Assembly (NCBI GenBank): GCA_002450835.1
Contig: DKAM01000019.1
Coordinates: 5,991-69,990, forward strand
Direction: 5' to 3'
DNA from: Dehalococcoidia bacterium UBA6926
Lineage (GTDB): Bacteria; Chloroflexota; Dehalococcoidia; UBA6926
Length of the DNA: 64,000 bases
Part shown: positions 1 through 64,000 of the stretch, piece by piece
How the letters are laid out: each line of letters begins with the position of its first letter
How positions within the stretch are numbered: position 1 is the stretch's first letter
Program-made: the position numbers and the translations under genes
The notes under the pieces: generated by a model
What the model was told of the DNA's origin: nothing
Databases searched by the model: none
What the model saw: only the letters and a program-made list of their open reading frames with translations

Positions 1-1184
1 TTGAAGTATTCAGGTCTAAGTCGTTGATTTTGGCTACAGGAGGTATTGGGCAGGTTTATTCTCCAACCACCAATGGCTTAGTGGTAACAGCTGACGGACA
101 GGCACTAGCCTATAAGGCAGGGGCAACCTTGATGGACATGGAGATGGTGCAGCACCATCCGACGACGATGCAGGCGAATGGCGTACTAATCACAGAAGGT
201 GCTCGAGGCGAAGGTGCATATTTACTTAACTCCAAAGGCGAAAGATTCATGGAGAAATATGCTCCTAATATGAAAGAGTTGGCTTCGCGAGATGTAGTCT
301 CTCGGGCTGAGACCATGGAGATCCGTGAAGGTAGAGGAGTCGATGGGTGTGTGTTCTTGGATCTAAGGCATCTAGGTCGTGATCTTATAATGACTAAATT
401 AAGCCAGATATATGAACTATCCCGTGATTATGCTAACACTAATATTTTAGAGGCACCTGTCCCGATTCAACCAGGCCACCATTATATTATGGGTGGCATA
501 AAGACTGATGTTGATGGTCGGACCTGGGATGTTTCAGGACAAAATAGATGGCAAGGTGTTGAAGGATTATTCGCAGCAGGTGAATGTGCGAATGTTAGTG
601 TCCATGGCGGTAACCGACTAGGGGGCAATTCGCTCCTTGATACTATAGTATTTGGTAGACGATCAGGACAGGGATCTACTGACTATGCTAAATCAACAGA
701 TTGGGTAAACATTGATGAAAATTCAGTTATTAGGGGTGCCGAAGATAAAATTAAAGAAATCTTTGCTCGTCCTTCTGGAGGTCTTAGAACTGCAAACCTA
801 AGGTCAGAGATGGGTAGCGCTATGAACGACGGGATCGCGGTATTCCGCAATGAAGAAGGCATGAAGAAGACATTGGAATCTGTTCGCTCGGTGCGCGATA
901 GGTTTCCAAAAATTTCATTAGACAATAAAGGCAAAATTTTTAACACAGATCTTCTTTCCGTATTAGAATTAGAATTTATGTTAGATGTAGCAGAGGTCAT
1001 TGGCATAGGCGCGATTGAACGTAAGGAAAGTAGAGGAGCACACGCTAGAGAAGATTATCCTGATCGAAACGATGAAGAATATCTCAAGCATACAGTGGTT
1101 AATCTAGATGAAAATGGCGAACCAAAACTAAATTATATCCCAGTTACAATGACGCAATGGGAGCCGCAAGTGAGGACATATTAA
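1..1184 (+). CDS. sdhA: Succinate dehydrogenase/fumarate reductase flavoprotein subunit, 5'-truncated at window edge (C-terminal ~390 aa present)
   Basis: Frame is open from nt 3 with no upstream stop. ILATGGIGQVY FAD-binding motif; HYIMGGIKTD and ERKESRGAHAREDYPDRNDEEY are SdhA/FrdA active-site/capping-domain signatures. Immediately followed by sdhB. Confidence 0.9.
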   Translation, partial: EVFRSKSLILATGGIGQVYSPTTNGLVVTADGQALAYKAGATLMDMEMVQHHPTTMQANGVLITEGARGEGAYLLNSKGERFMEKYAPNMKELASRDVVSRAETMEIREGRGVDGCVFLDLRHLGRDLIMTKLSQIYELSRDYANTNILEAPVPIQPGHHYIMGGIKTDVDGRTWDVSGQNRWQGVEGLFAAGECANVSVHGGNRLGGNSLLDTIVFGRRSGQGSTDYAKSTDWVNIDENSVIRGAEDKIKEIFARPSGGLRTANLRSEMGSAMNDGIAVFRNEEGMKKTLESVRSVRDRFPKISLDNKGKIFNTDLLSVLELEFMLDVAEVIGIGAIERKESRGAHAREDYPDRNDEEYLKHTVVNLDENGEPKLNYIPVTMTQWEPQVRTY

Positions 1185-2129
1185 ATGGATGCGACGTTTA
1201 AAGTTCAAAGGTATGATCCCGAGTCCCAAGAAGGGTCTCATTATGAAGAATTTGAAGTAGACCTTCCAGAATATGGAAGTGTTCTAGAGGGACTGTTGGA
1301 CATAAGGGATCATCAGGATGGATCTCTGTCTTTAAGATGTTCTTGCAGAAGTGCGATATGCGGTTCTTGTTCTATGAAGATAAATGGCGAGTCTCGTTTA
1401 GCTTGTAAAGCTATGGTATCGGACATTAAGGAAACTGAAGGAGACATAATAACCGTAGAGCCGATGGGCAATATGCCAGTGATAAAAGATTTGGTTGTTA
1501 ATATGGATATGTTTTGGGAAAAAGTTGAAAAAATTGAACCATATCTCCAGCCAACTGGCCCTGAACCCGAAAAAGAATATCTTGTTTCAAATGATGAAAT
1601 GATGAAACTTGCCGTAGCTATGAATTGCATCATGTGTGGAGCATGTGTATCTGACTGCACCGTTTTAGAGGTAGATAAAACATTTTTGGGTCCGGCAGCT
1701 TTGGCAAAAGCATTCAGATTTGCGGCTGACCCACGTGATGGTGCCCAAGAAGAAAGACTTGAGTCCTATAACGAGCCTACCGGGGTTTGGGATTGCACTA
1801 GATGTTTTATGTGCGTTCAGGCATGTCCCAAGGACGTTGCTCCTATGGAACGTATCATGGATATACGATCCATGGTTGTTGAAAACGAGATAGACAAAAA
1901 AGGAAGAGGGCAGAGGCACATACAAGGGTTTATTGATGGAGTGAAACATAGTGGCAGGCTTGATGAGTTTGGACTTGCTAGAAAGACGTTCGGATTTCCT
2001 ATATGGGCTTTTGAACTAGCTGATTTGGGCATCAGACGAATTCTTCGATTGAGGTTACCTCCTATAATTCATAAAAGTATAAAGTCTGCGAAAAATGTTA
2101 AAAAGATTTTTGAAAACTTGGGGGTTTAG
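1185..2129 (+). CDS. sdhB: Succinate dehydrogenase/fumarate reductase iron-sulfur subunit with ~70-aa basic C-terminal extension
   Basis: Three Cys clusters: CSCRSAICGSCSM (2Fe-2S), CIMCGACVSDC (4Fe-4S), CTRCFMCVQACPK (3Fe-4S). ATG overlaps the sdhA stop (TAAATGG). 314 aa versus the usual ~240-260. Confidence 0.9.
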   Translation: MDATFKVQRYDPESQEGSHYEEFEVDLPEYGSVLEGLLDIRDHQDGSLSLRCSCRSAICGSCSMKINGESRLACKAMVSDIKETEGDIITVEPMGNMPVIKDLVVNMDMFWEKVEKIEPYLQPTGPEPEKEYLVSNDEMMKLAVAMNCIMCGACVSDCTVLEVDKTFLGPAALAKAFRFAADPRDGAQEERLESYNEPTGVWDCTRCFMCVQACPKDVAPMERIMDIRSMVVENEIDKKGRGQRHIQGFIDGVKHSGRLDEFGLARKTFGFPIWAFELADLGIRRILRLRLPPIIHKSIKSAKNVKKIFENLGV

Positions 2130-2132
2130 GGT

Positions 2133-3017
2133 ATGCGTTATGCTTTTTGGCCAGGTTGCGTGTCTAAGGCAGGAACTCCAGAACTGTTTCCAGCTGCAAC
2201 CGCGGTCGCTAATAAGATCGGTATGGATTTAGTAGAGCTTGATCAAGCAAATTGCACAGGAGCTGGTGTTTTAGGTGAGCGTAATGAAGAGCTCGTCGAT
2301 ACCCTAAACGCACGTAATTTTGCGATGGCGGAGCAAATGGGATTAGATACTATTTTGACCATTTGTTCTACTTGTCAGGGAGTTATGAGCTCGGTCAATT
2401 ATAAACTCAGGGAAAAACCCGAATACTTAGCCAAGATTAATGAAAATTTAAAAGAAGAAGGCCTAGAATATAAAGGAACGGTTCGCGTAACCCATATGAT
2501 GTGGGCTGTGGTTGAAGAACTTGGGTTGGATAAACTTTCTGAGATGGTAGTAAATCCATTAACAGGATTACGGATCGCTCCATTTTATGGCTGTTATATT
2601 TTACGACCGCGGTATGTTTTGGGAATGGATGAACATCCGGATAGAACACAATATTTAGAGAAAATTATTGCGGCATTAGGAGCAGAGCCGATCGATTATG
2701 AAGGTAAGCTTCGATGCTGTGGATTCCCAATCATGACGATCAATCAAGATAATGGTCTAAAGATGGTTGCAAACCATACGTTAGAAGCTAAGGATAAAGG
2801 GGCCCATGCCTTAGTTACGCCGTGCCCTTTGTGTCATTTAAATTTGGATGAATTTCAACCAAGAGCAGCAAGCAAAGCAGGAGAATCAATAGATATGCCG
2901 GTACTGCATCTGCCTCAATTAATTGGGTCTGCTTTGGGGTTCAATGTCAAGGAAATGGGATTAAAAAGACATATAATATCCACAGATAATTTTGTTGAAA
3001 TAGCAGGTATCTCATAG
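2133..3017 (+). CDS. CCG-domain Cys-rich subunit (heterodisulfide reductase B-like; SdhE/SdhC of type E succinate:quinone oxidoreductases)
   Basis: Two Cys-rich CCG-like motifs (CSTCQG...; CCGFP...CPLCHLNLD). Lies directly after sdhA-sdhB with a 3-nt gap. No predicted transmembrane helices. Confidence 0.75.
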   Translation: MRYAFWPGCVSKAGTPELFPAATAVANKIGMDLVELDQANCTGAGVLGERNEELVDTLNARNFAMAEQMGLDTILTICSTCQGVMSSVNYKLREKPEYLAKINENLKEEGLEYKGTVRVTHMMWAVVEELGLDKLSEMVVNPLTGLRIAPFYGCYILRPRYVLGMDEHPDRTQYLEKIIAALGAEPIDYEGKLRCCGFPIMTINQDNGLKMVANHTLEAKDKGAHALVTPCPLCHLNLDEFQPRAASKAGESIDMPVLHLPQLIGSALGFNVKEMGLKRHIISTDNFVEIAGIS

Positions 3018-3081
3018 ATAAAATTCATCTCAAATAAAAAATCTTTCAGACCAGTTGGCAGAATTTTATTGGGGTTAAAAT

Positions 3082-3753
3082 ATGAGCGAGCCTTCAGAAA
3101 AAACTGAGCTTAGTTGCTGTACTGACTTCGGCTTGCAGTTTAATGAAAGTTATTTTGAAAATTATTTACGAGAATACCGATCAAAAGGACTTCCAGCGCA
3201 ATCGAAACTGATTTTCGACTATTTGGTTTCCTATGGGATTAAGGATCATTCGATTCTCGAGGTCGGGAGTGGGGCGGGCGCTCTTCATATGAATTTAGTC
3301 AATTCGGGAGCACAGCGGTCTGTTGGGGTTGATGCTTCAGAATGGGCGAATAAAGCGGCTGAAAGACTTAAGAAAGAGATTGATCCATCGCTTAACTCTA
3401 AAACCATTATTGGCGAATTCTCTAAGGGTCAGCAAAATTATGGGAACTTTTCATTGGTGATAATGGACCGATCGATATGTTGCTACCCAGATTTAAACAG
3501 CTTATTAAGGTCTGCCATTTGCCATTCATCAGATCTGATTGCAATATCTATTCCTCGGAAACTTGTTTGGATACGCATTGGGGCAACTTTGATAAACATG
3601 GTGCAGTCATTATTGAGAAAAAAATTCCGAATCTATGTCCACTCTGAAGATCAGGTGGATAAAATTTTTAGCAATAACAGTTTCAGGCGCATTTATGCAG
3701 ATCAAACAAGGATATGGCAAGTTGTTGTTTACCAAATTACCAAAACTCAATAA
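3082..3753 (+). CDS. Class I SAM-dependent methyltransferase (function unknown)
   Basis: Motif I ILEVGSGAGALHMNLV followed by an acidic residue (VGVDAS) typical of the Rossmann SAM-binding fold. Confidence 0.55.
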   Translation: MSEPSEKTELSCCTDFGLQFNESYFENYLREYRSKGLPAQSKLIFDYLVSYGIKDHSILEVGSGAGALHMNLVNSGAQRSVGVDASEWANKAAERLKKEIDPSLNSKTIIGEFSKGQQNYGNFSLVIMDRSICCYPDLNSLLRSAICHSSDLIAISIPRKLVWIRIGATLINMVQSLLRKKFRIYVHSEDQVDKIFSNNSFRRIYADQTRIWQVVVYQITKTQ

Positions 3754-3765
3754 GCCGTGTTTAAC

Positions 3766-4695
3766 CTAAAGATTATCCATTGCATCAATTAATTCTTCGA
3801 CGGCTGCAATTGAATTATCAAACCCTGCCTTTTCTTCGTCTGTAAGCTCAAGCTCGATAATTTTTTCTACTCCCGACTCTCCCAATACAACTGGAACCCC
3901 AATGAATACGTTATTAACACCGTATTCACCTTCTAAATACGCTGCTGCTGGAACAACCCGTTTTTTGTCTAGGATTATTGCGTCTGCCATCTGAAGAACT
4001 GCTGCAGACGGAGCATAGAAAGCAGAACCTGTTTTCAATAAGCTGACGATTTCACCGCCACCTTGTCGAGTACGTGTAACTATTGCATCAATTTTTTCAC
4101 TAGACATCCAGTGGTCCAGAGGTAAACCTCCCACAGTTGCATACCTTACGAGCGGGACCATCGTGTCTCCATGACCTCCTAGCACATATGCTTGTACGTC
4201 TTCTACCGATACATTTGTTTCTTGTGCTATAAAAGTTCTCATTCTTGCGGTATCAAGGACACCTGCCATTCCTAACACTCGTTCTTTGGGGAATCCCGAT
4301 TGTTTGTAAGCTTCGTACACCATTGCATCCAGAGGATTGGATACTATGAGGAGTATAGAGTTTGGCGACTTTTGTACTACCTCTTTCACAACACTTTGCA
4401 TTATTGATTTATTAGTACGAAGTAAGTCATCTCGCGTCATACCGGGTTTTCGAGCTATACCAGCTGTAATTACAACGAGATCCGAATCCTTAGTTTCATC
4501 ATATGTGTTTGTACCAGTCACATTACTGTCATATCCAAGGATCGGTCCACTCTCTGCCAGATCCAAGGCTTTTCCTTGAGGCATACCTTCTACTACGTCT
4601 ACTAATACAATATCAGCATAGTCTCTTTCTGCTATTCTTTGTGCAACGGTCGCACCTACGTTTCCACCGCCAACGACTGTGATCTTTTTTCTCAT
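3766..4695 (-). CDS. mdh: Malate dehydrogenase (LDH-like family)
   Basis: N-terminal [18 protein letters not shown]-binding motif. [14 protein letters not shown] has the substrate-specificity Arg (MDH, not LDH). Catalytic His in [15 protein letters not shown]-aaac Shine-Dalgarno sequence before the ATG. Confidence 0.9.
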
Positions 4696-4785
4696 GTTTC
4701 CCCCAATGATTCATTATAAAATATTCTTTAAAATTGATACAGTTCTATAATTGAATTAATTCTACGGTTAGATATAATAGCGCAA

Positions 4786-6684
4786 TTACTTACTGGGACC
4801 AACTACTACTAAAGCATCTCCTTTAGCGACTCTGTCACCACTATTTCTGGGTAGCTCTAGTATAATGCCGTCTGCGGATGCCGGCAGCATATTTTGCATT
4901 TTCATAGCTTCTATGACAACCAAAGTATCGCCTTTTTTAACTTTGTCACCGATTTTAACTTCGTATCTTATAACCAACCCTGGCATTGGAGCTGTTATGA
5001 GGTAGCCTCCTTCAGGTGCAGACAAACCAGATTTAGTTACTTCCGTGGATGACATCGCTGGTGGTGGCTGCAAAGGCCGCCCTCCTTGGTTCGGATCTCT
5101 AAAGCTTCTAATTCTAGGGCCAGTTGTGTTGGAAGACTCCACTATTATGTCAAATTCCTTTTCACCTACGTAAACTTTGTATGACCTAGAGTTCGCTCCT
5201 GGACCAACCGCCGGTTTGTTTACATCCTTTGTATTTGGTTCCTCTTGTTTTTCCGTAGAATAGGATTCTTTTTTAGGAGGGTCATCGATTCCGTGCTTCC
5301 AACGAAGGAACTGAAGTCCGGTTACAGGATATAGCGCATAAATTAGAACATCTCCTTCATCCGAGGAAATGTCGATGATATCCTCTTTTGCTTTGGCAAG
5401 TTCTGGTTCGAGGATATCAGCCGGTTTTTCTTTGGTAGGAGTTTCACCGCGTTCGTATCCCTTTAAAACCTTTTTTACCACCCGTTTATTCATAGGCAAG
5501 GGTGGTTGCCCGTATAGCCCAAATACGTAGTCTTTGATTTGCTGGCTTACCATCTCGTATCTACCGAACAAAACATTTTGAACTGCTTGAATACCTATAA
5601 TCTGGCTCGAGGGTGTTACTAACGGTGGATATCCAAGGTCTTTTCTAGTTTTCGGTAGTTCCTTTAGTACATCGGGGAGTTTGTCTAAAGCGTCAGCCTC
5701 AGCGAGCTGTGAAAGTAGGTTTGAGGTCATTCCTCCGGGAACTTGATGGGTTAGAACACTGGTATCTATTGTACTGAATTTTGATGGAGCCATAAAATCT
5801 GAGTAATGTTCTTGTAAGATGGTTTCTAATTTATCGCTGGCATCAATTATTCTATTTAGGTTAAAACCGGTGCTTCTTTCTGTTTTGTCTAAAGTCACAA
5901 TCAGAGGCTCCAATGGGGGATGCGCAGTTCTGAGTGATAATGGTGCTAAATCTGTATCGACAATATCTATTCCTGCTTCTATTGCTTTTAATTGGGTCAT
6001 TTGGCCCATACCGGATGTGTAGTGGGCATGTAATTCTATGGGTATAGAAACTGCATCTTTCAAAGCACTAACTAACTCGTATGCATCGTACGGAGATAAA
6101 AGAGCTGCCATATCTTTAATACACAAAGAATCGGCACCCATCTTCTCAATAGTTTTAGCTTTTTCGATAAAATAGTCTAAATTGAATACTGGTCCTCCCA
6201 TCTGCTGTTCGGTTACCGAGTAGCAGATAGTTCCTTGAACATGCTTTCCAGCTTCCTTTATAGCATCAAATGAAGATTCAAAATTCCGATGATCGTTTAA
6301 CGCATCGAAAACACGAAATATATCTATTCCTGACTTGGCAGAATATCTAATAAACTCTTTAACTACGTCGTCGGGGTAATTCCTGTAACCCACGAGATTT
6401 TGCCCTCTTAGTAGCATCATAAAAGGAGTTTTTGGTGCTACCTTTTTTAGGTCCTTTATACGCTCCCATGGATCTTCATTTAAATATCTCGTCATTACGT
6501 CAAAGGTAGCTCCACCCCATACTTCGAGAGCGGCGAATCCAACTTTATCAAGCATCCCTATTATTTCTTTTATGTGATTCGTCCGCATCCTTGTTGCCAT
6601 AATTGATTGATGCCCATCACGAAGGGTCACATCTGTGACTTGGACTTTAGAATCAGAGTTACGAAAAATATCTTTTGGATCCAT
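4786..6684 (-). CDS. Carboxyltransferase 5S-type subunit fused to a C-terminal biotinyl (BCCP) domain (PycB / OadA / transcarboxylase-5S-like)
   Basis: N-terminal VTDVTLRDGHQS TIM-barrel carboxyltransferase motif. C-terminal IEAMKMQN biotin-attachment motif preceded by a Pro/Ala linker. Confidence 0.85.
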   Translation of the reverse strand: MDPKDIFRNSDSKVQVTDVTLRDGHQSIMATRMRTNHIKEIIGMLDKVGFAALEVWGGATFDVMTRYLNEDPWERIKDLKKVAPKTPFMMLLRGQNLVGYRNYPDDVVKEFIRYSAKSGIDIFRVFDALNDHRNFESSFDAIKEAGKHVQGTICYSVTEQQMGGPVFNLDYFIEKAKTIEKMGADSLCIKDMAALLSPYDAYELVSALKDAVSIPIELHAHYTSGMGQMTQLKAIEAGIDIVDTDLAPLSLRTAHPPLEPLIVTLDKTERSTGFNLNRIIDASDKLETILQEHYSDFMAPSKFSTIDTSVLTHQVPGGMTSNLLSQLAEADALDKLPDVLKELPKTRKDLGYPPLVTPSSQIIGIQAVQNVLFGRYEMVSQQIKDYVFGLYGQPPLPMNKRVVKKVLKGYERGETPTKEKPADILEPELAKAKEDIIDISSDEGDVLIYALYPVTGLQFLRWKHGIDDPPKKESYSTEKQEEPNTKDVNKPAVGPGANSRSYKVYVGEKEFDIIVESSNTTGPRIRSFRDPNQGGRPLQPPPAMSSTEVTKSGLSAPEGGYLITAPMPGLVIRYEVKIGDKVKKGDTLVVIEAMKMQNMLPASADGIILELPRNSGDRVAKGDALVVVGPSK

Positions 6685-6923
6685 TAGTACGATCTCCGAT
6701 AGTTGTTAGTGAGTGCTATGCTTTTTTGGTGGTGGTGTTTGTATTTAGAGTCAGTGGGTATTCTATTGGACATTTGAGACAATCGGCCTCTTAACCTCCA
6801 TTTGTTAGTTGGCTCGCTCAGATTTCTCAATCTTATCTCTTCTTCATAATCATTTATCACACTTAGAATTGCTGCGCTAAGTTCTTCATCTATCGAATCT
6901 ATATCCAGATTAGTACTATTCAT
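6684..6923 (-). CDS. Small ORF, possible acyl-CoA carboxylase epsilon-like subunit
   Basis: 79 aa between the 12S and 5S genes. N-terminus EELSAAILSVINDYEEE resembles the EELAALVAVL-type motif of AccE/PccE epsilon subunits. Stop overlaps the 5S ATG. Weak evidence. Confidence 0.35.
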   Translation of the reverse strand: MNSTNLDIDSIDEELSAAILSVINDYEEEIRLRNLSEPTNKWRLRGRLSQMSNRIPTDSKYKHHHQKSIALTNNYRRSY

Positions 6924-6924
6924 T

Positions 6925-8478
6925 TTAGAGAGGTATATTCCCGTGTTTCTTTGAAGGAACTGAATCAGTTTTATTTTCTAACATTGATAGCGCGCTGACT
7001 ATCATTTTCCTTGTATCTGAGGGGTCAATGACATCCTCTATGTAACCCTTGCTAGCTGTAACATATGGGTTTGCGAATTGTTCTTGATATTCTTGAGTAG
7101 CAAGTTTTCTTTCCATTTCTGAATTTTCTGATTCTCTAATTCGATTTCTAAAAATAATATTAGCGGCTCCTTCAGCTCCCATAACAGCCATTTCTGCGCC
7201 TGGCCAAGCATAATTTATGTCTCCTCTGAGCATCTGGGAGGACATTACAATTAATGCTCCACCATACGCTTTTCTTGTCACAATTCCTACCTTTGGCACG
7301 GTTGCTTCAGTATATGCATACAATAGTTTGGCTCCATGCGTTATGATGCCGTTATGTTCTTGATCTACGCCTGGTAAGTAGCCGGGAACATCAGTTAGGG
7401 TAACTAGTGGAATATTAAAGCAATCACAAAATCTAACGAATCGAGCGGCTTTTATGGCAGCTTTGATGTCTAAAGCTCCGGACATGACCATAGGTTGTTG
7501 ACCTATTATGCCTGTTGTCTTCCCGTTAAATCTGCCAAACCCCACTACAATGTTTTGGGCCCATGATTGGTGGACTTCCAAAAAGCCCCCACCAATATCC
7601 ACTATCGAATCAATGAAATCTCTCATGTCATAGGGTTGGTTTGGGTCTTCTGGAACTAAGTCCATCAATTCTGGGGTTGGTCTACTAGGATTATCTGCAG
7701 TATCTGCAAACGTAGAATCCTCCAAGTTATTCGATGGAAGAAAGCTTAGCAGATCCCTGGCAAGGTCTAAGCTTTCTTCCTCACCATCAGTGCCGAAATG
7801 TGCTACTCCACTCATTGTTGTGTGAGCATCGGCACCACCTAATTGCTCGTGTGTTACTTCCTCACCGGTAACGGTTTTTATTACGTCTGGACCGGTTATA
7901 TACATTTGGCCTACGCCTTTTTCCATTATAATGAAATCAGTTAGAGCAGGGCTGTAAACGGCTGCGCCAGCAGCTGGACCCATTATGATACTAATTTGAG
8001 GAATCACTCCAGAGGATAAGACATTCCTTTGAAAGATTTGCCCTACACCCCAGAGGCTGTCAACACCTTCTTGAATCCTAGCCCCGCCTGAATCCAAGAT
8101 ACCTATTATTGGGGACCCAGTTTTTAGTGCTAGGTCTTGGACCTTCATAGTTTTTTTTGAAGCAACCAATGACATGGTTCCCCCTAAAACAGTGAAGTCA
8201 AAGGCGTATACAAAAACTGTTCTACCATCAATTTTCCCATACCCTGTTACTACTGAATCACCTGGGACTTTTCTGTCTGCTATTCCAAATTCATTGACAT
8301 CATGCGTTACAAAAGGATCTAGTTCAATAAAAGTTCCAGGATCTAAAAGGCGGTTGATTCTCTCATGCGCAGTCATTTTGCCCCGTGCATGTTGTCTTTC
8401 TATTGCCGCTTCGCCCCCACCTTGAGACGAGGCAGATCGACGTTTGGATAATTCATCAAGTTTATCTTGCATAGTCAT
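6925..8478 (-). CDS. pccB: Propionyl-CoA carboxylase beta chain / methylmalonyl-CoA carboxyltransferase 12S subunit
   Basis: Canonical N-terminus (DKLDEL...GGG...IERQHARGKMTAHERI..LLDPGTF.E) and two crotonase-like carboxyltransferase halves. Confidence 0.9.
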   Translation of the reverse strand: MTMQDKLDELSKRRSASSQGGGEAAIERQHARGKMTAHERINRLLDPGTFIELDPFVTHDVNEFGIADRKVPGDSVVTGYGKIDGRTVFVYAFDFTVLGGTMSLVASKKTMKVQDLALKTGSPIIGILDSGGARIQEGVDSLWGVGQIFQRNVLSSGVIPQISIIMGPAAGAAVYSPALTDFIIMEKGVGQMYITGPDVIKTVTGEEVTHEQLGGADAHTTMSGVAHFGTDGEEESLDLARDLLSFLPSNNLEDSTFADTADNPSRPTPELMDLVPEDPNQPYDMRDFIDSIVDIGGGFLEVHQSWAQNIVVGFGRFNGKTTGIIGQQPMVMSGALDIKAAIKAARFVRFCDCFNIPLVTLTDVPGYLPGVDQEHNGIITHGAKLLYAYTEATVPKVGIVTRKAYGGALIVMSSQMLRGDINYAWPGAEMAVMGAEGAANIIFRNRIRESENSEMERKLATQEYQEQFANPYVTASKGYIEDVIDPSDTRKMIVSALSMLENKTDSVPSKKHGNIPL

Positions 8479-8635
8479 AAGTGGCGCTTTAAATTTCTAT
8501 ATTAATCTTGAAATACATTTATCATAGGATGGTAGCAGAGCCGGTTAGAAGGTGACAAGCCTATAATAGGCATGAGTATGTATAAAAATTATTGATAAAG
8601 ATGCTGGATTCAATATGATTATTGGTCTAACTTAG

Positions 8636-9511
8636 ATGATAATGAATAGTATGATGCGATTTGGAAAAAGAACATACGTTATGGGCATAATTAACATGTC
8701 TCCTGAATCATTTTCGGGAGATGGGTTCATAGACCATGAATCTGCGATCAGTATGGCGAAAACATATATTGATCAAGGAGCAGATATTATTGATGTTGGA
8801 GGGCAGTCTACGCGGCCCCGATACTCAGCTGAAGTGGAATCCCTGGTGTCTGGTGTAGATAAACCAGGTGATTCGTATGAGATTGTTTCAGAAGAGATAG
8901 AGATAGAGCGCGTAGTTGCAGTGGTCGAAGAAGTGAGCAAGCTGGGTGTCCCAGTTTCAATAGATACTTTTAAACCTAATGTCGCAAAGGCTGCGATACT
9001 AGCTGGGGCAACCATAATTAACGATGTAACTGGATTGAAATTTGACATTCAAATGGCTCACATAGCGTCTGAATACTCCAGTTACATCGTATTAATGCAT
9101 AATCAAGCAACGACAAAGTATGAGAATCTGATAGAAAACGTTGCAGATTCTTTAAATGAAAGTGTTTCGAAAGCGATTTCTGCAGGAGTTAGAAGGGATA
9201 AAATTATTGTTGACCCAGGTTTTGGTTTTGGTAAGACCGTTACGCATAATTTAGATTTACTTAATAATCTCGATGTTCTCAAATCGAAACTAGGTTATCC
9301 GATGCTATTAGGTACCTCGAGGAAATCAACCATAGGCAAAGTCTTAAACTTACCAGAAGGTCAGCGAGTCGAAGGAACAGCTGCTACCATGGCAATTGCT
9401 ATATCACAAGGGGTAGATATAATTCGCGTTCACGATGTTGAATATATGGTAAGGGTCGCAAAGATGTCAGATGCAATAGTCAGAGACTCTAGCGGAAATG
9501 AAATAAATTAA
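8636..9511 (+). CDS. folP: Dihydropteroate synthase
   Basis: VMGIINMSPESFSGDG and DIIDVGGQSTRP pterin-binding motifs. Exact start ambiguous (several in-frame Met at 8636-8654). Confidence 0.85.
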   Translation: MIMNSMMRFGKRTYVMGIINMSPESFSGDGFIDHESAISMAKTYIDQGADIIDVGGQSTRPRYSAEVESLVSGVDKPGDSYEIVSEEIEIERVVAVVEEVSKLGVPVSIDTFKPNVAKAAILAGATIINDVTGLKFDIQMAHIASEYSSYIVLMHNQATTKYENLIENVADSLNESVSKAISAGVRRDKIIVDPGFGFGKTVTHNLDLLNNLDVLKSKLGYPMLLGTSRKSTIGKVLNLPEGQRVEGTAATMAIAISQGVDIIRVHDVEYMVRVAKMSDAIVRDSSGNEIN

Positions 9512-9579
9512 TATGTTAATAGCATTTCCAATTTGGCTTCAAATCCCAAGTAAATTACAGCGTCATTAAGAGGTGATAT

Positions 9580-10095
9580 ATGAATAATGCGTGGGTAGCG
9601 CTTTCATTGGGAACTAATTTGGGGCCCAGAGAGAGAAACTTGAAAATGGCGACTGACGAACTCAAAAATTTGCTAGAGAATGTCCGGTGTTCTCCTGTGT
9701 ATGAAACTGTTCCAGTTGGGTACGCTGACCAACCTTTGTTTTTGAATGCTGCCCTTGTTGGATATACGAAGTGGTCTGCCGATGAGATATTAGATCGAAT
9801 TTTGGATATTGAGTTAAAAGGAGGTCGGACGAGAAGTATCGTCAATGGGCCTCGCACTATAGACATAGATTTACTTTTGTATGGGTATGAAATGAGGGGG
9901 CTTTTTGTTTCGCAAAGTTCGAGACTAACTGTACCTCATGCACGGTTGCATGAAAGAGCTTTTGTCCTGCAACCTTTGAATGAATTGATACCTGAACAAA
10001 TCCATCCAGTATTAAATCAAACTATTGGAGAATTGGCTGAAAGAGTTGGATCCAAGGGAGTAGTTCAGGTTAGCGATATTTTAAATGCTAAATAG
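9580..10095 (+). CDS. folK: 2-amino-4-hydroxy-6-hydroxymethyldihydropteridine pyrophosphokinase
   Basis: ALSLGTNLG ... PRTIDIDLLLYG HPPK motifs. AAGAGGTGA Shine-Dalgarno sequence 7 nt upstream. Confidence 0.85.
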   Translation: MNNAWVALSLGTNLGPRERNLKMATDELKNLLENVRCSPVYETVPVGYADQPLFLNAALVGYTKWSADEILDRILDIELKGGRTRSIVNGPRTIDIDLLLYGYEMRGLFVSQSSRLTVPHARLHERAFVLQPLNELIPEQIHPVLNQTIGELAERVGSKGVVQVSDILNAK

Positions 10096-10102
10096 GGTAA
10101 GT

Positions 10103-10825
10103 TCATTTATTTCCATCCAATAAATGGATCCAACTAGAAAACACCGATTTTCCAACCTGATTGCTTTCATTTAAATATTGGTGAGTTAATTCCAGCAACT
10201 TGGTACTTGAAATTCCTGCATCCAATAAATCTTGCTTAAATGTGTTCGCCATTTCTTCTATCTGAGTTAAATCTGCTTCTAAATGAAAAACTAATCCCCA
10301 CACATTTGTTCTCCAAATAAATCCTTCTACTTTCGTATTTTTCGATGATGCAATTTGGGATGCTTGAGGAGGTAATTCAAATATATCTTTGTGCCAATGC
10401 AAAGGTTGGATAGTGATTTTAATATCAGCTTGATTTATGTAATTATTTACGAACAGTTGTGACAGTTCTACTGGCTCCCACCCTATGCGCATTTTTGGTC
10501 CGGAACTAACCTTTGAGCCCAAAATTTCCGCCAGAAGTTGGCTGCCCAGGCAGATTCCTAGAATGGGTATATTCTCATCTATTGCTTTCTTTATAAAGTC
10601 TTTTTCTTTAGAGAGATATGGAAATTCCTTTTCCTGGTATGCACTTTGGGGGCCTCCAAGTATAATTAATCCAGAAAACATGTTTACGTCTAGTGGTAAA
10701 TCTTCTCCGTAGAACGGTTTTATGTAAGAATAATCAATACCGTAGTTTAAAAGTTGAACGCCTATGATACCAAGAGATTCTTTATCAGTGTGTTGGATCA
10801 CCAATACTTTTTTTGATTCTTTCAC
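10103..10825 (-). CDS. Class I glutamine amidotransferase-like protein (GuaA-N/COG0518-like)
   Basis: ILGICLGSQLLAEILG nucleophile-elbow Cys. Catalytic His region near the C-terminus. Confidence 0.7.
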   Translation of the reverse strand: MKESKKVLVIQHTDKESLGIIGVQLLNYGIDYSYIKPFYGEDLPLDVNMFSGLIILGGPQSAYQEKEFPYLSKEKDFIKKAIDENIPILGICLGSQLLAEILGSKVSSGPKMRIGWEPVELSQLFVNNYINQADIKITIQPLHWHKDIFELPPQASQIASSKNTKVEGFIWRTNVWGLVFHLEADLTQIEEMANTFKQDLLDAGISSTKLLELTHQYLNESNQVGKSVFSSWIHLLDGNK

Positions 10826-10870
10826 CCGGCCTCCGAAACATGATCAAATACTTTGGGAAATAAATATATA

Positions 10871-12715
10871 ATGAATGACCATAATAATGGAACCGACCTA
10901 ATAAGAAATTTCTCTATCATCGCTCATATTGATCATGGAAAATCTACTCTTGCGGATAGGCTTATGGAAAGCACGAGCACTATCGATCAGAGATCGATGC
11001 AAGATCAACTCTTGGATCAGTTAGAACTAGAAAGAGAGAGAGGAATTACAATCAAAGCTCAGGCTGTAAAGATGATGTATACAGCTAGGAACGGTTTAAC
11101 ATATCAATTTAACCTTATTGATACTCCAGGACACGTAGATTTTAGCTATGAAGTATCTCGCAGTTTGGCTGCTTGTGAGGGAGCTATTCTGGTGGTTGAT
11201 GCATCTCAAGGAATCCAAGCTCAAACGTTAGCGAATACTTTTCTTGCAAATGAGTTAGGGCTAAATATAGTTCCGGTGATCAACAAAGTAGATCTTCCAA
11301 GTGCGAGACCCGTGGAAGTTACAGAAGAACTAGGTGAAACCCTAGCGATACCTTCGGAAGAAGTATTGTTGGCATCTGCTAAAGAAGGGATTGGCATTGA
11401 TGATATTTTGGAATCTATAATTGATAAAGTGAATCCCCCTAATCAAAATGAGAGTAGACCACTCAGGGCTTTAGTGTTTGATTCAAAATATGACCAATAT
11501 AAGGGCGTTATAGCGTACGTGAGAGTATTTGATGGCTCAATTCCGGATTCCACTGATTTGAGATTAATGTCTAATGACAAGTTAATCCAACCCCTTGAAA
11601 TTGGTGTATTTTCTCCGTGGCTGCTTCCGGTAGACGAAGGTTTATCTTGTGGCGAGGTTGGATATATCGCAACTGGCTTAAAAGATGTAAGGGAATGCAG
11701 AGTGGGAGACACAATTACTCTTATGGAGGACGGAGCATCTGATGCTCTACCAGGGTATCGGCCTTTGCAATCAATGATTTTCGCCGGTCTTTTCCCGTCA
11801 GAAGGATCAAGATACGATGATTTAAGAGATGCTCTAGAGAAATTGCAGCTTAATGACGCAGCATTATCTTACGAGCCAGAAAACAGTTCTGCACTAGGTT
11901 TTGGTTTCCGTTGTGGGTTTCTGGGTCTATTACATATGGATATTGTGAGAGAACGTCTTGAACGAGAATATGATATTGAAATAATTGTAACCGCACCCAG
12001 TGTAGGTTATGAGATTGAAAAAACTGATGGAAGCTTTGATATTATTCATAACCCAGCTGATTTCCCAAGTTCTAACTTGATCCAATCTGCGAGAGAGCCT
12101 TGGATAAAAGCAACGATTATAACTCCTAATGCTATGGTCGGACCGGTAATGGAACTAATGTCTGAACGTAGGGCAGTTTATAAGACAATGGAATATATAC
12201 AAACCTCATCAAGTGGGGATCAAAACCAGGCTAGGGTACTGCTTCAATACGAGATGCCATTATCAGAAATGCTGATCGATTTTTTCAACCAGCTTAAATC
12301 CCGAACTCAGGGTTACGCTTCTCTTGATTATGAATTTATCGAAAATCGAGAATCTGATTTGGTGAAGTTACAGATATTAGTTAATGAAGAGCCAGTAGAT
12401 TCATTAAGCCTCATATGCCATAAGGATAACTCTTATTATAGGGGTAAGGCTCTAGTGACACGATTGAAAGAGACGATACCCCGCCAGATGTTTGATATAC
12501 CGATACAGGCTGCTATAGGTGGGAAAATTATCTCCAGAGAAACGGTACGTGCGATAAGAAAGAATGTTCTTGCAAAATGCTATGGTGGGGACGTTACGAG
12601 GAAACGGAAATTGCTAGAAAAGCAAGCAGAAGGTAAAAAGAGGATGCGAAGAGTTGGGCGTGTAGAAGTACCTCAAGAGGCATTTTTATCATTGCTTCAA
12701 TTAGATGAGGACTGA
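10871..12715 (+). CDS. lepA: Translation elongation factor 4
   Basis: [22 protein letters not shown]1 motif, [13 protein letters not shown]. Conserved LepA C-terminal domain. The ORF track starts at TTG 10853; the ATG at 10871 is preferred. Confidence 0.9.
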
Positions 12716-12719
12716 GCAC

Positions 12720-13088
12720 ATGATTACTGACCTAATAGGTATAATTATTTGGTCTGAAAGACCTGCTGAGTTGGCTGATTTCTACTCTAGTAAAATAGGA
12801 CTAGCCCCCGTTAGTACACATGGAGACTTCACAGCATTTGAGCCTCACCCAGGGTTTAGATTTAGCATTGGAGGCGCTCATCCAGATGTAAAGGGCATAA
12901 ACAAAGATAGCAAAAGATTTATGCTGAATTTTTTGACAGATGATATATTTGCCGACTACAAAAGACTAACGGAAGAAGGTGTTTCTTTTATCCGTTCTCC
13001 AGAAAAAGAATCTTGGGGTGGCTGGGTGGCAACTTTCTTGGATATAGATGGTAATACTTTGCAATTAATGCAGATGGAACCTAGATAG
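12720..13088 (+). CDS. VOC (glyoxalase/bleomycin-resistance) family protein
   Basis: Size and beta-alpha-beta-beta-beta module pattern. ATG placed just after the lepA stop, with a GAGGA Shine-Dalgarno sequence 8 nt upstream. Confidence 0.55.
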   Translation: MITDLIGIIIWSERPAELADFYSSKIGLAPVSTHGDFTAFEPHPGFRFSIGGAHPDVKGINKDSKRFMLNFLTDDIFADYKRLTEEGVSFIRSPEKESWGGWVATFLDIDGNTLQLMQMEPR

Positions 13089-13124
13089 GTTTGAATATAA
13101 AGACTTGGGTAATTATTTGTTAGA

Positions 13125-13142
13125 TTACCATGAAAATGGTAA
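13125..13142 (+). other. Perfect 7-bp inverted repeat hairpin TTACCAT-gaaa-ATGGTAA followed by CGTTTT
   Basis: Seen directly in the lepA/VOC - ilvD intergenic region. The stem is AT-rich, so a weak terminator or protein-binding palindrome. Confidence 0.25.
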
Positions 13143-13176
13143 CGTTTTAGTAGATTAATTGGGAGGTTGGCAAGCA

Positions 13177-14865
13177 ATGGAATCAGATTATTTAAAGAAT
13201 AAACCTCGATCTTGGCAAGTTACTGAAGGAGTCGAACGTGCTCCTCACAGATCTATGTTTTATGCCATGGGATTTACCCCTGAAGACCTAAAAAAGCCTT
13301 TGATAGGTGTCGCTTCAACTGCTAATGAAGTGACTCCATGTAATTTGGCGTTAGGACGTCTTGCGCAGCATGTAAAAGAAGGCATCAGAGCCGCCGGAGG
13401 AACGCCGATAGAATTTACAGCTATAGCAGTATCAGATGCGATTTCTATGGGTCATGAAGGGATGAAAGCATCCCTAGTAAGTAGAGAAGTTATAGCTGAT
13501 TCCTTTGAGCTAGTCGCGATGGCTGAAGCATTGGATGGAATGGTCACATTAGCTGGCTGTGATAAGAGTTTACCGGGTTCCGTAATGGCTATGGCCCGAA
13601 CCAATATACCGTCGGTGTTTCTTTATGGCGGAACCATTATGCCCGGTCAGCATCAAGGTAAAGATGTCACTATCGTGGATGTTTTTGAAGCTGTTGGGGC
13701 CCATGCGGCAGGTACTATACCATTAACTTTGGTGCAAGAATTAGAGGAATGTGCTTGCCCCGGGGAAGGTTCTTGTGGTGGTATGTTTACGGCAAACACG
13801 ATGTCTTCAGTCTTTGAATCGATGGGACTATCGCTTCCAGGTAATTCTTCGATACCAGCGATTGATCCAAGGCGCGAAGAACTAGCTTTTCAGAGTGGGG
13901 AAGCTGTTGTTCAGCTAGTTAAAGATGATCTAAAACCTAGTGATTTGATAACAAGAGAATCCATAGAGAATGGTATTACTACTGCTATGACTATGGGTGG
14001 CTCAACTAATGTTGTACTACATCTTCTTGCTATCGCTCATGAACTAGGGATACCACTGGATATGGAAGATTTTCAGGTTATCAGTGATCGTACCCCTCTA
14101 ATAGCAGACATGAAACCGGGTGGAGAGTATGTAATGGCTGATTTAGATAAGCTAGGTGGTATCAGTTTTGTACTCGATAGGTTGATTGAGTCTGGCTATG
14201 TGGACGGTAATTTGCCGACGGTAACTGGGGATTCAATATCAGGTAATCTTAGCCGAATTGATACCAATATGAACCAGGAAAAGAAAATTATATACGACCT
14301 TGGGGATCCAATAGAAAAAACGGGCGGCATTGTGATTTTGTCAGGGAATCTAGCGCGAGAAGGAGCTGTGATTAAAACAGCAGGGACATCGATAAAAAAA
14401 CATGTTGGCCCAGCTAAGGTATTTGATCGGGAAGAGGATGCTTTTTTGGCCGTTCAAAATCAAGAAATTGTTGCAGGTGATGTTGTTGTGATTCGCTACG
14501 AAGGTCCTAAAGGTGGTCCAGGTATGAGAGAAATGCTTGGAGTTACAGCAGCTATAACAGGGCAAGGTTTAGGAGAGAAAGTAGCTTTATTGACTGACGG
14601 GCGCTTTTCAGGAGGTACTCATGGAATAGCAGTAGGCCACGTTGCACCGGAAGCTATGGTTGGAGGAACATTAGCAATTATTGAGGATGGAGATGTGATT
14701 TCCTTAGATATAAATAACCGTAAAATCGAAGTAGCTCTTACAGAAGGCGAAATACAGAATCGCCTAGATAATTGGGTAGCACCTGACCCCAAACACGCAA
14801 CTGGAGCTCTGGCTAAATATGCTAAATTGGTCTCGTCAGCTTCTTTAGGAGCTGTAACACAGTGA
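13177..14865 (+). CDS. ilvD: Dihydroxy-acid dehydratase
   Basis: [32 protein letters not shown] (Fe-S ligands), [14 protein letters not shown] Shine-Dalgarno sequence 10 nt upstream of the ATG. Confidence 0.9.
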
Positions 14866-15185
14866 GCTCAAAACAAAACGAATCGCCTCCTCAAATTAAA
14901 CATCTCAGGCTTGAACCTGACGGTATACATGTGGTTTGGTCAGACGGGAGAGGAAGTGCATTTCCCTACCGATTCTTACGTGGTAATTGTCCCTGTGCAA
15001 TTTGCGTATTAGAGGGAACGAATCAAAGAGTAGTATTTGAGAAAGACGTGCCGGAGGATGTAGTCGCTATAGACTGGATGAATATTGGGCGTTATGCTGT
15101 TCAATTCTTATGGTCCGATGCTCACGAAACAGGGATTTACCCTTTTAGATATCTTCGAGAATTGGAATCGGTTCTGGGTGGATAA
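14862..15185 (+). CDS. DUF971 (gamma-butyrobetaine hydroxylase-like N-terminal domain) protein with CxCxxC motif
   Basis: [34 protein letters not shown] and [12 protein letters not shown] match the DUF971 pattern. GTG start overlaps the ilvD stop by 4 nt. Confidence 0.6.
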
Positions 15186-15205
15186 TTAATAGCCAATTTA
15201 ATTGA

Positions 15206-17614
15206 CTACTTGATTGCACCTAGTTTTGTGAAGTCCTCGATTTCTTTTTGTGATAACCCCAGTATTGTTCGAAATACATAATCGTTATCATCACCGATTA
15301 AGGGCGTTCTACCATTAGCCCATGATGCAGATATTGATGGTATTCCAGGTAACCCTTGATGTGATAACTTGCCCCATGGAGCCTGGTCGTTATCGACTAC
15401 ATGGGCTCTGGATCTCATTTGTTGGTTGTTCAGCAGGTGTTCGCCTTTTAGCATAACTCCTGCAGGCACTCCTAAAGATTGAAGCAGATGCATCAATGGA
15501 TGAGGGTAATGAGAAGAAGACCAATTAGCGATATTTGAATCTAGCTCCTTTCTATTAGCTCTCCTATTGCTAATAGAGTTAAATTTTTTATCACTAACCC
15601 ACTTTGGTTCGCCCAGCGCAGTTTTCAATCCTTGCCACTCTTCTTCGGTTTCCACAGCTATGATTACCCATTCATCTTCTCCAAGACAAGGGTACGCACC
15701 ATAGGGAGAATACTGCTGACCAAGTATTTCGTTATACCCTTGTGCATCCCATTCTTTTGTATTTACTGTGCTATCTAATATAGAAGGTCCCATAAGTGCG
15801 CCTTGAGCCTCCAGTTGTGCTAATTCAATGAATTGTCCTTCTCCTGTTAAGTCGCGGAACTCTATGGCGGCCAGTGAGGATAGTGCGACAAGGGCTGCTC
15901 CTAAATAATCTGGTATGACTATTTTACCGTGTGATTCCATAGGTGATTCTTCGTGGCCCCACATATGTATCATTCCGGTGTATGCGAGTAGCTGCGTTCC
16001 CCATGTGACCCAGTCCGTAAGTGGTCCATCGAGCCCCATACCTGGTGCAGTTATTTGTATTAATCCAGGGTTAATGGCTCTTGTTTTGTCCCTCCCAAAT
16101 CCTAACCGATCAATAACTCTAGGAGAAAAATTATCGATGAAAATATCGCTCTGTTTTAGTAGTGCTTCCAATAATAGTTTTCCATCACTATTTCTCAAAT
16201 CGAATGTCGCGCTCAGCTTATTTCGATTCATATCTGGGTAAAGGACACCTTCTCTAGTTGCGACTAGTAATTCAGATTCAAGTTTTATTACCTCGGCTCC
16301 ATAAAACCCCATAAACATAGTACCTATTGGACCTGCAAAAAATCTCGAGAGATCGGCTACGCGGATACCCTTTAACATCGGGCTATCTTTTGTTTCTAAT
16401 TTTTCTTTGGGGGCTGCATTTGTCTTCTTTCTCGATCCTGTACTTAATTCATCTAGGATTTCATCCTGATGTTGTCCTAGAGTTGGAGAAGACCGCCAAA
16501 CTTTCATCGGGGTTTTTTCCATTTTAAAGGGAAATCCCGGAGCCTCATATTCACCTATAATGGGATGATCGATTTTTTGGACCCATTTCCTCTGTTTTAA
16601 GTGATTGCTTTGCATAAAATCCCCAGGTGTGTTCACTGGGGCGCAAGGGAGACCTCGCTTCTGACATTCATTTACAAAATCTTCGGACGTAAATTGGGCG
16701 ACGAAATCTTGCATGGCCATACTAATTACATCCGCGTTTTCTTCGCGGTAGTCCGGGTTATCCCATTCAACCCCTGATAACAGTGGATCTTCCATCCATT
16801 CCCTTGTAATTTTATGCCAATGAGGAAGAATAAAAATTGACATATATATATATTTTCCATCTTTACAGCGAAAAATATTGGAAGCGCCTGCTTGCCCTTT
16901 TACCCCATGGCGCTTTAGTACTTCATTTCTTCCGGAGTACCGTGCAATAGCGCTCATAGCCATGTAGGAGATACTTTCTGTTAACGCTTGATCAATTTTT
17001 TGGCCTTGTCCTGAGCGCCTGGCATGACGTATGCCAGCAAGTGTCAAATATGATGAGTGTACTCCAGCTAATTGATAGGTTATATGATTCGGAGTTACTA
17101 CAGGGGGCATCAGATCATCGCCGTGAACTGACATAAACCCGGATAGTGCCTCCACAATCGCGTGGGACCCTTTATAGGCTGCGTAAGGGCCAGTTTCTCC
17201 GAATGGTGTTATGGATGTTGTAACTAAGCGTTTATTTCTTCCTAAAAGGATTTCTTGGCCTAAGCCAAGTTCTTCTAGATACCCTGGATTATTTGATTCA
17301 ATAAGAGCATCTGCAGTTTCTATAAGCTGCAAAAATGTTTCCTTATCTTTAGGCGAGCCCACTATATCGAGGGCAATAGATCTCTTGTTTAGATTTGCAT
17401 TGATAAAACTTAGGCTTCGCTCAGGGTCTTCTATATTATTGGCAAAAGGTGGCAGTAATCTATTGGGGTCTCCTTTAAGCGGTTCAATTTTAATGATATC
17501 TGCGCCTAAATCGCCGAGCCATCGGGTTGCATAGGATGAAGGGATGCCGCCATATTCTAAGATCCGTAAGTGACCCAGCGATGCCCTATCAGGTGTATGT
17601 ATATTTTCTGGCAT
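15206..17614 (-). CDS. Fused tandem di-domain family III CoA-transferase (CaiB/BaiF family), paralog 1
   Basis: 802 aa. Residues ~1-400 and ~410-802 each contain a complete CaiB-like domain (HLRILEYGGIPSSYATRWLGDLGADIIKIE and GIRVADLSRFFAGPIGTMFMGFYGAEVIKLE Rossmann N-termini). ~70% identical to the adjacent paralog. Confidence 0.8.
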   Translation of the reverse strand: MPENIHTPDRASLGHLRILEYGGIPSSYATRWLGDLGADIIKIEPLKGDPNRLLPPFANNIEDPERSLSFINANLNKRSIALDIVGSPKDKETFLQLIETADALIESNNPGYLEELGLGQEILLGRNKRLVTTSITPFGETGPYAAYKGSHAIVEALSGFMSVHGDDLMPPVVTPNHITYQLAGVHSSYLTLAGIRHARRSGQGQKIDQALTESISYMAMSAIARYSGRNEVLKRHGVKGQAGASNIFRCKDGKYIYMSIFILPHWHKITREWMEDPLLSGVEWDNPDYREENADVISMAMQDFVAQFTSEDFVNECQKRGLPCAPVNTPGDFMQSNHLKQRKWVQKIDHPIIGEYEAPGFPFKMEKTPMKVWRSSPTLGQHQDEILDELSTGSRKKTNAAPKEKLETKDSPMLKGIRVADLSRFFAGPIGTMFMGFYGAEVIKLESELLVATREGVLYPDMNRNKLSATFDLRNSDGKLLLEALLKQSDIFIDNFSPRVIDRLGFGRDKTRAINPGLIQITAPGMGLDGPLTDWVTWGTQLLAYTGMIHMWGHEESPMESHGKIVIPDYLGAALVALSSLAAIEFRDLTGEGQFIELAQLEAQGALMGPSILDSTVNTKEWDAQGYNEILGQQYSPYGAYPCLGEDEWVIIAVETEEEWQGLKTALGEPKWVSDKKFNSISNRRANRKELDSNIANWSSSHYPHPLMHLLQSLGVPAGVMLKGEHLLNNQQMRSRAHVVDNDQAPWGKLSHQGLPGIPSISASWANGRTPLIGDDNDYVFRTILGLSQKEIEDFTKLGAIK

Positions 17615-17674
17615 TTGTCACCTCCGTCTCATATATGAGTAGCTCTAGTTTGAAAAAAACAGAGCAAATACAAT

Positions 17675-20080
17675 TTAGTTGATTGCGCCTGAGTTGATAC
17701 CCTCACTTATATCTTTTTCTGTCATTCCTAGTATTTCTCCAAAAACATAATCGTTATGGTCTCCGATCCAAGGAGGTAAACCATCTGCGTGAGCTTCTGA
17801 CATTCCTGGAATAGCTGGGAGGCCTTGGTGTGATAGGTCTCCCCATGGAGGTTCATGTATATCTACAATGTGCCCTCTCTTCCTTAGATGTATATTGCTG
17901 TAAAGATCTTCTCCATTTAACACGGCACCAGCTGGCACTCCGTTATTTTGCAATATACGCATTGCTTGATACCGGGTGTATTCAGAACTCCATGCACCTA
18001 TTTGCGCATCTAAATCCTTTTGGTTTTCTTTGCGTTTCTCATGGGAAGAATACTTTTCATCATTAATCCAAGTGGGATTTCCAAGTGCATTAACTAAGCC
18101 TTCCCATTCCGATTCTTCAGATACAGCTATAACAACCCAATTATCGTCTCCTTTACATGGATATGCGCCATATGGAGCGTAGTGGTCGCCTAATATTTCT
18201 CCATAACCCAAAGCATCCCATTCATTTTGGTTAACCGTTGCATCTAATATAGAAGGCCCCATTATGGCTCCTTGCGCTTCTACCTGGGCAAGTTCAATAA
18301 ATTGACCAATTCCGGTTCGGTCGCGATATTCGATAGCCGCAATTGAGGATAAAGCAACAAGAGAAGCTCCCAAATAATCTGGTACAACCAGTTTCCCGTG
18401 AGCATCCATGGAGGATTCTTCGAAAGCCCACATGTGTGTTAGTCCTGTATATGCGACTAGCTGATTCCCCCAAGTTACCCAGTTTGTTAACGGCCCATCT
18501 AGCCCCATACCGGGTGCTGTAATTTGTATTATGCCAGGGTTAATCGTTTGAACTCGATCCCAACCAAATCCTAAACGGTCTATGACACGAGGAGAGAAAT
18601 TGTCGATTAGAACGTCACTTTTTATTAAAAGTTCATCCAATAAAGATTTTCCTTGATCATTCCTTAGGTCGAAAGTCGCGCTTAGCTTATTTCTATTCAT
18701 ATCAGGATATAAAACCTGTTCTCGGTTTGCTACCAATAGCTCGCTTTCAAGTTTTATTACCTCAGCTCCATAAAATCCCAAAAACATGGTGCCTATAGGA
18801 CCAGCAAAGAAACGCGTAAGATCAGCGACACGGATGCCACTAAGCATAGGGGCTTCTGGAGATACAAGTTCAGTATTCTGGTGAGTTTCTTTTTTTGTTT
18901 CAAGGGTTTCTAGTTCTGCAAGTATTTCTTCTTGGTGCTCGCCCAAAGTTGGAGAATGCTTCCATGCCCGCATAGGTGTTTTCTCCATTTTAAATAGGAA
19001 CCCGGGAGCTTGGTATTCACCAATTACTGGATGGTGAAGAGTTTGTATCCAATTTCTCGATTTGAGTTGTTCGCTGTTCATGAATTCTCCAGGAGTATTC
19101 ACAGGGGAACATGGTAACCCACGCTCTTGACATTGTGCGACGAAATCTGCAGCATCAAATTGTTCAATAAATGATTGTAAAAGTACATTTATAACGTCGC
19201 CATTATCTCCTCTATATTGAGCGTCATCCCATTCTTCTCCTGATAGTACAGGATCCTCCATCCATTCCCTTGTTATTTTGTGCCAGTGGGGAAGTATGTA
19301 TATCGATATATAGATATATTTCCCATCCTTACACCGAAAAATATTAGAAGCGCCTCCTTGCGGTTTCGCTCCATTTCGCTCCACAATCTCACTTCTATCG
19401 GTATATCTTGCTACAGCGCTAGAGCCCATATAGGTAATACTTTCTTGAATCGATTGGTCTATTTGTTGGCCCTTGCCAGACCTTTTACTATGGCGGATTC
19501 CTGCAAGTGTTAGATAAGCACCATGGACGCTCGCCACTTGATAAGTAATATGGTTAGGGGTAACTACCGGTGGCATAATGTCATCCCCGTGGGCACTCAT
19601 GAAACCTGCAAGTGCTTCAACGATCCCGTGAGAACCTCGGTATTTTGAGTACGGACCAATTTGTCCAAAAGGGGTTATGGAAGTGGTTACAAGATTTTCA
19701 TTGGTATTTAGTAAAACCTCTTGGGAAAGGCCCCAACCATCAAACGTTCCCGGACGGGTTGATTCAACAAGAGCATCCGCGCTAGCTATTAATTTTAGAA
19801 ACGTTTCTTTATCTTTTTCTGAACTTTCTAGGTCCAGGACTATGGATCGTTTATTTAGATTTGCATTTATAAAAGTTAGGCTCTTTTCTGGATCAGGAAC
19901 GTTTCCAGAAAAAGGTCCAAGCGTCCTTGCACTGTCACCGCCGGGTTTCTCAATCTTAATAACGTCGGCCCCTAAATCTCCTAGCCATCTAGTTGCGTAC
20001 GACGCCGGGATATCTCCATATTCTAGTATTCTAAGATGGCTCAAAGCGCCATGATTTGGCTTATCTAGTGGTGTCGTCAT
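17675..20080 (-). CDS. Fused tandem di-domain family III CoA-transferase (CaiB/BaiF family), paralog 2
   Basis: 801 aa, same architecture. Co-linear with paralog 1 over its full length (about 70% identity by eye). A 60-nt spacer separates the two genes. Confidence 0.8.
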   Translation of the reverse strand: MTTPLDKPNHGALSHLRILEYGDIPASYATRWLGDLGADVIKIEKPGGDSARTLGPFSGNVPDPEKSLTFINANLNKRSIVLDLESSEKDKETFLKLIASADALVESTRPGTFDGWGLSQEVLLNTNENLVTTSITPFGQIGPYSKYRGSHGIVEALAGFMSAHGDDIMPPVVTPNHITYQVASVHGAYLTLAGIRHSKRSGKGQQIDQSIQESITYMGSSAVARYTDRSEIVERNGAKPQGGASNIFRCKDGKYIYISIYILPHWHKITREWMEDPVLSGEEWDDAQYRGDNGDVINVLLQSFIEQFDAADFVAQCQERGLPCSPVNTPGEFMNSEQLKSRNWIQTLHHPVIGEYQAPGFLFKMEKTPMRAWKHSPTLGEHQEEILAELETLETKKETHQNTELVSPEAPMLSGIRVADLTRFFAGPIGTMFLGFYGAEVIKLESELLVANREQVLYPDMNRNKLSATFDLRNDQGKSLLDELLIKSDVLIDNFSPRVIDRLGFGWDRVQTINPGIIQITAPGMGLDGPLTNWVTWGNQLVAYTGLTHMWAFEESSMDAHGKLVVPDYLGASLVALSSIAAIEYRDRTGIGQFIELAQVEAQGAIMGPSILDATVNQNEWDALGYGEILGDHYAPYGAYPCKGDDNWVVIAVSEESEWEGLVNALGNPTWINDEKYSSHEKRKENQKDLDAQIGAWSSEYTRYQAMRILQNNGVPAGAVLNGEDLYSNIHLRKRGHIVDIHEPPWGDLSHQGLPAIPGMSEAHADGLPPWIGDHNDYVFGEILGMTEKDISEGINSGAIN

Positions 20081-20123
20081 TTCTCCCCCAAATGCTACTT
20101 GTATCCTGCTATAAAAATATCAA

Positions 20124-21776
20124 TTAGACTTCCACAGAGGTAGTTATTACTACAGGCCTCCTTCTAATTTGTTTATACAGAAAATTTGATACCTGCTCAG
20201 ATATTTTTGTTTCAATTCTATTTATATCACTTTTATCATCCATAGAATCCAAAATATCCTCTATGATATCGTATGTACTTTTGATCAGACTAACCGATTC
20301 TTCCGTATCTATAAAGCCTTTAGAAGTTATTTCGGGGTCACCTACCAAGTCACCTGTTTCAATATCGAGTGCAATAGCAATAGATATTACACCTTGTTTT
20401 GATAAGTTAGTTCGCTCTTTTAGAATCTTTGCAGTAACATTGCCGGCCTCTTTTCCATCAATATAGTTCTCACGTAAAGGCAGTTTCTGAAGAATTTCAG
20501 CGTCAAGTTTGGAATTAATGTTTAAAACCTCTCCATTCTCCATTACAAATATATCTTTCTCCGACATTCCGACAGACTGAGCCAAACGGGAATGGTGTAC
20601 TAGGTGTCTATGATCTCCGTGAATAGGGATGAAAATTTTTGGCTTTACAAGGCGAAGCAATAATTTTAATTCTTCTTGACTTGCGTGACCTCTAACGTGA
20701 ACGTCTTCCACCCTACTGTATAAAACATTTGCACCTAATTTAAAAAGATTATCTATGGTTCGTGCTACAGCTGTTTCATTGCCTGGTATAGGGTTAGACG
20801 ATAATATCACAGTGTCATCAGGCTGAATTGTCACATTACGGTGCTGATTTGTGGACATCTTTGCCAAAGCGGAAGTTGGTTCACCCTGTGCTCCGGTTGT
20901 CATTATGATCGTTAATTCAGGGGGGTAAGATCGTAATTCATCATCGGACAGAATAGTACCTGGAGGCAGGTTTAAGAATCCCATTTCGGTTGCTAATTTA
21001 ACGTTATCTACCATGCTACGGCCAACTATTCCCATTTTCCTACCATGGTTTACTGCTGAGTTACCCACCTGTTGGATTCGAGATATTAAAGAAGCGAAGC
21101 TAGCTACGATCACCCGAGCAGGGGCTTCGCTAATAACCCTGTCTAGACTTTTTCCAACTATTTCTTCGGAGGCTGTATAGCCTGGGGTATCTGCATAGGT
21201 TGAATCAGAAAGTAACAGCAAGACTCCTGATTCTCCAACTTCAGATATGCTGTGAAAGTCTGTTGGTTTGCCATGAACTGGGGTGTGATCAAGTTTAAAA
21301 TCGCCAGTATGAACGATTGTACCTAAAGGTGTTTTGATTATGACTCCAGCAGCGTCTGGAATACTGTGGTTTACGTCGAAGAGGGTTATGTTAAAAGGCC
21401 CTAAATCAAATGGATCGCCTGGAATCACCGTATTGATTAGGGATTTCGCAACTGATTTAGTATTTTTGAGTTTTACTGAAACTAGGCCCATAGATAATCC
21501 AGTACCATAAACTGGTACTTGAAGATCCGGTAGTACATAAGGCAAAGCTCCGATATGATCTTCGTGACCATGGGTTATGACTATCCCTTTTATCGAATCC
21601 TTTCGTTTTTGGAGGTACTCATAGTCTGGGATAATAACATCAACCCCATGCATACTCTCATCTGGGAACATGATCCCACAATCAATGATCAATATAGATT
21701 TATCAATTTCAATAGCAAGCATGTTCTTGCCAATCTTTCCAAGTCCGCCGAAAGGTATAATTTTTAAGTTTTCCAT
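20124..21776 (-). CDS. rnj: Ribonuclease J
   Basis: Metallo-beta-lactamase HGHEDHIG motif, beta-CASP region and RNase J C-terminal domain. N-terminus IIPFGGLGKIGKNM. Confidence 0.9.
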   Translation of the reverse strand: MENLKIIPFGGLGKIGKNMLAIEIDKSILIIDCGIMFPDESMHGVDVIIPDYEYLQKRKDSIKGIVITHGHEDHIGALPYVLPDLQVPVYGTGLSMGLVSVKLKNTKSVAKSLINTVIPGDPFDLGPFNITLFDVNHSIPDAAGVIIKTPLGTIVHTGDFKLDHTPVHGKPTDFHSISEVGESGVLLLLSDSTYADTPGYTASEEIVGKSLDRVISEAPARVIVASFASLISRIQQVGNSAVNHGRKMGIVGRSMVDNVKLATEMGFLNLPPGTILSDDELRSYPPELTIIMTTGAQGEPTSALAKMSTNQHRNVTIQPDDTVILSSNPIPGNETAVARTIDNLFKLGANVLYSRVEDVHVRGHASQEELKLLLRLVKPKIFIPIHGDHRHLVHHSRLAQSVGMSEKDIFVMENGEVLNINSKLDAEILQKLPLRENYIDGKEAGNVTAKILKERTNLSKQGVISIAIALDIETGDLVGDPEITSKGFIDTEESVSLIKSTYDIIEDILDSMDDKSDINRIETKISEQVSNFLYKQIRRRPVVITTSVEV

Positions 21777-21792
21777 ATAATTAGTTGCCTTA

Positions 21793-22452
21793 TTAAAATA
21801 AATTTATTTGTGAATTGTTCTCGTTTGAGGATGGTATATTAGCTTTCGGTGCCTGGGATGTCGTTTGTACATCCTGGGATTTCTCGTAGCTTTTTAGTAG
21901 GATATTCAGGTTTTTAAAATCTTCCTCTAACAACTGTTTGTATCTGATTTGTCTCAAGCCTGCTGCTGGATGATAAATGGGGTACACCGTAAAACCCATC
22001 TTGGTGAACGTTTTCCCGTGGCTTTGCCCTATTGTTGTACCTGGTAATATTCTATTTAAAGCGTGCCTGCCAAGAGGTACTAATATTTTCGGTTGGATTA
22101 TTGCGATTTGAGCGTCTAACCAATGGTCCTGGCAGGTATCCAATTCAGATTGAAGAGGATCCCTGTTATTTGGTGGACGACATTTTACTGTGTTAGTTAT
22201 ATAGACGGAATTCCTATCTAATTCTATTGATGATAGAAGAGCATCTAATAGTTTACCCGACTGGCCAACAAACGGCTCTCCCTGAGTATCCTCTTTTGCT
22301 CCTGGGGCTTCTCCAATAAACATGATTTCTGCATCAGCGGGCCCTGTACCCGGAACAACGTTGGTACGATTTGACGATAGAGGACAAGCTTTACAGGAGA
22401 GCATTCCGCTCACCATTAAGTCTAACCGAACTTGCCTGGATTCCGTGGTCAT
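21793..22452 (-). CDS. Uracil-DNA glycosylase, family 4 (Fe-S type)
   Basis: CKACPL...VPGTGPADAEIMFIGEAPGAKED..GEPFVGQSGKLL motifs. Low-complexity C-terminal tail. Confidence 0.8.
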   Translation of the reverse strand: MTTESRQVRLDLMVSGMLSCKACPLSSNRTNVVPGTGPADAEIMFIGEAPGAKEDTQGEPFVGQSGKLLDALLSSIELDRNSVYITNTVKCRPPNNRDPLQSELDTCQDHWLDAQIAIIQPKILVPLGRHALNRILPGTTIGQSHGKTFTKMGFTVYPIYHPAAGLRQIRYKQLLEEDFKNLNILLKSYEKSQDVQTTSQAPKANIPSSNENNSQINLF

Positions 22453-22504
22453 ATGATGTAACCTAATATCTCAAAAGAATCCTTTGACCTTAAGTCTTAG
22501 ATCT

Positions 22505-22780
22505 TTATTCGTCCTCTATGCCCAAACTGTTCAAAAATGAAACTGCGTTCTGGACGGTTAGTATCTTTTCCGCTTCTTCATCAGGAATCTCTATTTCTAT
22601 TCCCGATGAACTAAATTCCTCTTCGAGTGCCATTACTAGTTCAACCATGTCTAATGAATCCGCGTCCAAATCTTCGGTAAATGATGATTCTAAAGAAACA
22701 TCACCTTCATCGATACCTAGTTGTTCAACAATGACTTGTTTAACTCTATCAGCAACTGTGGCCACCAAAACCACCTCCAT
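22505..22780 (-). CDS. acpP: Acyl carrier protein
   Basis: [20 protein letters not shown] phosphopantetheine-attachment motif. True start may be a few codons downstream. Confidence 0.85.
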
Positions 22781-22803
22781 ACATATTTTATATCACCTAT
22801 AGG

Positions 22804-23256
22804 TTAGAGGTCAGGACATAGTTTCGCAACTGCTGTTCCTAACACACCATTAATAAACCCTCCTGATTTTTCGCTGCCGAAAGACTTAGCTAATCTTACA
22901 GCTTCGTTAATCGCGGCTTTTGGTGGAGTAATACCTTGGGTTATTTCGGTTAGGGCAATTCGCAAAACATTCCTGTCTACGATCGGTAACTGATTAACGG
23001 GATAATCTGGCGCGTATTCAGCGATTAAATTGTTAATCTCATGGTTTTTTTCGCTGTACGATTCCATCAAGCCTCTTGCGAACTGTTGAATAGTATTCTC
23101 TTCTTCTAAGTTTATTAGCCTTGATAAAGCTGTGACCGGATTATGGCGTACGCTGTCCCATTCATACATGGATTGGAGTACTAGACGCCGAGCTTTCCTT
23201 TTCGCGGCATGTGATATCACTAATACATCCTTTTCCGTAGGTATTTTAACTGCCAC
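22804..23256 (-). CDS. nusB: Transcription antitermination factor NusB
   Basis: KRKARRLVLQSMYEW ... IVDRNVLRIALTEI pattern. Confidence 0.8.
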   Translation of the reverse strand: MAVKIPTEKDVLVISHAAKRKARRLVLQSMYEWDSVRHNPVTALSRLINLEEENTIQQFARGLMESYSEKNHEINNLIAEYAPDYPVNQLPIVDRNVLRIALTEITQGITPPKAAINEAVRLAKSFGSEKSGGFINGVLGTAVAKLCPDL

Positions 23257-24172
23257 TTAATTTTTCCAGATCTTCCATGGTAGATATGTTAATCGTTTCG
23301 GCCTCTCCAAGTATCCGTTTTACCAAGCCGGTCAACACTCTTCCTGGCCCTATTTCGATATAAGTATCTACCCCTTGGGCATCTAAAAACTGGATTGTTC
23401 GGAACCATTGGACTGGGCTTCTAATTTGGGAAGCAAGTTCCTCTAATATATCTTGGCTGTCGTTTAAAGGCTTTGCGGTTACATTTGCTACTACAGGGAT
23501 ATTGGGGGTTTCAATCTCAGAATTGTTGAGAGCATCTCTCATTCCAGGAACTGCTGGATCCATGAGTGAAGAGTGGAAAGCAGCACTTACCTTTAGAGCA
23601 ACCACTCTTCTTGCCCCTGCTTCTTCTGCCATTTCTTGAGCTTTTTCAACTCCCGATTTCGATCCACTAATTACTATTTGATCAGTTGAATTTAAGTTCG
23701 CCATATCGACGCCATTCTTGTTACAGATTTCTTCTAATTTTGACTCATCCATTCCCATGACAGCAGCCATTGCACCTTCTGATGCATCTCCAGCAGCTTG
23801 CATTAGCCTGCCTCTCTCTCGAACTAACTTCACCGCCTCTCCGAAGGGTAGGGATTGAGCAGCGACTAAAGCGGAGTACTCTCCTAAGCTATGCCCAGCA
23901 AGGAATGCCGGTTCAGAATAGCCTTTTTGAGCTAGTATCGAACGGGATGCCTCTAGCATAGCAATACTTGCAGTTAGTATTGCGGGTTGCGTATTTATAG
24001 TTTGAGTGAGCGTATCCTCGGGCCCATTGAAGCATAAGTTCGATAAAGAGAATCCGAGGGAGGTATCAGCTTCATCAAATATATTTTTCGCATTTTCGTC
24101 TGATTCGTAAGCATCTTTGCCCATCCCAACTGCTTGTGCACCTTGTCCCGGGAATAAATAAGCGATTGACAT
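23246..24172 (-). CDS. fabD: Malonyl CoA-ACP transacylase
   Basis: IAYLFPGQGAQ and GHSLGEYSALV active-site motifs. Start placed at MSIAYLF; the longer ORF (to 24280) would overlap rpmF. Confidence 0.85.
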   Translation of the reverse strand: MSIAYLFPGQGAQAVGMGKDAYESDENAKNIFDEADTSLGFSLSNLCFNGPEDTLTQTINTQPAILTASIAMLEASRSILAQKGYSEPAFLAGHSLGEYSALVAAQSLPFGEAVKLVRERGRLMQAAGDASEGAMAAVMGMDESKLEEICNKNGVDMANLNSTDQIVISGSKSGVEKAQEMAEEAGARRVVALKVSAAFHSSLMDPAVPGMRDALNNSEIETPNIPVVANVTAKPLNDSQDILEELASQIRSPVQWFRTIQFLDAQGVDTYIEIGPGRVLTGLVKRILGEAETINISTMEDLEKLSGS

Positions 24173-24201
24173 TATACTGTTGGCTCCTTTATTTATGTTT
24201 A

Positions 24202-24408
24202 TTATTCGTTGTCTTGGTTGGTCGACCGTGTTTTTGGTTGGATCACCTGGCGTCCATTGTAAGTTCCACAGGATGGACATGCTTGATGCGGTAACTTCGC
24301 ATTGTTACATTCTGGACATCTTGCAAGATTCTTGAGTTTAAGCGCCGTATGAGAAAGCCGTTTGGCATTTCTCGTTTTTGTTCTTCGCCTTTTTGGAAGT
24401 GCTGGCAT
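24202..24408 (-). CDS. rpmF: 50S ribosomal protein L32
   Basis: PKRRRTKTRNAKR N-terminus and a C-x2-C...C-x2-C zinc ribbon. Confidence 0.8.
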   Translation of the reverse strand: MPALPKRRRTKTRNAKRLSHTALKLKNLARCPECNNAKLPHQACPSCGTYNGRQVIQPKTRSTNQDNE

Positions 24409-24443
24409 TCTTTTTTCCCCTTTTTATATTGTTATTAATTATA

Positions 24444-24950
24444 TTAAACTGGTTTTGTTTTATTTTCCCACAAATCCCTTAAGTTTTCCCAAGCGGGATT
24501 TGAAAGTCTAGGCGTACATGAGCATTCATCTTGGTTCAAATTGGCTCCACATTGCTGACATAGACCTTTACAATCATTGCTGCATACGGTGTTAAATGGT
24601 GTCTCAATGATTAAGTATTGCTCTATTGCCTGTGAAACATCTATATTACCATCTACTTCTATTCTAAAGTCATCTTTCATAGTTGATTCCGAAGTTGGAT
24701 GGTTTTCTTTTGAAAAACGTTCACTAAAACTAAATTCCAGCGGTGATTCAAAACTTTCTAGGCATCTACCACAAGTGTGTTTAAGGTTTGTGAAACAATT
24801 TGCACGTACGTTAAACCCGTAGTTTGTTTTCATCACAAACAATTTACCTTTTACCACCCGATTGATATCCGATTGCATTTCATAGGTGAAATCGTGTTCA
24901 AATTTCTCACCGATTTTACCAGAGGCTATGGACTCTACATTAATTTTCAC
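24444..24950 (-). CDS. YceD/DUF177 family protein (23S rRNA accumulation protein)
   Basis: Two Cys pairs (CGRC...; CQQCGANLNQDECSC). Conserved position upstream of rpmF. Confidence 0.75.
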   Translation of the reverse strand: MKINVESIASGKIGEKFEHDFTYEMQSDINRVVKGKLFVMKTNYGFNVRANCFTNLKHTCGRCLESFESPLEFSFSERFSKENHPTSESTMKDDFRIEVDGNIDVSQAIEQYLIIETPFNTVCSNDCKGLCQQCGANLNQDECSCTPRLSNPAWENLRDLWENKTKPV

Positions 24951-25059
24951 AACGAGTTAAGTTCTTTCAATAATATGACTGTGATTGATTATAGATGTAG
25001 CAATCCTTGGCCGTCAAAGGAGTTCAATACATTGTTAAGCTAATTTTTCGTAGAATTCG

Positions 25060-25452
25060 TTAAATATCGTTGACGTAAGAAACGATATCCCCCAAACTTG
25101 TTCCTGGGCCAAAAATCCCTTTGATACCTAGCTCTTCAAGTTCCTGATAATCTTGCTTAGGTATTATACCTCCAGCGAAAATTGCGACGTTATCTAACCC
25201 AGCATTTTGTAGCCCTTCGACGATTGCCGGGAATAGATCTAAATGTGCTCCAGACAGTATGCTTAGTCCTATGGCATCTACATCTTCTTGCAGGGCCGCC
25301 TGGACAATCATTTCTGGTGTCTGGCGTATCCCAGTATAGATGACCTCAAAACCTGCGTCCCTTAGTCCCCGTGCTACGACTTTTGCTCCCCTATCGTGGC
25401 CATCGAGCCCGGGCTTGGCGATCAGTATTCTTTTTGGTGTGGTGGTAGACAC
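25060..25452 (-). CDS. Methylmalonyl-CoA mutase B12-binding subunit (stand-alone C-terminal domain)
   Basis: [25 protein letters not shown] (DxHxxG cobalamin motif) and the flavodoxin-like fold signature. Confidence 0.9.
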
Positions 25453-25485
25453 GTAATATTCTCCTAACTAGTTCAAGTATTTCTA

Positions 25486-26310
25486 CTAAATTTCTCCAGC
25501 ATGGTTCGCGTTTTCATCTGTTAATAATACGAGAGTTCCGACAAAATCCAAAGGGTGTAAGGCCGTTAAAACTGGATCTCCGTTGTCGACAATAACTCGA
25601 ATATTCTTGTCTTCGGCTCTTTTAGCAATTACTGAGCTATCATCATTCTCTATAACTATGGCGTGCAACCCACTGCCAAAAATCTTTATTGCTTTTGCGA
25701 CTGGACCCGTTGAATTTAGTTGTTCTGCAAATTCAACTTCACTATTTTTTGTATCGAGCCATCCAGTATCCATTTCATAACTTTCAGATACGGCGGTTCT
25801 TTTTATTGGCATTTTAAACAAATCGGACCAGAGTTTTAGGTCTTTTTTCATATTCTCAGTTCTTAGAGTCACATGATGTAGAGAGATATCGATATTAGGA
25901 TCAAGAGCGGTTTCGGGCTCCTCAATAATACTGAGCCTTGTACCGCCTGTAGAATCAGGGTCCATCAAAATTGATTTCTTACCGTAAATCTCATTTTGGC
26001 GAATAGATGATTTGGCCCCTGAGGATTCAATGTGCTTTTGAAGAGAAGCAAGGTTATCTGTTGCCATACATATGTCGTAAAGGCCTTCTCCTCTGGTTGA
26101 AAGAAGCACCGCTGCGTCAGATTCCCCCGGCGATGGTGCTATCAGTTGGATGTTAGCATTTTTTGTGGGAATTGAGATCGTTTGTCCGAGATCAATGGTT
26201 TTTAAGCTATTTTCTTTAGGAGAAATACCGAGTACTGATTCGATTTTTGAAGCGGCAGCATCAATATCATTTACCAGTATTGAAACGTGTTTAATTTTGT
26301 TTATTGACAT
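25486..26310 (-). CDS. Two-domain VOC family protein, methylmalonyl-CoA epimerase-like (paralog A)
   Basis: 274 aa, two complete VOC domains (IKHVSILVNDID... and LHHVTLRTEN...). Located between the mutase catalytic and B12 genes. Confidence 0.6.
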   Translation of the reverse strand: MSINKIKHVSILVNDIDAAASKIESVLGISPKENSLKTIDLGQTISIPTKNANIQLIAPSPGESDAAVLLSTRGEGLYDICMATDNLASLQKHIESSGAKSSIRQNEIYGKKSILMDPDSTGGTRLSIIEEPETALDPNIDISLHHVTLRTENMKKDLKLWSDLFKMPIKRTAVSESYEMDTGWLDTKNSEVEFAEQLNSTGPVAKAIKIFGSGLHAIVIENDDSSVIAKRAEDKNIRVIVDNGDPVLTALHPLDFVGTLVLLTDENANHAGEI

Positions 26311-27119
26311 TATGTACCCCTTTTATCATTGAACATGATTAAAGTTCCAAAAAAGTCTAAAGGATGTATTAATCTTGCTACATTTTCACCCTGTTGATCC
26401 GCGATCACCCTTATGCCTTGCTTCTCGATTCTCGATTGTAATGCGCTGGCATCATCCGTTTCTAGTACTAGGCCATAAATACCTTCTCCTTGAGACTCTA
26501 TACGTTTTATTACCGGTCCGTTTGGCGCCGTTTGCTGTACAAATTCAATTTGTGAGTTACCTGCATCCAACATGGCCGTTTTTAAGGGTGCGTCATCACG
26601 TTCAGCTTTTCTATTTAACTTTAAGTTGAAACTATTTACCCAATTGTCTACAGCTGCATCACGGTCTAGAGTTGCGATAAGAAGATGATGAACACTTGTT
26701 GTTGTTTCCGTTGGCGTTCGTAAATTAACTTCAGCGATTTCTGTAAGAACACCATTTGCAGATTTAGGGTGAATAAATTCGATTTCTCCCACAAACCCTT
26801 CTCTTGGACTACCTCCAATAACTTGCACGTCTTTTGATTGCAATGTTGTTATTTCATTTGCTATATCTTCTACCTCAAAACATATGTGGTGAATTCCTTC
26901 ACCTCGTCTCTCCAGAAATTTACCCACTACGCTATCAGGTACGGTCGGCTGCATGAGCTCAAACCTGACATTTGCTGTGGGTATCAGAGCAGCAATAAGC
27001 TGCTGGTCTTCTATCTCTTCTTGTTTTGCGACTTCGAGTCCTAACACTGTAGAAAACTGGTCTATAGCCTTGGATATGTCTTTTACTGCGATTCCTATGT
27101 GATCAATTCTTTTAAACAT
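26310..27119 (-). CDS. Two-domain VOC family protein, methylmalonyl-CoA epimerase-like (paralog B)
   Basis: 269 aa. N-terminal half IDHIGIAVKDISKAIDQF...GEGIHHICFEVEDI is a classical MCE-like pattern; the second half is another full VOC domain. Stop/start overlap with paralog A. Confidence 0.6.
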   Translation of the reverse strand: MFKRIDHIGIAVKDISKAIDQFSTVLGLEVAKQEEIEDQQLIAALIPTANVRFELMQPTVPDSVVGKFLERRGEGIHHICFEVEDIANEITTLQSKDVQVIGGSPREGFVGEIEFIHPKSANGVLTEIAEVNLRTPTETTTSVHHLLIATLDRDAAVDNWVNSFNLKLNRKAERDDAPLKTAMLDAGNSQIEFVQQTAPNGPVIKRIESQGEGIYGLVLETDDASALQSRIEKQGIRVIADQQGENVARLIHPLDFFGTLIMFNDKRGT

Positions 27120-27158
27120 CTATCGATAACCTGCCTTATTTGTTTTACTGCTCACAAC

Positions 27159-28844
27159 CTAGAAGACTACCATTTCTTTTTGGACACCAAATATCTCTCT
27201 TAGAACGTCACTAATTTCGCCCGTTGTAGCCAAGGCCTCTACACACTCAATGATGGCTGGCATAGTGTTGTCTTCACTTCTAGCAACTTTGCTTAAATTA
27301 GCTAGTGCTGCTTCTACTTCAGATGAATTTCTTTTAGCCTTGACGCGGTTCAGACGCGCAATCTGGTTCTCGCTTTCTTTCGGATCAATTCGTAATATCT
27401 CTATAGGGGGTTCCTCCGTTGATTGGAATGCATTCACTCCGACGACTAATCTGCTTCCCTTTTCTATCTCAAGTTGCATTTGGTATGCCGCTTCATTAAT
27501 TTCTCTTTGTTGGAATCCTTGTTCTATTGCTATGACTGCCCCTCCAAGTTTATCAATTTGCTCTATGTATTTTTTAGCTTCTTGTTCCAATTGGTTAGTT
27601 AAGTTTTCAATTAAATAGGAACCAGCTAAAGGATCAATGGAATTTGTGATGCCAGACTCATGGGCCAATATTTGTTGCGTCCTAAGAGACACAGTAACCG
27701 CCTCCTCAGTAGGTAATGCTAGAGCTTCGTCTTTAGAATTTACGTGTAAAGACTGCGTACCGCCTAATACTGCTGAAAGAGCTTGGAGTGTTGATCGGAC
27801 TACGTTATTGTCCACCTGCTGGGCGGTCAACGTTACTCCTGCTGTTTGTGTATGGAATCTTAACGTTTGAGATCTTGGATTTTTTGAACCAAAGCGCTCA
27901 ACCATTATTTTTGCCCATAGTCTTCTAGCTGCTCTGAATTTTGCTACTTCCTCAAGTAAGTCACTTTGCGCTACAAAAAAGAATGCGAGTTGAGGCGCAA
28001 AATCATCTACCTCAAGGCCTGCAGCTATCGCAGCTTCTACGTACGCGATCGCGTGAGAAAGAGTGAAAGCTATCTCTTGAACAGCTGTGCATCCTGCTTC
28101 CCTCATATGGTAACCGCTAATTGATATTGTGTTCCAATTTGGGGTTTCAGAGGCGCAGTAGGCAAATAAATCGGTAATTAATCTCATAGAAGGTTTTGGA
28201 GGATATATGTAAGTCCCTCTCGCGACGTATTCCTTTAATAGATCGTTCTGAATAGTCCCGCGTAAATCTTTGGCGGGTACACCTTGTTTTTTTGCCACAG
28301 CTATATAGTAAGCTAGCAGGATTGAAGCGGTGGCGTTAATAGTCATTGATGTGGAGACTTTGGACAAATCAATGTCGTTGAAAGCGATCTCCATATCTTC
28401 CATATGGGATATTGGTACTCCTACTTTACCTACTTCCCCCAAAGCTATTGGGTGATCTGAATCGTATCCGGTCTGTGTAGGTAGATCGAAAGCCATAGAA
28501 AGGCCTGTTTGTCCTTGGTCCAATAAATATCGGTATCTGGTGTTTGTTTCTTCAGCTGATGCAAAACCGGAATATTGTCGCATTGTCCAGAGACGCCCTC
28601 TGTACATAGTGGGTTGGACGCCCCTTGTAAAGGGATATTGGGCTGGGTAACCAATATCATCTGAACCACTCGAGTCTGGTAGGTCTTCTGGTCCGTATAT
28701 TGGTTCAATATCTATATCAGAGGTAGTTGAAAAATTTATGTCTCGCTCTTTCCGCTTTTCAACCGCTGGACTCCATACTTTATCAATCCAATCTTTTTTG
28801 CTTTTTGGATTCTCCACATTTTCCCCCATTACATTTGGATACAA
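27159..28844 (-). CDS. Methylmalonyl-CoA mutase catalytic (large) subunit, N-terminal domain only
   Basis: [58 protein letters not shown]-barrel substrate-binding signature. No B12 domain; that is encoded separately. TTG start at 28844. Confidence 0.9.
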
Positions 28845-28884
28845 AGACTAAAACTCATCCAGAATAGGTTAGGCATAGAAATCA

Positions 28885-28913
28885 TGTCAACATTTATAGA
28901 TACATTGTCAACA
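28885..28913. repeat. Two TGTCAACA boxes 21 bp apart (TGTTGACA on the coding strand of the mutase operon), candidate -35/operator
   Basis: tgtcaaca at 28885-28892 and 28906-28913, in the 82-nt gap upstream of mcmA (minus strand). The proximal copy could serve as a TTGACA -35 with a weak TATTCT -10 18 nt downstream. Confidence 0.35.
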
Positions 28914-28926
28914 AATTCATGGTCAT

Positions 28927-30411
28927 TTATACCATTTTACTTTTTTGGTCACTCCAGAAGCTTTTTTGTGCGGTGCCCCGCGCATATGAAAGTCCCGTCG
29001 CCATCAGCATTATTGCAAGGCCTAAATAAAGTACTTCTTGATAAGCTCCGGTTACGGCTAATGTTGAATCAGTTAAAAAGGACTCATAATGTCCGAGCCG
29101 ATAGGCATACATGGTCCCTGCTATGGTCGTGCTTATCGAAAATCCCACCTGTCTAGCGGTCGTGGTTAGAGCCGTACCGGAAGCGAGTTTTTCTGAGGGG
29201 ATCGAACTTAAAACCGCATGCTCGTTTGAAGGGTCAAAAATAGACGCTCCAATACCAGTAATAATCAAACTCATAGCTATAAATTGGAAGCTGCTAGCTG
29301 GGTCTAATTGTGACATTAGGAAAAACCCTGTTGTAGTAATAAATAGACCGAACGTTGCCATTCTTCTGGCCCCGATTTTGTCAGTCCATACGCCTGCTGC
29401 TGGAGCAATAAATAGCCGAACAACTTGAATAGACGCTAGTAGAACACCCATTTCAGTTGTCGACATGTTTTTGCCGTGAAGTAGAAAGAACGGGATGAGG
29501 AAAATGATGAACATATACCCGAGAAAGTGCAAAAAATGTACTAAAAGAGAAACAGCAAGGAAACGATTTTTAAATAACTTGAACTCTAGAACTGGGCTCT
29601 GACTTTTGATTTCATTAATAATAAATGTGGTGCCGGATATTAGAAAAGTAACTAGAAGAACGAGCATTAGCTGATTCGTAAGAGGTTCTACGGGTAATCG
29701 GTTAATGAATACTAAAAATGAAGTTAAACTTATGAATAAGAGTACTGCACCAATATAGTCGAAATTCTTTTTCTCATGGGATCTATTGAGATCTTTTGGA
29801 ATTATGATTGCCGCAGTAATCATCGCTAGAATACTTAGCGGTATACGTGTCCAAAAGAGAGCTCTCCACTCAAAATTGTCCAATACTGCTGCCCCAAATA
29901 TTGGACCCAACGAAAGGCCCACACCAACTGACGCGCCCACAAGTCCAATAACAAGCCCACGTTGTCTATCGGGAAACATTGCGACTGCGATCGCGAATCC
30001 GTTTGTTACTGTCATGGACTGCCCTAAAGCTTGAATTATTCTTCCAATGATTAAGTGGGTTACTGAAGTACTAAAAGTTAACACTAGTAGCCCCAAAGCA
30101 AATAGAAGGAAACCTGATACATATATTCTTTTTCTTCCAAACGTATCACCGAAATTCCCCCAGGTGAGGGCCAATCCGACCGCAACCAACATAAATGCGG
30201 AAATTAACCATAAGATGATGTCTGCTCCCACATCAAAAATATTGGACAAAATTGGTAAGGCAAGATTTAGAGAACTGTTATCGATACCATTTGTTACTAT
30301 TCCAAAGCCTATGCTTAGCAAGACAAGCCACTTTTTGTTGGGCGAGCGCGATATAGAATGAAGCACAGAATTAACCTCTTTGAATTTTGGAGTGACTATT
30401 AATGTCAACAT
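28927..30411 (-). CDS. MFS transporter (DHA-like, ~14 TMS)
   Basis: Multiple hydrophobic helices and GRKR-type loops. Start uncertain (TTG 30444 or ATG 30411); neither has a clear Shine-Dalgarno sequence. Confidence 0.7.
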   Translation of the reverse strand: MLTLIVTPKFKEVNSVLHSISRSPNKKWLVLLSIGFGIVTNGIDNSSLNLALPILSNIFDVGADIILWLISAFMLVAVGLALTWGNFGDTFGRKRIYVSGFLLFALGLLVLTFSTSVTHLIIGRIIQALGQSMTVTNGFAIAVAMFPDRQRGLVIGLVGASVGVGLSLGPIFGAAVLDNFEWRALFWTRIPLSILAMITAAIIIPKDLNRSHEKKNFDYIGAVLLFISLTSFLVFINRLPVEPLTNQLMLVLLVTFLISGTTFIINEIKSQSPVLEFKLFKNRFLAVSLLVHFLHFLGYMFIIFLIPFFLLHGKNMSTTEMGVLLASIQVVRLFIAPAAGVWTDKIGARRMATFGLFITTTGFFLMSQLDPASSFQFIAMSLIITGIGASIFDPSNEHAVLSSIPSEKLASGTALTTTARQVGFSISTTIAGTMYAYRLGHYESFLTDSTLAVTGAYQEVLYLGLAIMLMATGLSYARGTAQKSFWSDQKSKMV

Positions 30412-30433
30412 GATACGATTTATGCAAAACTTT

Positions 30434-30441
30434 TGTATAAT
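30434..30441 (+). promoter_or_regulatory. Candidate -10 element (TGTATAAT) for the Mo-hydroxylase gene
   Basis: Near-consensus -10 about 33 nt upstream of ATG 30474, followed by a GGGAGG Shine-Dalgarno sequence. No clear -35 identified. Confidence 0.4.
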
Positions 30442-30473
30442 CAATGGAACGGTATAAACATTGGGAGGAAAAA

Positions 30474-32708
30474 ATGACGTCTTTTGAGAAAGTTGTTGGA
30501 CAACCTGTAGGTAGAGAAGATGGACCAGATAAAGTTACTGGCAAAGGAAAATATAGTCTTGATGTCGTTTTGCCAGACACTTTGTGGTGCAAAATTTTGA
30601 GATCTCCTTATCCTCATGCTAGTATCAAAAGTATAGATACTTCGAAAGCTCTAAAGCTACCAGGTGTTGTTGCAATATTAACGCCTGATGAAGTCCAAGG
30701 TCTTCGTTTTGGTAAAAGATTGATAGACGAACCTGTTCTCGCGTGGGACAAAGCACTATATATTGGTGATAAAATCGCCGCTGTCGCTGCAGAAACTGAA
30801 GATATAGCTGAATCAGCTTTAAGTTTGATTGAAGTTGAATATGAGGAATTACCCGCCGCTATGACTATGGATGATTCAATGGAAGAGAGTGCCCCTATTT
30901 TGCACCCTGAATTTAATTCATATGAAGGGGTACCTGCTGAACTAGAAAAACCATCGAACATTTTCGCAGAAACAGAGTGGGCGAATGGTGATATGGATAC
31001 TGGATTTAAGGATGCGGATATTATTGTCGAACGCCACTATACGACCCCTAGAACTCATCAGGCTTATTTAGAGCCCCATAATACTATTGTATGGATTGAT
31101 GCAGATGGACAGGTCCAAGTTTGGAACGGATCTAAGTCTCCATTTGCCAACAAAAATTCGTTGGCATCTGTTATCGGGGTTGCTCCTGAGAAAATCACTA
31201 TTAATTTTGCGTATGTAGGCGGTGACTTTGGAGGTAAGGGTGATATAAATGGAGTACCCGTTTGCTACTTTTTAGCAAAAAAAACAGGGCGCCCAGTTAA
31301 ACTTAATTTTGATTATAGCGAAGAACTGCAGGCGATGAACCCAAGGCATGAGTCGACGATGCGAGTTAAAGCAGGTGTGAAAAAAGATGGGACTTTGACT
31401 GCATGGGAAGCCGAGGTTTATTTCAATTCCGGCGCTTACGGTGGATATAAACCCGTTCCTGGTTCTAACCTTCCAGGTATTGCGGAAATTGCTGGTCCAT
31501 ATAATATACCTAACGTAAAAATTAACGCGTTTCAAGTTTATACAAATACGGTGCCTTGTGGATTCCACAGGTCACCAGGCGAAGTTCAAGGCATATTTGC
31601 GGGTGAATCACATATGGATATCATTGCAAAAGAATTGGGTATGGATCCAATTGAATTCCGACTAAAAAATGTGATTCATGATGGCGATGCTACCCCAGTT
31701 GGGCATGCTTATTTAGATATTAAAGCTGAGGAAGTAATAAGAGAGGCTGTTAAAGCTTCTGGTTGGGATAATCCTAAATCCAAAGGTGTTGGTAGAGGGA
31801 TAGCGCTTGGACACAGGTCGCAAGTTGGTGGAGAAACACATGTGGCGATCGATATTAACGAAGATGGATCTGTTACTGCCTATAATTCCATTTTTGATTC
31901 AGGGATGGGAAATCACACGATGCTTCAGCAAGTGATTGCTGATGAGTTGCAGATATCAATAGATCGAATATCGGTGGTCCCATATAATACTGACGACGTA
32001 CCATTTGACACCGGAGTTGGAGGAAGTAGAGGCAGCTATGTGATAAGTGAAGCTTCTCTTTTGGCTTCAAACGACCTCAAAGGCAAGTTAAAAAAACTGG
32101 CTTCAGAATATAAAGGTTGGGATGAAGAAATCGTGGAATTTTCTGAAGGGTCTTTGGTCAACCGAAGAACGGATGAGAAAATCACCATGGAAGAAATAGC
32201 AGGGCGATCAGGGGGCTCAGTCAAGGGTAACGGAGACTTGCAGGATATGGCTCCAAATCAATACACATCATTCGTCGCTCAAGTGGCAGAGGTTGAAATT
32301 GATGAAGAAACAGGTAATGCTCAAGTTACTCGAATAACGGCCGTTCATGACACATCTAAAATTATCAATCCTATTGGTTTTCACAGTCAGCTTGAGGGTG
32401 GAATGATCGGAGCTTATGGCTTTGCTGTAATGGAAGATTTAGACGTTGATGAAAGCGGGCGAGTTTCTAATGCCTCTTTTGCAGATTTTAAAATCCCTAC
32501 AGAAAGAGATATCCCAGAATTGACTGTTTCTTTGGTGGAGACAAGCGAGGGTAGGGGTTCATACAAAGTTAAAGGTATCGGCGAGCATTCAAATCTTGCA
32601 ACTGCTCCAGCGATTGCAAACGCAATAGAAGATGCTGTGGGTATTAGAATCTATGGTCTACCGTTCACGTCCGACAAAATTTGGGGCCAGGTATCTAAGG
32701 CCACCTAG
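30474..32708 (+). CDS. Xanthine dehydrogenase / aldehyde oxidase / CO-dehydrogenase-family molybdopterin-binding large subunit
   Basis: VGQPVGREDGPDKVTGKGKYSLD N-terminus, a/b-hammerhead and MoCo-binding domains. ATG 30474 is preceded by a GGGAGG Shine-Dalgarno sequence (5-6 nt spacer) and a TGTATAAT -10 box. Confidence 0.85.
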   Translation: MTSFEKVVGQPVGREDGPDKVTGKGKYSLDVVLPDTLWCKILRSPYPHASIKSIDTSKALKLPGVVAILTPDEVQGLRFGKRLIDEPVLAWDKALYIGDKIAAVAAETEDIAESALSLIEVEYEELPAAMTMDDSMEESAPILHPEFNSYEGVPAELEKPSNIFAETEWANGDMDTGFKDADIIVERHYTTPRTHQAYLEPHNTIVWIDADGQVQVWNGSKSPFANKNSLASVIGVAPEKITINFAYVGGDFGGKGDINGVPVCYFLAKKTGRPVKLNFDYSEELQAMNPRHESTMRVKAGVKKDGTLTAWEAEVYFNSGAYGGYKPVPGSNLPGIAEIAGPYNIPNVKINAFQVYTNTVPCGFHRSPGEVQGIFAGESHMDIIAKELGMDPIEFRLKNVIHDGDATPVGHAYLDIKAEEVIREAVKASGWDNPKSKGVGRGIALGHRSQVGGETHVAIDINEDGSVTAYNSIFDSGMGNHTMLQQVIADELQISIDRISVVPYNTDDVPFDTGVGGSRGSYVISEASLLASNDLKGKLKKLASEYKGWDEEIVEFSEGSLVNRRTDEKITMEEIAGRSGGSVKGNGDLQDMAPNQYTSFVAQVAEVEIDEETGNAQVTRITAVHDTSKIINPIGFHSQLEGGMIGAYGFAVMEDLDVDESGRVSNASFADFKIPTERDIPELTVSLVETSEGRGSYKVKGIGEHSNLATAPAIANAIEDAVGIRIYGLPFTSDKIWGQVSKAT

Positions 32709-32721
32709 TCAAGAGCCGAAT

Positions 32722-33207
32722 TCAGTCACGGAAATTTACGTATTGTAAAGGTATTGGTAATTCAATGGCTTTAATTACGCTTATTGTTTCTTGAAGATCA
32801 TCCCGTTTTTTACCAGTTACCCTAATTTCGTCTCCTTTAATGCTCATTTGTACTTTAAGCTTTTTCGCCTTGACCTTTTTAATGATATCTTTTGACAATG
32901 TTGCATCGACACCTTGCTTTACATTTACCGTTTGCCTGAGAGTATCTCCGCCCGCCTTTACCGGTGGCTCGAAACTTAACGATTTTAGAGCTACTCCCCT
33001 CTTACTCATTTGTTGCTTCAATAAATCTTGAAGTGATGATAGTTTTAGGTCATCTTCAGTGATGAGTGTAATAATTGAATCCGATCTGTCTAAAGATGTC
33101 CCACTATCTTTAAAATCATATCTTTGACGTACCTCTCTTACTACGTTATTGATGGCGTTGTCTACCTCTGCCATATCGACCTTCGAAACAATGTCAAATG
33201 ACGGCAT
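32722..33207 (-). CDS. yajQ: YajQ family (UPF0234) nucleotide-binding protein
   Basis: MPSFDIVSKVDMAEVDNAINNVVREV canonical N-terminus. Confidence 0.8.
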   Translation of the reverse strand: MPSFDIVSKVDMAEVDNAINNVVREVRQRYDFKDSGTSLDRSDSIITLITEDDLKLSSLQDLLKQQMSKRGVALKSLSFEPPVKAGGDTLRQTVNVKQGVDATLSKDIIKKVKAKKLKVQMSIKGDEIRVTGKKRDDLQETISVIKAIELPIPLQYVNFRD

Positions 33208-33333
33208 ATCAAATCCTTTCATTTCTATTAATAAGTTCTAACGATGATACCTCAATATAATTTATGCAATATTTCTTAGTTGGTCGATCCTATATGTGAT
33301 ATTCATAACTTGTTATGAGACAATAAGACCATT

Positions 33334-34386
33334 ATGTCATCTGAAAGGTTAGTAAATCCAGATCTTGAGTCACAAGAGCAGTCAATTGAGGGAGGGCTTA
33401 GGCCCAAATCCTTTAAGGATTATGTTGGACAAGAGAGAATAGTTAATAATCTGCGTATAGCAATAACCGCTGCTAAAAAAAGAGAAGAACCATTAGACCA
33501 TGTGTTATTTAACGGGCCGCCTGGTCTAGGTAAAACCACCCTTTCACTGATACTCGCTGCAGAAATGGGCGTGAACGTCAAAGTGACGGCTGGGCCTTTA
33601 ATTGGGCGTGCCGGAGACCTCGCTGCAATTCTATCGAACTTGCAGCCACATGATGTATTGTTTGTAGATGAATTTCATAGACTACCTAAAGCTGTAGAAG
33701 AGATTTTATATCCGGTTATGGAAGATAACGTGCTGGATATTATGATTGGTAAAGGACCTGGAGCGCACAGCGTAAGGCTAAAATTACCCCCCTTTACTTT
33801 AGTCGCTGCAACTACTAGATTTGCTCTTTTAAGTTCCCCTCTTAGAGATCGTTTTGGTTCAACTTATAGATTGGATTATTACTCCAATGAAGAAATTAGT
33901 AACATCCTATCGCGCTCCTCCAAGGTATTAGCCATTAAAGTAGAGGGAACGGGCATTGATGAAGTGGCCAGACGCAGTCGGAATACACCAAGGATAGCAA
34001 ATAGGCTTTTACGTCGGGTCAGAGATTACGCGGAAGTTATAGGCGATGGTATTCTTACCGAAAAAGTTGCTCAAGAAGCTTTAAAAGAATTGGGTGTTGA
34101 CCAGCTTGGGCTTGATGATACCGATCACATGGTATTGAAAACGCTTGTTGAAACGTTTTATGGAGGACCTGTTGGACTTGAAACTCTAGCATCAGCCATG
34201 TCTGAAGAACCAGATACTGTGATGGAAGTTTATGAACCGTACCTTTTACAGATCGGGTTTTTGCAGCGGACAGCTAGAGGTCGTGTGGCGACTAAACGGG
34301 CTTTCGAACACCTAGGAATTCCTTGGGATGCTGATGATTCTACACGTAGATCCCAAACAGATGGCAGCCAATCTAGATTAATATAA
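33334..34386 (+). CDS. ruvB: Holliday junction branch migration helicase RuvB
   Basis: [10 protein letters not shown] Walker A, DEFHRL Walker B, sensor/arginine finger and winged-helix C-terminus. Confidence 0.9.
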
Positions 34387-34451
34387 AGACCTATCAGAGA
34401 CCTGCCGGATTTTTGTGAGGTTTCAATTAACTTATTAGGAGGTTTTTTCGC

Positions 34452-35186
34452 ATGATGGAACCAGATATAGATCTAAAGGGCAAAACTGTTCTTATATCAG
34501 GTGCAAGTAGAGGAATTGGAAGAGGCATAGCTTTGGCGGCGGCTTCAAAAGGTGCCACAGTGATATGCGTGGGGCGCACTTTAGAAAGAGATGGAAATAG
34601 AGGAAGTTTGCGAGAGACCGCCGAGCTGATTGAGTCGAGCGGAGGAAGGGCGTTTCCCTTTGCTTGTGATGTTAGCAAACCCGAAGAAATCTATGATTTG
34701 TTTACCAATATAGATGAGGACCTAGATGGTATAGATATTTTGGTCAACAACGCAGGAATATATACCGGTAAATCCATAAAAGATATTAGGTTAGAGGATT
34801 GGTTACTTGGTCTTGCTGTAAACTTAACTGCTCCAATGCTAATGAGTAAACTTGTCATTCCGATGATGATCAAAAAGGGTGGAGGAGTGATACTGAACAT
34901 TACTTCGGGTAGCGCTGAAAGATACGACCGTGGTCATGTGGCTTATAGTACATCTAAAGCAGCCCTAAACAGATTCACCCAAAACCTTGCACAAGAGGTC
35001 AATGATTTAAACATTGTAGTCAATGCTTTGGGGCCTGGACTCGTTAAAACCGAGATGAATAATTTCTATGAGCATGGTGACGAGATTGAATCTGTGATAG
35101 AACCTGCTTTGAAATTAATGACTCTAGATAAGAATGATAATATCAACGGGCAAATCTTGCATAAAGAAGACCTTAGATTAAAGTGA
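34452..35186 (+). CDS. SDR family oxidoreductase
   Basis: ISGASRGIGRGIA cofactor motif, NNAG, YSTSKAA catalytic triad region. Confidence 0.8.
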   Translation: MMEPDIDLKGKTVLISGASRGIGRGIALAAASKGATVICVGRTLERDGNRGSLRETAELIESSGGRAFPFACDVSKPEEIYDLFTNIDEDLDGIDILVNNAGIYTGKSIKDIRLEDWLLGLAVNLTAPMLMSKLVIPMMIKKGGGVILNITSGSAERYDRGHVAYSTSKAALNRFTQNLAQEVNDLNIVVNALGPGLVKTEMNNFYEHGDEIESVIEPALKLMTLDKNDNINGQILHKEDLRLK

Positions 35187-36361
35187 AATTATTTTCTGGT
35201 CAATATTTATATTTATTTTCAGTAGAATTCATTTTGTTTGGAATATATTATTTGCTTCTTTCAACTCTGCCTATTCATATAATTCAAATAGATGGAACGT
35301 TAGCTACAGTAGGTATAGTAATGGGCATAGCAGCTCCAATTGCCGCTATGCTGATCCCTATATCAGGGTATTTGATTGATAACTGGAACGACAAAAAAAT
35401 GATAGCTATTGGTCTAGCTTTTAATATAGGCTCTCTGCTATTCATGCCACTGATTAAACTCCCGGTCTTTTTTGTCCTAGTGGATTTAACTCGTCGATTT
35501 GGTACTGCGACAACTAGCACTGCTACAAGGTCAAGAATCTTGGAGATAGTGCCCCAAACTAAGAGAGGTGAAGGCTTATCTGTTTTCACAACTTCGCATA
35601 ATCTTGGTACTGCGCTGATGCCGCCAATTGGATTGTATATTCTCGACAGATATGGATTCACGGGAGTTACAATTTTTTGCATTCTATTGATTCTAATTGG
35701 CTTGATAATAGTTAAGTTACTTGATGAACCGTCGAAATTCATTAAGGATGATCGAAGAGATCTTAACAAGACCCTCTCAATCTCAAAGTTCAAACAATCT
35801 TTAAGGCTCAAGACATGGATCCCTCCATTAACCTTGCTAATGATGGTGTTGGCTTTTTTTGGTTGCTTAACTTTTATTCCATTAATTTCAGAGGAGAGAT
35901 CGATTCCGAATTACTACTCGTTTTTTACCGTTTATGGTTTAACGGTGTTTGTCTCAAGGCTCTTCGTTGGTAAATTTTCAGATAGATATGGTCGAGAAAT
36001 CATAATAATTCCTTGCATACTCATGTGTTCTCTGGCAATGGTGGTTTTAGCTTTTTCATACACCTTGACCACTCTGTGGGTAACGGCAGTAATGTTTGGT
36101 GTAGGGTGGGGCTGTGCTTTTCCAACACTACTGGCTTTAGCCTCTGATTATTCTTTTGAAAATGCTGAAGGTCAAACCCAGTCTATAATGTCTGCGTCGT
36201 TTTCGATTGGCACTGCGCTAGGGGGGGCGATCATAGGTCTCGTATCAGAAACCTTTACTTTTGAGGTATCGTTTTTGGTATTGGCGGCATTACTAATGTT
36301 GACTCTATTGATATTCTCACTAGACTTTAAGAGTCAATATCTCATCAAGACTAAGAGGTGA
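35183..36361 (+). CDS. MFS transporter
   Basis: 12 hydrophobic segments. GTG start overlaps the SDR stop. Confidence 0.65.
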   Translation: MKLFSGQYLYLFSVEFILFGIYYLLLSTLPIHIIQIDGTLATVGIVMGIAAPIAAMLIPISGYLIDNWNDKKMIAIGLAFNIGSLLFMPLIKLPVFFVLVDLTRRFGTATTSTATRSRILEIVPQTKRGEGLSVFTTSHNLGTALMPPIGLYILDRYGFTGVTIFCILLILIGLIIVKLLDEPSKFIKDDRRDLNKTLSISKFKQSLRLKTWIPPLTLLMMVLAFFGCLTFIPLISEERSIPNYYSFFTVYGLTVFVSRLFVGKFSDRYGREIIIIPCILMCSLAMVVLAFSYTLTTLWVTAVMFGVGWGCAFPTLLALASDYSFENAEGQTQSIMSASFSIGTALGGAIIGLVSETFTFEVSFLVLAALLMLTLLIFSLDFKSQYLIKTKR

Positions 36362-36363
36362 AT

Positions 36364-36669
36364 ATGTTTCATGAGATGCGGATTTACAAGGCAGAACCGG
36401 CAAGGCTTCCAGTTCTTATAAAACGGTTTGTTGAAACCAATGCAGTTCTTTTTAAAAAATATGACTTTAGACCGATTGGTTATTGGACCGAAGAGGTGGG
36501 AGTTCCTCATAGAGTGATCTATATACTCGCTTGGGATACTTGGGAGCAAAGAGCTAAAGCCTGGGAATCTTTTTATAAGGACCCTTTATGGTTGGAATCC
36601 CTTGAACAAATAGGCCCCACTGTTCAAAACATCCAGAGTAGTATATTGACTCCTATGAAACTCAACTAG
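36364..36669 (+). CDS. NIPSNAP family protein
   Basis: MRIYKAEPARL...YWTEEVG...IYILAW pattern. AAGAGG Shine-Dalgarno sequence 5 nt upstream of ATG 36364. Confidence 0.65.
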   Translation: MFHEMRIYKAEPARLPVLIKRFVETNAVLFKKYDFRPIGYWTEEVGVPHRVIYILAWDTWEQRAKAWESFYKDPLWLESLEQIGPTVQNIQSSILTPMKLN

Positions 36670-36678
36670 GGTGGTATT

Positions 36679-38073
36679 TTAGCCTCTGTATCTAATTGAA
36701 TCGGAATTAAAATCCTTGTTAATTCGTCTCGAAAGATGTAAGCCTTCTAATATGAATTCAATTGCAGATGCCTGAGCTGATAGTTTTCTACCTATTTTCA
36801 ATTTTTTGTGTGCTGATTTAAGATCACCAAGATCTTTTACCCAATCAGCTATTTTCTTTGAGGGCATCATATCACCCGTATCTATTGTTAATCCTTCATT
36901 AAACCTACCTATTAGGGAATCAAATTCATTTACATTGAAGTAGTGATTAAACGTGTTTAGTACAGCACGTTTTGCTATCTCCTCCACTATTTTTGGTTCC
37001 CTTCCATCTTCAATACTTTCCAGTTCTACTTTGCCTATAGTTGAAGCATTCATATAAGCCATATCACTAATTCTCGGTGTAGCTTCCGATTCTCCAGAAA
37101 TTAGTGACCTTCTAATTGAGTTAGCTATAACGGTTTGGTAATTACCGATCGAAACTCTTACGCTCACTCCTGATCTTTGGTTGATATCTCCACTTTTTCT
37201 CGCCAAGTGTGTGAATTCAGCTATTATCTCTTTGATATACATTGGAACGGTTATTGATACCCCAGTTCCTTTCATTTTGGGAACCTCTTGTTCCATTACT
37301 TGAATTTCGTGATCTATCGTTTGAGGGTAATGGGTCTTTATTTGTGCTCCAAATCTATCTTTTAGGGGCGTTATAATTCTGCCCCTATTTGTATAGTCTT
37401 CTGGGTTTGCGCTTGCAATTAAACATAAATCGAGAGGTAAACTAACTTTGTACCCTTTTATTTGTACATCTCTCTCCTCGAGAATATTAAACATACCTAC
37501 TTGAATTCTTTCTGAAAGATCGGGAAGTTCGTTAATACAAAAAATGCCCCTATTGGATCTCGGTATCAGACCATAATGAATGGTGTAATCGTCAGAAAGG
37601 TAGCGTCCCTCTGCAACTTTTATAGGGTCAACTTCTCCAATTAAATCTGCGACAGTTATGTCTGGCGTAGCTAATTTTTCTCCGTAACGCTCTTCTTTAC
37701 CGATCCACTTTATTGGTGTTAATCCCTTGTTTTTCTTTACTAAATCTTTGCAGGAAGAGCATGTAGGATTCAGGGGGTCATCGTTAATTTCGCAGCCTTC
37801 GATGACGGGTATTTCATCATCTAGCAATTCTACGAGTGAACGAATCAGTCTGCTCTTTGCTTGGCCTCGCTCTCCAAGGAGGACTATGTCTTGTCCAGAT
37901 AGGACAGCGTTTTGAATTTGCGGTATTACAGTTTCTTCATAGCCAATAATCCCTTTGAACAACTGTTCCTTACTTCGCATCTTGTTAATCAAATTATTCC
38001 GCATCTCATCTTTGACACTTACAGATTTGTATTTTTGGGTTCTCAGATCGGAGATGGTTTTCGCTTTGCGCAT
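36679..38073 (-). CDS. AAA+ ATPase of the Mg-chelatase ChlI/BchI-like family (non-photosynthetic homolog)
   Basis: GYEETVIPQIQNAVLSGQDIVLLGERGQAKS is equivalent to the ChlI GQEE...GDRGTGKS Walker A region. RGIFCINELPDL is a Walker B/sensor region. No vWA/ChlD-like partner nearby. Confidence 0.5.
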   Translation of the reverse strand: MRKAKTISDLRTQKYKSVSVKDEMRNNLINKMRSKEQLFKGIIGYEETVIPQIQNAVLSGQDIVLLGERGQAKSRLIRSLVELLDDEIPVIEGCEINDDPLNPTCSSCKDLVKKNKGLTPIKWIGKEERYGEKLATPDITVADLIGEVDPIKVAEGRYLSDDYTIHYGLIPRSNRGIFCINELPDLSERIQVGMFNILEERDVQIKGYKVSLPLDLCLIASANPEDYTNRGRIITPLKDRFGAQIKTHYPQTIDHEIQVMEQEVPKMKGTGVSITVPMYIKEIIAEFTHLARKSGDINQRSGVSVRVSIGNYQTVIANSIRRSLISGESEATPRISDMAYMNASTIGKVELESIEDGREPKIVEEIAKRAVLNTFNHYFNVNEFDSLIGRFNEGLTIDTGDMMPSKKIADWVKDLGDLKSAHKKLKIGRKLSAQASAIEFILEGLHLSRRINKDFNSDSIRYRG

Positions 38074-38149
38074 ATTTACTGACCTCTAAATTTACAATTT
38101 AATAAGATTGATTGATAACTATTCTCTTAGTAGAGATTAGCAGTGTCAA

Positions 38150-38176
38150 TTTATTTTCTTGCTAGAGCGTCTAATC
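38150..38176 (+). promoter_or_regulatory. Candidate sigma70-like promoter for ornithine cyclodeaminase-family gene
   Basis: TTGCTA, 15-nt spacer, TATAAG preceded by TG. Sits ~36 nt upstream of the TTG start. Confidence 0.3.
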
Positions 38177-38211
38177 ATGTATAAGATTGCGAGAGCAATA
38201 AAGGAGTTAAA

Positions 38212-39156
38212 TTGGCTATTTATATAAAAGAAGAAGAAGTGAAGAACCTTGTTTCGATGGTAGATGCGATAGAGGTTGTTGAAAAGGGGCTCATAAGCCA
38301 GAAGTATTCTAATGCTGTAAATGAACCGCGGCATAGATTGCGAACCTCTAAGGATGGAATACATTTGTTGATCGCGGGAGATGATGATCAAAGCACTATT
38401 GGTTTTAAAACCGCTTATTATAGCGGTGGTATAGTTCACGTCGTAATCTATGATACTGAAAGTAAGCAAATGTCGGCGATAATAGAAGCTGGTCTACTAG
38501 GGTCGCTCAGAACAGGAGCCGCAAGTGCGGTTGCATCTAAATATATGGCCAATCCAAAATCTTCAACTATGGGAGTGTTTGGAGCAGGTTTTCAAGCTTA
38601 TACACAGGTACAAGCAGTTTGCGAGCAGTTTGATATTGAGAAAGTTTTAGTCACGAGCAGGGATCCAGGTAAGCGCGAAAATTTTATTACGAGAGTCAGT
38701 AAATTATTTCCCGATATCGCTATTGAGAACGCAACTTCCTCTGAAGAAGTTGCAGCGTGTGACATAGTTACCACCGCAACCCGCTCGGAAGTTCCTGTAT
38801 TAAGAGGAGCGTGGATGGAATCAGGTGCGCACGTCAATGCAATTGGATCCAACAGCATACTAAAAGCTGAAATTGATCTAGAAGTGGTGAATAGAAGCGA
38901 TATTGTTGTTGTAGATGACCGCGCGCAAGCACGGCAAGAATGTGGTGATTTGCTCGCTGCATGGGAAAATGGATTAATTGATCCTAACAATATGATTCAG
39001 CTTTGCGATATCGTTGATGAGCCGAATATCAGAGCTGGAAAGACAGTTACTACCTTATTTGAATCGCAAGGAATTGGACTTTGGGATATATCCCTCGCTA
39101 AGCTGGTTATGGACAGGGCTTTGATGGAAGAAAAAGGGACTGATTTGCCATTTTGA
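38212..39156 (+). CDS. Ornithine cyclodeaminase / mu-crystallin family protein
   Basis: Family pattern including the GAGFQA NAD-binding motif. TTG start with an AAGGAG Shine-Dalgarno sequence at 38201-38206 (5-nt spacer). Confidence 0.8.
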   Translation: MAIYIKEEEVKNLVSMVDAIEVVEKGLISQKYSNAVNEPRHRLRTSKDGIHLLIAGDDDQSTIGFKTAYYSGGIVHVVIYDTESKQMSAIIEAGLLGSLRTGAASAVASKYMANPKSSTMGVFGAGFQAYTQVQAVCEQFDIEKVLVTSRDPGKRENFITRVSKLFPDIAIENATSSEEVAACDIVTTATRSEVPVLRGAWMESGAHVNAIGSNSILKAEIDLEVVNRSDIVVVDDRAQARQECGDLLAAWENGLIDPNNMIQLCDIVDEPNIRAGKTVTTLFESQGIGLWDISLAKLVMDRALMEEKGTDLPF

Positions 39157-39206
39157 GCAGCTCAAAATGGAATTTTTTACTAAATAATAAATTGGAGATT
39201 TTTAAG

Positions 39207-39452
39207 ATGAAAAATGAAGAGAAGATTACTATATATGGCACAAAATGGTGCCCTGATTGTTCAAGATCAAAAAGGTTATTAGATACTAAAGGTCTTGAGT
39301 ACGTGTGGATAGATATCGAAGAGAATCCTGATTCCGCCGAAATTGTTAGACATCTCAATAAAGGCTTGCAGGTAGTTCCGACTATTATATTGCCTGGAGG
39401 GAAAATACTAGCAGAACCATCGAACAGCGAATTAGTAAACGCTTTGATCTAA
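39207..39452 (+). CDS. Glutaredoxin-family small redox protein (CPDC active site)
   Basis: KITIYGTKWCPDCSRSKRLL thioredoxin-fold CxxC motif. GGAG Shine-Dalgarno sequence 8 nt upstream of ATG 39207. Confidence 0.65.
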   Translation: MKNEEKITIYGTKWCPDCSRSKRLLDTKGLEYVWIDIEENPDSAEIVRHLNKGLQVVPTIILPGGKILAEPSNSELVNALI

Positions 39453-39486
39453 AGCTTTAGCAGAAGTAAATCTCTAAAACGGATCG

Positions 39487-40950
39487 TTATATCTTAATTC
39501 TGGATAGGTTAGGGAAGTGCTCTCCACTGTGACTTCTTGATCGTCTGGCTACACCAGTTTTTAGGGCTACATCTGAGACAGCTTTTGCCACGTTAGTGGC
39601 AACTTTGTTGTTGAAGATGCTGGGTATTATATATTCGTCGCTCAAATCCCTATTCGGTACAGTGTCCGCTAAAGCTTGCGCCGCTGCAATCTTCATTTCC
39701 TCGTTTATTGTTGTTGCCCTGACATCTAAAACGCCCCTAAATAAACCTGGGAAACATAAAGCATTGTTAATTTGATTAGGATAATCAGAGCGACCAGTCG
39801 CAACGATCCTGACATATTTATGTGCTTCTTCTGGCGATACTTCAGGGTCGGGATTCGCCAAGGCAAACACTATGGCATCTTGATTCATTTTCTCTAAATC
39901 TTCAGACTCTATAACCCCCGGTCCTGATAATCCTAGGAATAGATCAGCGCCATCTAAAGCGTCTCTAGGTGATCCAACGATGTTGCCAGGATTGGTGTTC
40001 TCCGCGGCCCACAACTTGGCTTCATTATTCTGAAGATCGTCTCGATCTTTGTGTATTGCCCCTTTTCTATCGAAAATCGTTATATCTTTAAGTCCTGCTG
40101 ACATTAGCATTTTTGCTGTTGCCACTCCACTGGCCCCTGCTCCAGTCTGGATAGCTTTAATAGAACCGATATCTCTATCAGTTACTTTAAGCGCGTTTAT
40201 TAGAGCAGCTAATACAACTACGGCCGTTCCATGTTGGTCATCGTGAAATATTGGTATGTCTAGCTCTTCTTTTAATCTATCTTCTATATAGAAACATCTC
40301 GGCGCAGAAATATCTTCCAAATTAATTCCACCGAAACCAGGCGCCAAATGTTTAACCGTGTCGACTATCTCATCAGGGTCTTTTGTATCAAGGCAAATGG
40401 GCCATGCATCTACTTGGCCCAACTCTTTAAATAGAATTGCTTTACCTTCCATAACTGGCATAGCAGCTTCAGGTCCTATGTCGCCCAAACCCAGAACTGC
40501 AGTACCATCTGATACTACCGCCACTGTATTTGCTTTTGAAGTTAGAGACCAGACAGACTCTTTGTTTTTGGCAATGTAGGACGAAACTCTACCGACCCCA
40601 GGAGTATATACTTGCGCGAGATCCCTATGATTTTTTACTGGGGTTCTACTTCTGAGGGCTATCTTCCCCCCTAGATGGACCGCGAAATTCGGGTCCGATA
40701 CTGCTACGACACGCACTCCCTTTAGTTTTCGAAGTCGCTTGGTCAAAACGATCGCATGTTCTTCATTAAAGGCGTTTAAGGTGATATCTCTGGTAATTCT
40801 GCCTTTATGGGTTCGCACTAACTCAACTGATGTTATATCTCCGTCTGCATCCGCGATGTTAGTCGTAATATTTGCGAGTTTTCGCCTTCCATTATCATAA
40901 GAAAGCCTAATAGAAACGGTGTATCCTGCTCCTGGATATTCCGACGCCAT
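39487..40950 (-). CDS. NAD(P)-dependent malic enzyme with N-terminal ACT-like domain
   Basis: QVYTPGVGRVSS, FELVAVSDG-type and GAGASGVATAKML motifs. ~80-aa N-terminal ACT-like segment. GGGGGG Shine-Dalgarno sequence 7 nt before the ATG. Confidence 0.85.
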   Translation of the reverse strand: MASEYPGAGYTVSIRLSYDNGRRKLANITTNIADADGDITSVELVRTHKGRITRDITLNAFNEEHAIVLTKRLRKLKGVRVVAVSDPNFAVHLGGKIALRSRTPVKNHRDLAQVYTPGVGRVSSYIAKNKESVWSLTSKANTVAVVSDGTAVLGLGDIGPEAAMPVMEGKAILFKELGQVDAWPICLDTKDPDEIVDTVKHLAPGFGGINLEDISAPRCFYIEDRLKEELDIPIFHDDQHGTAVVVLAALINALKVTDRDIGSIKAIQTGAGASGVATAKMLMSAGLKDITIFDRKGAIHKDRDDLQNNEAKLWAAENTNPGNIVGSPRDALDGADLFLGLSGPGVIESEDLEKMNQDAIVFALANPDPEVSPEEAHKYVRIVATGRSDYPNQINNALCFPGLFRGVLDVRATTINEEMKIAAAQALADTVPNRDLSDEYIIPSIFNNKVATNVAKAVSDVALKTGVARRSRSHSGEHFPNLSRIKI

Positions 40951-41070
40951 AGTTAATCCCCCCTTTTTATAAGAATTTAGTATACGCTCTCAAGCGTGTT
41001 CGAAATAGGGGTCTAGCCTCCAATTTGGTAAAAAAACGCGGAAAAGTTCGATTATAATTGTGATAAAGGA

Positions 41071-42252
41071 TCAAAATTCCAATATCTCTAAGTTATCAAT
41101 TGTTTTATTTACTAAATCTTTAGAGTCGATACCCGTTTCGTATAACTCTGCTTTTCGAGGGGTCGATTTTGTAGCGGGATTTGCTGGCACGAATAAGGAA
41201 CAGCAGTCCTCATCTGGCTGGATTGAAACATCATAAGTACCAATAAGTTTTGCTTGATCAATTATTTCTGATTTATTGGTGGCGATTAGCGGTCTAAAAA
41301 TTGGCATATTTGTTACAGAACCTATGGTAGCTATATTCTCAATTGTTTGGCTTGCGACCTGTCCCACGCTCTCGCCCGTAACGAGTGCAGATGCTCCATC
41401 GATCTTGGCTATCGCTTCTGCAACTCTGACCATGAATCTCCTGTAGGCTATTACCCTATAAGATGCCTGTACCTTAGCTATTATTTCCATTTGGATATCA
41501 ACGAAAGGGACCAAATAGAGTAGTGATTTTTTCTGATTAACACTTAGGGATTTTGCTAATTTTATGGCCTTTTCCCTAGAAGATGCGTCGACCATCGGAA
41601 AACTATGGAAATGGATGAATGAATTTGAGCATCCTCGTTTAAACATGTTGAACGCTGCCACCGGCGAATCAATACCTCCTGACAATAGAGTTGCAACGTG
41701 AGCAGAGACACCAACGGGAAGTCCACCGGGCCCTTTGTAATCTTTTAGCGAGACATATGCGGTTTTTTCCCTTATGTCGACGGTAATAGTTAAATCCGGG
41801 GAAGATAAATCTACTTTGCCTCCTGTCAGTTTCTCTACATAAGCTCCAATTCGTTCATTTAATTCCATGGAAGTGAGGGGATAGCTTTTATTGCTACGGT
41901 TACTGTTTAACTTAAACGTATTGAACGGAAGAGTATTTTCTTCAAGAACCTTTTTTACGGTTTTGATAAGCGAATCGATTTCAATCTCACTTGTTTCGAC
42001 TAACTTGAACTTAGCTATGCCAAATATGGTCGACAATTTTTCAATAATTTCAGTGTTCGGAACGGTATCAGAGTATTTAATCCTTATGCCGGAGTCGTCC
42101 CGGGACACCTTAGCTTTTAACCCATAAAGTTTCCGGTTGATATTTTCCACCAATGTATTAATAAACCAGGATCTATTATGGCCTTTGAGAGCTATCTCGT
42201 GGTAACGGACAATAGCGGTTTTCAAATTAATATCCAGCCTTGTTGTACTCAA
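41071..42252 (-). CDS. thiI: tRNA 4-thiouridine(8) synthase ThiI (no rhodanese domain)
   Basis: THUMP region plus LLSGGIDSPVAAF PP-loop motif. Confidence 0.85.
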   Translation of the reverse strand: MSTTRLDINLKTAIVRYHEIALKGHNRSWFINTLVENINRKLYGLKAKVSRDDSGIRIKYSDTVPNTEIIEKLSTIFGIAKFKLVETSEIEIDSLIKTVKKVLEENTLPFNTFKLNSNRSNKSYPLTSMELNERIGAYVEKLTGGKVDLSSPDLTITVDIREKTAYVSLKDYKGPGGLPVGVSAHVATLLSGGIDSPVAAFNMFKRGCSNSFIHFHSFPMVDASSREKAIKLAKSLSVNQKKSLLYLVPFVDIQMEIIAKVQASYRVIAYRRFMVRVAEAIAKIDGASALVTGESVGQVASQTIENIATIGSVTNMPIFRPLIATNKSEIIDQAKLIGTYDVSIQPDEDCCSLFVPANPATKSTPRKAELYETGIDSKDLVNKTIDNLEILEF

Positions 42253-42353
42253 ACTAAATTATTGCATTTTATAGAATTCTCCTATAACCAGACAGAAATC
42301 ACAAACCTATCCTTGACAGATGTGACTATTAAAGCGTAGCCTCGGCGTTGATT

Positions 42354-42377
42354 GGTTAACGAATACAGTTAACGAAT
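42354..42377 (+). promoter_or_regulatory. Direct repeat GTTAACGAATA x2 (each containing the palindrome GTTAAC) upstream of the YHS-like mini-gene
   Basis: Seen directly: gttaacgaata-ca-gttaacgaata at 42354-42377. It lies 10-20 nt upstream of the Shine-Dalgarno sequence of the 42398 ORF. Plausible operator. Confidence 0.4.
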
Positions 42378-42397
42378 ATTGGATATGGGAGGATAAA

Positions 42398-42583
42398 ATG
42401 AGCGAAAAAGATCCAGTCACGGGTTATGACTTTACGGATGACGAAGTTACACAGATAGATGAAGGTAATGCTCGGGTCGGTACAAAGTATCGTCATGAGG
42501 GTAAATGGTTTTATTTTCGTAGTTTGTCAGAGCGTCAAAAATTTATTGGTAATCCTGATGCTTACATAGGTGGAGAAGGATAA
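42398..42583 (+). CDS. Small YHS-domain-like protein lacking the metal-binding cysteines
   Basis: DPVTGYDF..GTKYRHEGKWFYFRSLSERQKFIGNPDAYI parallels the YHS pattern DPVCGM...Y.GKTYYFCS..C...F..NP..Y but with Cys replaced by T/R/S. GGGAGG Shine-Dalgarno sequence 5 nt upstream. Confidence 0.45.
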   Translation: MSEKDPVTGYDFTDDEVTQIDEGNARVGTKYRHEGKWFYFRSLSERQKFIGNPDAYIGGEG

Positions 42584-42673
42584 CTAATAACAGCTATCAC
42601 TTGGAAGCAAATTATTGGATACAGAGCCTTGGCGTACAACCTGTATCTGACCGATTAAGTGGGTTAGGCGCAT

Positions 42674-43843
42674 ATGATTCATAAGTCTCGCAAGAGGTCT
42701 CGATCGGTTGATGTCAAACCTCGAAAAGAGAGAACTTTACTTTTTGGGGTAGACATAAAGTCGCGTTTCCCTGGCGTATGGAGGACAAAAGAATCACTTA
42801 AAGAATTGAAGGCATTAGTAAATAGTGCAGGGGCCACGGTCGTCGAAGTTCAGAGCCAACGGGTTGGTAAGAGGAAGCCTACTTACATGGGCATAGGTAA
42901 AATAGAGGAATTAAAATATCTCGTAAATGACAAAAAAATAGACACAATTGTTTTAGATGATGAACTTTCTCCCGCTCAACAGAGGAATCTAGAGAATCTA
43001 CTTGAGATTAAAGTGGTGGATAGAACCGCCCTTATCTTGGATATTTTTGCACAGCGCGCACAGACCAGGGAAGGTCGATTGCAGGTCGAACTTGCTCAGT
43101 TGGATTATTTATTGCCAAGACTTGTAGGACAGTGGAGTCACCTAGAGAGGCTTGGTGGTGGTATAGGTACCAGGGGACCAGGTGAAAGCCAACTGGAAAC
43201 GGATAGGCGGCTATTACGGAAACGTGTTGATAAGATCCGACAAGAACTAGAGAACGTTCGTCGCAGACGTGGCCAAGCTAGGCAAAATAGATTTGAACAA
43301 GGTATTCCTGTTGTTTCGCTAGTCGGCTATACGAATTCAGGGAAAAGTACTCTCATGAATGCTTTGACTAGAGCCCACGTGGTAGCTGAAGATAAGCTAT
43401 TCGCGACCCTGGATCCTGTGACACGGAAAATGCCACTTATAAGCGGTAGAATGTCCCTTATATCTGATACGGTGGGTTTCATCAATAAGCTACCAACTTC
43501 GCTGGTTGCAGCGTTTCGAGCAACTCTAGAGGAGCTTCGTGATGCTGATATACTTCTTCACGTTATAGATATCAGCAATACAAATGCTCTTGCGCAATAT
43601 GAATCTGTTGTTGAGCTACTGAAGGATCTAGATTTAATGAATACCCCAACTATTCACGTTCTGAATAAAGTCGATGTTATGGTGCCATCTGAAGTAAGTA
43701 GCTACGAGGTAAAAATAACTGAAGCCGCTAGTACGTACTACGAATCGCCCGAATCGGTATCAATATCTGCTGTGTCCCGGTTTAACTTGGAAGAACTCTT
43801 GCAGCTAATTGATATTAAGGTTACCGACAAATCTTTAATTTAA
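42674..43843 (+). CDS. hflX: GTPase HflX
   Basis: HflX N-domain followed by G domain with GYTNSGKSTL (G1), DTVGF (G3), NKVD (G4). Confidence 0.85.
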   Translation: MIHKSRKRSRSVDVKPRKERTLLFGVDIKSRFPGVWRTKESLKELKALVNSAGATVVEVQSQRVGKRKPTYMGIGKIEELKYLVNDKKIDTIVLDDELSPAQQRNLENLLEIKVVDRTALILDIFAQRAQTREGRLQVELAQLDYLLPRLVGQWSHLERLGGGIGTRGPGESQLETDRRLLRKRVDKIRQELENVRRRRGQARQNRFEQGIPVVSLVGYTNSGKSTLMNALTRAHVVAEDKLFATLDPVTRKMPLISGRMSLISDTVGFINKLPTSLVAAFRATLEELRDADILLHVIDISNTNALAQYESVVELLKDLDLMNTPTIHVLNKVDVMVPSEVSSYEVKITEAASTYYESPESVSISAVSRFNLEELLQLIDIKVTDKSLI

Positions 43844-43861
43844 AGACCTTGGTTTTCTGGG

Positions 43862-44599
43862 TTACTCTAAACCTTTATGTACCGCATCTATATGCTCTTC
43901 TGGTATCGAACCTAAATGTGACATTTGAACTGATTCCGCCGTTCCTTTTATCTGATTGTGTACATCAGAGACAGCTTGATTCGGGATAACTACGATTCCA
44001 GTGGAATCAGCTACTATCAAATCACCCGGGTTTATTGTTACACCATGCAATTCAATGGGTACCATAATAGCTTTCGTAATTAGCTGGATTGTTGGTAGCG
44101 GCGTATGGCCCGGGACCCATACCGGATATCCGTGTTTCAGTATCACATTCCTGTCCCTGCAAGGCCATTTTGATACCGTTCCAGCAAGTTGTAACTCCGA
44201 AGCTATACCAGTTGTCGTTCCACCCCAAGATCCTGTGTGTTCATATCCTTCACCACTAATAGCAACAAAGTCGCCTGGCTCTGATATTAAGAATATGTCG
44301 GTGAATTCGTACGGCCAGAGATCTGAATGCCCAGGAGCATTCAATATTGTCAAAGCAGGTCCTATAGCAACCTTTCTGTCTACCACAGGTCGCAATATTG
44401 TTGCCGGGATACCAAAGTTATCGAAACCTAAGTGGTTAAGAGCGTCAGCACAATCTGCTGCCGGACTCTCTAAAGATCTAATGTCGCGTATGACCTCCCT
44501 CGGAGGACGGTTGATAATCATAGTACCTATTTTATCCTCGGTCATATTTGTAAAACGATCTTTCATCGCGTCGTAAACTTTTTTGGATTGCTCATCCAT
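43862..44599 (-). CDS. RraA family protein (RNase E inhibitor / 4-hydroxy-4-methyl-2-oxoglutarate aldolase-like)
   Basis: GDLIVADSTGIVVIP and swivelling beta/beta/alpha-fold pattern. Confidence 0.7.
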   Translation of the reverse strand: MDEQSKKVYDAMKDRFTNMTEDKIGTMIINRPPREVIRDIRSLESPAADCADALNHLGFDNFGIPATILRPVVDRKVAIGPALTILNAPGHSDLWPYEFTDIFLISEPGDFVAISGEGYEHTGSWGGTTTGIASELQLAGTVSKWPCRDRNVILKHGYPVWVPGHTPLPTIQLITKAIMVPIELHGVTINPGDLIVADSTGIVVIPNQAVSDVHNQIKGTAESVQMSHLGSIPEEHIDAVHKGLE

Positions 44600-44814
44600 A
44601 TGCCTCTCCTTATAAATTGAAGTAACTTTGGCATTTCACCAGAAAATATCTTATCGTAAATAGATGTTTGAGTGAAGGATTTGGGCATAAAGAGAGTAGG
44701 CGGGGTTGCATTCAGCACTTCGCACAATAGATATTATGTAAAGCTACATATATAAGACACGAGATATAGTAACATTTAATACTGGAAACTCAATATGGAG
44801 ATTGCGGCGGAGAA

Positions 44815-46101
44815 ATGAATAGTTTATATAGATTGATTAAGACAAAAATAAGATATATGGCTGTTCCTTTTTTGTTGTTTATACTGCTCGTTAACTCCAT
44901 TATTTTTTTTGGTGTTTGTGGTTCTGTTGAGATAATCAGATATACGGGTGCCTCAGCAGAAGGACGCCAGGAATTCACCTATGTTCACGTTGATGATGAC
45001 TCCGATAGGATATCCATCAATCGTTTTCTTGAAGTAAAAAAAGCTCTAGATGAGCAATATGTTTATGCCGATAGACTGAAAGATGATCAATTGGAAAACC
45101 AAGCTATTATTGGCTTGGTGTCGAGCCTGAATGATCGCTACACTCGCTATTTGGAATCTGGTTATGATGACCAGATATCTAGACTTGACGGTACGCTCGT
45201 AGGAATCGGGATTAGTGTATTAATGGCCCGAAATAATGTAACTGTTATTACACAGGTGTTTCCTGACGGCCCAGCTGACCGTGCAGGGTTACAAAAAGGC
45301 GATGTTATTGTTTCAGTTGATGGAATCGATGTAACGCAGTTGCTGTTATCAGAGATAGCTAATTTGATAAGAGGGGTGCCAGAATCGACCGTAAATATTG
45401 AGGTAAACCGGCCTAGTTTAAATGCTCGTTTTAGCTACGAAATTATTAGAGAACTTGTTGAAATGCCAAGCGTGTATGTAGAGGAGCCCGACCCTGGTGT
45501 CTATTTGATATCAATCCCACGATTCACCGACAGGACCTATCATGAATTGACCCAAATTCTTGCCCCTATTGTCGATAAGCATACTTCAGATTCTCCATCC
45601 GCTTTAATATTGGATTTACGTAATAATTCGGGTGGGTATGTCGATACAGCTATTGAAGTCGCCAGCGTGTTTATTGGACCATCCGTCGTGTTCTATCAAG
45701 AAGATAAAACTCAAAATCGCGAACCGGTGACGGCAGAAAAAGATTCGATAATACCTATTAGCATGAATATGGTAGTTTTAGTGAATTCGAGGACTGCCTC
45801 TGCTGGAGAGATAGTAGCAGGTGCTCTTCAAGATAGTGGTAGATATCCCTTAATTGGATCTAGTACTTATGGAAAGGGTGCTATAACTACGTTGAAACCG
45901 ATAGCGAGTGGTAGCGCTTTATATTTGACCTCAGCGCTATGGTATACTCCCAAATCACGATCAGTGGAAGAAACTGGATTGACTCCAGATATAGATATTG
46001 GAGATAAGCTAGAACCTGGAAAGGTACCTATTGCAACAGATATCCTAAAAATATCTATCGACTACCTCGATTCCATGGATAAGCCCGTAATCAATAAATA
46101 G
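44815..46101 (+). CDS. S41 family C-terminal processing peptidase with PDZ domain
   Basis: N-terminal TM, PDZ (GDVIVSVDG), catalytic Ser region VNSRTASAGEIVAGALQD. Confidence 0.8.
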   Translation: MNSLYRLIKTKIRYMAVPFLLFILLVNSIIFFGVCGSVEIIRYTGASAEGRQEFTYVHVDDDSDRISINRFLEVKKALDEQYVYADRLKDDQLENQAIIGLVSSLNDRYTRYLESGYDDQISRLDGTLVGIGISVLMARNNVTVITQVFPDGPADRAGLQKGDVIVSVDGIDVTQLLLSEIANLIRGVPESTVNIEVNRPSLNARFSYEIIRELVEMPSVYVEEPDPGVYLISIPRFTDRTYHELTQILAPIVDKHTSDSPSALILDLRNNSGGYVDTAIEVASVFIGPSVVFYQEDKTQNREPVTAEKDSIIPISMNMVVLVNSRTASAGEIVAGALQDSGRYPLIGSSTYGKGAITTLKPIASGSALYLTSALWYTPKSRSVEETGLTPDIDIGDKLEPGKVPIATDILKISIDYLDSMDKPVINK

Positions 46102-46170
46102 CAGCTAAACCCTATAAATTCTGCTCATCGATTGTATAATTTATATTGAGAAAGGGAATATAGTTTAACT

Positions 46171-46500
46171 ATGACTTTAAAACGGTTGTTGATCTTATTG
46201 GTTTTTATTGGGTTTGTTTTATTTAATCCTATTCACTTGGGTTGGACACTACCTTATGTAGCACAATTAGATAATCCTTTAGGTGAATATGTGAAAGGAA
46301 ACGAGCAGAGAGTTCTTATTTTCAGTACGGTCTATTTCACGGGGGTTATGATGCCAATATATTACTGGATTTGGACTAGGCGCCGAAAAACATCAACAAA
46401 AAAAGATGATAAGAATACTGTTCCTGAGGCTTATCGCGGTCCAGGAGGTGGAAAAAAGCGACCAAGGAAAAAGAGTAAATCTAGGATTCGAAATCGATAG
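46171..46500 (+). CDS. Hypothetical small membrane protein with Lys/Arg-rich C-terminus
   Basis: Two predicted TM helices then GGGKKRPRKKSKSRIRNR. No recognisable family. Confidence 0.35.
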   Translation: MTLKRLLILLVFIGFVLFNPIHLGWTLPYVAQLDNPLGEYVKGNEQRVLIFSTVYFTGVMMPIYYWIWTRRRKTSTKKDDKNTVPEAYRGPGGGKKRPRKKSKSRIRNR

Positions 46501-46529
46501 AATAAAGGTGGTTTGGAGAAAATCTGATT

Positions 46530-47042
46530 ATGGCCTCGATGTTTAACTCCGTACCTGTACTCACTCTACAGGCAAGAATTATTGGTTTATACAGTAGAGA
46601 AGGTTATGAAATAGGTGAAGATGTCTCATCTATAGATGCTAGTAATAGCATCATAATTACTGATAGGAATAGAAACCTTTTCATGCTTATATTTTTTTGG
46701 TCTAAGGATGGGGCTTTTGGTCTACAAGAAATTAACGGACTTCGTAATAACATGGATTTGCTGAAGATGAAAAACTCCTATTTATATACTGATTACGTAA
46801 TTGACGAACAGTTAAAGAGTTCAGCCGAAGAGATGGGCATAAGTATTGTGGATTATCCGGATATGGAAGCGAGGGGTATTACTAGAGTTCAGCAAATGTA
46901 CGCCCCGCCGGTTAATGACGATAAGCCGCTGCCGTTTGAGCGTTATATACCATGGTTTGTAGGTATATCTTTGTTCATTATTATATTTGCTGTGGTGGTT
47001 CTTGTTTCAGTAGGAATTTCTTTTGTTCCGGTAACCAACTGA
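46530..47042 (+). CDS. Hypothetical protein with C-terminal TM anchor
   Basis: ORF with coding-like composition and a terminal hydrophobic helix. No recognisable motifs. Confidence 0.35.
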   Translation: MASMFNSVPVLTLQARIIGLYSREGYEIGEDVSSIDASNSIIITDRNRNLFMLIFFWSKDGAFGLQEINGLRNNMDLLKMKNSYLYTDYVIDEQLKSSAEEMGISIVDYPDMEARGITRVQQMYAPPVNDDKPLPFERYIPWFVGISLFIIIFAVVVLVSVGISFVPVTN

Positions 47043-47043
47043 T

Positions 47044-47490
47044 CTACGTATTTTGGGTATCTATCCAAACGGTTACAGGTCCATTGTTTACGGAAGTCAC
47101 CTGCATATCCTCCCCAAAAACGCCGGTTTTAACATCTATTCCTAATGACGTTAGTTCTTCTGACAATTGGTCAAACAATTGTTTAGCTATTTTTTTGTCT
47201 GCCGCTTTGGAGAAGGAGAGTTTTGATCCCTTTGATGTCCGAGCTAATAAGGTGAACTCGCTGATCAATAAAAGGGGTTGCCTTAATTCGAGTATAGAAT
47301 GACTGAATTCTTGTTTGCTAGTTGGCATTAGCTTAAGATTGGCAACTTTCTTTGCACTGTACGCTATGTCTGAAGCCGTATCATTACGATCAATACCCAC
47401 TAAAACCAGGAGACCGGTCGCGATTTCATTAATTAATCTGTTTTTTACCCTTACATTTGCTTCTGTAACCCTTTGAATAACCAGTCGCAT
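47044..47490 (-). CDS. dtd: D-aminoacyl-tRNA deacylase
   Basis: MRLVIQRV N-terminus, SEFTLLARTSKG and NNGPVTVWIDT motifs. Confidence 0.85.
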   Translation of the reverse strand: MRLVIQRVTEANVRVKNRLINEIATGLLVLVGIDRNDTASDIAYSAKKVANLKLMPTSKQEFSHSILELRQPLLLISEFTLLARTSKGSKLSFSKAADKKIAKQLFDQLSEELTSLGIDVKTGVFGEDMQVTSVNNGPVTVWIDTQNT

Positions 47491-47510
47491 TTATTGAATC
47501 ATTTCTAACG

Positions 47511-47801
47511 CTAGAACTCGTGAGGGTGTTTATGGCCGCCTTCGGATTTCCCGGTATCTGAAGAGGGTTCATCCTGAGTATTTTCAACTATTGGTTCTTC
47601 ACCCGGGCTTGATGAGGCGGATTTACCACCATAATCATTCACATAGAACCCACTGCCCTTAAATACAATGGCTGGGGTACTGAATCTTCTATCTGCTGCG
47701 TCGCCGCACTCTGGGCACGATGCTTCATGCTTATCATTAAATGACTGTCTAACCGTGAATCTGTGATCACACTTGGTACATTGGTAATCGTAAAATGGCA
47801 T
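47511..47801 (-). CDS. FmdB family zinc-ribbon protein (paralog 1)
   Basis: MPFYDYQCTKCDHRFTV...CPECG: classic FmdB C-x2-C...C-x2-C zinc ribbon. Gly/acidic C-terminal tail. Confidence 0.65.
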   Translation of the reverse strand: MPFYDYQCTKCDHRFTVRQSFNDKHEASCPECGDAADRRFSTPAIVFKGSGFYVNDYGGKSASSSPGEEPIVENTQDEPSSDTGKSEGGHKHPHEF

Positions 47802-47832
47802 AATCTGGTCTCAGCTTTTTATTAAATTATTG

Positions 47833-48120
47833 TTATTGTTCAGTGACAGTTGGGTCAGTTCCCATATCTGCTACATTTTGTTCTTGAGGTATTCCTCGAT
47901 CTTCTTCACTAGCTTTATCGTACCAGTAACTCCCAAAGCCTTTGCGGGTTTTCTCGGTAGTGTAAAAGCCATCTGCTTTGTAAACTATTTGTGGTGCATG
48001 TATTACACGAGTGCTATCTGCACCACATTTGGTACATTCAGAGATTGTATTGGCGTCAAAACCTTGTCTAAGTGTGAATCTGTTTTCACATTTAGAACAC
48101 TTGTAATCGTATATTGGCAA
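47833..48120 (-). CDS. FmdB family zinc-ribbon protein (paralog 2)
   Basis: MPIYDYKCSKCENRFTL...CTKCG. Tandem with paralog 1. Confidence 0.65.
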   Translation of the reverse strand: MPIYDYKCSKCENRFTLRQGFDANTISECTKCGADSTRVIHAPQIVYKADGFYTTEKTRKGFGSYWYDKASEEDRGIPQEQNVADMGTDPTVTEQ

Positions 48121-48289
48121 GTTTTTCTCCTTGGTCCAATAATTAATCTTTGTTTTAATACTCTGGTCACACTGGTGAATAGTTTAGATATGCAAATCCA
48201 CTCGGTCAAGATCGAAAGGGATTTTACTTACATAAGTCGATAGAACATTCCATGTAAATAGAGAAATCGGTGGCTGATGAAATTCTCCG

Positions 48290-48298
48290 TGCTATAAT
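48290..48298 (+). promoter_or_regulatory. Candidate extended -10 promoter (TGcTATAAT) for rpsB-tsf-pyrH-frr run
   Basis: Exact TGnTATAAT motif ~48 nt upstream of rpsB ATG 48346. No good -35, consistent with an extended -10 promoter. Confidence 0.4.
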
Positions 48299-48345
48299 GA
48301 TCGGAAATTAATTATAAGAATGATTGAGGAAGGCGTAACTTTTAT

Positions 48346-49284
48346 ATGGTGGAAGAGACTGAGGAAACCCCGGTAGAAAAATTGGACGTAGAGTCTAATC
48401 GAGTGGCTGAAACGGATTCAACAGAACCCGAAAATGCGATCGTAACAGATTCAAAAGAGTCCGAAGAGGCGACTCAAACAGATTCAACAGAGCCTGAAAA
48501 AGTTACTATGAAACTTTTGCTTGAAGCTGGGGTGCATTTTGGGCATCAAACAAAGCGATGGCATCCCAAAATGAAGCCTTTTGTATTTACTGAGCGTAAT
48601 GGTATTCACATTATAGATTTGCAAAAAACTCTTAAACGCCTAGAACTTGCAGCAGAATTTATTGAGACTATTAGTAAAGAGGGCAAAAACGTATTATTTG
48701 TGGGCACTAAAAAACAAGCTCAAGACACTATAAAGGCGGAAGCCGAACGGTCAGAAATGCCGTACGTTACTCACCGATGGCTCGGTGGTACTCTCACCAA
48801 TTTTGCTACGATCCGTCAACGAATTTCGTATTTGCTTCTTCAAGAGGACAGGAAAGAAAAAGGTGAATTTGCCTATTTACCTAAAAAAGAGTCAGGAAAA
48901 ATTGAAGACCAAATTGCAAAATTAAATAGGCAATTAGGCGGGATTAAAGATATGAACGAGTTACCAGGTGCTATGTATGTGATAGATGCGGCTCGTGAAG
49001 GAATTGCTATAGCAGAGGCGCGCAAACTTGGAATTCCAGTTGTTGCAATAGCTGATACAGATTGCAATGTTGATTTGATAGATTACCCAATTCCGGGCAA
49101 CGATGATGCCATTCGAGCTATTAAACTTATGACTGAAACTATTTCACAGTCTGTCATACAAGGAAGAAGGCAGGCAGAAGAAGAGAGATTGCGATTGGCA
49201 TCTTTAGTTGGAGCAGAAATGCCAGAACAGGATATTACTGAATCTGAGCTACAATCGGAAACAGCTGATCAAGAAAGTAACTAA
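48346..49284 (+). CDS. rpsB: 30S ribosomal protein S2 with ~54-aa acidic N-terminal extension
   Basis: Core MKLLLEAGVHFGHQTKRWHPKM begins at the internal Met (48508). Upstream in-frame acidic repeat (TDSTEPE x2) runs from ATG 48346, which has a GAGGAAGG Shine-Dalgarno sequence. Acidic C-terminal tail. Confidence 0.9.
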   Translation: MVEETEETPVEKLDVESNRVAETDSTEPENAIVTDSKESEEATQTDSTEPEKVTMKLLLEAGVHFGHQTKRWHPKMKPFVFTERNGIHIIDLQKTLKRLELAAEFIETISKEGKNVLFVGTKKQAQDTIKAEAERSEMPYVTHRWLGGTLTNFATIRQRISYLLLQEDRKEKGEFAYLPKKESGKIEDQIAKLNRQLGGIKDMNELPGAMYVIDAAREGIAIAEARKLGIPVVAIADTDCNVDLIDYPIPGNDDAIRAIKLMTETISQSVIQGRRQAEEERLRLASLVGAEMPEQDITESELQSETADQESN

Positions 49285-49327
49285 TCAAATATTCAGAGCA
49301 CTATCATAATCAAGGAGATAAATAACA

Positions 49328-49834
49328 GTGGTTGTCACAACGGAAATAATTAGAGATTTACGGGCTAAAACTGGAGCAGGAGTAATGGATTGTAAAAGAG
49401 CTCTAGAAGAGTCTGAAGGAGATATGGATAGAGCTACATCTCTTTTAAAAGAGTGGGGAATCTCCGCAGTCCAAAAAAAATCTTCCCGTGATGCTAATCA
49501 AGGGGTTGTCGAAACCTACATCCATGCCGGCGGGCGTATAGGAGTTATATTGGAATTGAACTGTGAGACTGATTTCGTCGCGAGGACTCCTGAGTTTCTC
49601 ACTTTGGCTCATGATCTCGCTCTTCAGATAGCTAGTATGGATCCTCAATCGGTAGATGACGAAAAAACAGATGTTGGTTATAAAGACTCTGACGGAGAAA
49701 CTAGGTTGATGCATCAAGATTTTATAAAAGATCCCAATCAAACCGTTAGTGACTTGATAACTGAGGCAGTATCTAGGATCGGCGAAAATATTGTGGTCAG
49801 ACGGTTCACTAGGTACGAATTAGGGAAATCATAA
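49328..49834 (+). CDS. tsf: Elongation factor Ts (short form)
   Basis: IRDLRAKTGAGVMDCKRAL UBA-like N-terminus and ETDFVART core. GTG start with an AAGGAG Shine-Dalgarno sequence upstream. Confidence 0.85.
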   Translation: MVVTTEIIRDLRAKTGAGVMDCKRALEESEGDMDRATSLLKEWGISAVQKKSSRDANQGVVETYIHAGGRIGVILELNCETDFVARTPEFLTLAHDLALQIASMDPQSVDDEKTDVGYKDSDGETRLMHQDFIKDPNQTVSDLITEAVSRIGENIVVRRFTRYELGKS

Positions 49835-49849
49835 CGGAAGTAGACCGGG

Positions 49850-50566
49850 GTGGATATCTCAACTTACAAAAGAGTTCTCCTGAAAATAAGTGGCGAATCC
49901 TTGATGGGATCTCGAGCTTTTGGTATTGACGTAGATATTGTCTCAAGCATTTCAAATCAAGTTAAGTCCATCCGAGATAGAGATGTAGAAGTTGCTATCG
50001 TAGTAGGTGGCGGTAATATGTGGAGAGGGGCGACAGCAGAAGAAGCGGGTATGGATAGAGCTACGGCAGACTATGCTGGGATGTTAGCCACAGTAATAAA
50101 TGGTTTAGCACTGCAGGATGGTCTGGAGCAGGCCGGTGTGACTACAAGAATTCAGACTGCAATTACAATTCAAGCTGTCGCGGAGCCTTATATTAGGCGT
50201 AGGGCGATCAGGCATATGGAGAAAGGTCGTGTTGTGATATTTGTGGCTGGCACCGGTAATCCTTATGTCACTACGGATACTGCTGCTGCTCTAAGGTCAA
50301 TAGAAGTAGGAGCCGATATTTTACTTATGGCAAAGAACCAAGTTGACGGAGTCTATGATGCTGATCCAAATGCCGTAAAAGAAGCTAAGAAATATGAAAA
50401 ACTAACTTATATGGAAGCTTTAAATCAGAGGTTGGGTATAATGGATAGCACTGCCTTATCCTTATGTATGGAGAACGATTTGCCTATCATTGTATTTGAT
50501 CTTTTTGCTATAGGGAGTTTAAATAACATTCTTGATGGGTCCTCCGAGGGCACATATATAGGCTGA
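49850..50566 (+). CDS. pyrH: UMP kinase
   Basis: [33 protein letters not shown] motifs. Confidence 0.9.
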
Positions 50567-50583
50567 TAAGTCTATGAATTTAT

Positions 50584-51162
50584 GTGAAAGGTATTATTAT
50601 GACGATGACGGAATTATTGATTGATGATGCTGATCAAAGGATGAGGAAGACGCGTACTGTTCTTGAAAAAGAGTTGAGTTCAATTAGAACTGGTAGAGCA
50701 AATTCTGCTCTTGTGGAAGGCCTTACCGTTGACTACTACGGCACCCCTACCCCAATTATACAAGTTGCTACAGTCAACGTTCCTGAGGCACGTTTAATAA
50801 CGATTCAGCCGTGGGATAAAGGAATCGTACAAGCTATAGAAAAAACTATTTTACAATCCGATTTAGGTATATCCCCTGCAGTGGATGGAGATCTTATTCG
50901 GCTTCCCATCCCAAATTTAACCTCTGAACGTAGGAAAGAAATCGCGAAAATTGTTAGATCTAAAACAGAATCTGAGAAGGTTTCGTTAAGGAATGTTCGG
51001 CGAGATGTGTTGGATCAAATGAAGAAATTGGTTAAGGATAAAGAAGTTTCTGAGGACGAAGCAAAGCGGGCTAGTGACGCGATCCAAAAATTAACTGATA
51101 AATACTCCGGTGATATAGATAGTATGGGTGCTGCCAAAGAAGCAGAAGTCATGGAAGTATAG
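50584..51162 (+). CDS. frr: Ribosome recycling factor
   Basis: LSSIRTGRANSALVEGL and RNVRRD motifs. Start may be at the MTM codons a few residues in. Confidence 0.9.
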   Translation: MKGIIMTMTELLIDDADQRMRKTRTVLEKELSSIRTGRANSALVEGLTVDYYGTPTPIIQVATVNVPEARLITIQPWDKGIVQAIEKTILQSDLGISPAVDGDLIRLPIPNLTSERRKEIAKIVRSKTESEKVSLRNVRRDVLDQMKKLVKDKEVSEDEAKRASDAIQKLTDKYSGDIDSMGAAKEAEVMEV

Positions 51163-51225
51163 ATTTTTTGTTGCCAGGTTTGAGATTAAAATTAAATGTG
51201 CCTTGGGGATTAAGAGACGTAGCTA

Positions 51226-51921
51226 ATGGCCAATTCTGAAATACCAGAACATGTAGCAGTTATTATGGACGGTAATGGCCGATGGGCCTCTAATAATGGA
51301 TTGCCCCGCATACAGGGACATAAAGCTGGGCTAGAGAACATAGATCGAGTCATAATTGCTTTTAGAGATGCTGGAGTTAAGTACGCCACTTTTTATACAT
51401 TCTCTACCGAAAATTGGTCGCGTCCAGAAAAAGAAGTAGAAGGTCTTATAGAATTACTCTATGACTCGTTGACACGAAACATTGATTTTTTGATCAAAGA
51501 AGGTATAAGGCTAACCCATTTGGGGAGGACGGAAAACCTTCCCCAGCATGTTGTTGATTTAATAAACGAGACGATCGAATCCACTAAGAAAAACAGTAGG
51601 ATTACTGTTTCTATAGCTTTTGACTACGGTGGAAGGCATGAAATATTGCGAGCTGTTAAAATGTTGATTCAACAAGGGTTATCCGCCACAGATATTACAG
51701 AAAAAATATTTGGATCTAATTTATATACAAAAGAATTGCCTGATCCCGATTTGATAATTAGGACTGGTGGCGAAATGAGATTAAGCAATTTCTTAATATG
51801 GCAATCAGCGTATTCTGAGTTTTATACTAGCCCAGTTTTGTGGCCGGATTTCGGGCCTCCCGAAGTGAAATTGGCGATCTCAGAATATAAAGCCAGAGAT
51901 AGAAGATTTGGTGGAATATAA
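51226..51921 (+). CDS. uppS: Undecaprenyl diphosphate synthase (cis-prenyltransferase)
   Basis: HVAVIMDGNGRWA and FSTENWSRP motifs. Confidence 0.9.
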   Translation: MANSEIPEHVAVIMDGNGRWASNNGLPRIQGHKAGLENIDRVIIAFRDAGVKYATFYTFSTENWSRPEKEVEGLIELLYDSLTRNIDFLIKEGIRLTHLGRTENLPQHVVDLINETIESTKKNSRITVSIAFDYGGRHEILRAVKMLIQQGLSATDITEKIFGSNLYTKELPDPDLIIRTGGEMRLSNFLIWQSAYSEFYTSPVLWPDFGPPEVKLAISEYKARDRRFGGI

Positions 51922-51943
51922 TACATTCGACCTGCGAGGTATA

Positions 51944-52813
51944 ATGAAACTCCTAGAATCCAATTTTTCTCGACGTCTTATCGTAACCGTCTTTGGTATT
52001 CCCTTGATATTGGCAATCATTATCGCCGGATCGTTGCCTCTTTATTTATTCATCAATCTAATAGTTTTAATTTCATTATTTGAGATTAAAAAACTTCTAA
52101 ATAATAGTAATGTCCAATTATCTCCCTACTTATTTGTCCCCTTAACTATAGGAATAATCTATTTAATAACAAATGGAGAAGGATATGTTAGGAATTCCAT
52201 TTTCATTACTTCTATTATTTTTATAGGAATTGCTGCTGCTGTTTTAACTAATAAACTTTCCCCCTCTCAACAGAGCAAACTAGAGAACAGACTTCAAATT
52301 AAATTAATTGACGTATACCATCCCATCAAAAATTTTCTAATTACCTTTTCAGCCATATTGATAATCTCAGTCCCCTTATCTTACGGAATTTTGTTGAAAC
52401 AATTGCCTTTGGGTACAGAATTGCTTCTGACAACAATATTCGGCATTTTCGCGTTTGATACCGGAGCTTACGTCTTTGGCACAATTTTAGGTAAAAATAA
52501 AATGGCCCCTTTAATAAGTCCGGGGAAAACATGGGAAGGCGCAATTTTTGGCACGGTCACTAGTCTAGCTACTGTATTTGCATTTAATAGCATTTTGGGG
52601 GTTGGCCTTAATCCATTAATTACCATCATACTGGGGACCATTATTGTATTGCTTGGTCAAAGTGGAGACCTTTTGGAATCCTACTTCAAGCGTAAGATGA
52701 AATCAAAGGATTCAGGTAGACTTCTGCCAGGCCACGGCGGGGTTTTAGATCGAATTGATTCAATTGTTATTGTTCTTCCAGCTGTTTATTATTGGTTACT
52801 ATTGTGGGTATGA
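51944..52813 (+). CDS. cdsA: Phosphatidate cytidylyltransferase
   Basis: C-terminal SGDLLESYFKRKMKSKDSGRLLPGHGGVLDRIDS signature. Start at ATG 51944 with a GAGG Shine-Dalgarno sequence 7 nt upstream (the longer ORF from 51908 overlaps uppS). Confidence 0.8.
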   Translation: MKLLESNFSRRLIVTVFGIPLILAIIIAGSLPLYLFINLIVLISLFEIKKLLNNSNVQLSPYLFVPLTIGIIYLITNGEGYVRNSIFITSIIFIGIAAAVLTNKLSPSQQSKLENRLQIKLIDVYHPIKNFLITFSAILIISVPLSYGILLKQLPLGTELLLTTIFGIFAFDTGAYVFGTILGKNKMAPLISPGKTWEGAIFGTVTSLATVFAFNSILGVGLNPLITIILGTIIVLLGQSGDLLESYFKRKMKSKDSGRLLPGHGGVLDRIDSIVIVLPAVYYWLLLWV

Positions 52814-53958
52814 AAAAGAATATTGCGGTTCTCGGTTCAACTGGATCGATAGGAACTCAAACTTTGGCCATAGTTAGAGATAACCCTGACCTTTTTTCTA
52901 TAACTGCTCTAACGGCAGGTAATATGTCAGAGCTTTTTGCTGCTCAGGTGGATGAATTTTTTCCTAACAAGGTTAGTCTACAAAACGGTAACATTAGTAC
53001 TTCAAACCATAATTTTGAAATTGAAATAGTTGATACCGATACAATTGTTTCTGATTCTGACGTAGATATCATTGTTATCGCTATCCCGGGGTTAGCCGCT
53101 CTAAAACCGACTCTAAAAGCTTTGGAGCAGGATAAAACTGTAGCACTTGCTAGCAAGGAAGTTTTAGTTGTCGCAGGCGAAATTATTGAACCTAGCATCA
53201 GATTCCCTTTTACAAAAGTACTTCCTTTAGATAGTGAGCATAGTGCGATCTGGCAAAGTCTTCGTGGTGAGGTGGGATTAGAGAATCACTTAAGTAAATT
53301 GATCCTAACGGCTTCCGGGGGGCCGTTCAGAGGAATGGATGCTTCCTCGGTTCGTGATGTAACTCCTCAAAGAGCCTTGGAACACCCGACATGGAGGATG
53401 GGATCCAAAGTCACTATAGACTCTGCTACGCTCATGAATAAAGCATTTGAGGTTATTGAAGCACATTGGCTTTTTGATGTTAGCTATACCGATATTGAAG
53501 TACTAGTGCATCCTCAGAGTATCGTACACTCGATAGTAGAATTTACGGATGGGACACTTAAAACACAGTTATCTATGCCGGATATGCGATTACCTATTCA
53601 ATACGCTCTGGGTTACCCAGACCGGCTCCCCAGGCCTTCGAGTTTCCCTTCTCGAGAAATCTATGAAATGCCTACATTTACATTTGAAGCTTTAGACGAA
53701 GATACATTTCCGTGCTTCAGGATTGGATTGGAGGCTGGGATGCGTAAAGGAACATACCCAGCTGTTCTCAATGCTGCTGATGAGGAAGCTGTAAAATTTT
53801 TCTTGCAAGGTAAGGTGCCATTCTATGGTATTTCAGACTTGATAGAAGAGACTCTTGGTAAACATAACTCTGTACCTAACCCTGATCTCGAAGATATATT
53901 GGAGTCAGATGCTTGGGCCAGAAATCAAACAAGAGAAATAGTGATGAAGAGATACTGA
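52810..53958 (+). CDS. dxr: 1-deoxy-D-xylulose 5-phosphate reductoisomerase
   Basis: KNIAVLGSTGSIGTQTL NADPH motif. ATG overlaps the cdsA stop (ATGA). Confidence 0.9.
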   Translation: MKKNIAVLGSTGSIGTQTLAIVRDNPDLFSITALTAGNMSELFAAQVDEFFPNKVSLQNGNISTSNHNFEIEIVDTDTIVSDSDVDIIVIAIPGLAALKPTLKALEQDKTVALASKEVLVVAGEIIEPSIRFPFTKVLPLDSEHSAIWQSLRGEVGLENHLSKLILTASGGPFRGMDASSVRDVTPQRALEHPTWRMGSKVTIDSATLMNKAFEVIEAHWLFDVSYTDIEVLVHPQSIVHSIVEFTDGTLKTQLSMPDMRLPIQYALGYPDRLPRPSSFPSREIYEMPTFTFEALDEDTFPCFRIGLEAGMRKGTYPAVLNAADEEAVKFFLQGKVPFYGISDLIEETLGKHNSVPNPDLEDILESDAWARNQTREIVMKRY

Positions 53959-53961
53959 TTA

Positions 53962-55002
53962 ATGTCAATTGTGCTAAACATATTTATATTTCTGATAGTT
54001 TTAACTGTTTTGGTACTCGTCCATGAGCTTGGTCACTATTGGTCTGCTCGGAGATTGGGTATAACTGTAGAAGAGTTCGGTTTAGGTTTCCCTCCTAGAT
54101 TTAGATCGATCAAACATAAAGGGACAATCTACTCACTGAATTATTTGCCTCTCGGTGGGTTCGTTCGGCTAAAAGGCGAATCCGACCCTACAATCTCAGA
54201 TGGATTTGCCTCAAAAGGTGTTTTGAAAAGATTCCTTGTGATATTTGCGGGGCCAGCTATGAATTTTGTTTTAGCAATTATTCTTTTTTCGGTTTTAGCT
54301 ACTGCGACAGACCGTATTGATTCGGCAGATATTGTAATAGGGGCTGTGTCTAAAGATTCTCCTGCAGAGTTAGCTGGTATAAAGAAAGGTGATATTTTAA
54401 CTTCCATAGGCGGGGTAAATTTGGACGATCCCAAAGATTTTTCGAAAGCATTTAATTTAGAGCCAGATGAAATAACAAAAATTTTCGTGAGTAGAAATTT
54501 TGAAACGAAAGAGTTTTCGCTAGTACCAAGATCGAACCCACCTGTTGGTGAAGGACCGATGGGTATAGAGGTAAGTTTGATAAATGTGATTTACGAAGAA
54601 GTTGCAATATGGCAATCTCCGTACTACGGGATTGTTCTAGCTTGGGATAATACATTTTTGATATATACAGAAATTGGTAAATGGATTTCTGGATCAAAGA
54701 CACCTGAAATAACGGGTCCAGTAGGGATTGCACAAATCACTGGTGAAGCTGCACAAGCAGGTCTGTTGCCATTGGTTTATTTGGTTGCCATGTTGAGTTT
54801 GAATTTAGGGATATTAAATTTATTGCCCATACCGGCATTAGATGGAGGAAGGATACCGTTTTTGTTTTTGGAACTAATTAGAAATGGAAAACGGATACCT
54901 CCTAGCAGAGAAAGAATCGTACATGCGATGGGGTTTGCGTTTTTAATAAGCTTAATAATCTTCGTAACATTGGGTGTGGACATACCTAGATTATTAAACT
55001 GA
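53962..55002 (+). CDS. rseP: RIP site-2 metalloprotease (M50) with PDZ domain
   Basis: HELGHYW zinc motif, internal PDZ, C-terminal LDGG motif region. Confidence 0.85.
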   Translation: MSIVLNIFIFLIVLTVLVLVHELGHYWSARRLGITVEEFGLGFPPRFRSIKHKGTIYSLNYLPLGGFVRLKGESDPTISDGFASKGVLKRFLVIFAGPAMNFVLAIILFSVLATATDRIDSADIVIGAVSKDSPAELAGIKKGDILTSIGGVNLDDPKDFSKAFNLEPDEITKIFVSRNFETKEFSLVPRSNPPVGEGPMGIEVSLINVIYEEVAIWQSPYYGIVLAWDNTFLIYTEIGKWISGSKTPEITGPVGIAQITGEAAQAGLLPLVYLVAMLSLNLGILNLLPIPALDGGRIPFLFLELIRNGKRIPPSRERIVHAMGFAFLISLIIFVTLGVDIPRLLN

Positions 55003-55058
55003 ATCATTAGATACTGGAAATGTGTTTGCATTTACTAGTAGAATATGGCTTATAGATT

Positions 55059-56195
55059 ATGTTCGAACGAAGATTAACTAACCAGATTGCAATAGGAGAT
55101 ACCGTCATCGGCGGTGACGCTCCAATATCTGTTCAATCAATGACAAAGACTGATACTAGGGACATAAAAAGCACAATCCGACAAATTAAAGAACTAGAAG
55201 ATGCCGGCTGTGAAATTATTCGTTGTGCTGTGCCTGACTTAGAAGCGGCAGATGCACTAGCGGAGATCAAGAAGAACATTAGTATACCTCTTGTTGCGGA
55301 CATTCATTTTCACCATAATCTTGCATTGAAATCAATAGAAAATGGGGTTGATGCGTTGCGGTTAAACCCAGGAAATATTAGGGATTCGGATAAAGTTCGT
55401 GAGGTAGTGAAAGCAGCAAAAACACGATCTATTCCTATAAGGATAGGTGTTAATTTTGGCAGTTTGCCACCTATAGGAGGAATTGGTAAAACTGGTGATT
55501 TCCATAGACTTGCTGATGGGGTAAACAAGCTTGCAAAAGATAGTAAGGAAACGGATGCTGAATACAATGTTGTAGACCACATGGTTAATACGGCGTTGTG
55601 GGAAGTTGCAATACTAGAAGACATGGATTTTGATCAAATAAAAATATCTGTTAAAGGTTTTGATGTTCCTATGACTGTGGATGCATACACGAGATTATCT
55701 GATAAGGTTGATTACCCCTTGCATTTGGGTATAACCGAAGCAGGGACTCCTCTAAACGGCTCTATAAGGAGTGCCGTAGGACTTGGAACTTTGCTGGCAA
55801 TGGGAATCGGGGATACCATAAGGGTATCGCTCGCAGGTGATCCTGTATTAGAAGTTGAAGCCGGTTATGAGATACTTAAATCCCTTAATCTGCGTAATAA
55901 AGGTGTAACACTGGTTGCCTGCCCTTCTTGCGGACGGGCTGATGTAGACATCGTGAAGTATGCCAACATGGTTGACGAAGCATTGAAAAAATTTGATAAA
56001 CCCATAAAGGTAGCGGTAATGGGATGCGAGGTTAATGGGCCAGGCGAAGCTAAAGACGCTGATATTGGTATAGCCGCCGGAGTTGGCAGAGGAATCATAT
56101 TCAGGAAAGGGCAAAAAGTTAAGGTAGTTCCTGAATCCGAATTCCTCCCTGCTTTGATTGAAGAGATGGAGAAGATTGACCTGGAATCAAAATGA
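55059..56195 (+). CDS. ispG: 4-hydroxy-3-methylbut-2-en-1-yl diphosphate synthase
   Basis: GcpE pattern incl. CPSCGR and GCEVNGPGE Fe-S ligand motifs. Confidence 0.9.
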   Translation: MFERRLTNQIAIGDTVIGGDAPISVQSMTKTDTRDIKSTIRQIKELEDAGCEIIRCAVPDLEAADALAEIKKNISIPLVADIHFHHNLALKSIENGVDALRLNPGNIRDSDKVREVVKAAKTRSIPIRIGVNFGSLPPIGGIGKTGDFHRLADGVNKLAKDSKETDAEYNVVDHMVNTALWEVAILEDMDFDQIKISVKGFDVPMTVDAYTRLSDKVDYPLHLGITEAGTPLNGSIRSAVGLGTLLAMGIGDTIRVSLAGDPVLEVEAGYEILKSLNLRNKGVTLVACPSCGRADVDIVKYANMVDEALKKFDKPIKVAVMGCEVNGPGEAKDADIGIAAGVGRGIIFRKGQKVKVVPESEFLPALIEEMEKIDLESK

Positions 56196-56220
56196 ACGAT
56201 TCAAGTGTCAGTAAAAAATT

Positions 56221-57921
56221 ATGAGGATCTCCCAGTTATTCGGAAAAACACTACGAGAAGATCCTGCCGATGCAGATACGAGCAGTCATAGGCTTCTAAT
56301 CAAAGCGGGGTTTATAAACCAACTGGTTTCAGGAGTTTATAGCTATTTACCTTTGGCTTTGCGTTCATTAAAAAAGATTGAAACTATAATAAGAGAAGAA
56401 ATGAATTTGGCCGGCGCCCAAGAAATTTTATTGCCCACATTACAGCCTGAAGAAATTTGGAAACGAAGTGGTAGATCAGTAGCTTTTGGAGAAACACTTT
56501 TTAAGTTGAAAGATAGAAGAGATCGTGATTTGGTGTTGGGCCCTACCCATGAAGAAGTGATAACCGAGCTGGTTAAAGGCCACATAAGAAGTTACCGAGA
56601 TCTCCCCGTAAATCTTTACCAAATTCAAACAAAACTTCGTGATGAGGCTCGACCACGAGCCGGCTTGATAAGAGTGAGAGAGTTTGCAATGAAAGATGCG
56701 TACTCTTTCCACTCAACCCAAGAAGATCTTGATAAAACGTATGATGGAATGGTTAGCGCATATCAAAGTATTTTTAGCCGATGCGGATTGGATGTCAGAG
56801 CTGTTGATGCCGATAGTGGCGCCATTGGAGGAAAGGACTCCCAGGAATTTATATTGCTGACTGACACTGGAGAAGATGAAATTGTTTTGTGTGGTAGCTG
56901 TGACTATGCAGCTAACATGGAAAAAGCTCAATCTAATATCGAACGCGTTATAGACGATACAAAAGGTGGGCTGAAAGAAGTTTATACTCCGGGCATAAAA
57001 ACGATAGATGCTTTAAGTAAAGAGTTCCATGTGCCCCAAACAAAAATATTAAAAAGTGTTGCTTATGTTGCTGATGGTGCCTTGGTATTAGTTATGATCA
57101 GAGGTGATTTGGACGTTAATGAAACTAAACTGGTCAATTATCTGGGAGCACAAAACATACATATCGCAACCGATGTTGAGTTACGTGAGGAAGGCCTAAT
57201 TCCTGGTTTCATATCTCCTTTAGGACTGGAAGGTGTGAGAGTTGTCGGAGATCACTCTGTGGTATCAGAAGTAGATGTTATCGTCGGAGCCAATAGAGAA
57301 GATTACCATTACACCGGTGCTCGCCACGGATTTGATTTCACAATAGCTGAATCCATTGATTTGAATAGGGTTCAAGAGGGACATGAATGCGTAGAATGTG
57401 GAGGTAAATTAACCATAAACAAGGGTGTTGAAGTCGGTCATGTGTTTAAATTGGGGACGAAATTCAGTGAAACCTTTGGAGCTACTTTTTTGGATAGTGA
57501 CGGAACGGAAAAGCCGATGGTCATGGGGTGCTATGGAATAGGAGTTGGTCGAATTCTAGGGGCAGCGGTTGAAAGTAACCATGACGATAAAGGGATTGTT
57601 TTCCCTAAAGCTATATCTCCAGCTCAAGTAATAATAGTTGCATTAAATACCGATGATGCAACAGTTGATGCGGCTGCAAATCTGCTTTATGAAACCCTTA
57701 TCGGACAAGGGATTGAAGTTATCATAGATGATCGAGATGAATCACCGGGTGTTAAATTTGCTGACGCTGATTTAATAGGCATCCCGTTCAGAGCCACTAT
57801 AAGCGCTCGATCTATAAAGAATGGTAATACAGTGGAAATAAAAAACCGAATGGATGGGAACGACCAATTAATTCATCTTCCTCTTGATGATGTGGGGAAA
57901 ATAATAGAGGCGGTCACGTAG
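56221..57921 (+). CDS. proS: Proline--tRNA ligase (bacterial type with editing domain)
   Basis: Class II motifs, INS editing domain, C-terminal anticodon-binding domain. Confidence 0.9.
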   Translation: MRISQLFGKTLREDPADADTSSHRLLIKAGFINQLVSGVYSYLPLALRSLKKIETIIREEMNLAGAQEILLPTLQPEEIWKRSGRSVAFGETLFKLKDRRDRDLVLGPTHEEVITELVKGHIRSYRDLPVNLYQIQTKLRDEARPRAGLIRVREFAMKDAYSFHSTQEDLDKTYDGMVSAYQSIFSRCGLDVRAVDADSGAIGGKDSQEFILLTDTGEDEIVLCGSCDYAANMEKAQSNIERVIDDTKGGLKEVYTPGIKTIDALSKEFHVPQTKILKSVAYVADGALVLVMIRGDLDVNETKLVNYLGAQNIHIATDVELREEGLIPGFISPLGLEGVRVVGDHSVVSEVDVIVGANREDYHYTGARHGFDFTIAESIDLNRVQEGHECVECGGKLTINKGVEVGHVFKLGTKFSETFGATFLDSDGTEKPMVMGCYGIGVGRILGAAVESNHDDKGIVFPKAISPAQVIIVALNTDDATVDAAANLLYETLIGQGIEVIIDDRDESPGVKFADADLIGIPFRATISARSIKNGNTVEIKNRMDGNDQLIHLPLDDVGKIIEAVT

Positions 57922-57931
57922 AGATAATACT

Positions 57932-58309
57932 ATGGCTAATCAAAATGAAGGAGATAAAGAGCAAAAACTTTCTTCATGGGGATTAGTGCAGCCGGCTGTA
58001 TTGATACTTATCATGGAGGAACCTCGGCACGGTTATGCGTTGTTGGAAGAATTGAAGACTAGAGGTTTCCTGCCGAATTCTGCCGATGGAGGCAATGTAT
58101 ATAGGGGATTAAGGAAAATGGAGGCTGAGGGAAAAGTAATTTCTCGGTGGGTTCATTTTGATGGTAAAGGCCCTCGACGCCGCATTTATCAGATCACACA
58201 AAAAGGTAAAGATTCTCTTTATGAGGAAGCTCTTGGTTTGGCTGAACGTGCTAAATTCATTGAACTTTTTTTATCACAGTTCAGAAGAATTTTTTCGAAC
58301 GAATTATAA
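57932..58309 (+). CDS. PadR family transcriptional regulator
   Basis: LILIMEEPRHGYALLEEL and GNVYRGLRKMEAEG winged-helix PadR signature. Confidence 0.8.
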   Translation: MANQNEGDKEQKLSSWGLVQPAVLILIMEEPRHGYALLEELKTRGFLPNSADGGNVYRGLRKMEAEGKVISRWVHFDGKGPRRRIYQITQKGKDSLYEEALGLAERAKFIELFLSQFRRIFSNEL

Positions 58310-58343
58310 TCGCTAGCCTCTCTATAAGTTTGGATTTATATTT

Positions 58344-59066
58344 ATGGTACAAAAAAGTAAACTAATTTTCCCTGAAATATCTTGGGGTATTAAAGAGGCT
58401 TTATTTGCTGTTTTGGTTAGTATTGCGGGCCCGATTGTCGCTTCGATAGGGATTGGATATGCCCTAAGTAGTATCTCCAGTATCTCTGATGGCTACCCAC
58501 TGATGGAACTTTACGTATTACTGATGAGTTTTATGGCGCAAATAATTATGCTGAGTTCAGTTTGGTTTTTAGCTTTTCACAACAAGAAGTTGAGTCTTAA
58601 TAAATTAGGGATAAAGAAACCAGATGCTCACCTATTTTTACGATTTGTGCCCGCTGCGGTGTTATTAACTCTTCTTGTTCCTGTTTTATATTCTATAGGA
58701 ATATCTTTGCTTAATATGAACTATTTACAGCCGGCAAGTTTACCGGAATCGATAGTTTCAAATCGAGTGTCGGTATTGATTTTCGCGACTATGGCAGTAT
58801 TTGTTGCCCCGTTTGTTGAAGAAGTATTTTTTCGTGGATTTATTTACCCAGCTATAGCCAATAAGTATGGGGTTATCGTGTCTGCTGTTTTAACTTCGAT
58901 CCTGTTTGGTTTGGCACATATTGTTGCGGCAAATGCAATCATCGCATTTTTTATTGGTTTGATACTGGTTTATGTGTATCATCAGACTACTAATCTGCTG
59001 GCACCAATTTTGGTCCACTCAGCCTTTAACCAGATTAGTGTGATTATAATAATGGTAAGTTTATGA
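58344..59066 (+). CDS. CPBP (CAAX-protease/bacteriocin-processing) family intramembrane metalloprotease
   Basis: EEVFFRGFIY (EExxxR) and FGLAHI (FxxxH) motifs. Multiple TMs. Confidence 0.75.
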   Translation: MVQKSKLIFPEISWGIKEALFAVLVSIAGPIVASIGIGYALSSISSISDGYPLMELYVLLMSFMAQIIMLSSVWFLAFHNKKLSLNKLGIKKPDAHLFLRFVPAAVLLTLLVPVLYSIGISLLNMNYLQPASLPESIVSNRVSVLIFATMAVFVAPFVEEVFFRGFIYPAIANKYGVIVSAVLTSILFGLAHIVAANAIIAFFIGLILVYVYHQTTNLLAPILVHSAFNQISVIIIMVSL

Positions 59067-59854
59067 ATCGTGTAAAAGATCTGTTCAAGTCTACTAAGGA
59101 AAATGGCCGTGCTGCTTTATCTATGTATGTCACTGCTGGCTACCCGAATTTAGATGCCAGCTATTCGATTATTAAATCAGCCATTGACGCCGGAGTAGAT
59201 ATAGTAGAACTTGGTGTTCCTTACAGTGATCCTCTAGCTGATGGAACCACTATTCAAAATGCCTCTACCGCTGCTTTGTCCAATGGGGTTACGCTCCAAG
59301 ATTGTATTGATTTAGCAGTCTCATTGAGAGCAGCTTCTCCAAACACTCCAATAGTGTTAATGGGTTACTATAATCCCTTTTTACAGTACGGTATTGAAAA
59401 TTTGTCAAAGGAATGCGGGTTAGCTGGTATTGACGGTTTGATCGTGCCAGACCTACCTCCGGAAGAATCTGGTGTTTTGCAGGACGCTCTAAATCTTCAT
59501 GGACTTGATCTTATTTATTTATTAGCTCCTACCAGTGATGCTGCTAGAGTTGAACAAGTGATAAGACGTACTACGTCGTTTATTTATTGTGTCAGCGTTA
59601 CTGGTGTTACAGGAGCGCGCTCAACTATAGAAGCGGATGGTCTTGAACTTGTAAGTCAAGTTAAAGAGGAAACTGAATTTCCCGTCGCTCTGGGCTTTGG
59701 TATATCTACGCCTGCACATGTTAGAGAAGCTTCTGGTGTAGCAGATGCAGTGATTGTCGGAAGTGCTTTCGTAGATAAGATTAACAATGATCTTGAAGGA
59801 GATCTGCCAAAGGTTATAGCAACTTATGTAGATGAATTAAGAGAAGCGTTGTAG
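59063..59854 (+). CDS. trpA: Tryptophan synthase alpha chain
   Basis: ALSMYVTAGYP, VELGVPYSDPLADGTTIQ, GFGIS motifs. Start overlaps the CPBP stop. Confidence 0.85.
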   Translation: MNRVKDLFKSTKENGRAALSMYVTAGYPNLDASYSIIKSAIDAGVDIVELGVPYSDPLADGTTIQNASTAALSNGVTLQDCIDLAVSLRAASPNTPIVLMGYYNPFLQYGIENLSKECGLAGIDGLIVPDLPPEESGVLQDALNLHGLDLIYLLAPTSDAARVEQVIRRTTSFIYCVSVTGVTGARSTIEADGLELVSQVKEETEFPVALGFGISTPAHVREASGVADAVIVGSAFVDKINNDLEGDLPKVIATYVDELREAL

Positions 59855-59899
59855 TAATAGTATTAGTATATGATTTTAATTTTGTGAGGGTGTAAATTT

Positions 59900-60271
59900 A
59901 TGACACAGTTGAGAGGGATCAGAGGAGCTACAACTATCGAGAATGATGTCCGAGAAGAAATTCTGGACTCTACAGAAGATTTATTGAAGCAACTAATAAG
60001 TGATAATGACTTATCAGTCGATGATGTTGCGAGCGCGATTTTTACTGTGACTCCTGATATAAAAGCAGCTTTTCCAGCTGAAGCTGCACGAGTTCGATTA
60101 GGGTGGACTGATGGCGCATTTATATCAGCTATGGAAAGCCCGGTGCCAGGAGCACCTGTCAAATGTATCAGAATATTATTGTTGGTGAATACAACAAAAT
60201 CTAAAACTGAAATCCATCATGTTTATTTGAAAAGAGCTTCGGAACTTAGAAAACGTGGACTGAATGAATAG
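59900..60271 (+). CDS. aroH: Chorismate mutase, AroH class
   Basis: LRGIRGATTIENDVREEIL N-terminus typical of AroH-type CM. ~120 aa. Confidence 0.75.
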   Translation: MTQLRGIRGATTIENDVREEILDSTEDLLKQLISDNDLSVDDVASAIFTVTPDIKAAFPAEAARVRLGWTDGAFISAMESPVPGAPVKCIRILLLVNTTKSKTEIHHVYLKRASELRKRGLNE

Positions 60272-60295
60272 TAATTTTCGGGAGATAATTGATCA

Positions 60296-61225
60296 GTGTC
60301 GTTAACAGCGCTACAAGAAATTCAGAGTGCCAAAGTTTCTCAAGGCACTGTACTTACTATAGGTACTTTTGATGGTGTCCACAGAGGACATCAGGCTATT
60401 ATTTCTGCGGTTATTGATAGGGCTAAAAAAGACGCATATCTTGCCGGATGTATAACGTTTAAGGCGAGCCCTAGAGAAACCTTAAGACCTCAACAGTCTT
60501 TTCGTTATCTAATGTCTTTAGAGGAACGTATAGATATCCTAAGGAACTCTGGTCTAGATTTAGTTTTACCGTTAACTTTCGACTTAGACTTGGCCTCTGT
60601 TGAGGCAGGTGAATTTGTTAAGTATTTGGTTGACTACTTAAATCTTAAACATTTGATTGTTGGGCCAGATTTTGCTCTTGGGTACAAACGCATGGGTACG
60701 ATTGAGGTGCTTAGAGAGATTGGCCAAAGTAAAGGTTTTACGGTGGAATCAATTGATTCTACTGATATGTCTAGCGATCGGGTTAGTAGTACCCGTTTAA
60801 GACGCTTGTTAAGCGAAGAAGGCAATGTGGAGCTGGCTGAGCGGCTTCTAGGTCGCCCTCATTCCATTGAATCTTCAGTGATAAAAGGTCACGAACGCGG
60901 GCGCACAATTGGTTATAGAACTGCAAACATAGCGGTTCCCATTAATAGAATTATCCCTTTGGATGGTGTTTATGTAACATCAACCACCTTAGGATCTAAT
61001 AAATATCCATCTGTAACCAATGTGGGAGATAACCCTACATTTGATGATAAAGCTTTATCAGTTGAAACGTACATTTTGGATTTTGATCGAATGATCTATG
61101 ATGAGACTATTAGAGTCGAGTTTTTGCGTAGGATTCGAGGAGAGATAAAATTCGAAACTGTTAGTAAACTTACCGAGCAGATCGCCTTAGATGTTCAGGA
61201 TGCTAGAGAATATTTCGCTAAATAA
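60296..61225 (+). CDS. ribF: Bifunctional riboflavin kinase / FAD synthetase
   Basis: TIGTFDGVHRGHQ nucleotidyltransferase motif and C-terminal riboflavin kinase PTAN-like region. GTG start. Confidence 0.85.
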   Translation: MSLTALQEIQSAKVSQGTVLTIGTFDGVHRGHQAIISAVIDRAKKDAYLAGCITFKASPRETLRPQQSFRYLMSLEERIDILRNSGLDLVLPLTFDLDLASVEAGEFVKYLVDYLNLKHLIVGPDFALGYKRMGTIEVLREIGQSKGFTVESIDSTDMSSDRVSSTRLRRLLSEEGNVELAERLLGRPHSIESSVIKGHERGRTIGYRTANIAVPINRIIPLDGVYVTSTTLGSNKYPSVTNVGDNPTFDDKALSVETYILDFDRMIYDETIRVEFLRRIRGEIKFETVSKLTEQIALDVQDAREYFAK

Positions 61226-61347
61226 TGATGGTCCATATTTCTCTATTTCTAGTAGCCTGAAGTCATGCAGCTGACATATAATTAAAACAATATTATTGGT
61301 TTAGCAACCTTGAATAGTAATTATTTATCGATTAGGAGTTGAAATTA

Positions 61348-62415
61348 GTGAATTTACGGACACCGGGACCTACTCCCATTCCAGATAATATTATGGAAAC
61401 CATGATGAACCCCATGGTTGATCATCGCGGACCGGAATTTGCGGGGATGTTACCGACAATAACGGATAATCTCAAAACATTATTTCTAACCGATAATGAT
61501 GTTTTAATTCTTACTGCATCCGGATCAGGTGGTCTTGAAGCAGCAGTTGTTAACGTTTTATCACCTGGAGAAAAAATTTTAGTAGTATCAATCGGTTCTT
61601 TCGGAAATAGATTTGGTAAGATCGCTGAGATATATGGGGCCGAAGTGATATGGCTTAAGAAAGACTGGGGACTTCCGGCATTGCCGAGCGAAGTTGCTAT
61701 GATGCTAGACGAAAACCCAGATATTTCCGCTGTTTTAGTAACCCATAACGAAACTTCTACAGGTGTTACTAATCCGCTCAAAGACATTGCTAAAGAAGTC
61801 AAAAGTAGAGACAAATTGCTCGTTGTTGATGCTGTTAGTAGCCTTGGATCTCTACCATGCAAAATAGATGAATGGGGATTAGATGTTGTGGTGACAGGGT
61901 CACAGAAAGGTTGGATGGTGCCACCCGGTTTAACTATGGTTAGCATGAGCGAGACTGCCTGGGCTGCCAATTCAAAAGCGAAGATGCCGAGAGCATATTT
62001 TGATTTAGCTGCTGCAAGAGATTATGCAACTAGGGGTCAAACTCCATGGACTCCCGCACTTTCATTATTTAACGCCCTCAATAAATCTTTAGAATTAATG
62101 GTAGAAGAAGGTCTGGACGGGATTCATGCCAGACATAAGAGGATTGCAGAGAAAGTACGGAATGAAGTAAAAGCGTTAGGGTTTTCCCTATTTCCTAAAG
62201 ATGAACTTTATTGTTCAAATACCGTGACCGCTGTAAACGCTTTAGATGAGATGGATATAGCCGAATTTAGGGCGCAAACCAGATCAGCGGGGGTCGTTTT
62301 CGCTGGAGGACAGGGAAAACTTTCTGGCTCAATCTTTCGTATAGGTCATCTTGGATATATACCAGATTCTGAAATAGATGAAGCCCTTCACGTGTTAAAA
62401 AAAGTATTAAAATAG
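61348..62415 (+). CDS. Class V aminotransferase (AGXT/serine-pyruvate family; probable phosphoserine/serine aminotransferase given serA neighbour)
   Basis: GSQKG PLP-lysine motif. GTG 61348 has an AGGAG Shine-Dalgarno sequence 9 nt upstream (the TTG at 61339 is too close to the Shine-Dalgarno sequence). Confidence 0.8.
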   Translation: MNLRTPGPTPIPDNIMETMMNPMVDHRGPEFAGMLPTITDNLKTLFLTDNDVLILTASGSGGLEAAVVNVLSPGEKILVVSIGSFGNRFGKIAEIYGAEVIWLKKDWGLPALPSEVAMMLDENPDISAVLVTHNETSTGVTNPLKDIAKEVKSRDKLLVVDAVSSLGSLPCKIDEWGLDVVVTGSQKGWMVPPGLTMVSMSETAWAANSKAKMPRAYFDLAAARDYATRGQTPWTPALSLFNALNKSLELMVEEGLDGIHARHKRIAEKVRNEVKALGFSLFPKDELYCSNTVTAVNALDEMDIAEFRAQTRSAGVVFAGGQGKLSGSIFRIGHLGYIPDSEIDEALHVLKKVLK

Positions 62416-62445
62416 TAGAGCGAATAGTGAACCAAGAGGTAATGG

Positions 62446-64000
62446 ATGCGAGTATTAGTAGCGGATAGAATCGCTCAATCAGGTATCGATTTGTTGAAGT
62501 CCCACTCAGTTGATGTAGATGAAAAGATAGGACTTGGGCAAGAAGATTTAATTGAAATTATAGCTGACTATGACGGCCTTGTTGTTAGAAGCGATACGAA
62601 AGTGACTAAAGAAATATTGACTGCAGGGGTAAATTTGCAGGTAGTAGGTCGTGCTGGCGTTGGTGTCGATAACATCGACATAAAAGTAGCGACGGAAAAA
62701 GGTATCATTATCGTTAACGCACCTTCTTCCAATACGATAGCAGCTGCAGAGCATACTATTGCTTTGATTTTATCTTTGGTGCGGCATGTACCTCAAGCCC
62801 ATGCTTCTATGATATCTGGAAGGTGGGATCGCAAAGATTTTATGGGAACTGAACTTCGTGGTAAAACCTTGGGCTTGGTTGGGTTGGGCCGAATTGGAAG
62901 CGAAGTTGCACGAAAGGCAGCCCCATTTGATGTGAAATTAATCGCCTATGATCCCTTTGTTGCGGTAGATCATGCGACTAATGCCGGAGTTGATTTGGTT
63001 GATTTCGAATATTTAATTGAAAACTCGGACATTATCTCGCTGCATACTCCTTTAGCAAAAGACTCTATATATTTAATTGGTAAAGAACAAATATCCAAAA
63101 TGAAAGATACAGCTCTTTTAATCAATTGCGCGCGTGGGGGTCTAGTGGACGAAACTGCCCTGCTAGATGCGCTTCATGAAGGTCGGCTAGCAGGCGCAGC
63201 ATTAGATGTTTACTCAGAAGAGCCACTTAATAAATCTGAAAATTATAATCATCCTAGATTAGTTTTGACCCCGCACTTGGGTGCTTCGACCTCTGAAGCT
63301 CAAGATGGCGTTGCAAATGAAGTTGTTGAACAGATGCTCGATGTTATGGAAGGAAGAACCCCATCATACGCCGTTAATGCCCCGCTTGCTCCAGCTGAAA
63401 CTGTTAAAGAGATTGCCCCATTTATCCCTGTTTGTTTATCTGCCGGCCAACTGATTTCTCAATTATTAGATGGTCAGCCGGAGTCGTTAGAGATATTTTT
63501 CCATGGTGATATTGCCAAATACGATACCGGAGTATTAAGGGCAAGTGTCATAAGTGGGTTTATGGAGAGAAGCTCGGAAGAGCGGGTCAGTATCGTAAAC
63601 GCAACGCTCGTTGCCCAGAGGCGAGGTATAAAGGTGACAGAACGAAAAAACGAGGATGTAGAAGAATTTTATGGTAATTTGATAACAATTGAAGCTAAAT
63701 CTACTGAAGGATCTTCACTTATATCAGGGGCACTTATTAATGGGCAGGTTCATATCGTGAAATTGGGTTCACATTTAGTCGACATCGTTCCATCAGGTAA
63801 ACCATGGATTATGATTAATCATACCGATAGACCTGGCATGATCGGCCATATAGGGACCGTTACAGGTGAAAATGATATAAATATTGCTTCGATGCAAGTT
63901 AGTAGAGAGAATGCTCGTGGCCCGGCTTTAACCGTATTAGGACTAGATCAAGAGGTCGATCCAGAGCAGCTCGAATCAATTATTAATATTGACGATGTTA
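62446..64000 (+). CDS. serA: D-3-phosphoglycerate dehydrogenase, 3'-truncated at window edge
   Basis: Hand-translated from ATG 62446 (AAGAGG Shine-Dalgarno sequence 6 nt upstream): MRVLVADRIAQSGIDLL...GRAGVGVDNIDI...GLVGLGRIGSEVA; the regulatory domain (ACT-type domain assumed from family) continues to the window end. Not in the ORF track because no stop lies within the window. Confidence 0.85.
   Translation, partial: MRVLVADRIAQSGIDLLKSHSVDVDEKIGLGQEDLIEIIADYDGLVVRSDTKVTKEILTAGVNLQVVGRAGVGVDNIDIKVATEKGIIIVNAPSSNTIAAAEHTIALILSLVRHVPQAHASMISGRWDRKDFMGTELRGKTLGLVGLGRIGSEVARKAAPFDVKLIAYDPFVAVDHATNAGVDLVDFEYLIENSDIISLHTPLAKDSIYLIGKEQISKMKDTALLINCARGGLVDETALLDALHEGRLAGAALDVYSEEPLNKSENYNHPRLVLTPHLGASTSEAQDGVANEVVEQMLDVMEGRTPSYAVNAPLAPAETVKEIAPFIPVCLSAGQLISQLLDGQPESLEIFFHGDIAKYDTGVLRASVISGFMERSSEERVSIVNATLVAQRRGIKVTERKNEDVEEFYGNLITIEAKSTEGSSLISGALINGQVHIVKLGSHLVDIVPSGKPWIMINHTDRPGMIGHIGTVTGENDINIASMQVSRENARGPALTVLGLDQEVDPEQLESIINIDDV

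Follow-up and report, generated by a model that had tools for sequence, protein, structure and literature searches.

A type E-like succinate dehydrogenase locus in a marine Dehalococcoidia bacterium, with a conserved basic C-terminal extension of SdhB

Type E succinate:quinone oxidoreductases (SQRs) have been defined as a class, with SdhE proposed to be the monotopic membrane anchor (PMC2754724). The enzymes of the Sulfolobales (Sulfolobus and Acidianus SdhABEF, formerly SdhABCD) have no transmembrane (TM) anchor, carry an extra cysteine in SdhB and possess an SdhE with two CCG domains (PMC2754724). The extra cysteine is part of a CxxCxxCxxxCP motif and is associated with a second 4Fe-4S cluster that replaces the 3Fe-4S cluster (PMC2754724; PMC2680327). 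Three-subunit SdhABE enzymes without SdhF are known from Wolinella, Campylobacter, Synechocystis and Nitrospina (PMC2680327; PMC3578206). The 8-methylmenaquinol:fumarate reductase (MFR; SdhABE or MfrABE) of Wolinella succinogenes and Campylobacter jejuni is exported by the Tat system via a signal on SdhA and acts as a fumarate reductase (PMC2680327). In Synechocystis (SdhA, SdhB1/B2 and Slr0201) and in SQR-2 of N. gracilis, bacterial SdhA and SdhB are combined with an HdrB-like subunit that replaces the TM anchor (bioRxiv 10.1101/2021.09.27.461999; PMC3578206). Finally, in TfrB of thiol:fumarate reductase (NF004898) the SdhB-like and CCG parts are fused in a chain of about 490 residues, and Hamann et al. 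have proposed that type E SDH evolved from this enzyme (PMC2754724).

The window, by which we mean the whole stretch of 64,000 nucleotides that was analysed, opens inside sdhA, the first gene of a single tight sdhA-sdhB-sdhE operon. Its features are as follows.

1..1184, + strand: sdhA (flavoprotein subunit), last 393 codons, assigned by family matches; the 5' part is cut by the window edge.
1185..1883, + strand: sdhB core, residues 1-233, a 2Fe-2S domain and a two-cluster ferredoxin domain (Fer2_3, 2.6e-32; Fer4_8, 2.7e-12); aligns with every solved SdhB to about residue 233.
1794..1829, + strand: C204-T-R-C207-F-M-C210-V-Q-A-C214-P215 of SdhB, the CxxCxxCxxxCP extra-cysteine S3 motif, read from the sequence.
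1884..1994, + strand: proximal SdhB tail, residues 234-270, with the motif G242-x-R-H245...F249...S-G257-x-L-D-E261...G270, supported by conservation and an AF2 model.
1995..2126, + strand: distal SdhB tail, residues 271-314, a moderately hydrophobic stretch (FPIWAFELADLGI) followed by a Pro-Pro segment of basic character and, at the C-terminus, an amphipathic helix; supported by charge, conservation, hydrophobic moment (muH) and AF2.
2133..3017, + strand: sdhE, HdrB-like with two CCG domains and without a TM helix, assigned by Pfam CCG, NCBIfam and HdrB structure matches.
2253..2261, + strand: C41-T42-G43 of SdhE, where the first CCG motif has become CTG, aligned with the CC of solved HdrB.

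The sdhA frame is open from base 3 to base 1184, where the window edge truncates its 5' end. The complete gene, seen in contigs that match the window at 100% identity, starts 526 nt upstream of the window and encodes 569 residues; the N-terminus reads MPQHQVLIVGGG, and no Tat signal or twin-arginine extension is seen on it. SdhA carries the covalent-FAD histidine in the motif RSHSAAAQGG and matches FAD_binding_2 (4e-50) and Succ_DH_flav_C (1.5e-43). The sdhB gene (1185-2129) encodes 314 residues that match TIGR00384 (3e-74), and sdhE, with a product of 294 residues, starts 3 nt past the sdhB stop codon. The domain matches of all three subunits are far beyond chance. Our ORF calls place the three genes where the initial annotation had placed them, and the tail sequence that it quoted is identical to ours letter by letter. 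Around the operon, scans for promoters and terminators did no better than on shuffled sequence. The subunit masses of 62.5, 35.3 and 32.4 kDa (SdhA, SdhB and SdhE) are nearly equal to those of the Sulfolobus enzyme, which are reportedly 63.1, 36.5 and 32.1 kDa.

Our search for anchor genes and SdhF covered the window plus some 10 kb of flanking sequence. No sdhC or sdhD gene lies within approximately 7 kb upstream in the identical contigs or downstream in the window; the genes 5' of sdhA in these contigs encode a NUDIX protein, a GNAT protein, NAD kinase, glyoxalases and NuoLMN. There is no convincing TM helix in SdhA, SdhB or SdhE in 19-residue Kyte-Doolittle windows, those of 1.6 or above being confined to the SdhA core and the Cys-cluster motif of SdhB, with a maximum of 1.08 in SdhE. 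The initial annotation had held that an SdhC/D anchor is absent, and had proposed both the upstream check and the TM prediction; the two results bear it out. The sdhA-sdhB-CCG gene order is kept in nearly all of 85 related loci, 65 of which have no ORF with at least two TM segments within 2.5 kb, and no conserved small gene resembling SdhF follows sdhE here or in the loci of relatives. TM-rich ORFs adjoining the operon in four relatives were considered as anchors and rejected: three appear by eye to be Lgt, a K+ channel and a PAP2-like protein, the fourth is an unknown protein of 109 residues, and none is conserved. Genes of the methylmalonyl-CoA pathway also neighbour the operon.

Cysteines 204, 207, 210 and 214 of SdhB are invariant in 119 homologues, and to judge from this motif the S3 centre is probably a second 4Fe-4S cluster instead of a 3Fe-4S cluster. 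Together with the lack of an SdhC/D anchor near the operon and the two-CCG SdhE encoded with sdhAB, the extra cysteine supports the earlier description of a type E-like SdhA-SdhB-SdhE enzyme. The locus has no SdhF, a criterion that applies to archaeal enzymes only; SdhF is not required for membership of the class because accepted bacterial members are also without it (PMC2680327). The likeness to the Sulfolobales SQR, drawn from published descriptions, extends to the missing TM anchor, the extra cysteine and the two-CCG SdhE. Unlike that enzyme, ours has no SdhF gene beside the operon, a bacterial host and a first CCG motif that reads CTG. As in MFR, three genes, sdhABE, occur without SdhF, and SdhE resembles its MFR counterpart (1.4e-57), but SdhA carries no signal and all three MFR equivalogs (NF042982/NF042952/NF042965) are missed, with scores of 327, 160 and 195 against cut-offs of 1100, 600 and 500. 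The Synechocystis subunits are encoded at loci with unlinked names (slr1233, sll1625/sll0823 and slr0201), in contrast to the one tight operon seen here.

The best model for SdhB, and the only one that spans residues 1-311, is NF009227 (PRK12577, a long SdhB/FrdB equivalog), with 296.3 bits against a cut-off of 349. Broader models are passed (NF004616, 260 against 228; TIGR00384, 249 against 88). Since the best equivalogs, namely NF009227, HdrB (216 against 345) and MFR SdhE, all score below their cut-offs, this lineage represents a distinct branch of the class.

SdhE matches Pfam CCG in two stretches (5e-29) and the NCBIfam HdrB model TIGR03288 (5.8e-64), and its residues 1-289 align end to end with solved HdrB structures (3e-55). 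Nine of the ten canonical cysteines are present (residues 9, 41, 78, 81, 154, 195, 196, 231 and 234). The two CCG motifs initially assigned to this protein are therefore there as domains, except that the first reads C-T-G; Thr42 is kept in 114 of 115 homologues and at all 82 of 82 Chloroflexota loci. With Cys42 replaced by threonine, SdhE does not have both of the five-cysteine noncubane sites of the TIGR03288 family. As the N-terminal CCG domain is one of five cysteines short, its metal centre may differ from that of characterized SdhE and HdrB. The relationship to HdrBC of heterodisulfide reductase extends to SdhB, the ferredoxin domain of which is HdrC-like. The enzyme differs from HdrBC in having an SdhA/SdhB fumarate-succinate module as partner, in the loss of one HdrB-type cysteine ligand and in lacking HdrA.

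We consider it probable that the operon encodes a cytoplasm-facing three-subunit type E SQR of a marine Dehalococcoidia (Chloroflexota) bacterium, with an SdhB tail that folds into a conserved helical subdomain. SdhA would oxidize succinate at its covalently bound FAD, and electrons would run via the 2Fe-2S, 4Fe-4S and second 4Fe-4S clusters of SdhB to quinone. The site of quinone reduction would be formed together with SdhE, which is HdrB-like, has no TM helix and would keep the enzyme monotopically on the membrane surface. The acceptor, the catalytic direction, the mode of membrane attachment and the contacts of the tail are what we infer; the gene content, the lack of anchor genes, the cluster motifs and the conservation, distribution and physicochemistry of the tail are observed. 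The tail begins where SdhB normally meets its anchor. The conserved motif in its proximal part most likely binds SdhE, and the basic amphipathic distal part would most likely lie at the interface of SdhE, membrane and quinone; in all, the tail would most likely form an interface with SdhE and/or the membrane surface.

Alignments to solved SdhB structures all end near residue 233, so that the extension amounts to 81 residues. The initial annotation was right that it is extra, although at about 80 residues it is longer than the 60-70 first estimated. It is present in 119 of the 119 closest homologues (312-332 residues, 52-100% identity), in the 85 Chloroflexota loci and in Rokubacteria-like, Deltaproteobacteria-like, Bacillota MfrB-like and archaeal relatives, always within sdhA-sdhB-CCG triads. 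Such triads also surround five of five distant SdhB proteins with a tail, among them one archaeal protein. Searched against 1.84 billion representatives, a profile of the tail matched 220 clusters; where these are full-length, the tail sits at the C-terminus. The NCBIfam SdhB models of the CCG-partnered class (NF009227 and MFR SdhB) include the region, and the tail of one homologue (P0120) matches positions 231-315 of the 320 in the MFR model (1e-6); models of the TM-anchored SdhB classes span just 235-255 positions. Some profile matches of 44-135 residues resembled stand-alone, SdhF-like tail proteins. Many begin at internal SdhB methionines (such as MDRIMALR) or within the Cys motif that precedes the tail, and chimeric calls occur among them (at least one, P0252); these therefore look like truncated gene calls.

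Gly242, His245, Gly257 and Glu261 are invariant in the 119 sequences; in 33 diverse representatives Gly257 and Glu261 remain so and Gly242 and His245 are conserved to at least 90%. The entropy of the proximal tail, 1.16 bits, compares with 1.18 bits for the 2Fe-2S domain, i.e. the two are equally conserved. In the distal tail Pro292 is invariant among the 119 homologues and Pro293, His296 and Lys297 reach at least 90%. A tail-only profile found nothing significant in Pfam and, among PDB sequences, a chance match only (E = 0.48). The tail thus belongs to no described domain and has no sequence link to HdrC. Judged from sequence, the long basic tail is a conserved hallmark of CCG-partnered SdhB and no peculiarity of this genome.

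The tail has a net charge of +9 and a pI of 10.7, against -20 for the SdhB core, and the distal part alone has a charge of +6 and a pI of 11; the family means are +6.2 for the tail and -11.7 for the core. Its helices reach a muH of 0.59-0.75, compared with 0.14-0.54 elsewhere in SdhB, and the maximum for the protein, 0.75, falls on helix 302-312. These values confirm the strongly basic, amphipathic character first noted and make a role at the membrane surface plausible. A Heliquest-type lipid-binding discriminant D, which is mostly charge-driven and computed in windows that cross a Pro-Pro break, rises to 2.39 in the distal tail and exceeds 1.34 in 94% of family tails versus 36% of cores. AF2 predicts structured helices with an overall pLDDT of 76-89 (84-89 for proximal helices 241-256 and 261-269; 85-89 for the distal part).

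It is possible, if on balance doubtful, that the tail never reaches the membrane and is purely a protein-protein docking arm around the CCG subunit. Its strict co-occurrence with a CCG partner across distant lineages, and its absence from models of anchor-type SdhB, would fit such a role. The C-terminal segment of HdrC wraps around and holds HdrB, and the SdhB ferredoxin domain matches HdrC (7bkb_C, 1.2e-6). In Foldseek the alignment of the SdhB model takes in the complete HdrC chain (200 columns, 189 residues), with a TM score of just 0.47. Profile coordinates of HdrC, GlpC, GlcF and TfrB likewise show a segment of 40-80 residues past the ferredoxin domain. However, the tail has no sequence similarity to the C-terminal region of HdrC or to the linkers of TfrB and GlpC. 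Homology to these segments was considered and rejected: hhalign of the SdhB family with E. coli GlpC covers the ferredoxin domain only (144-228 to 5-80), and the NCBIfam alignments to TfrB and HdrC end at about residue 235-239. The likeness past the ferredoxin domain is an architectural analogy only. Moreover, a strongly conserved positive charge opposite a partner of mildly acidic character would fit the binding of lipid head groups equally well.

We regard as improbable the proposal of the initial annotation that the tail is an unusual adaptation which stands in for a missing SdhF and is itself the amphipathic monotopic membrane anchor. The tail is basic in an otherwise acidic complex (net charges of -20 for SdhA, -20 for the SdhB core and -9 for SdhE), no other part of SdhB reaches the hydrophobic moments of its helices, the D values favour it and nothing like SdhF follows sdhE here or in relatives. 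Nevertheless, it is tied neither to this genome nor to SdhF loss, being universal in CCG-partnered SdhB including the MFR family; since three-subunit SdhABE enzymes without SdhF were already known, the idea has no support as a novelty. AF2 indicates a multi-helix subdomain rather than a free peptide, the D score mainly reflects charge and the literature assigns anchoring to SdhE (PMC2754724). The molecular masses point the same way. SdhB of Sulfolobus acidocaldarius is reportedly about 36.5 kDa despite the SdhF/SdhD of that enzyme, against 35.3 kDa here.

Returning to the three-subunit SQR, we would suggest, speculatively, that the conserved C-terminal subdomain of SdhB, and not SdhE alone, might be the missing piece of type E membrane seating, the proximal motif clamping the CCG subunit and the distal basic Pro-Pro/amphipathic part offering a lipid- and quinone-facing surface. 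If so, the picture of SdhE as the monotopic anchor would be incomplete for all type E complex II. The sdhABE genes are already named by existing annotation pipelines and the enzyme type is known; the extension of about 80 residues is a universal, well conserved signature of CCG-partnered complex II. We know of no structure of any type E enzyme. The literature that we searched offers no functional description of the extension and no solved structure includes it, so that residues 234-314 present a defined target for work on type E membrane binding and quinone reduction.

An enzyme that is no quinone reductase at all, whether a soluble thiol:fumarate reductase-like protein or a periplasmic MFR-type fumarate reductase, is very improbable: HdrB is the characterized protein that SdhE most strongly resembles, the TfrB model weakly matches SdhB and SdhE alike (150 and 42 bits; cut-off 385) and the adjacent methylmalonyl-CoA pathway could in principle run reductively, but SdhA has no Tat signal, the MFR scores are far under their cut-offs, and a stop codon separates the genes of SdhB and SdhE, in contrast to the fused TfrB. 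Disulfide chemistry of the HdrB type is also made less likely by the loss, from the N-terminal CCG site, of a cysteine that aligns with the CC pair in solved HdrB. The surroundings are those of the TCA cycle and respiration, with mdh adjacent, the complex I genes nuoLMN upstream and fumarase in relatives, and point to aerobic TCA use. Taken by itself, the locus indicates that marine Dehalococcoidia/SAR202-like bacteria run the TCA cycle with a non-classical, anchor-less complex II.

Three co-directional, tightly packed genes occupy the window's first 3 kb.

Open base 3 to 1184 (past the left window edge), + strand: sdhA, 5'-truncated, C-terminal two-thirds of a succinate dehydrogenase/fumarate reductase flavoprotein
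1185-2129, + strand: sdhB, iron-sulfur subunit
2133-3017, + strand: sdhE, the CCG subunit gene
2253-2261, + strand: first CCG motif of SdhE, which reads C41-T42-G43

The sdhA reading frame matches the domain and family models FAD_binding_2 (4e-50), Succ_DH_flav_C (1.5e-43) and TIGR01812 (8e-144). sdhB begins at the base right after the sdhA stop and matches Fer2_3 (2.6e-32) and TIGR00384 (3e-74). sdhE starts three bases past the sdhB stop; its product matches Pfam CCG (5e-29) in two stretches, can be aligned to solved HdrB structures from end to end (3e-55, residues 1-289) and matches the NCBIfam model of the 'anchor' SdhE of 8-methylmenaquinol:fumarate reductase (MFR) at 1.4e-57. Kyte-Doolittle windows gave no credible transmembrane segment in the SdhA part, SdhB or SdhE; values of at least 1.6 are confined to the SdhB cysteine motif and to SdhA's buried core, and the SdhE maximum is 1.08. 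On these matches, and with no such segment in the three proteins, the sdhA-sdhB-CCG arrangement proposed in the initial annotation is correct in every material respect. At 2127-2135 sdhB and sdhE share one reading frame, separated by just TAG and the codon GGT, and read-through would join SdhB and SdhE in a TfrB-like fusion. An 83%-identical relative (locus L002) does not keep the phase, so the shared frame is probably a coincidence.

The region upstream was read from three public contigs that match window bases 1-11000, two at 100% and the third at 99.3% identity. The complete sdhA encodes 569 amino acids, its start lying 526 nt ahead of the window's first base, and on its 5' side are NUDIX, GNAT and NAD kinase genes, two glyoxalase-family genes and nuoLMN; neither sdhC nor sdhD is found upstream of sdhA in the three contigs, so the description of sdhAB as lacking a membrane anchor stands. 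The SdhA N-terminus enters the Rossmann fold straight away (MPQHQVLIVGGG), and the RSHSAAAQGG motif carries the histidine that binds FAD covalently. Since the full-length gene from the matching contigs specifies no twin-arginine signal at this N-terminus, the enzyme is predicted to face the cytoplasm, unlike the Wolinella MFR (PMC2680327). In one Chloroflexota relative a very hydrophobic 109-residue ORF of unknown family (L047:7950-8279) lies 51 bp 3' of the CCG gene; no counterpart was seen in the other loci, and it could represent a lineage-specific extra membrane subunit.

SdhB has the cysteine motifs CIMCGACVSDC and then C204-TR-C207-FM-C210-VQA-C214-P, whose cysteines are invariant among 119 homologues. 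Such an extra-cysteine pattern has been read as a second 4Fe-4S cluster replacing the 3Fe-4S cluster, the signature of type E (PMC2754724; PMC2680327). The extra SdhB cysteine, the lack of an anchor and the CCG subunit complete the set of defining type E features that can be judged from sequence, and the assignment is supported. The small second 'anchor' subunit of archaeal type E enzymes, SdhF, has no gene next to the operon here; it is also absent from the accepted bacterial members of Wolinella, Campylobacter, Synechocystis and Nitrospina (PMC2680327; PMC3578206; bioRxiv 10.1101/2021.09.27.461999). The named homologues all come from Chloroflexi, Dehalococcoidia or SAR202 metagenome-assembled genomes. 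Because the best equivalog models all score under their curated cut-offs (the long SdhB/FrdB model NF009227, 296/349; HdrB, 216/345; MFR models far below), this lineage is a distinct Chloroflexota branch within type E. The enzyme is a new member of an already known class.

In the alignment to solved HdrB, Thr42 of SdhE stands where the CC pair has its second cysteine; this threonine is present in 114 of 115 homologues and in all 82 of 82 Chloroflexota loci. The same motif is CNG in one Rokubacteria-like relative, while CCG is kept in the delta-like and Bacillota Mfr-like relatives and in a further relative, P0405. CTG is a small lineage-specific variant, and suggests an altered metal centre in the N-terminal CCG domain of this lineage. 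For Sulfolobus SdhE, a zinc site has been assigned to the N-terminal CCG domain and the 4Fe-4S cluster to the C-terminal one (Hamann et al.; PMC2754724). A four-cysteine N-terminal site fits a structural centre and argues against HdrB-type disulfide chemistry.

We then consider the C-terminal tail of SdhB (residues 234-314). All solved SdhB structures, which represent types A-D and F and among which is 9lay from Chloroflexus, align only up to about residue 233, and in relation to these the tail is extra, as the initial annotation held. Within its own class it is not: the 119 closest homologues (52-100% identity) are all 312-332 residues long with 99-100% query coverage, and NF009227 (330 positions) covers residues 1-311. 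An equally long sdhB is present in the 85 Chloroflexota loci analysed (some 80 come from species-representative genomes), and the gene order is nearly always sdhA-sdhB-CCG. A tail-only profile found 220 clusters among 1.84 billion representatives, the full-length matches bearing the tail C-terminally; they include proteins of Rokubacteria and Deltaproteobacteria and a Bacillota protein annotated MfrB, and all match the MFR SdhB model. The tail of one homologue, P0120, by itself matches positions 231-315/320 of that model at 1e-6. All five distant tail-bearing genes with retrievable context, one from an archaeal contig, lie in sdhA-sdhB-CCG triads, and NCBIfam SdhB models for the transmembrane-anchor classes have just 235-255 positions. 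Taken together, these lengths, models, matches and contexts mark the tail as a hallmark of SdhB that partners a CCG subunit; though real and conserved, it is ordinary within this class. Many short 'proteins' that match the profile look like truncated gene calls rather than stand-alone tail subunits. P0340 (1590 residues) has 11 separate stretches that match profile positions 13-47 (the GARHxEAFxxSVxHSGRLDE region) and shows no similarity to SdhB beyond them, which might reflect a repeat protein or an artefact of composition. On an archaeal contig with such a tail-bearing triad a PAS-UbiA prenyltransferase gene (L099:2055-3326) is directly upstream of sdhA and may indicate a link to quinone or haem prenylation.

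Conservation of the proximal tail (234-270) equals that of the 2Fe-2S domain (entropy 1.16 versus 1.18 bits). Gly242, His245, Gly257 and Glu261 are invariant in the 119 sequences; in 33 very diverse representatives Gly257 and Glu261 still are, with Gly242 and His245 at 90% or above. The distal part (271-314) is more variable, retaining a moderately hydrophobic stretch, a basic amphipathic end, an invariant Pro292, and Pro293, His296 and Lys297 at 90% or above. The basic, amphipathic character first described is borne out: the net charge is +9 (family mean +6.2), against -20 for the SdhB core (family mean -11.7), -20 for SdhA and -9 for SdhE, and the highest hydrophobic moments within SdhB are in the tail helices. 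By a Heliquest-type lipid-binding discriminant, 94% of family tails score above 1.34 and just 36% of cores do, though charge dominates the score. AlphaFold2, with the 119 sequences, places helices at 241-256, 261-269, 273-287 and 302-312 with pLDDT 76-89, which indicates a folded subdomain and not a floppy peptide.

In solved complex II structures SdhB ends on the side where it contacts the anchor and the quinone site, so an extension that begins there must be placed at the junction of SdhB, SdhE and membrane. Given that the tail is conserved, positively charged and strictly co-occurring with the CCG subunit, it most likely has a two-part role, in which the proximal motif would dock SdhE and the distal part would face lipid and quinone; the proposed membrane role is plausible. 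That the tail stands in for the missing SdhF is weakened, though not refuted. It occurs in MFR-type enzymes, which have no SdhF, and this agrees with the idea; it presumably also occurs in Sulfolobales SdhB, although the enzyme there has SdhF. Janssen et al. in 1997 are said to have found a mass of 36.5 kDa for that SdhB, in an SdhF-containing enzyme; the window SdhB is 35.3 kDa. As a novelty of this locus the substitution fails, the tail being ordinary among CCG-partnered SdhB, MFR-type included. We found no sequence similarity of the tail to the HdrC C-terminal region or to the TfrB or GlpC linkers; in Foldseek the SdhB model aligns along the entire HdrC, though with a TM score of just 0.47. 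A 2023 review states that a class E structure had yet to be reported (PMC10238741), and the 2026 PDB copies searched contain none. The tail offers a defined target for work on the membrane attachment of type E complex II.

Further features of the window are as follows.

3082-3753, same strand as sdhE: class I SAM-dependent methyltransferase, 223 aa, weak BchM/UbiG-like matches
3766-8478, 15206-20080, 25486-28844 and 39487-40950: block resembling a methylmalonyl-CoA/C4-dicarboxylate pathway, with the sdh operon within it
30444-32708: molybdopterin-binding subunit, xanthine dehydrogenase/aldehyde oxidase/CO dehydrogenase family

The neighbouring genes (malate dehydrogenase, a biotin-dependent carboxyltransferase pair, CoA-transferases, VOC-family proteins, methylmalonyl-CoA mutase and malic enzyme), the complex I genes upstream and a fumarase adjoining the operon in one relative point to a TCA-cycle succinate:quinone reductase supplied by propionyl/methylmalonyl-CoA metabolism, for which we infer the quinone and the catalytic direction. 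Between sdhE and the methyltransferase gene 64 bp 3' of it there is no terminator-like site; the two genes are neighbours in only 8 of 85 loci, all closest relatives, which makes a functional link, for example through quinone methylation, doubtful. Within the pathway block, mdh is accompanied by a 632-residue HMGL-like, PYC_OADA and biotinyl protein, a 79-residue ORF and a carboxyltransferase; no biotin carboxylase lies beside them, a transcarboxylase- or decarboxylase-like arrangement. The block also encodes two tandem proteins of 801/802 residues with two CoA-transferase III domains each, two VOC/glyoxalase proteins (methylmalonyl-CoA epimerase family), the mutase and malic enzyme. The start codon of the molybdopterin-subunit gene shares one base with the end of an opposite-strand MFS transporter gene (28927-30444).

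What the first reader, a model, noticed from the sequence alone, without database searches (positions are those of the whole stretch)
4786..8478. 12S carboxyltransferase - epsilon-like ORF - 5S carboxyltransferase::BCCP fusion with no biotin carboxylase: candidate ATP-independent transcarboxylase
The cluster encodes a methylmalonyl-/propionyl-CoA-specific 12S-type carboxyltransferase (PccB-like). It also encodes a pyruvate/oxaloacetate-specific 5S-type carboxyltransferase that carries its own biotinyl domain (EAMKMQN). No biotin carboxylase (ATP-grasp) gene is in the window, and no membrane beta subunit as a Na+-pumping decarboxylase would need. This is the parts list of the Propionibacterium methylmalonyl-CoA:pyruvate transcarboxylase (12S + 5S + 1.3S), with the 1.3S biotin carrier fused to the 5S subunit. 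It sits next to mdh and the SDH/FRD genes, and ~17 kb from the methylmalonyl-CoA mutase/epimerase genes. Alternatively it is PccB plus PycB sharing a biotin carboxylase encoded elsewhere.
Basis: partly seen in the sequence, partly recalled or inferred. Interest (0 to 1): 0.7.

Follow-up and report, generated by a model that had tools for sequence, protein, structure and literature searches.

The report
Probable ATP-free propionyl-CoA transcarboxylase operon
A marine Dehalococcoidia bacterium carries a tightly coupled three-gene module, also found in several other bacterial phyla, that most likely moves a carboxyl group between oxaloacetate and propionyl-CoA without ATP; this is a known kind of enzyme in a lineage where pipelines label the genes as ordinary carboxylase subunits.

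Summary
On the minus strand, 8478-4786 encodes a 517-aa 12S/PccB-type carboxyltransferase, a 79-aa ORF, and a 632-aa pyruvate/oxaloacetate carboxyltransferase with a C-terminal biotinyl domain (K595). The three are translationally coupled, and mdh follows. No biotin carboxylase or Na+-pump beta subunit lies in about 80 kb around the genes, nor within 8-10 kb of 36 related loci.

In an NJ tree the large protein falls in a 100%-supported clade. Twenty of 26 assessable members have a 12S gene directly upstream and none has a biotin carboxylase nearby. True PycB relatives show the reverse pattern. The classical Propionibacterium 5S, OadA and a solved PycB all lie outside this clade, so the protein is not a 5S ortholog.

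The small ORF is conserved in position and motif across phyla but matches no described family, so "epsilon-like" holds by position only.

The best reading is a methylmalonyl-CoA:pyruvate transcarboxylase of the kind described genetically in syntrophic propionate oxidisers. With mdh, SDH, mutase and epimerase nearby, it would oxidise propionyl-CoA to pyruvate without ATP.

Absence of a biotin carboxylase from the whole genome could not be tested. This is a new member of a known kind, of moderate interest.

The parts
6925..8478 (-). 12S/PccB-type acyl-CoA carboxyltransferase (517 aa). Both oxyanion motifs are present: DSGGARIQEG at residues 129-138 and KAYGGA at 403-408. Ile409 sits at the position equivalent to PccB residue 422.
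   Evidence: PF01039 at 3e-184 and TIGR01117 at 747 bits, below its cut-off of 998.8. PDB hits to PccB, AccD5 and 12S at 580-640 bits. Motif positions.
6684..6923 (-). 79-aa small subunit of an undescribed family, with no transmembrane helix. It has a conserved N-terminal helix motif (L-S-A-A-I-L-S-V-I-x-x-Y) and a W..GR...M..R motif.
   Evidence: It starts 1 nt after the 12S stop (TAA-A-ATG), and its stop overlaps the next start (TAATG). It is conserved in the same position in 14 loci from Dehalococcoidia, Cloacimonadota, Desulfobacterota and Bacteroidales. A profile search gave 59 relatives, all annotated as hypothetical. Three of three contexts looked up show the same three-gene module. No Pfam, NCBIfam or PDB match.
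4786..6684 (-). Pyruvate/oxaloacetate carboxyltransferase fused to a biotin carrier (632 aa). The TIM-barrel domain maps to about 5833-6651, the PYC_OADA domain to 5248-5757 and the biotinyl domain to 4804-4998. Metal and substrate residues are R22, D23, Q26, K190, H219 and H221. The biotinyl lysine is K595.
   Evidence: PF00682, PF02436 and PF00364. NF006761 at 703 bits, above its cut-off of 402; all equivalog models fall below their cut-offs. Alignments to 5ks8, 2nx9 and 1rqb. Residue positions. Clade A membership.
3766..4695 (-). NAD malate dehydrogenase, 90 bp downstream on the same strand and probably co-transcribed. It would regenerate the oxaloacetate that donates the carboxyl group.
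   Evidence: TIGR01763 at 469 bits, above its cut-off of 352. No terminator-like site lies in the 90-bp gap. mdh follows the module in all Dehalococcoidia and SAR202 relatives.
8529..8558 (-). Promoter-like site upstream of the 12S gene (TTGTCA-18-TACCAT with an extended TG).
   Evidence: This is a consensus match only, and the number of such sites in the region is not above the shuffle expectation.
24..3017 (+). Succinate dehydrogenase/fumarate reductase: SdhA (5' end cut by the window), SdhB and a CCG-domain SdhE. It converges on the mdh end of the operon and is syntenic in relatives.
25060..28844 (-). Methylmalonyl-CoA mutase large subunit (27159-28844), methylmalonyl-CoA epimerase fused to a second VOC domain (26310-27119), an epimerase-like paralog (25486-26310) and the mutase B12-binding subunit (25060-25452).
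   Evidence: TIGR00641 at 767 bits, TIGR03081 at 181 bits and TIGR00640 at 172 bits. The TMY and RGTYIYPP motifs are present. Their link to methylmalonyl-CoA specificity rests on my recollection of the mutase literature.
15206..20080 (-). Two tandem double-domain family III CoA-transferases. They are candidates, with no specific evidence, for the succinyl-CoA to succinate and propionate activation step.
   Evidence: PF02515 at 533 and 539 bits. No NCBIfam equivalog is reached.

Best explanation
The three translationally coupled genes most likely encode one soluble biotin enzyme, a methylmalonyl-CoA:pyruvate (propionyl-CoA:oxaloacetate) transcarboxylase.

**Proposed mechanism.**
1. The biotin on K595, in the C-terminal carrier domain of the 632-aa subunit, is carboxylated at that subunit's own metal-dependent TIM-barrel site. 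Oxaloacetate donates the carboxyl group and pyruvate is released.
2. The carrier domain then swings to the 12S-type carboxyltransferase. There the carboxyl group passes to propionyl-CoA, giving (S)-methylmalonyl-CoA.
3. The 79-aa protein is proposed to act as an assembly subunit that holds the two catalytic subunits together.
4. Epimerase and B12 mutase convert the product to succinyl-CoA.
5. SDH, a fumarase encoded elsewhere, and the adjacent Mdh regenerate oxaloacetate.

The net result is propionyl-CoA oxidised to pyruvate at no ATP cost.

**Shown:** domain content, catalytic residues, operon coupling, conservation of the module, and absence of a flanking biotin carboxylase.

**Inferred:** physical complex formation, ATP independence, the role of the small subunit, and the physiological direction.
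For: 1. **Coupled genes.** The junctions are TAA-A-ATG and TAATG, which implies stoichiometric co-production.

2. **Phylogeny and gene context.**
   - The bipartition separating clade A (30 sequences including the window) from all other sequences has 100/100 bootstrap support.
   - In clade A, 20 of 26 assessable members have a 12S gene directly upstream and none of 30 has a biotin carboxylase within 10 kb.
   - In the other clade, none has a 12S gene and 18 of 56 have an adjacent biotin carboxylase.
   - Six more loci were reached through other proteins. All six have the 12S gene directly upstream of the 5S::BCCP gene and no biotin carboxylase nearby. A small ORF is called between the two genes in four of them.

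3. **Catalytic residues.** All needed residues are present in both transferases, together with the MKM biotinylation site.

4. **Single carrier.** Only one biotin carrier is encoded in the module, and it is fused to one of the two transferases. The two active sites therefore have to share it.

5. **Neighbourhood.** mdh lies directly downstream and SDH is adjacent. Mutase and epimerase lie 17-20 kb away. In SAR202 the operon also carries fumarase.

6. **Precedent.**
   - The Pelotomaculum mmc cluster has mmcH (12S-like), mmcI (epsilon), mmcJ (biotin carrier), mmcK (mdh) and mmcL (5S). It is read there as a propionyl-CoA:oxaloacetate transcarboxylase (PMC8892533, PMC6046458).
   - In S. fumaroxidans the mdh gene Sfum_0460 sits beside the carboxyltransferase gene Sfum_0461 (PMC3570798).

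7. **No pump subunit.** No OAD_beta gene occurs in the window or in any flank examined.
Against: - The whole genome was not searched. A biotin carboxylase almost certainly exists somewhere, because fabD at 23246-24280 implies type II fatty-acid synthesis and so a need for malonyl-CoA. That enzyme could also load this carrier domain.
- The large subunit is not an ortholog of the only biochemically and structurally characterised 5S. Its best solved match is a true PycB (5ks8, 476 bits).
- It passes only the domain-level PycB model, and public pipelines name it pyruvate carboxylase subunit B.
- Six clade A members have no 12S gene next to them.
- In relatives the operon also contains an isocitrate-dehydrogenase-like gene. 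The neighbourhood is therefore general TCA cycle, which fits an anaplerotic carboxylase as well.
- No enzyme of this clade has been purified, as far as the papers I could search show.
Confidence: 0.66

Rival explanations
1. The genes encode ordinary ATP-dependent carboxylases that share parts. The 12S protein would be the beta subunit of a propionyl-/acetyl-CoA carboxylase. The 632-aa protein would be PycB of a two-subunit pyruvate carboxylase. A biotin carboxylase encoded elsewhere would load the fused carrier. The operon would then supply the TCA cycle with succinyl-CoA and oxaloacetate.
For: - The architecture is identical to PycB, and the best PDB hit is a PycB.
- The protein passes NF006761, the domain-level PycB model.
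- Pipelines name it PycB.
- The neighbourhood in relatives is TCA cycle: icd, mdh, fumarase and sdh.
- Ile at the position equivalent to PccB residue 422 would suit an enzyme that also accepts acetyl-CoA. The role of residue 422 is from my memory of Diacovich et al. 2004.
- fabD in the window implies that a biotin carboxylase exists somewhere in the genome.
- The SAR202 literature calls such genes PCC (PMC5395668).
Against: - No biotin carboxylase lies within 8-10 kb of any of 36 clade A loci, against 18 of 56 loci in the PycB clade.
- The protein lies outside the clade that is linked to biotin carboxylase genes, with 100/100 support.
- The PycB equivalog models are not reached: NF010644 scores 556 against a cut-off of 734, and NF010645 scores 484 against 1182.
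- Translational coupling of two different transferases around a single carrier is unexplained if the two enzymes work separately.
- Even with a biotin carboxylase present, two transferases sharing one carrier would still catalyse the transcarboxylation.
Confidence: 0.22
2. The genes encode the soluble part of a Na+-translocating decarboxylase (oxaloacetate or methylmalonyl-CoA decarboxylase) whose membrane beta subunit is encoded elsewhere.
For: High scores to the oadA model (TIGR01108, 656 bits) and the mmdA model (TIGR01117, 747 bits). A small subunit sits between the two genes, as in mmd and oad operons.
Against: - Both scores are below their cut-offs (756.5 and 998.8).
- No OAD_beta gene is in the window, its flanks or any related locus.
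- The small ORF is highly charged and has no transmembrane segment (sequence), unlike OadG or MmdD anchors.
- V. cholerae OadA lies outside the clade.
- Pump operons normally carry the beta gene.
Confidence: 0.03
3. The module is a transcarboxylase with a different or broader acyl-CoA partner. For example, it could make malonyl-CoA from acetyl-CoA and oxaloacetate for fatty-acid synthesis, or act on other short acyl-CoAs from the breakdown of dissolved organic matter.
For: All Dehalococcoidia copies of the linked 12S have Ile, Leu or Val, never Asp, at the position equivalent to PccB residue 422. The window holds fabD. It also holds two unassigned double CoA-transferases.
Against: The specificity rule comes from actinobacterial enzymes and is recalled from memory. 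Mutase and epimerase in the window point to methylmalonyl-CoA. No direct evidence exists.
Confidence: 0.07

Closest known systems
Propionyl-CoA:oxaloacetate transcarboxylase genes of syntrophic propionate oxidisers: the Pelotomaculum thermopropionicum mmc cluster (mmcH, I, J, K, L) and Syntrophobacter fumaroxidans Sfum_0460/0461 and Sfum_1223
   Same: - A 12S-like transferase, a small 'epsilon' gene, a biotin carrier, mdh and a pyruvate/oxaloacetate transferase lie together, with no biotin carboxylase.
- They are linked to mutase, epimerase and SDH in a methylmalonyl-CoA pathway (PMC8892533, PMC6046458, PMC3570798).
- Desulfobacterota and Cloacimonadota relatives fall in the same clade A as the window protein.
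   Different: - The carrier is fused to the pyruvate-side transferase here instead of being a separate mmcJ gene.
- Here the gene order is 12S, small ORF, 5S::BCCP, mdh, so mdh follows the pyruvate-side transferase. In the Pelotomaculum gene list mdh (mmcK) comes before the 5S gene (mmcL).
- The host is a planktonic marine Dehalococcoidia with about 40% GC, not an anaerobic syntroph.
- The mutase and epimerase genes lie 17-20 kb away rather than in one cluster.
Propionibacterium freudenreichii subsp. shermanii transcarboxylase (EC 2.1.3.1; 12S, 5S and 1.3S subunits; PDB 1on3, 1rqb)
   Same: - The same two half-reactions are expected.
- The 12S-type transferase is a close homolog (582 bits to 1on3).
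- The pyruvate-side subunit has the same fold family and the same metal and substrate residues.
- No biotin carboxylase is involved.
   Different: - The pyruvate-side subunit is not orthologous. NF008984 scores 488 against a cut-off of 827.
- In the NJ tree 1rqb groups with OadA and PycB outside clade A.
- The carrier is fused rather than being a free 1.3S subunit.
- An extra conserved small subunit is present.
Two-subunit pyruvate carboxylase PycA/PycB (Methylobacillus flagellatus 5ks8; methanogen PycAB)
   Same: The carboxyltransferase plus C-terminal carrier architecture is identical. This is the best solved match (476 bits over residues 12-630).
   Different: The window protein belongs to a separate clade. 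No PycA gene is nearby in any relative, and a 12S gene sits upstream instead.
Na+-translocating methylmalonyl-CoA and oxaloacetate decarboxylases (MmdABCDE, OadABG)
   Same: The alpha-type transferases are homologous, and small accessory subunits are encoded between the large genes.
   Different: There is no beta pump subunit. The small ORF is not membrane-anchored and shows no detectable similarity to the families searched.

Membership tests
Transcarboxylase EC 2.1.3.1 (P. shermanii type) | 12S-type carboxyltransferase acting on methylmalonyl-/propionyl-CoA | tested here: met
   PF01039 at 3e-184. 582 bits to 1on3 and 580-640 bits to PccB-type enzymes. Both oxyanion motifs are present.
Transcarboxylase EC 2.1.3.1 (P. 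shermanii type) | 5S subunit orthologous to the characterised 5S | tested here: not met
   NF008984 scores 488 bits against a cut-off of 827. 1rqb groups with 2nx9 (87/100), and both group with 5ks8 (86/100), outside clade A, which has 100/100 support.
Transcarboxylase EC 2.1.3.1 (P. shermanii type) | Pyruvate/oxaloacetate transferase active site (metal ligands Asp, carbamylated Lys and two His; Arg and Gln for the substrate) | tested here: met
   R22, D23, Q26, K190, H219 and H221 align with the 1rqb residues in LRDAHQS, KDM and HCH. The assignment of roles to these residues is from my memory of the 5S structure papers.
Transcarboxylase EC 2.1.3.1 (P. shermanii type) | Biotin carrier shared by both transferases | tested here: met
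   There is a single Biotin_lipoyl domain (PF00364, 7e-18) with EAMKMQN at 592-598. It is fused to the pyruvate-side subunit rather than being a free 1.3S subunit.
Transcarboxylase EC 2.1.3.1 (P. shermanii type) | No biotin carboxylase partner; ATP-independent reaction | not testable with these tools
   None was found in about 80 kb around the genes or within 8-10 kb of 36 related loci. The whole genome and the enzyme activity could not be examined.
mmc-type transcarboxylase cluster of propionate oxidisers | 12S-like gene, small gene, biotin carrier, mdh and pyruvate-side transferase clustered without a biotin carboxylase, in a genome with mutase, epimerase and SDH | tested here: met
   Window genes at 3766-8478, 24-3017 and 25060-28844, compared with the gene list in PMC8892533. 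The carrier is fused here.
Two-subunit pyruvate carboxylase (PycB) | Reaches a PycB equivalog model | tested here: not met
   NF010644 scores 556 against a cut-off of 734, and NF010645 scores 484 against 1182. Only the domain-level model NF006761 is passed (703 against 402).
Two-subunit pyruvate carboxylase (PycB) | Partner PycA biotin carboxylase, commonly adjacent | tested here: not met
   Zero of 36 clade A loci have one nearby, against 18 of 56 PycB-clade loci. A distant gene cannot be excluded.
Propionyl-CoA carboxylase (PccA/PccB/PccE) | Asp at the PccB residue-422 specificity position | tested here: not met
   Ile409 aligns with PccB residue 422, and human PCCB has Asp there. All linked Dehalococcoidia copies have Ile, Leu or Val. 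The rule itself is recalled from Diacovich et al. 2004.
Propionyl-CoA carboxylase (PccA/PccB/PccE) | Epsilon subunit of family PF13822 | tested here: not met
   The window ORF gives no hit even at E <= 1. One of 14 homologs hits at E = 0.022.
Na+-translocating decarboxylases (Oad/Mmd) | Membrane beta subunit (OAD_beta) and a membrane-anchored gamma or delta subunit | tested here: not met
   No OAD_beta gene is in the window, its flanks or the related loci. The small ORF has no hydrophobic segment. TIGR01108 (656 against 756.5) and TIGR01117 (747 against 998.8) are below their cut-offs.

The most novel reading that the evidence does not exclude
The clade A protein (pyruvate-side transferase fused to a biotin carrier), the linked 12S and the undescribed small subunit form a transcarboxylase that arose separately from the Propionibacterium enzyme. 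Abundant oxic-ocean Dehalococcoidia and SAR202 would use it in place of ATP-dependent propionyl-CoA carboxylase, which would mean that current PccB/PycB annotations of these lineages mis-state their carbon and energy budget. In the extreme version these streamlined genomes have no dedicated PccA or PycA at all. The enzyme, with an aliphatic residue at the PccB-422 position, would then also make malonyl-CoA from acetyl-CoA and oxaloacetate.
Probability: 0.3. Interest if true: 0.6.

Novelty: new member of a known kind. Interest (0 to 1): 0.38.

Why it matters
If the reading is right, a widespread marine bacterial lineage feeds propionyl-CoA (from odd-chain and branched lipids, amino acids and DMSP-type compounds) into central metabolism without spending ATP. 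It would use oxaloacetate as the carboxyl donor and yield pyruvate rather than a net C4 gain. That changes metabolic models built on the automatic labels "propionyl-CoA carboxylase beta" and "pyruvate carboxylase subunit B".

The work also defines a well-separated clade of pyruvate-side carboxyltransferases, and a conserved small protein found only as "hypothetical protein" in the databases. Together these can serve as a genomic marker for this enzyme type in uncultured phyla. No member of the clade appears to have been purified, so it is a tractable biochemical target.

Tried and rejected
1. **Whole-genome search for a biotin carboxylase.** This was not possible. Walking along the 308-kb and 665-kb contigs is limited to proteins encoded in the window. 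One look-up failed because the called start codon differs. One succeeded and added only about 6 kb. I dropped this because only the 120 closest hits are listed and I had no Dehalococcoidia biotin carboxylase to start from.

2. **Assigning the small ORF to a family.** Pfam and NCBIfam at E <= 1 and a PDB profile search gave nothing meaningful. The PDB hits to gp41 constructs reflect only a shared helical composition. The profile search of the protein database returned only hypothetical proteins.

3. **Similarity scores for the 12S protein.** They do not separate transcarboxylase, PCC and decarboxylase members, which all score 580-640 bits. The 12S protein on its own therefore says nothing about its partner.

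4. **First bootstrap run.** It timed out and was redone with a faster distance routine.

5. **Promoter and terminator scans.** They gave no more sites than shuffled sequence and are not used as evidence beyond noting that no terminator lies before mdh.

6. **Literature searches.** Searches linking transcarboxylase with Dehalococcoidia, SAR202 or Chloroflexi found nothing relevant.

7. **Structure prediction.** It was not run. A monomer model would not distinguish the rival explanations.

Full report
**What is there**

The minus strand between 8478 and 3766 carries four genes in one direction.

- The first gene (6925-8478) encodes a 517-aa carboxyltransferase of the PccB/12S/MmdA family. It hits PF01039 at 3e-184 over almost its whole length and TIGR01117 at 747 bits. 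It scores 580-640 bits against every solved propionyl-CoA carboxylase beta subunit, AccD5 and the Propionibacterium 12S subunit.
- The second gene (6684-6923) encodes a 79-aa charged protein with no family match.
- The third gene (4786-6684) encodes a 632-aa protein with an HMGL-like TIM barrel, a PYC_OADA domain and a C-terminal biotinyl domain. The motif EAMKMQN lies at residues 592-598, and the residues R22, D23, Q26, K190, H219 and H221 align with the active site of solved homologs.
- The fourth gene (3766-4695) is malate dehydrogenase, with TIGR01763 above its cut-off.

The 12S stop is followed after one base by the start of the small ORF. The stop of the small ORF overlaps the next start codon (TAATG). 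No terminator-like site lies in the 90 bp before mdh.

SdhA, SdhB and a CCG-type SdhE converge on this operon at 24-3017. A split methylmalonyl-CoA mutase with two epimerase-like genes lies at 25060-28844. Two double-domain family III CoA-transferases lie at 15206-20080.

**What is absent**

A motif search and a tblastn search with a real PycA biotin carboxylase found nothing in the window. The same searches readily found biotin carboxylases in other loci. Pfam or NCBIfam scans covered every ORF of at least 110 aa that is not nested inside a larger annotated gene. They found no ATP-grasp domain and no OAD_beta pump subunit. The same metagenome contig was read about 10 kb further left and 6 kb further right, with the same result.

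**Source organism**

Identical proteins occur on Tara Oceans and JGI marine contigs of up to 665 kb. The nearest genomes, at 66-67% identity, are complete 1.7-1.9 Mb chromosomes of uncultured Dehalococcoidia. SAR202 proteins are 57% identical. The window has about 40% GC.

**Comparative evidence**

I collected 80 loci encoding relatives of the 632-aa protein, plus further loci by exact look-up.

A neighbour-joining tree of the transferase domain splits cleanly. One clade of 30 sequences, here called clade A, has 100/100 bootstrap support. It holds the window protein and sequences from Dehalococcoidia, SAR202, Cloacimonadota, Desulfobacterota, Bacteroidales and Krumholzibacteria.

- In clade A, a 12S-type gene lies directly upstream in 20 of the 26 loci with enough upstream sequence. 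No biotin carboxylase occurs within 10 kb of any of the 30.
- In the other clade (archaeal and bacterial PycB), no locus has a 12S gene and 18 of 56 have a biotin carboxylase next door.

If clade A had the adjacency rate of the PycB clade, finding none would be very unlikely, even allowing for only about ten independent lineages.

In Dehalococcoidia the wider block is syntenic. It reads folK-folP, then divergently 12S, the small ORF, 5S::BCCP, usually an isocitrate-dehydrogenase-like gene, and mdh, followed by a convergent sdhE-B-A. SAR202 adds fumarase. The window lacks the isocitrate-dehydrogenase-like gene.

**The small ORF**

A short ORF lies between the two large genes in 14 loci from four phyla. 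These ORFs share an N-terminal helix motif (K-K-x-A-A-I-x-A-A-V-x-x-Y) and an invariant Trp followed by G-R...M..R.

A profile of them retrieves 59 proteins of 38-91 aa, all unnamed and without Pfam domains. I looked up three of these from the small-ORF side, and each lies between a Carboxyl_trans gene and an HMGL/PYC_OADA/Biotin_lipoyl gene. One is from the cultured Desulfocicer niacini and one from Lentimicrobium.

It is a real and specific component of the module. It matches neither ACC_epsilon nor any NCBIfam or PDB entry in a meaningful way. "Epsilon-like" therefore describes its position, not shown homology. It has no hydrophobic segment, so it is not an OadG-type membrane anchor.

**Relation to characterised enzymes**

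I added three solved transferase domains to the tree, with their sequences taken from the alignments. The Propionibacterium 5S groups with Vibrio OadA (87/100). Both group with the Methylobacillus PycB (86/100). All three lie on the far side of the clade A split.

The curated equivalog models agree. The 5S, OadA and PycB models all score below their cut-offs, and only a domain-level model is passed. The window protein is thus a member of the pyruvate/oxaloacetate carboxyltransferase superfamily but of none of its characterised subfamilies. Calling it "5S-type" is correct for expected function at most, not for ancestry.

**Mechanism proposed**

Two different carboxyltransferases and a single biotin carrier are made from coupled cistrons. 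Without a biotin carboxylase or a pump subunit, the simplest chemistry is carboxyl transfer between the two substrates. Oxaloacetate carboxylates the biotin at the TIM-barrel site and pyruvate leaves. The carrier then delivers the carboxyl group to propionyl-CoA at the 12S site, giving (S)-methylmalonyl-CoA.

Epimerase and mutase would give succinyl-CoA. SDH, fumarase and the co-transcribed Mdh would regenerate oxaloacetate. The net conversion is propionyl-CoA to pyruvate without ATP.

This is the methylmalonyl-CoA pathway as described for syntrophic propionate oxidisers. The Pelotomaculum mmc cluster lists a 12S-like gene, an epsilon gene, a biotin carrier gene, mdh and a 5S gene (PMC8892533, PMC6046458). 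In Syntrophobacter fumaroxidans mdh sits beside a carboxyltransferase gene (PMC3570798).

Complex formation, ATP independence, the role of the small protein and the direction of flux are all inferred.

**Rivals**

The main rival is that a biotin carboxylase encoded elsewhere loads the fused carrier, so that the operon encodes PCC and PC functions.

- It is supported by the PycB-like architecture, the pipeline names and the TCA-cycle neighbourhood.
- It is also supported by the likelihood that the genome has some biotin carboxylase, because fabD is in the window.
- It is weakened by the clade and context pattern and by the coupling of the two transferases around one carrier.
- I could not test it at genome level.

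Even if a biotin carboxylase can load this carrier, the two transferases would still exchange carboxyl groups through it. The two readings therefore overlap.

A Na+-pumping decarboxylase is unlikely, because no beta subunit appears in any of the loci.

A variant reading is a broader acyl-CoA range. Ile409 aligns with PccB residue 422, where PCC enzymes have Asp. All linked Dehalococcoidia copies have an aliphatic residue there. The significance of that position is recalled from the Streptomyces PccB literature and is a lead, not a test.

**Novelty and verdict**

Three things are new here.

- The host is an abundant marine Dehalococcoidia lineage. I found no paper that links it to a transcarboxylase. 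The SAR202 genome paper calls the function propionyl-CoA carboxylase.
- The pyruvate-side subunit belongs to a distinct, 12S-linked clade.
- A conserved, unnamed small subunit has been recognised.

I rate it a new member of a known kind with moderate interest (0.38). My confidence in the transcarboxylase reading is about two thirds.

Noticed in passing
window 15206-17614 and 17675-20080 (-): Two tandem proteins of about 800 aa, each made of two family III CoA-transferase domains. They are 66% identical to each other and reach no NCBIfam equivalog; the best partial matches are formyl-CoA, succinyl-CoA:mesaconate and succinate-glutarate transferases.
   Followed up: partly
window 25060-28844 (-); also L081 19436-21294: The methylmalonyl-CoA mutase is split. 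Two double-VOC-domain epimerase-like genes (269 and 274 aa) are inserted between its large and B12-binding subunits. Two more double-glyoxalase genes lie just left of the window, so this family looks expanded.
   Followed up: no
window 24-3017 (+): The succinate dehydrogenase has a CCG-domain (HdrB-like) SdhE subunit instead of classical membrane anchors (type E). It is conserved next to the carboxyltransferase operon in all Dehalococcoidia relatives examined.
   Followed up: partly
L086 12026-13231, L088 12028-13119, L089 12395-13597, L090 12092-13186, L091 11962-13050: Relatives carry an isocitrate-dehydrogenase-like gene between the 5S::BCCP gene and mdh. The window has only a 90-bp gap there. 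The SAR202 locus L086 also has fumarase alpha and beta genes after mdh.
   Followed up: partly
L089 10001-12316 (protein P0097, 771 aa): A clade relative on a 3.0-Mb contig carries two biotinyl domains in tandem at the C-terminus of the pyruvate-side transferase.
   Followed up: no
window 6925-8478 (-), residue 409: The 12S-type transferase has Ile where PccB has residue 422, the Asp specificity determinant in PCC enzymes. Every linked Dehalococcoidia or SAR202 copy has Ile, Leu or Val there, which hints at relaxed acyl-CoA specificity.
   Followed up: partly
window 39487-40950 (-): A malic enzyme with an N-terminal ACT domain. It offers a second route from malate to pyruvate in the same neighbourhood.
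   Followed up: no
L004, L005, L006, L011, L018, L070: Six clade A members have no 12S gene within the available upstream sequence. In L018 the unfused transferase is followed by genes of 596 and 173 aa whose function I did not check. The clade is therefore not exclusively 12S-linked.
   Followed up: no
window 30444-32708 (+): A molybdopterin-binding subunit of the xanthine dehydrogenase/aldehyde oxidase family. No FAD or Fe-S partner subunit was annotated next to it.
   Followed up: no

Follow-up and report, generated by a model that had tools for sequence, protein, structure and literature searches.

Two adjacent genes of Dehalococcoidia bacterium UBA6926, an uncultured organism of marine origin within the Chloroflexota, each encode a protein of about 800 amino acids with two family III CoA-transferase domains, and they raise the question of whether such a chain works with two active sites or with one, and on which acids it would act. 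Both genes lie in the window, the whole 64-kb stretch of contig DKAM01000019.1 that was analyzed, for which an earlier note had proposed one catalytic and one structural or regulatory half per chain.

Domain Organization of the Two Proteins

Gene A (15206–17614) encodes a two-domain family III CoA-transferase of 802 amino acids, and gene B (17675–20080) encodes its paralogue of 801 amino acids. Both were defined by open reading frame and translation, and they and all of their features described below lie on the (-) strand. A Shine-Dalgarno sequence, GGAGGTGA, was located 5 nt 5' of the gene A ATG, and the gene A protein was 100% identical to P0001, which is annotated as 'MAG: CoA transferase [Chloroflexota bacterium]'. 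No informative promoter or terminator was detected when the intergenic gaps were scanned. The two proteins were 66% identical over their full length, a little below the approximately 70% estimated in the earlier note, whose sequence strings LGDLGADIIKIE, FYGAEVIKLE, and TPNHITYQ were all found in the translations. A Pfam profile search, which that note had proposed as a check on the domain count, matched PF02515 (CoA_transf_3; cut-off, 23.3 bits) to two stretches in each protein, with whole-protein E-values of 5e-160 and 1e-161 for the two proteins. The NCBIfam equivalog models for formyl-CoA, succinyl-CoA:mesaconate, and succinate-glutarate transferases all scored far under their cut-offs.

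In gene A, the N-terminal half comprises amino acids 12–392 (16439–17581) and the C-terminal half amino acids 413–802 (15209–16378); they were assigned by phmmer, tree, and motifs as similar to chain A and chain B, respectively, of BbsEF. The linker between them (amino acids 393–412, 16379–16438) was recognized by its low conservation and lower model confidence. BbsEF, the succinyl-CoA:(R)-benzylsuccinate CoA-transferase (PDB 9fn0/9fol/9fun), was the best match by both sequence and structure, with an identity to the fused halves of only about 30%. A phmmer search of the PDB with the N-terminal half of gene A returned 9fn0_A at 6.6e-48 and 9fn0_B at 5.7e-32, while the C-terminal half returned 9fn0_B at 3.8e-41 and 9fn0_A at 4.6e-06. 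In a neighbor-joining tree, the N-terminal halves clustered with BbsEF chain A in 200 of 200 bootstraps and the C-terminal halves with chain B in 198 of 200. The two PF02515 matches per chain agree with the head-to-tail fusion of two CaiB-like domains described in the earlier note, but the halves are not alike: they share 18% identity and represent two old lineages. Because of this low identity and the grouping of the halves with different BbsEF chains, each gene is, as far as sequence can tell, a fused alpha-beta heterodimer; an origin by recent self-fusion of a gene for a homodimer was ruled out on the same grounds.

Distribution of the Catalytic Residues

In family III enzymes, the active sites are formed where the two subunits of the dimer meet, and the Asp belongs to the last Rossmann helix (PMC9813914). 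In alignments, Asp569 of gene A (codon 15908–15910), the predicted catalytic nucleophile, shared a column with the catalytic Asp of SUGCT (9br6), Brucella Frc (10uh), 4ed9, and BbsEF chain B (D178). This column, which in gene B is Asp568 (codon 18377–18379), held Asp in 122 of 122 family members, and a Pro directly preceded it in 121 of them. The motif VIPDYLGA, which had been read in the C-terminal halves of both paralogues, occurs as such in gene A (IVIPDYLGA), while gene B reads LVVPDYLGA. The C-terminal half of gene A also retains R418..D421..A427-G428-P429 along with P568-D569; the A427-G428-P429 codons (16328–16336) correspond, by motif comparison, to the canonical N-terminal motif of family III. 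This AGP motif was present in the C-terminal half only, the N-terminal half having I24-P25-S26 inside LEYGGIPSSYA instead.

In the N-terminal half, alignments with SUGCT (9br6), 4ed9, Brucella Frc (10uh), and BbsEF put Tyr180 (codon 17075–17077; equivalent gene B codon, 19541–19543) in the catalytic-Asp column. A Tyr occupied this column in 111 of the 122 family members and an Asp or Glu in none, and BbsEF chain A likewise has a Tyr there. The earlier note had supposed an Asp-to-Asn replacement in this half. The residue it pointed to, Asn176 (codon 17087–17089), is a loop position that varies in the family (Ser in 66, Cys in 37, Ala in 8, and Asn in 7), precedes the catalytic column by four residues, and has D167 of BbsEF chain A, not the D178-type Asp, as its counterpart in the alignment; Asn176 was therefore ruled out as a replaced catalytic residue. 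Across 139 diverse fused representatives, the C-terminal Asp was conserved in 136, and the N-terminal column was non-acidic in 108, with Asp or Glu in about 22%. In each chain, the canonical Asp was thus confined to the C-terminal half, which bears out the proposal of a single half with the catalytic residue. Since the N-terminal half lacks both an Asp in the catalytic column and the AGP motif, and resembles BbsEF chain A, it is predicted to be a non-catalytic partner domain.

Structural Model and Proposed Mechanism

The AlphaFold2 model was a compact chain (pLDDT 91.3, pTM 0.94), with pLDDT values of 74–75 for the 10-residue blocks spanning residues 391–410 of the linker. Tyr180 was the third residue of helix 178–201 and Asp569 the third residue of helix 567–590, two long helices that are equivalent in the two halves. 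Each half could be superposed on an entire subunit of BbsEF, SUGCT, or YfdW (target-normalised TM of up to 0.90), and Foldseek gave TM values of 0.85–0.90 to whole BbsEF subunits. The PDB matches included no structure of a fused member.

Taken together, these data support, with a probability that we put at roughly 80%, a reading in which each gene is a single-chain fusion of an alpha-type, non-catalytic N-terminal half and a beta-type, catalytic C-terminal half, corresponding to the separate subunits of BbsEF. The two halves would interlock in the manner of a family III dimer and provide one active site per chain, located at the interface of the Rossmann domain of the C-terminal half and the N-terminal half. 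Asp569 would attack the acyl-CoA to form an acyl-aspartyl anhydride, which would be converted to an aspartyl-CoA thioester, and from the thioester the CoA would be handed to the incoming carboxylic acid. This anhydride/thioester mechanism is established for Frc, for Mct, and, through the D178-CoA adduct, for BbsEF. The N-terminal half would serve as an obligatory structural partner that completes the active site, its own site being presumably dead. Asp569 offers a clean target for mutagenesis, and the half-for-half homology to BbsEF provides a template (PDB 9fn0/9fol) for modeling the pockets of fused members.

The N-terminal half may do more than act as a scaffold, because it is as well conserved as the C-terminal half (mean majority fractions of 0.721 and 0.728, respectively, as against 0.29 for the linker) and has invariant residues of its own, namely E20, Y28, G165-D166, and Q181. 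The same level of conservation would be expected, however, if this half only completed the C-terminal site, because the active sites of the family form at the interface. With these residues in mind, and with the acidic residues that some of the diverse fused representatives carry in the N-terminal column, we considered whether both halves could be catalytic, the N-terminal one through a relocated or non-canonical nucleophile such as the invariant Asp166, which would give two different sites per chain. We regard this as very improbable: the column is never acidic among the 122 members of the family of genes A and B, the AGP motif is lost as well, and the BbsEF chain with the same Tyr is not the one to which the title of PDB 9fol, 'D178-CoA adduct', assigns the CoA, D178 being by count a residue of chain B. 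A further conceivable, though quite unlikely, arrangement is that E20, Y28, G165-D166, and Y180-Q181 form a second, non-canonical ligand site in the N-terminal half, for example, for the acceptor acid or as an allosteric sensor of CoA-esters; in that case, the SAR202-type orthologues could represent the missing succinyl-CoA-dependent dicarboxylate CoA-transferase coupled to the conserved MCM module nearby.

Subfamily and Tandem Duplication

More than 100 homologues with 46–78% identity were all about 800 amino acids long, indicating that the fusion preceded the tandem duplication, as the earlier note had held. Related genomes had one copy at the syntenic locus, and gene A was 61–63% and gene B 70–72% identical to these single-copy orthologues. 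The comparison, along with a tree in which the duplication is visible, identifies the tandem pair as the product of a lineage-specific duplication, after which gene B has been conservative and gene A has diverged faster. Both proteins retain every family-invariant residue. Relaxed selection or pseudogenization of gene A was not seen, as gene A deviated at 34 and gene B at 30 of the 273 columns that were at least 90% conserved.

The close relatives all came from uncultured MAGs, and the subfamily was found in Dehalococcoidia, Binatia, Deltaproteobacteria, and Eisenbacteria, the last three from groundwater and soil. The best matches on plasmids of cultured organisms were at most 31% identical. 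The enzyme families that have expanded most in SAR202 and related Dehalococcoidia include the CaiB/BaiF paralogues, which are thought to open unusual carboxylic acids, derived from recalcitrant marine organic matter, to CoA-dependent catabolism.

Genomic Context and Candidate Substrates

The window contains an MCM gene at 27159–28844 and a B12-binding subunit gene at 25060–25452, together with genes for VOC/glyoxalase proteins, a carboxyltransferase, SDH/FRD, MDH, and malic enzyme. The neighborhood of methylmalonyl- and succinyl-CoA enzymes invoked in the earlier note therefore exists within the window, but about 10 housekeeping genes (YceD, L32, FabD, NusB, ACP, UDG, and RNase J among them) stand between MCM and the transferases. 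The order of MCM and CoA-transferase genes recurred in two related genomes, whose orthologues were 61–63% identical. Paralogues with 50% identity were situated between ThrRS and IF3 without MCM synteny, and distant homologues adjoined enoyl-CoA hydratases, a thioesterase, or genes of the methylcitrate cycle, neighbors that fit acyl-CoA metabolism. Among the contexts of the 50% paralogues and distant homologues examined, there was no single conserved partner gene.

As the closest characterized relatives, BbsEF and SUGCT, use both succinyl-CoA and a dicarboxylate, this pair of substrates would be our best guess, a tentative one that may well prove wrong. A succinyl- or methylmalonyl-CoA-linked transfer had also been suggested from the neighborhood; such a reaction is possible, but the hint is a weak one, since MCM synteny was seen only in close relatives and did not extend to the paralogues or distant homologues that were examined. 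A more specific version would make the proteins fused equivalents of SmtAB, or another succinyl-CoA:dicarboxylate CoA-transferase, tied to the neighboring set of methylmalonyl-CoA mutase, epimerase, and carboxylase in a partial 3-hydroxypropionate bi-cycle or a propionate-succinate pathway of SAR202-type Dehalococcoidia. The MCM, B12 subunit, VOC/epimerase-like, carboxyltransferase, SDH/FRD, MDH, and malic enzyme genes of the window, the gene order kept in the two related genomes, the use of succinyl-CoA by BbsEF and SUGCT, and the partial 3HP cycle proposed for SAR202 are consistent with this role. We nevertheless consider it unlikely, given the intervening housekeeping genes, the synteny restricted to close relatives, which may be plain inherited gene order, and the other contexts of the ThrRS/IF3 paralogues and distant homologues. 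In addition, the HpcH/HpaI gene found near orthologues encodes 254 amino acids, a length that fits an HpaI-type aldolase, and the window does not contain this gene.

Comparison with Known CoA-Transferases

[quoted passage not shown] (2007) and Dong et al. (2018), with DddD and PtmU4 as representatives and 2,401 homologues counted in 2018 (PMC6006322). The catalytic Asp of this class is conserved in the C-terminal domain (PMC6006322), and DddD-like CaiB/BaiF paralogues have already been noted in SAR202 (PMC5395668). The proteins of genes A and B share with the class the two family III domains, the length of about 800 amino acids, the poorly conserved linker, and the Asp in the C-terminal domain. 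Their architecture with a C-terminal Asp is thus already described and very common, and the novelty implied in the earlier note is unsupported because both features are in the literature (PMC6006322, PMC5395668). Genes A and B leave the present view of family III CoA-transferases unchanged, and characterizing one member of the subfamily would be of modest practical value.

CoA transfer is not the whole chemistry of the known two-domain enzymes, as DddD has lyase activity in addition and PtmU4 makes thioacids, and the context of genes A and B differs from theirs in having neither a ddd operon nor a thioacid cassette. The C-terminal domain of DddD carries the catalytic residue, Asp602. We weighed a function as DddD-like bifunctional CoA-transferase/lyases, which would first load CoA onto DMSP, or onto some other beta-substituted acid, with elimination of the leaving group as the second step. 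DddD is the classic protein with two CaiB-like domains (PMC7174347) and needs its catalytic aspartate for activity, the host of genes A and B is marine, and DddD was the top Swiss-Prot match for a subset of SAR202 CaiB/BaiF paralogues, for which Landry et al. suggested novel lyase functions (PMC5395668). That match may, however, only reflect the fact that DddD is the sole fused entry. The ddd operon includes a BCCT-type DMSP transporter, the dddB/dddC dehydrogenases, and a regulator (PMC10664990), but neither the 64-kb window nor the orthologous loci contained a BCCT transporter, a dddB/dddC-type dehydrogenase, or a LysR regulator. Together with the reported outgroup position of DddD relative to the other two-domain proteins (PMC6006322) and the occurrence of the subfamily in Binatia, Deltaproteobacteria, and Eisenbacteria of groundwater and soil, where DMSP is not expected, this makes a DddD-like function improbable.

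A role as PtmU4-like, thioacid-forming sulfur transferases would be extremely unlikely. The PtmU4 cassette reportedly requires sulfur-carrier and acyl-CoA-synthetase partners, and no Pfam domains of these kinds were found among the annotated neighbors; moreover, the thioacid group has been reported only from Actinobacteria and Beta-/Gammaproteobacteria (PMC6006322). The best long single-piece match on a plasmid was an 874-amino-acid fused protein of Paraburkholderia caribensis (L092). It adjoins an aldehyde dehydrogenase gene and a thiolase-like gene, and its identification as DddD was rejected, as there is no BCCT transporter beside it.

A split counterpart of the two halves was observed on the Rhodococcus opacus plasmid pRop44186_a (L090:4061-6447), where an Asp-bearing, chain-B-like subunit and a Tyr-bearing, chain-A-like subunit are encoded in a cluster of the beta-oxidation type, an example of the alpha/beta CoA-transferase pairs of actinobacterial catabolic clusters. 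The two genes overlap at stop and start with the catalytic gene first, the reverse of the order in the fusion, which ruled out this pair as a collinear unfused version. BbsEF itself consists of two polypeptides of 410 and 409 amino acids, whose genes belong to a bbs-type beta-oxidation operon, as compared with the single chain of 801–802 amino acids here, and its host is a toluene degrader, whereas genes A and B belong to an aerobic-type marine lineage of Chloroflexota. No bbs or bss genes were found near genes A and B, the neighbors being RNase J, UDG, DUF971, and IlvD. The PF02515 fold is shared with Frc/YfdW, CaiB, SUGCT, YfdE, Mct, and the MCR racemase, which have the Asp column and the motif DL[ST]xxxAGP in common with the C-terminal half. 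The homodimeric family III enzymes are built from symmetric chains of about 400 amino acids with two identical sites, whereas the proteins encoded by genes A and B would each form a covalently linked pseudo-heterodimer in which a single site is canonical.

Gene Pair and Domain Content

Genes A (15206-17614) and B (17675-20080) are co-directional ORFs on the minus strand, spaced 60 bp apart, and encode proteins of 802 and 801 aa, respectively. The two proteins are 66% identical across their full length, with one single-residue gap, and a Pfam search found PF02515 (CoA_transf_3) in two separate stretches of each, hereafter the N-half and the C-half (whole-protein E-values of 5e-160 and 1e-161). 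The database entry "MAG: CoA transferase [Chloroflexota bacterium]" is identical to protein A, and the nearest species-level genome is a Dehalococcoidia MAG with a 91% identical homologue. The sequence strings quoted in an earlier note were found, except that VIPDYLGA, given there for both paralogues, reads IVIPDYLGA in A and LVVPDYLGA in B. A perfect 16-nt palindrome, CTTGGCCTAAGCCAAG, with a terminator-like score on both strands lies inside gene A (17254-17269); across 14800-22600, hairpins of this kind are somewhat more frequent than in shuffles (13 versus 6.7 ± 2.5), but they are located in coding sequence.

An AlphaFold2 model of the 802-residue chain, built on a 66-sequence alignment, was compact and of high confidence (mean pLDDT 91.3 and pTM 0.94 for the whole chain), with lower values confined to the N-terminus, residues 240-244, and the linker. 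In a Foldseek search of the PDB, the top match was BbsEF, the succinyl-CoA:(R)-benzylsuccinate CoA-transferase (PDB 9fn0/9fol; TM normalised to the target, 0.85-0.90), followed in order by SUGCT, YfdW/Frc, YfdE, CaiB, Mct, and MCR. The PDB copy searched gave no target of ~800 residues and TM values normalised to the query of at most 0.46, and so seems to contain no solved structure of a fused member. The high pTM and the superpositions of complete subunits are consistent with, but do not prove, an interlocked pseudo-dimer.

Catalytic Asymmetry of the Two Halves

Each half was compared separately with PDB sequences, which were reconstructed from the resulting alignments and aligned with both halves of 15 family members; four Rhodococcus half-sequences were added later. 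The Asp of the C-half (D569 in A, D568 in B) occupies the catalytic column of human SUGCT (9br6), Brucella formyl-CoA transferase (10uh), 4ed9, and BbsEF chain B, whose Asp was identified as D178 ("NYTD178HVMV") by residue count along the alignment; PDB entry 9fol is entitled "BbsEF, D178-CoA adduct". In the N-half, this column holds Tyr180 (numbering of A), followed by an invariant Gln181. Among 122 family sequences, D569 is invariant (122/122) and directly preceded by Pro in 121, and position 180 is Y in 111, S in 8, F in 2, A in 1, and acidic in none. The asymmetry proposed in the earlier note, an Asp present in the C-half and absent from the N-half, was thus upheld, but the replacing residue is Tyr180 and not, as had been read, Asn176, which sits four positions upstream of the column (position 176 being S in 66, C in 37, A in 8, and N in 7 of the 122 sequences). 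In the DSSP string of the model, Y180 and D569 occupy the third position of equivalent long helices (178-201 and 567-590, respectively), in agreement with the placement of the family III catalytic Asp in the final helix of the Rossmann fold (PMC9813914). The canonical N-terminal motif, R418-x-A-D421-L-[ST]-x-x-x-A427-G428-P429, is kept in the C-half, and R-I-L-E20-Y-G-G-I-P25-S-S-Y28 stands in its place in the N-half. With Tyr180 in the column and this altered motif, the N-half lacks two active-site hallmarks of family III, indicating that the asymmetry is real.

The N-half has residues of its own that are invariant in all 122 family members, among them E20, Y28, Q181, and a Gly-Asp pair, G165-D166, 14 residues upstream of Tyr180 (codons at 17117-17122 in A and 19583-19588 in B). 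These residues could lie along the active site of the C-half or make up a site of their own.

Origin of the Two Halves

The N- and C-halves of one protein share only 18% identity. In a PDB sequence search, the N-half matched BbsEF chain A with 166.7 bits versus 114.2 bits for chain B, and the C-half matched chain B with 144.7 bits versus 29.1 bits for chain A. In a neighbour-joining tree of half-domains, in which the outgroup was small (five PDB sequences), the N-halves split off with chain A in 200/200 bootstraps and the C-halves with chain B in 198/200; chain A of BbsEF likewise has Tyr at the column of the Asp. Taken together, the half-to-chain matches, the tree, and this Tyr indicate that the A and B proteins are covalently fused BbsEF-type alpha-beta heterodimers. 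A recent self-fusion of a homodimer was rejected, because the halves are so dissimilar and group with different BbsEF chains; the earlier note was wrong about the origin of the fusion, since the halves represent two old lineages, one chain-A-like and one chain-B-like. The asymmetry goes back to an old split into catalytic and non-catalytic partners.

Evolution of the Pair and Its Class

The 120 homologues listed (46-100% identical to A) are all about 730-830 aa long, which bears out the earlier proposal that the fusion is older than the tandem duplication, and indeed long preceded it. Against the orthologues present as single copies in related Dehalococcoidia genomes, B has 70-72% and A 61-63% identity; A with homologue P0002 and B with homologues P0003-P0005 form sister clades in the tree; and two related genomes have a single copy at the syntenic site, flanked by RNase J and the DUF971 gene. 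The duplication is thus lineage-specific, and A evolves faster. The family-invariant residues are all present in both proteins, deviations at highly conserved columns are similar (34/273 in A, 30/273 in B), and conservation is equal in the N-half (0.721) and C-half (0.728), with 0.29 in the linker. In a relative among the Dehalococcoidia with a 1.87-Mb genome, the DUF971 gene is separated from the single-copy CoA-transferase by an inserted 704-aa ORF (L004:12510-14624) for which Pfam gave no match.

A wider search of 1.84 billion representatives clustered at 50% identity yielded 4,255 matches at E ≤ 1e-30. Among the best 150 of these (P0121-P0270), 139 had at least 700 aa, nearly all being full-length collinear, down to 29-30% identity. 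Columns in these 139 fused representatives were assigned by quick add-to-alignment, so that single assignments may be one residue off: 136 have Asp in the C-half column. At the N-half column, 108 have a non-acidic residue (Y 41, S 14, H 11, Q 10, W 7, and others); the other 31 have D or E and, judged by this residue, may have two active sites. One of the 139, P0259 (860 aa), is apparently domain-swapped, its Asp lying in the N-half and its Tyr in the C-half.

Genomic Neighbourhood

The methylmalonyl-/succinyl-CoA neighbourhood described in the earlier note was confirmed in gene content. The window carries SDH/FRD flavoprotein, Fe-S, and CCG-domain subunits (24-3017), malate dehydrogenase (3766-4695), a biotin-carrying HMGL-like/PYC_OADA carboxylase subunit with a carboxyltransferase (4786-8478), a small VOC protein (12705-13088), a B12-binding subunit (25060-25452), two tandem double-VOC (glyoxalase-fold) proteins (25486-27119), methylmalonyl-CoA mutase (MCM, 27159-28844), and a malic enzyme with an N-terminal ACT domain (39487-40950). 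The methylmalonyl/succinate genes are scattered among housekeeping genes, which also fill the rest of the window, together with a 464-aa uncharacterised ORF with only a weak Pfam match, to AAA_5 (36679-38073, minus strand), and a 170-aa uncharacterised ORF with no Pfam match (46530-47042, plus strand). The transferase genes are flanked on one side by IlvD/DUF971 and on the other by RNase J, UDG, ACP, NusB, FabD, L32, YceD, and then MCM. The MCM-to-transferase order is repeated in two relatives with 61-63% identical orthologues, which may reflect inherited synteny rather than functional linkage. Paralogues of 50% identity are located between ThrRS and IF3, and distant homologues adjoin enoyl-CoA hydratases and a thioesterase, an ECH and an arylmalonate-decarboxylase-like gene, or methylcitrate-cycle genes.

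The plus-strand genes ilvD (13159-14865), for the Fe-S enzyme dihydroxy-acid dehydratase, and DUF971/GBBH-like_N (14862-15185) overlap, the GTG start of the latter running into the TGA stop of the former (GTGA), so that DUF971 is apparently translationally coupled to ilvD, not to the convergent CoA-transferase genes. It remains near both in related genomes.

Function and Comparison with Known Systems

Scores against the NCBIfam equivalog models for formyl-CoA, succinyl-CoA:mesaconate, succinate-glutarate, oxalate, and carnitine transferases were all far under the cut-offs. We conclude that A and B are probably genuine acyl-CoA:carboxylate CoA-transferases of unassigned specificity. Of the possible donors, succinyl-CoA would be the likeliest, since it is used by BbsEF and SUGCT, the closest relatives that have been characterised; this is a tentative suggestion with the odds against it. 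Each chain would have one active site, between the C-half Rossmann domain and the N-half, in which Asp569 would pass through an acyl-aspartyl anhydride to an aspartyl-CoA thioester, by the route followed in Frc, Mct, and the BbsEF D178 adduct. The N-half, its own site inactive, would be indispensable as an interlocking partner, completing the cavity.

The two-domain architecture and its C-terminal active site were already known, contrary to the novelty implied in the earlier reading. Dong et al. (PMC6006322) reported 2,401 two-domain homologues with a poorly conserved linker, and a conserved C-terminal-domain Asp in PtmU4 and its homologues, mutation of which cuts activity 125-400-fold; before PtmU4, DddD was the only characterised two-domain member (PMC6006322), with two CaiB domains and a required catalytic aspartate (PMC7174347, PMC4437653). 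CaiB/BaiF paralogues are also expanded in SAR202, a subset having DddD as the best Swiss-Prot match (Landry et al. 2017, PMC5395668). A and B are thus uncharacterised members of a known, very large class, and what is new here is that they match BbsEF half for half, one half to each subunit, and that Tyr180 is the residue standing in for the Asp in this subfamily.

Both the split and the fused arrangement occur in cultured bacteria, in each case within acyl-CoA dehydrogenase/hydratase clusters. On the Rhodococcus opacus plasmid pRop44186_a, the neighbours of the transferase genes (L090:4061-6447) are an acyl-CoA dehydrogenase, SDRs, a lipid-transfer/thiolase-like protein, and Zn-ribbon and OB-fold proteins. 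Unlike the fused A and B proteins, this transferase is a split alpha/beta pair with overlapping stop and start, in which the Tyr-bearing gene follows the Asp-bearing one, the reverse of the order in the A/B fusion. A Rhodococcus rhodochrous plasmid, in turn, has a fused gene of 807 aa whose catalytic column reads Glu in the N-half and Asp in the C-half.

Follow-up and report, generated by a model that had tools for sequence, protein, structure and literature searches.

Two adjacent genes for double-length proteins of the VOC superfamily lie between the two subunit genes of a B12-dependent methylmalonyl-CoA mutase (MCM) in this Dehalococcoidia genome, and the question raised by the locus is how many of the four domains are methylmalonyl-CoA epimerases (MCE) and what the others do. 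The textbook form of MCE is a homodimer with two equivalent sites. An earlier note on this DNA had proposed that each gene encodes a covalent pseudo-dimer and that the two epimerase-like proteins differ in substrate. We lean, with modest confidence, towards an explanation in which the first protein (VOC-A) is a fused epimerase with a single site and the second (VOC-B) a non-epimerase accessory subunit, both belonging to a mutase operon. The window, as used below, is the whole 64-kb stretch of DNA that was analysed.

The split mutase and the layout of the operon

The minus strand between 25060 and 28844 carries four ORFs, which the earlier note had located correctly: the mutase catalytic subunit (27159..28844), VOC-A (26310..27119, 269 aa), VOC-B (25486..26310, 274 aa) and the mutase B12-binding subunit (25060..25452, 130 aa). 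The division of the mutase into separate polypeptides is borne out by the profiles, since the large subunit matches PF01642 (744 bits) and TIGR00641 (767 bits) and the small one TIGR00640 (172 bits) and PF02310 (94 bits), with the DxHxxG motif present as DGHDRG at aa 17-22. The label "archaeal-style" that had been attached to it is uninformative; the split form is standard in every related bacterial genome examined. The catalytic subunit is 72-93% identical to its orthologues (16 loci) and contains the motifs TMY79 and ARGTY208, which we take to be the substrate-carboxylate Tyr and Arg of MCM (Tyr89/Arg207 of P. shermanii MutB) and which would also be compatible with an ethylmalonyl-CoA mutase. 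Isobutyryl-CoA mutase has Phe/Gln at these two positions. Read mechanically from a TTG, the large subunit is 561 aa long; the starts of its relatives point to the ATG at 28829, five codons in, as the likely true start, which would give 556 aa. The small subunit begins with GTG, preceded by AGGAG. The mutase, with a dN/dS of 0.04, shows nothing notable by itself and is a conventional split B12 enzyme.

The VOC-A stop and the VOC-B start codon overlap by one base (26310) in a TAATG junction (26308..26312, minus strand), and on this basis the start of VOC-B appears to be translationally coupled to VOC-A. The same one-base overlap is found in the related loci L083 and L085, and L003 has a 3-nt gap. 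Just upstream of the mutase gene, a promoter-like site (TTGACA-18-TATTCT, 28861..28890, minus strand) offers weak evidence of a promoter; site counts in a promoter and terminator scan of the region were not above shuffle expectation, so that the operon structure is drawn from spacing and synteny only. The window contains no VOC/MCE-like genes other than VOC-A and VOC-B. A search of all frames of the 64 kb for the GxPGxGKS[TS] P-loop of a MeaB/ArgK G-protein gene returned nothing, and such a gene may sit elsewhere in the genome. A CaiB-type pair nearby (15206-17614 and 17675-20080) is doubled as well, as had been noticed earlier, with two CoA_transf_3 stretches in each gene.

The order MCM-A-B-B12 is kept in all 14 related Dehalococcoidia species-level genomes found, where VOC-B adjoins VOC-A, and in five metagenome loci; the VOC-B ORF is intact in 19 of 19. 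More distant relatives have a single fused gene between the mutase subunits. In a neighbour-joining tree (midpoint-rooted, without bootstrap), an A clade and a B clade are formed with the single-copy forms outside, and the VOC-B branch is long. We propose that VOC-B would have arisen by tandem duplication of the fused gene, and that the four-gene operon of these marine Dehalococcoidia (SAR202-like Chloroflexota) would carry out the last steps of propionyl-CoA catabolism, from (S)-methylmalonyl-CoA through (R)-methylmalonyl-CoA to succinyl-CoA. The open-access literature yielded no paper describing the layout, and nothing relevant on double-domain MCE, on MCE pseudoenzymes, on the mechanism of S. 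coelicolor MCE or on SAR202 together with glyoxalase; a SAR202 genome paper merely lists MCE as present. The four-gene layout is a new architecture of an already known enzyme.

A predicted fused epimerase with a single intact site

Each protein contains two separate Glyoxalase_4/Glyoxalase stretches by profile search, corresponding to two MCE-like domains, and the AF2 models display two complete eight-stranded barrels per chain (pLDDT 95.0 and pTM 0.92 for VOC-A, 94.1 and 0.91 for VOC-B). The earlier description of two tandem paralogs with two complete VOC domains each is upheld by both lines of evidence, and their clear divergence by an identity of 29%. Against the curated TIGR03081 cut-off of 114.95 bits, VOC-A reaches 181.3 bits as a whole and 133.8 bits with its N-half alone; its C-half scores 52.4 bits, and the N- and C-halves of VOC-B score 45.4 and 40.4 bits. 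The N-terminal domain of VOC-A matches S. coelicolor MCE (6wfh) with 36% identity, a TMt of 0.92 and an rmsd of 1.1 Å in Foldseek.

Metal ligands were mapped in the verified numbering of 1JC4, in which H12, Q65, H91 and E141 of the P. shermanii enzyme are the beta1 His, beta4 Glu/Gln, beta5 His and beta8 Glu. The beta8 Glu is said, after McCarthy et al. 2001, to be both a metal ligand and the proposed catalytic base. For human MCEE, three VOC ligands are stated to be strictly conserved, namely beta1 His, beta5 His and beta8 Glu (PMC6525113). Written as N-half/C-half, the pattern is HEHE/HEGM in VOC-A and HQDS/HEAL in VOC-B. Only one of the four domains has the complete set, namely the N-terminal domain of VOC-A (aa 1-131, 26727..27119; H7, E54, H78, E127), the predicted catalytic MCE domain. 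The C-terminal domain of VOC-A, a degenerate VOC barrel (aa 141-265, 26325..26699; H145, E192, G216, M262), lacks the beta5 His and the beta8 Glu, as do both the N-terminal (aa 3-131, 25918..26304; H8, Q55, D79, S127) and C-terminal (aa 143-266, 25513..25884; H146, E193, A217, L262) domains of VOC-B. Alignments A1 and A2 contain no indel near the ligand positions that could rescue the three incomplete domains. The ligand check that the earlier note itself proposed thus confines epimerase competence to the N-half of VOC-A, instead of all four domains; the epimerase assignment stands for VOC-A and falls for VOC-B in this genome. A second catalytic Glu, the equivalent of P. shermanii Glu48 mutated in 6XBR/6XBS, was dropped as a family test because the position is not conserved: human MCEE and the single-domain homologue consensus have Val there, and VOC-A has Ala.

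The N-site H-E-H-E shows no variation among the A-type and single-copy relatives, and the C-half reads HEG[MLIF] in all A-type proteins. Among 146 double-length relatives, 89 combine an intact N-site with a degenerate C-site, which is the dominant design, and three have both sites intact. The C-half of VOC-A is nevertheless still constrained (dN/dS 0.045, within a protein at 0.02-0.04), and identity across VOC-A is 75% in the N-half and 61% in the C-half. Both halves retain counterparts of the human MCEE dimer-contact residues, namely the Ile at position beta1 His+3 and the Gly-Val/Thr in the loop between beta7 and beta8, and the whole chain of VOC-A matches two-barrel VOC enzymes with a TMq of about 0.79. 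The covalent pseudo-dimer suggested before is made plausible by the confident two-barrel models, the fold-level matches and these interface residues, and the predicted geometry is one of barrels packed like an MCE homodimer. We therefore propose VOC-A as an epimerase in which one chain of two VOC barrels would replace the usual homodimer of ~140-aa subunits: the N-terminal barrel, with a putative metal site at H7, E54, H78 and E127, would perform the chemistry, and the C-terminal barrel would be a non-catalytic, built-in substitute for the second subunit.

The double-length relatives fall into dozens of sequence clusters, from Chloroflexota where named. The MCE dimer would be hard-wired into one chain here and in those clusters, with one site almost always abandoned, and this suggests a structural and not a catalytic need for the second subunit. 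Automatic annotation of such proteins is mixed and includes "methylmalonyl-CoA epimerase", "VOC family protein" and "catechol dioxygenase-like". Pathway reconstructions for the abundant SAR202-type bacteria of the ocean should count one epimerase at this operon, not two or four.

Divergence, constraint and possible roles of VOC-B

VOC-B as a whole scores 81.2 bits with TIGR03081, below the cut-off, and its orthologues form a graded series (158.9, 135.7, 118.4, 103.6 and 80.7 bits) that runs from L016_B, with H-E-H-E, down to L003_B of the closest species. In most other species, VOC-B scores above the cut-off and has both the beta5 His and the beta8 Glu, so that it may be enzymatically active in them. 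In the present lineage, the N-site would have decayed to H-Q-D-S with the C-site already dead, and canonical epimerase work would consequently be impossible; to judge from its residues, VOC-B is not a canonical epimerase here. The positions H8, Q55 and D79 might still, in principle, bind a metal. The distribution of constraint is the inverse of that in VOC-A, having apparently shifted to the C-terminal domain and tail: mean identity across species is 43% in the N-half, the faster-evolving one, with 16 invariant sites, and 68% in the C-half, with 56 invariant sites and 43 invariant columns in the wider alignment A4. The C-half contains an invariant HHVTxRT and the VOC-B-specific invariant residues R150, K170, S175, L198, L215, H216, P246 and A250. 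It is followed by a tail motif, A268-N-H270-A271-G272 (25495..25509, minus strand), that is missing from VOC-A and whose H, A and G are invariant in 17 of 17 VOC-B proteins from the loci; in the A4 set the His is invariant and the A and G nearly so.

The idea that VOC-B is a functionless, redundant duplicate turning into a pseudogene draws on the lost canonical ligands, the long branch and a dN/dS about three times that of VOC-A. The ratio nevertheless stays at 0.09-0.13 in each half even where dS exceeds 1.5 (0.12 in the N-half), and the intact ORFs, the invariant C-half positions, the conserved tail, the confident fold and the coupled start point the same way; we regard this reading as exceedingly improbable, and the selection data effectively refute it. 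It is improbable too, though less extremely so, that VOC-A and VOC-B are both active 2-alkylmalonyl-CoA epimerases with differing substrates, for instance methylmalonyl- and ethylmalonyl-CoA, one of the possibilities raised in the earlier note. Tandem paralogs often subfunctionalise, both proteins are derived from MCE, and some VOC-B orthologues retain H-E-H-E with a passing score; where they do, as in L016, the suggestion could apply. Here it is opposed by the Asp in place of the beta5 His, the Ser in place of the beta8 Glu, the low profile score and the rapid evolution of the N-half. Across species, moreover, the VOC-B N-site occurs as HEHE, HAHE/HIHE, Q[L/I]HE, HEHS and HQDS, which amounts to at least four different routes of erosion, and no ethylmalonyl-CoA pathway genes are present among the annotated ORFs of the window.

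A possible, though doubtful, alternative is that VOC-B has gained a new catalytic activity on an acyl-CoA of the pathway, at a site in the C-barrel that is metal-free or uses a non-canonical metal and would comprise H146, E191/E193, E221, R150 and perhaps also the tail His270. This alternative is favoured by the much stronger conservation of the C-half, by residues invariant in VOC-B alone, by the tail His, and by purifying selection together with strict operon linkage to the mutase. R150 probably faces the pocket, its strand parity matching that of the beta1 ligand, and the combination of beta1/beta4 His and Glu with an invariant Arg is as compatible with a new catalytic site as with a binding role. 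However, the C-half is HEAL, lacking the canonical beta5 His and beta8 Glu, in every orthologue; the closest solved relatives of the C-domain are still MCEs by profile (E ~1e-7), with no solved family nearer; the tail is modelled at lower confidence (pLDDT 68 over the last residues); and no precedent reaction was identified. A composite metal site formed by module 2 of the N-half and module 1 of the C-half was rejected: it suits QLHE/HEAL and not the HQDS/HEAL of the window, and both models pair the barrels as 1+2 and 3+4, as in HPPD. Two other double-VOC clades with non-canonical sites, P0082 (HAVQ/HELQ) and P0070 (HQEE/HEVE), are not mutase-linked and were set aside as unrelated families.

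Our best guess is that VOC-B is a non-epimerase accessory subunit, either a pseudoenzyme or a protein that binds a ligand or a partner, acting with VOC-A and/or the mutase. The gene is retained, is apparently co-translated with VOC-A, and is under constraint chiefly in the C-terminal barrel and the new His-containing tail of its product. More speculatively, it can be hypothesised that VOC-B represents a new MCE-derived subfamily found only in the split-mutase operon of marine Dehalococcoidia, in which the N-site is being discarded and the C-barrel, with its HHVTxRT, invariant Glu residues and A-x-H-A-G tail, has become newly functional, either as a metal-independent or tail-completed acyl-CoA site or as a dedicated partner that holds epimerase and mutase together or aids the mutase in this MeaB-less region. 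VOC-B offers a natural series in which an ancestral site decays by several independent routes while selection moves to the other domain, and would be useful for studying the origin of pseudoenzymes or of new functions in the VOC superfamily.

Comparison with known systems

The N-terminal domain of VOC-A shares its fold and ligand set with MCE (EC 5.1.99.1; TIGR03081; 1JC4/1JC5 from P. shermanii, 6WF6/6WFH from S. coelicolor and 3RMU, human MCEE), and VOC-A is likewise paired with the mutase in the genome. The known MCEs form homodimers from single-domain subunits of ~135-150 aa, with two active sites per dimer (PMC6525113), whereas the chains described here have 269 and 274 aa, two domains and at most one intact site. 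VOC-A thus differs by joining two domains in one chain with a single surviving site, and VOC-B by falling under the family cut-off and by missing, in each of its domains, two of the three ligands that are strictly conserved.

The 4-hydroxyphenylpyruvate dioxygenase (HPPD), hydroxymandelate synthase and extradiol dioxygenases (1T47, 2R5V, 5ZSZ) likewise have four beta-alpha-beta-beta-beta modules in one chain, forming two barrels of which one is catalytic, and whole-chain matches to such two-barrel enzymes have a TMq of 0.71-0.79 at 10-16% identity. In these enzymes, however, it is the C-terminal barrel that catalyses, using Fe(II) for oxygenation, whereas in VOC-A the N-terminal barrel is the predicted live one and is MCE by sequence. 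The C-barrels here lack the beta5 His and beta8 Glu of a 2-His-1-Glu site, and the TIGR01263 score is 47 bits against a cut-off of 277. Monomeric two-domain glyoxalase I (lactoylglutathione lyases 5D7Z/6BNZ, 296-298 aa, weak matches) is also a homodimer remade as a fused pseudo-dimer with one non-functional site. In maize GLX1, one site is functional and the other cryptic. Glyoxalase I nevertheless belongs to another VOC family with another reaction, its sites lie between modules and not inside one domain, and, unlike VOC-A/VOC-B, it has neither a tandem paralog nor a mutase operon. The split mutases of many archaea and bacteria have the same two subunits, the DxHxxG motif and, putatively, the same MCM-type Tyr/Arg motifs; what is unusual in relation to them is not the mutase but the genes that lie between its subunit genes.

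The operon and its double-VOC proteins

Four ORFs, all on the minus strand and separated by short gaps or none, occupy positions 25060-28844 of the window. They encode the catalytic subunit of a methylmalonyl-CoA mutase (27159-28844 (-), mechanical ORF of 561 aa; PF01642 744 bits, TIGR00641 767 bits), the tandem double-length proteins VOC-A (26310-27119 (-), 269 aa) and VOC-B (25486-26310 (-), 274 aa), and the B12-binding subunit (25060-25452 (-), 130 aa; TIGR00640 172 bits, DGHDRG motif). The mutase itself is ordinary, and its start is probably the ATG at 28829 (556 aa), as judged by likeness to relatives, whose mutase begins MGE(N/K)VENP in agreement with this ATG. The mechanical starts at 28829-28844 (mutase) and 24173-24280 (FabD) are probably too far upstream; FabD of relatives starts near residue 37 of the 344-aa ORF, which leaves a protein of 308 aa. 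The operon is flanked by housekeeping genes, with YceD, FabD, NusB, ACP, UDG and RNase J on one side and an MFS transporter, a molybdo-hydroxylase, YajQ and RuvB on the other, a neighbourhood that is syntenic in relatives. At two related loci (L082 and L083), the gene of ribosomal protein L32 sits between YceD and FabD.

VOC-A and VOC-B are encoded by the only VOC genes of the 64-kb window. Each contains two separate VOC stretches according to Pfam and two MCE-like (methylmalonyl-CoA epimerase-like) domains according to a custom domain HMM, and AlphaFold2 models built on a 68-sequence alignment predict two complete eight-stranded barrels in both VOC-A (pLDDT 95.0, pTM 0.92) and VOC-B (pLDDT 94.1, pTM 0.91). 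The ORFs, family scores and folds confirm the layout described in the earlier note, namely a split mutase enclosing two tandem double-VOC genes, and the profile search bears out its count of two VOC domains in each protein.

VOC-A as a putative single-chain epimerase

Human MCEE is a dimer in which the metal site lies within a single protomer, with ligands (beta1 His50, beta5 His122, beta8 Glu172) that are strictly conserved across VOC enzymes (PMC6525113). The P. shermanii reference sequence was verified against 1JC4, so that its H12/Q65/H91/E141 correspond to H7/E54/H78/E127 of VOC-A. At the beta1/beta4/beta5/beta8 positions, the N-terminal half of VOC-A reads H-E-H-E and scores 133.8 bits against TIGR03081, the curated MCE model (cut-off 114.95 bits); the C-terminal half of VOC-A (H-E-G-M, 52.4 bits) and the N- and C-terminal halves of VOC-B (H-Q-D-S, 45.4 bits; H-E-A-L, 40.4 bits) fall below this cut-off, as does VOC-B as a whole protein (81.2 bits, against 181.3 bits for VOC-A). 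Taken together, ligands and scores leave one canonical epimerase domain out of four: the ligand set named in the earlier note is complete in the N-half of VOC-A and incomplete in the other three halves.

Structure comparison of the model places a VOC-A domain on the S. coelicolor MCE with a TMt of 0.92, an rmsd of 1.1 Å and 36% identity, and the whole chain aligns with the single-chain two-barrel VOC enzymes HPPD and hydroxymandelate synthase with a TMq of ~0.79. The human dimer contacts involve the Ile at His+3 and the Gly-Val/Thr of the beta7-beta8 loop (PMC6525113); their equivalents are kept in both halves of VOC-A, where G123 and G258 are near-invariant. Although degenerate, the C-half is strongly constrained (dN/dS 0.045). 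We infer that the second barrel is retained as a structural partner, in a predicted pseudo-dimer geometry. It is highly probable that the operon yields a split methylmalonyl-CoA mutase together with a single-chain epimerase, VOC-A, whose N-barrel would catalyse epimerisation while the C-barrel would stand in for the second subunit.

A profile searched exhaustively against 1.84 billion representatives gave 626 matches below 1e-30, including dozens of clusters of 255-305 aa. When 146 double-length proteins were classified by ligand state, 89 had an intact N-site and a degenerate C-site, 33 had neither site canonical, 3 had the C-site only and 3 had both sites intact; a single domain was detected in the remaining 18. 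The fused design with one live site is therefore general among double-length relatives. Further double-VOC clades, with non-canonical ligand patterns, occur on a groundwater contig (L086 6001-6825, HAVQ|HELQ, with TctC/TPP-enzyme neighbours) and in a Chloroflexi MAG (L087 2414-3205, HQEE|HEVE, with glutamate dehydrogenase/PrmC neighbours), neither of them next to a mutase gene.

Divergence and possible role of VOC-B

The named close relatives of both proteins belong to SAR202, Dehalococcoidia or Chloroflexota, and the cluster of the window's VOC-B contains sequences from the DCM of Tara Oceans station 034 as well as NCBI MEC8945130.1, 'VOC family protein [Chloroflexota bacterium]'. With the C-terminal half only as query and one genome scanned per species, 14 Dehalococcoidia/Chloroflexota MAGs were matched, the closest being JAPYRO010000081 (79% identity). 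The order mutase, VOC-A, VOC-B, B12 subunit is found in all 14 species genomes and in 5 further metagenome loci; in more distant SAR202-type relatives, the mutase subunit genes enclose a single fused gene (L002). A midpoint-rooted neighbour-joining tree, drawn without support values, separates a B clade from an A clade, with single-copy forms outside both; the longest branch is that of the window's VOC-B.

The N-site of VOC-A is H-E-H-E in every relative; that of VOC-B is variable, and its TIGR03081 score drops in step, from HEHE (locus L016 and several metagenome proteins, 158.9 bits) through Q[L/I]HE (nine species, 135.7 bits), HAHE (L004, 118.4 bits) and HEHS (database protein P0124, 103.6 bits) to HQDS (L003, 80.7 bits; the window, 81.2 bits, with L083 and L085 also in this state). 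HIHE is found in L007 and L015. The A-B junction of the HQDS clade is a TAATG overlap or a 3-nt gap, the spacer in the window's clade being -1 to 3 nt. Elsewhere, most species have ~12-50 nt between VOC-A and the first in-frame start of VOC-B, and in four loci the gap is roughly 120-590 nt. Two species have a spacer of ~540-590 nt between the VOC-A stop and this start (L009 6379-6970 and L010 6379-6915).

The possibility that VOC-B is a dying gene is ruled out by the selection data: dN/dS is 0.09-0.13 for VOC-B (near 0.12-0.14 in both halves), where VOC-A has 0.02-0.04 and the mutase 0.04. Its ORF is intact in every locus examined, and the gene is not decaying. Constraint in VOC-B is inverted relative to VOC-A: across species, the N- and C-halves of VOC-A are 75% and 61% identical, and those of VOC-B 43% and 68%, the latter two with 16 and 56 invariant positions, respectively. 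R150, K170, S175, L198, L215, H216, P246 and A250 are invariant in VOC-B and do not occur in any VOC-A, and VOC-B carries a C-terminal tail, A-x-H-A-G, that VOC-A does not have.

The earlier note had suggested that the two paralogs differ in substrate, or that a non-epimerase VOC activity is involved. In the window, VOC-B is not a canonical epimerase, given its H-Q-D-S site and 81.2 bits, and a second epimerase of different specificity is unlikely in this genome; such a reading is possible in species whose VOC-B keeps HEHE. We tentatively favour the view that VOC-B is co-translated and assists VOC-A, the mutase or both as an accessory or pseudoenzyme partner, acting via its conserved C-barrel and tail. 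The main rival, a new catalytic site in this C-barrel, appears less probable. Judging from the strand parity of the model, R150 would presumably point into the pocket that the beta1 His146 also faces. The nearest solved relatives of the C-half profile are MCEs (E about 1e-7), no closer family being found among solved structures.

Related fusions and comparison with known systems

Other fusions were observed in the window. Tandem genes at 15206-17614 (-) and 17675-20080 (-) encode proteins of 802 and 801 aa, each with two CoA_transf_3 (family III CoA-transferase) stretches; as in the VOC pair, the pattern is one of fusion followed by duplication. Family III CoA-transferases are normally obligate interlocked dimers, so the doubled proteins may be another covalent pseudo-dimer. 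A 632-aa protein (4786-6684 (-)) with HMGL-like, PYC_OADA and biotinyl domains, a carboxylase subunit of the 5S type to which a biotin carrier is fused, adjoins a 517-aa 12S-type carboxyltransferase (6925-8478 (-)). Together the two resemble a transcarboxylase-type unit, which could produce or consume (S)-methylmalonyl-CoA; no ATP-grasp biotin carboxylase was apparent next to them. SdhA/SdhB are encoded at 24-2129. Proteins of other organisms join the MCE domain to the mutase B12-binding subunit (273-282 aa) or to a MeaB/ArgK G-protein (456 aa), as in the database proteins P0100, P0111 (Tepidibacillus fermentans), P0119 and P0116, which indicates repeated fusion to pathway partners. Several proteins of 384-551 aa have one MCE domain, at one end (P0201, P0237, P0249, P0265, P0222).

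Four VOC modules in one chain with one dead barrel are well known in HPPD and extradiol dioxygenases, and likewise in monomeric plant glyoxalase I. Compared with these enzymes, either the live barrel or the family differs. The architecture is tidy and general rather than startling, and the more intriguing element is VOC-B, with its inverted constraint and new tail. Databases already carry these proteins under automatic names; we found no description in the open-access literature of a fused MCE form or of this paralog pair. The MCE forms that we found solved or described are all single-domain homodimers, whereas VOC-A and VOC-B have two domains per chain.
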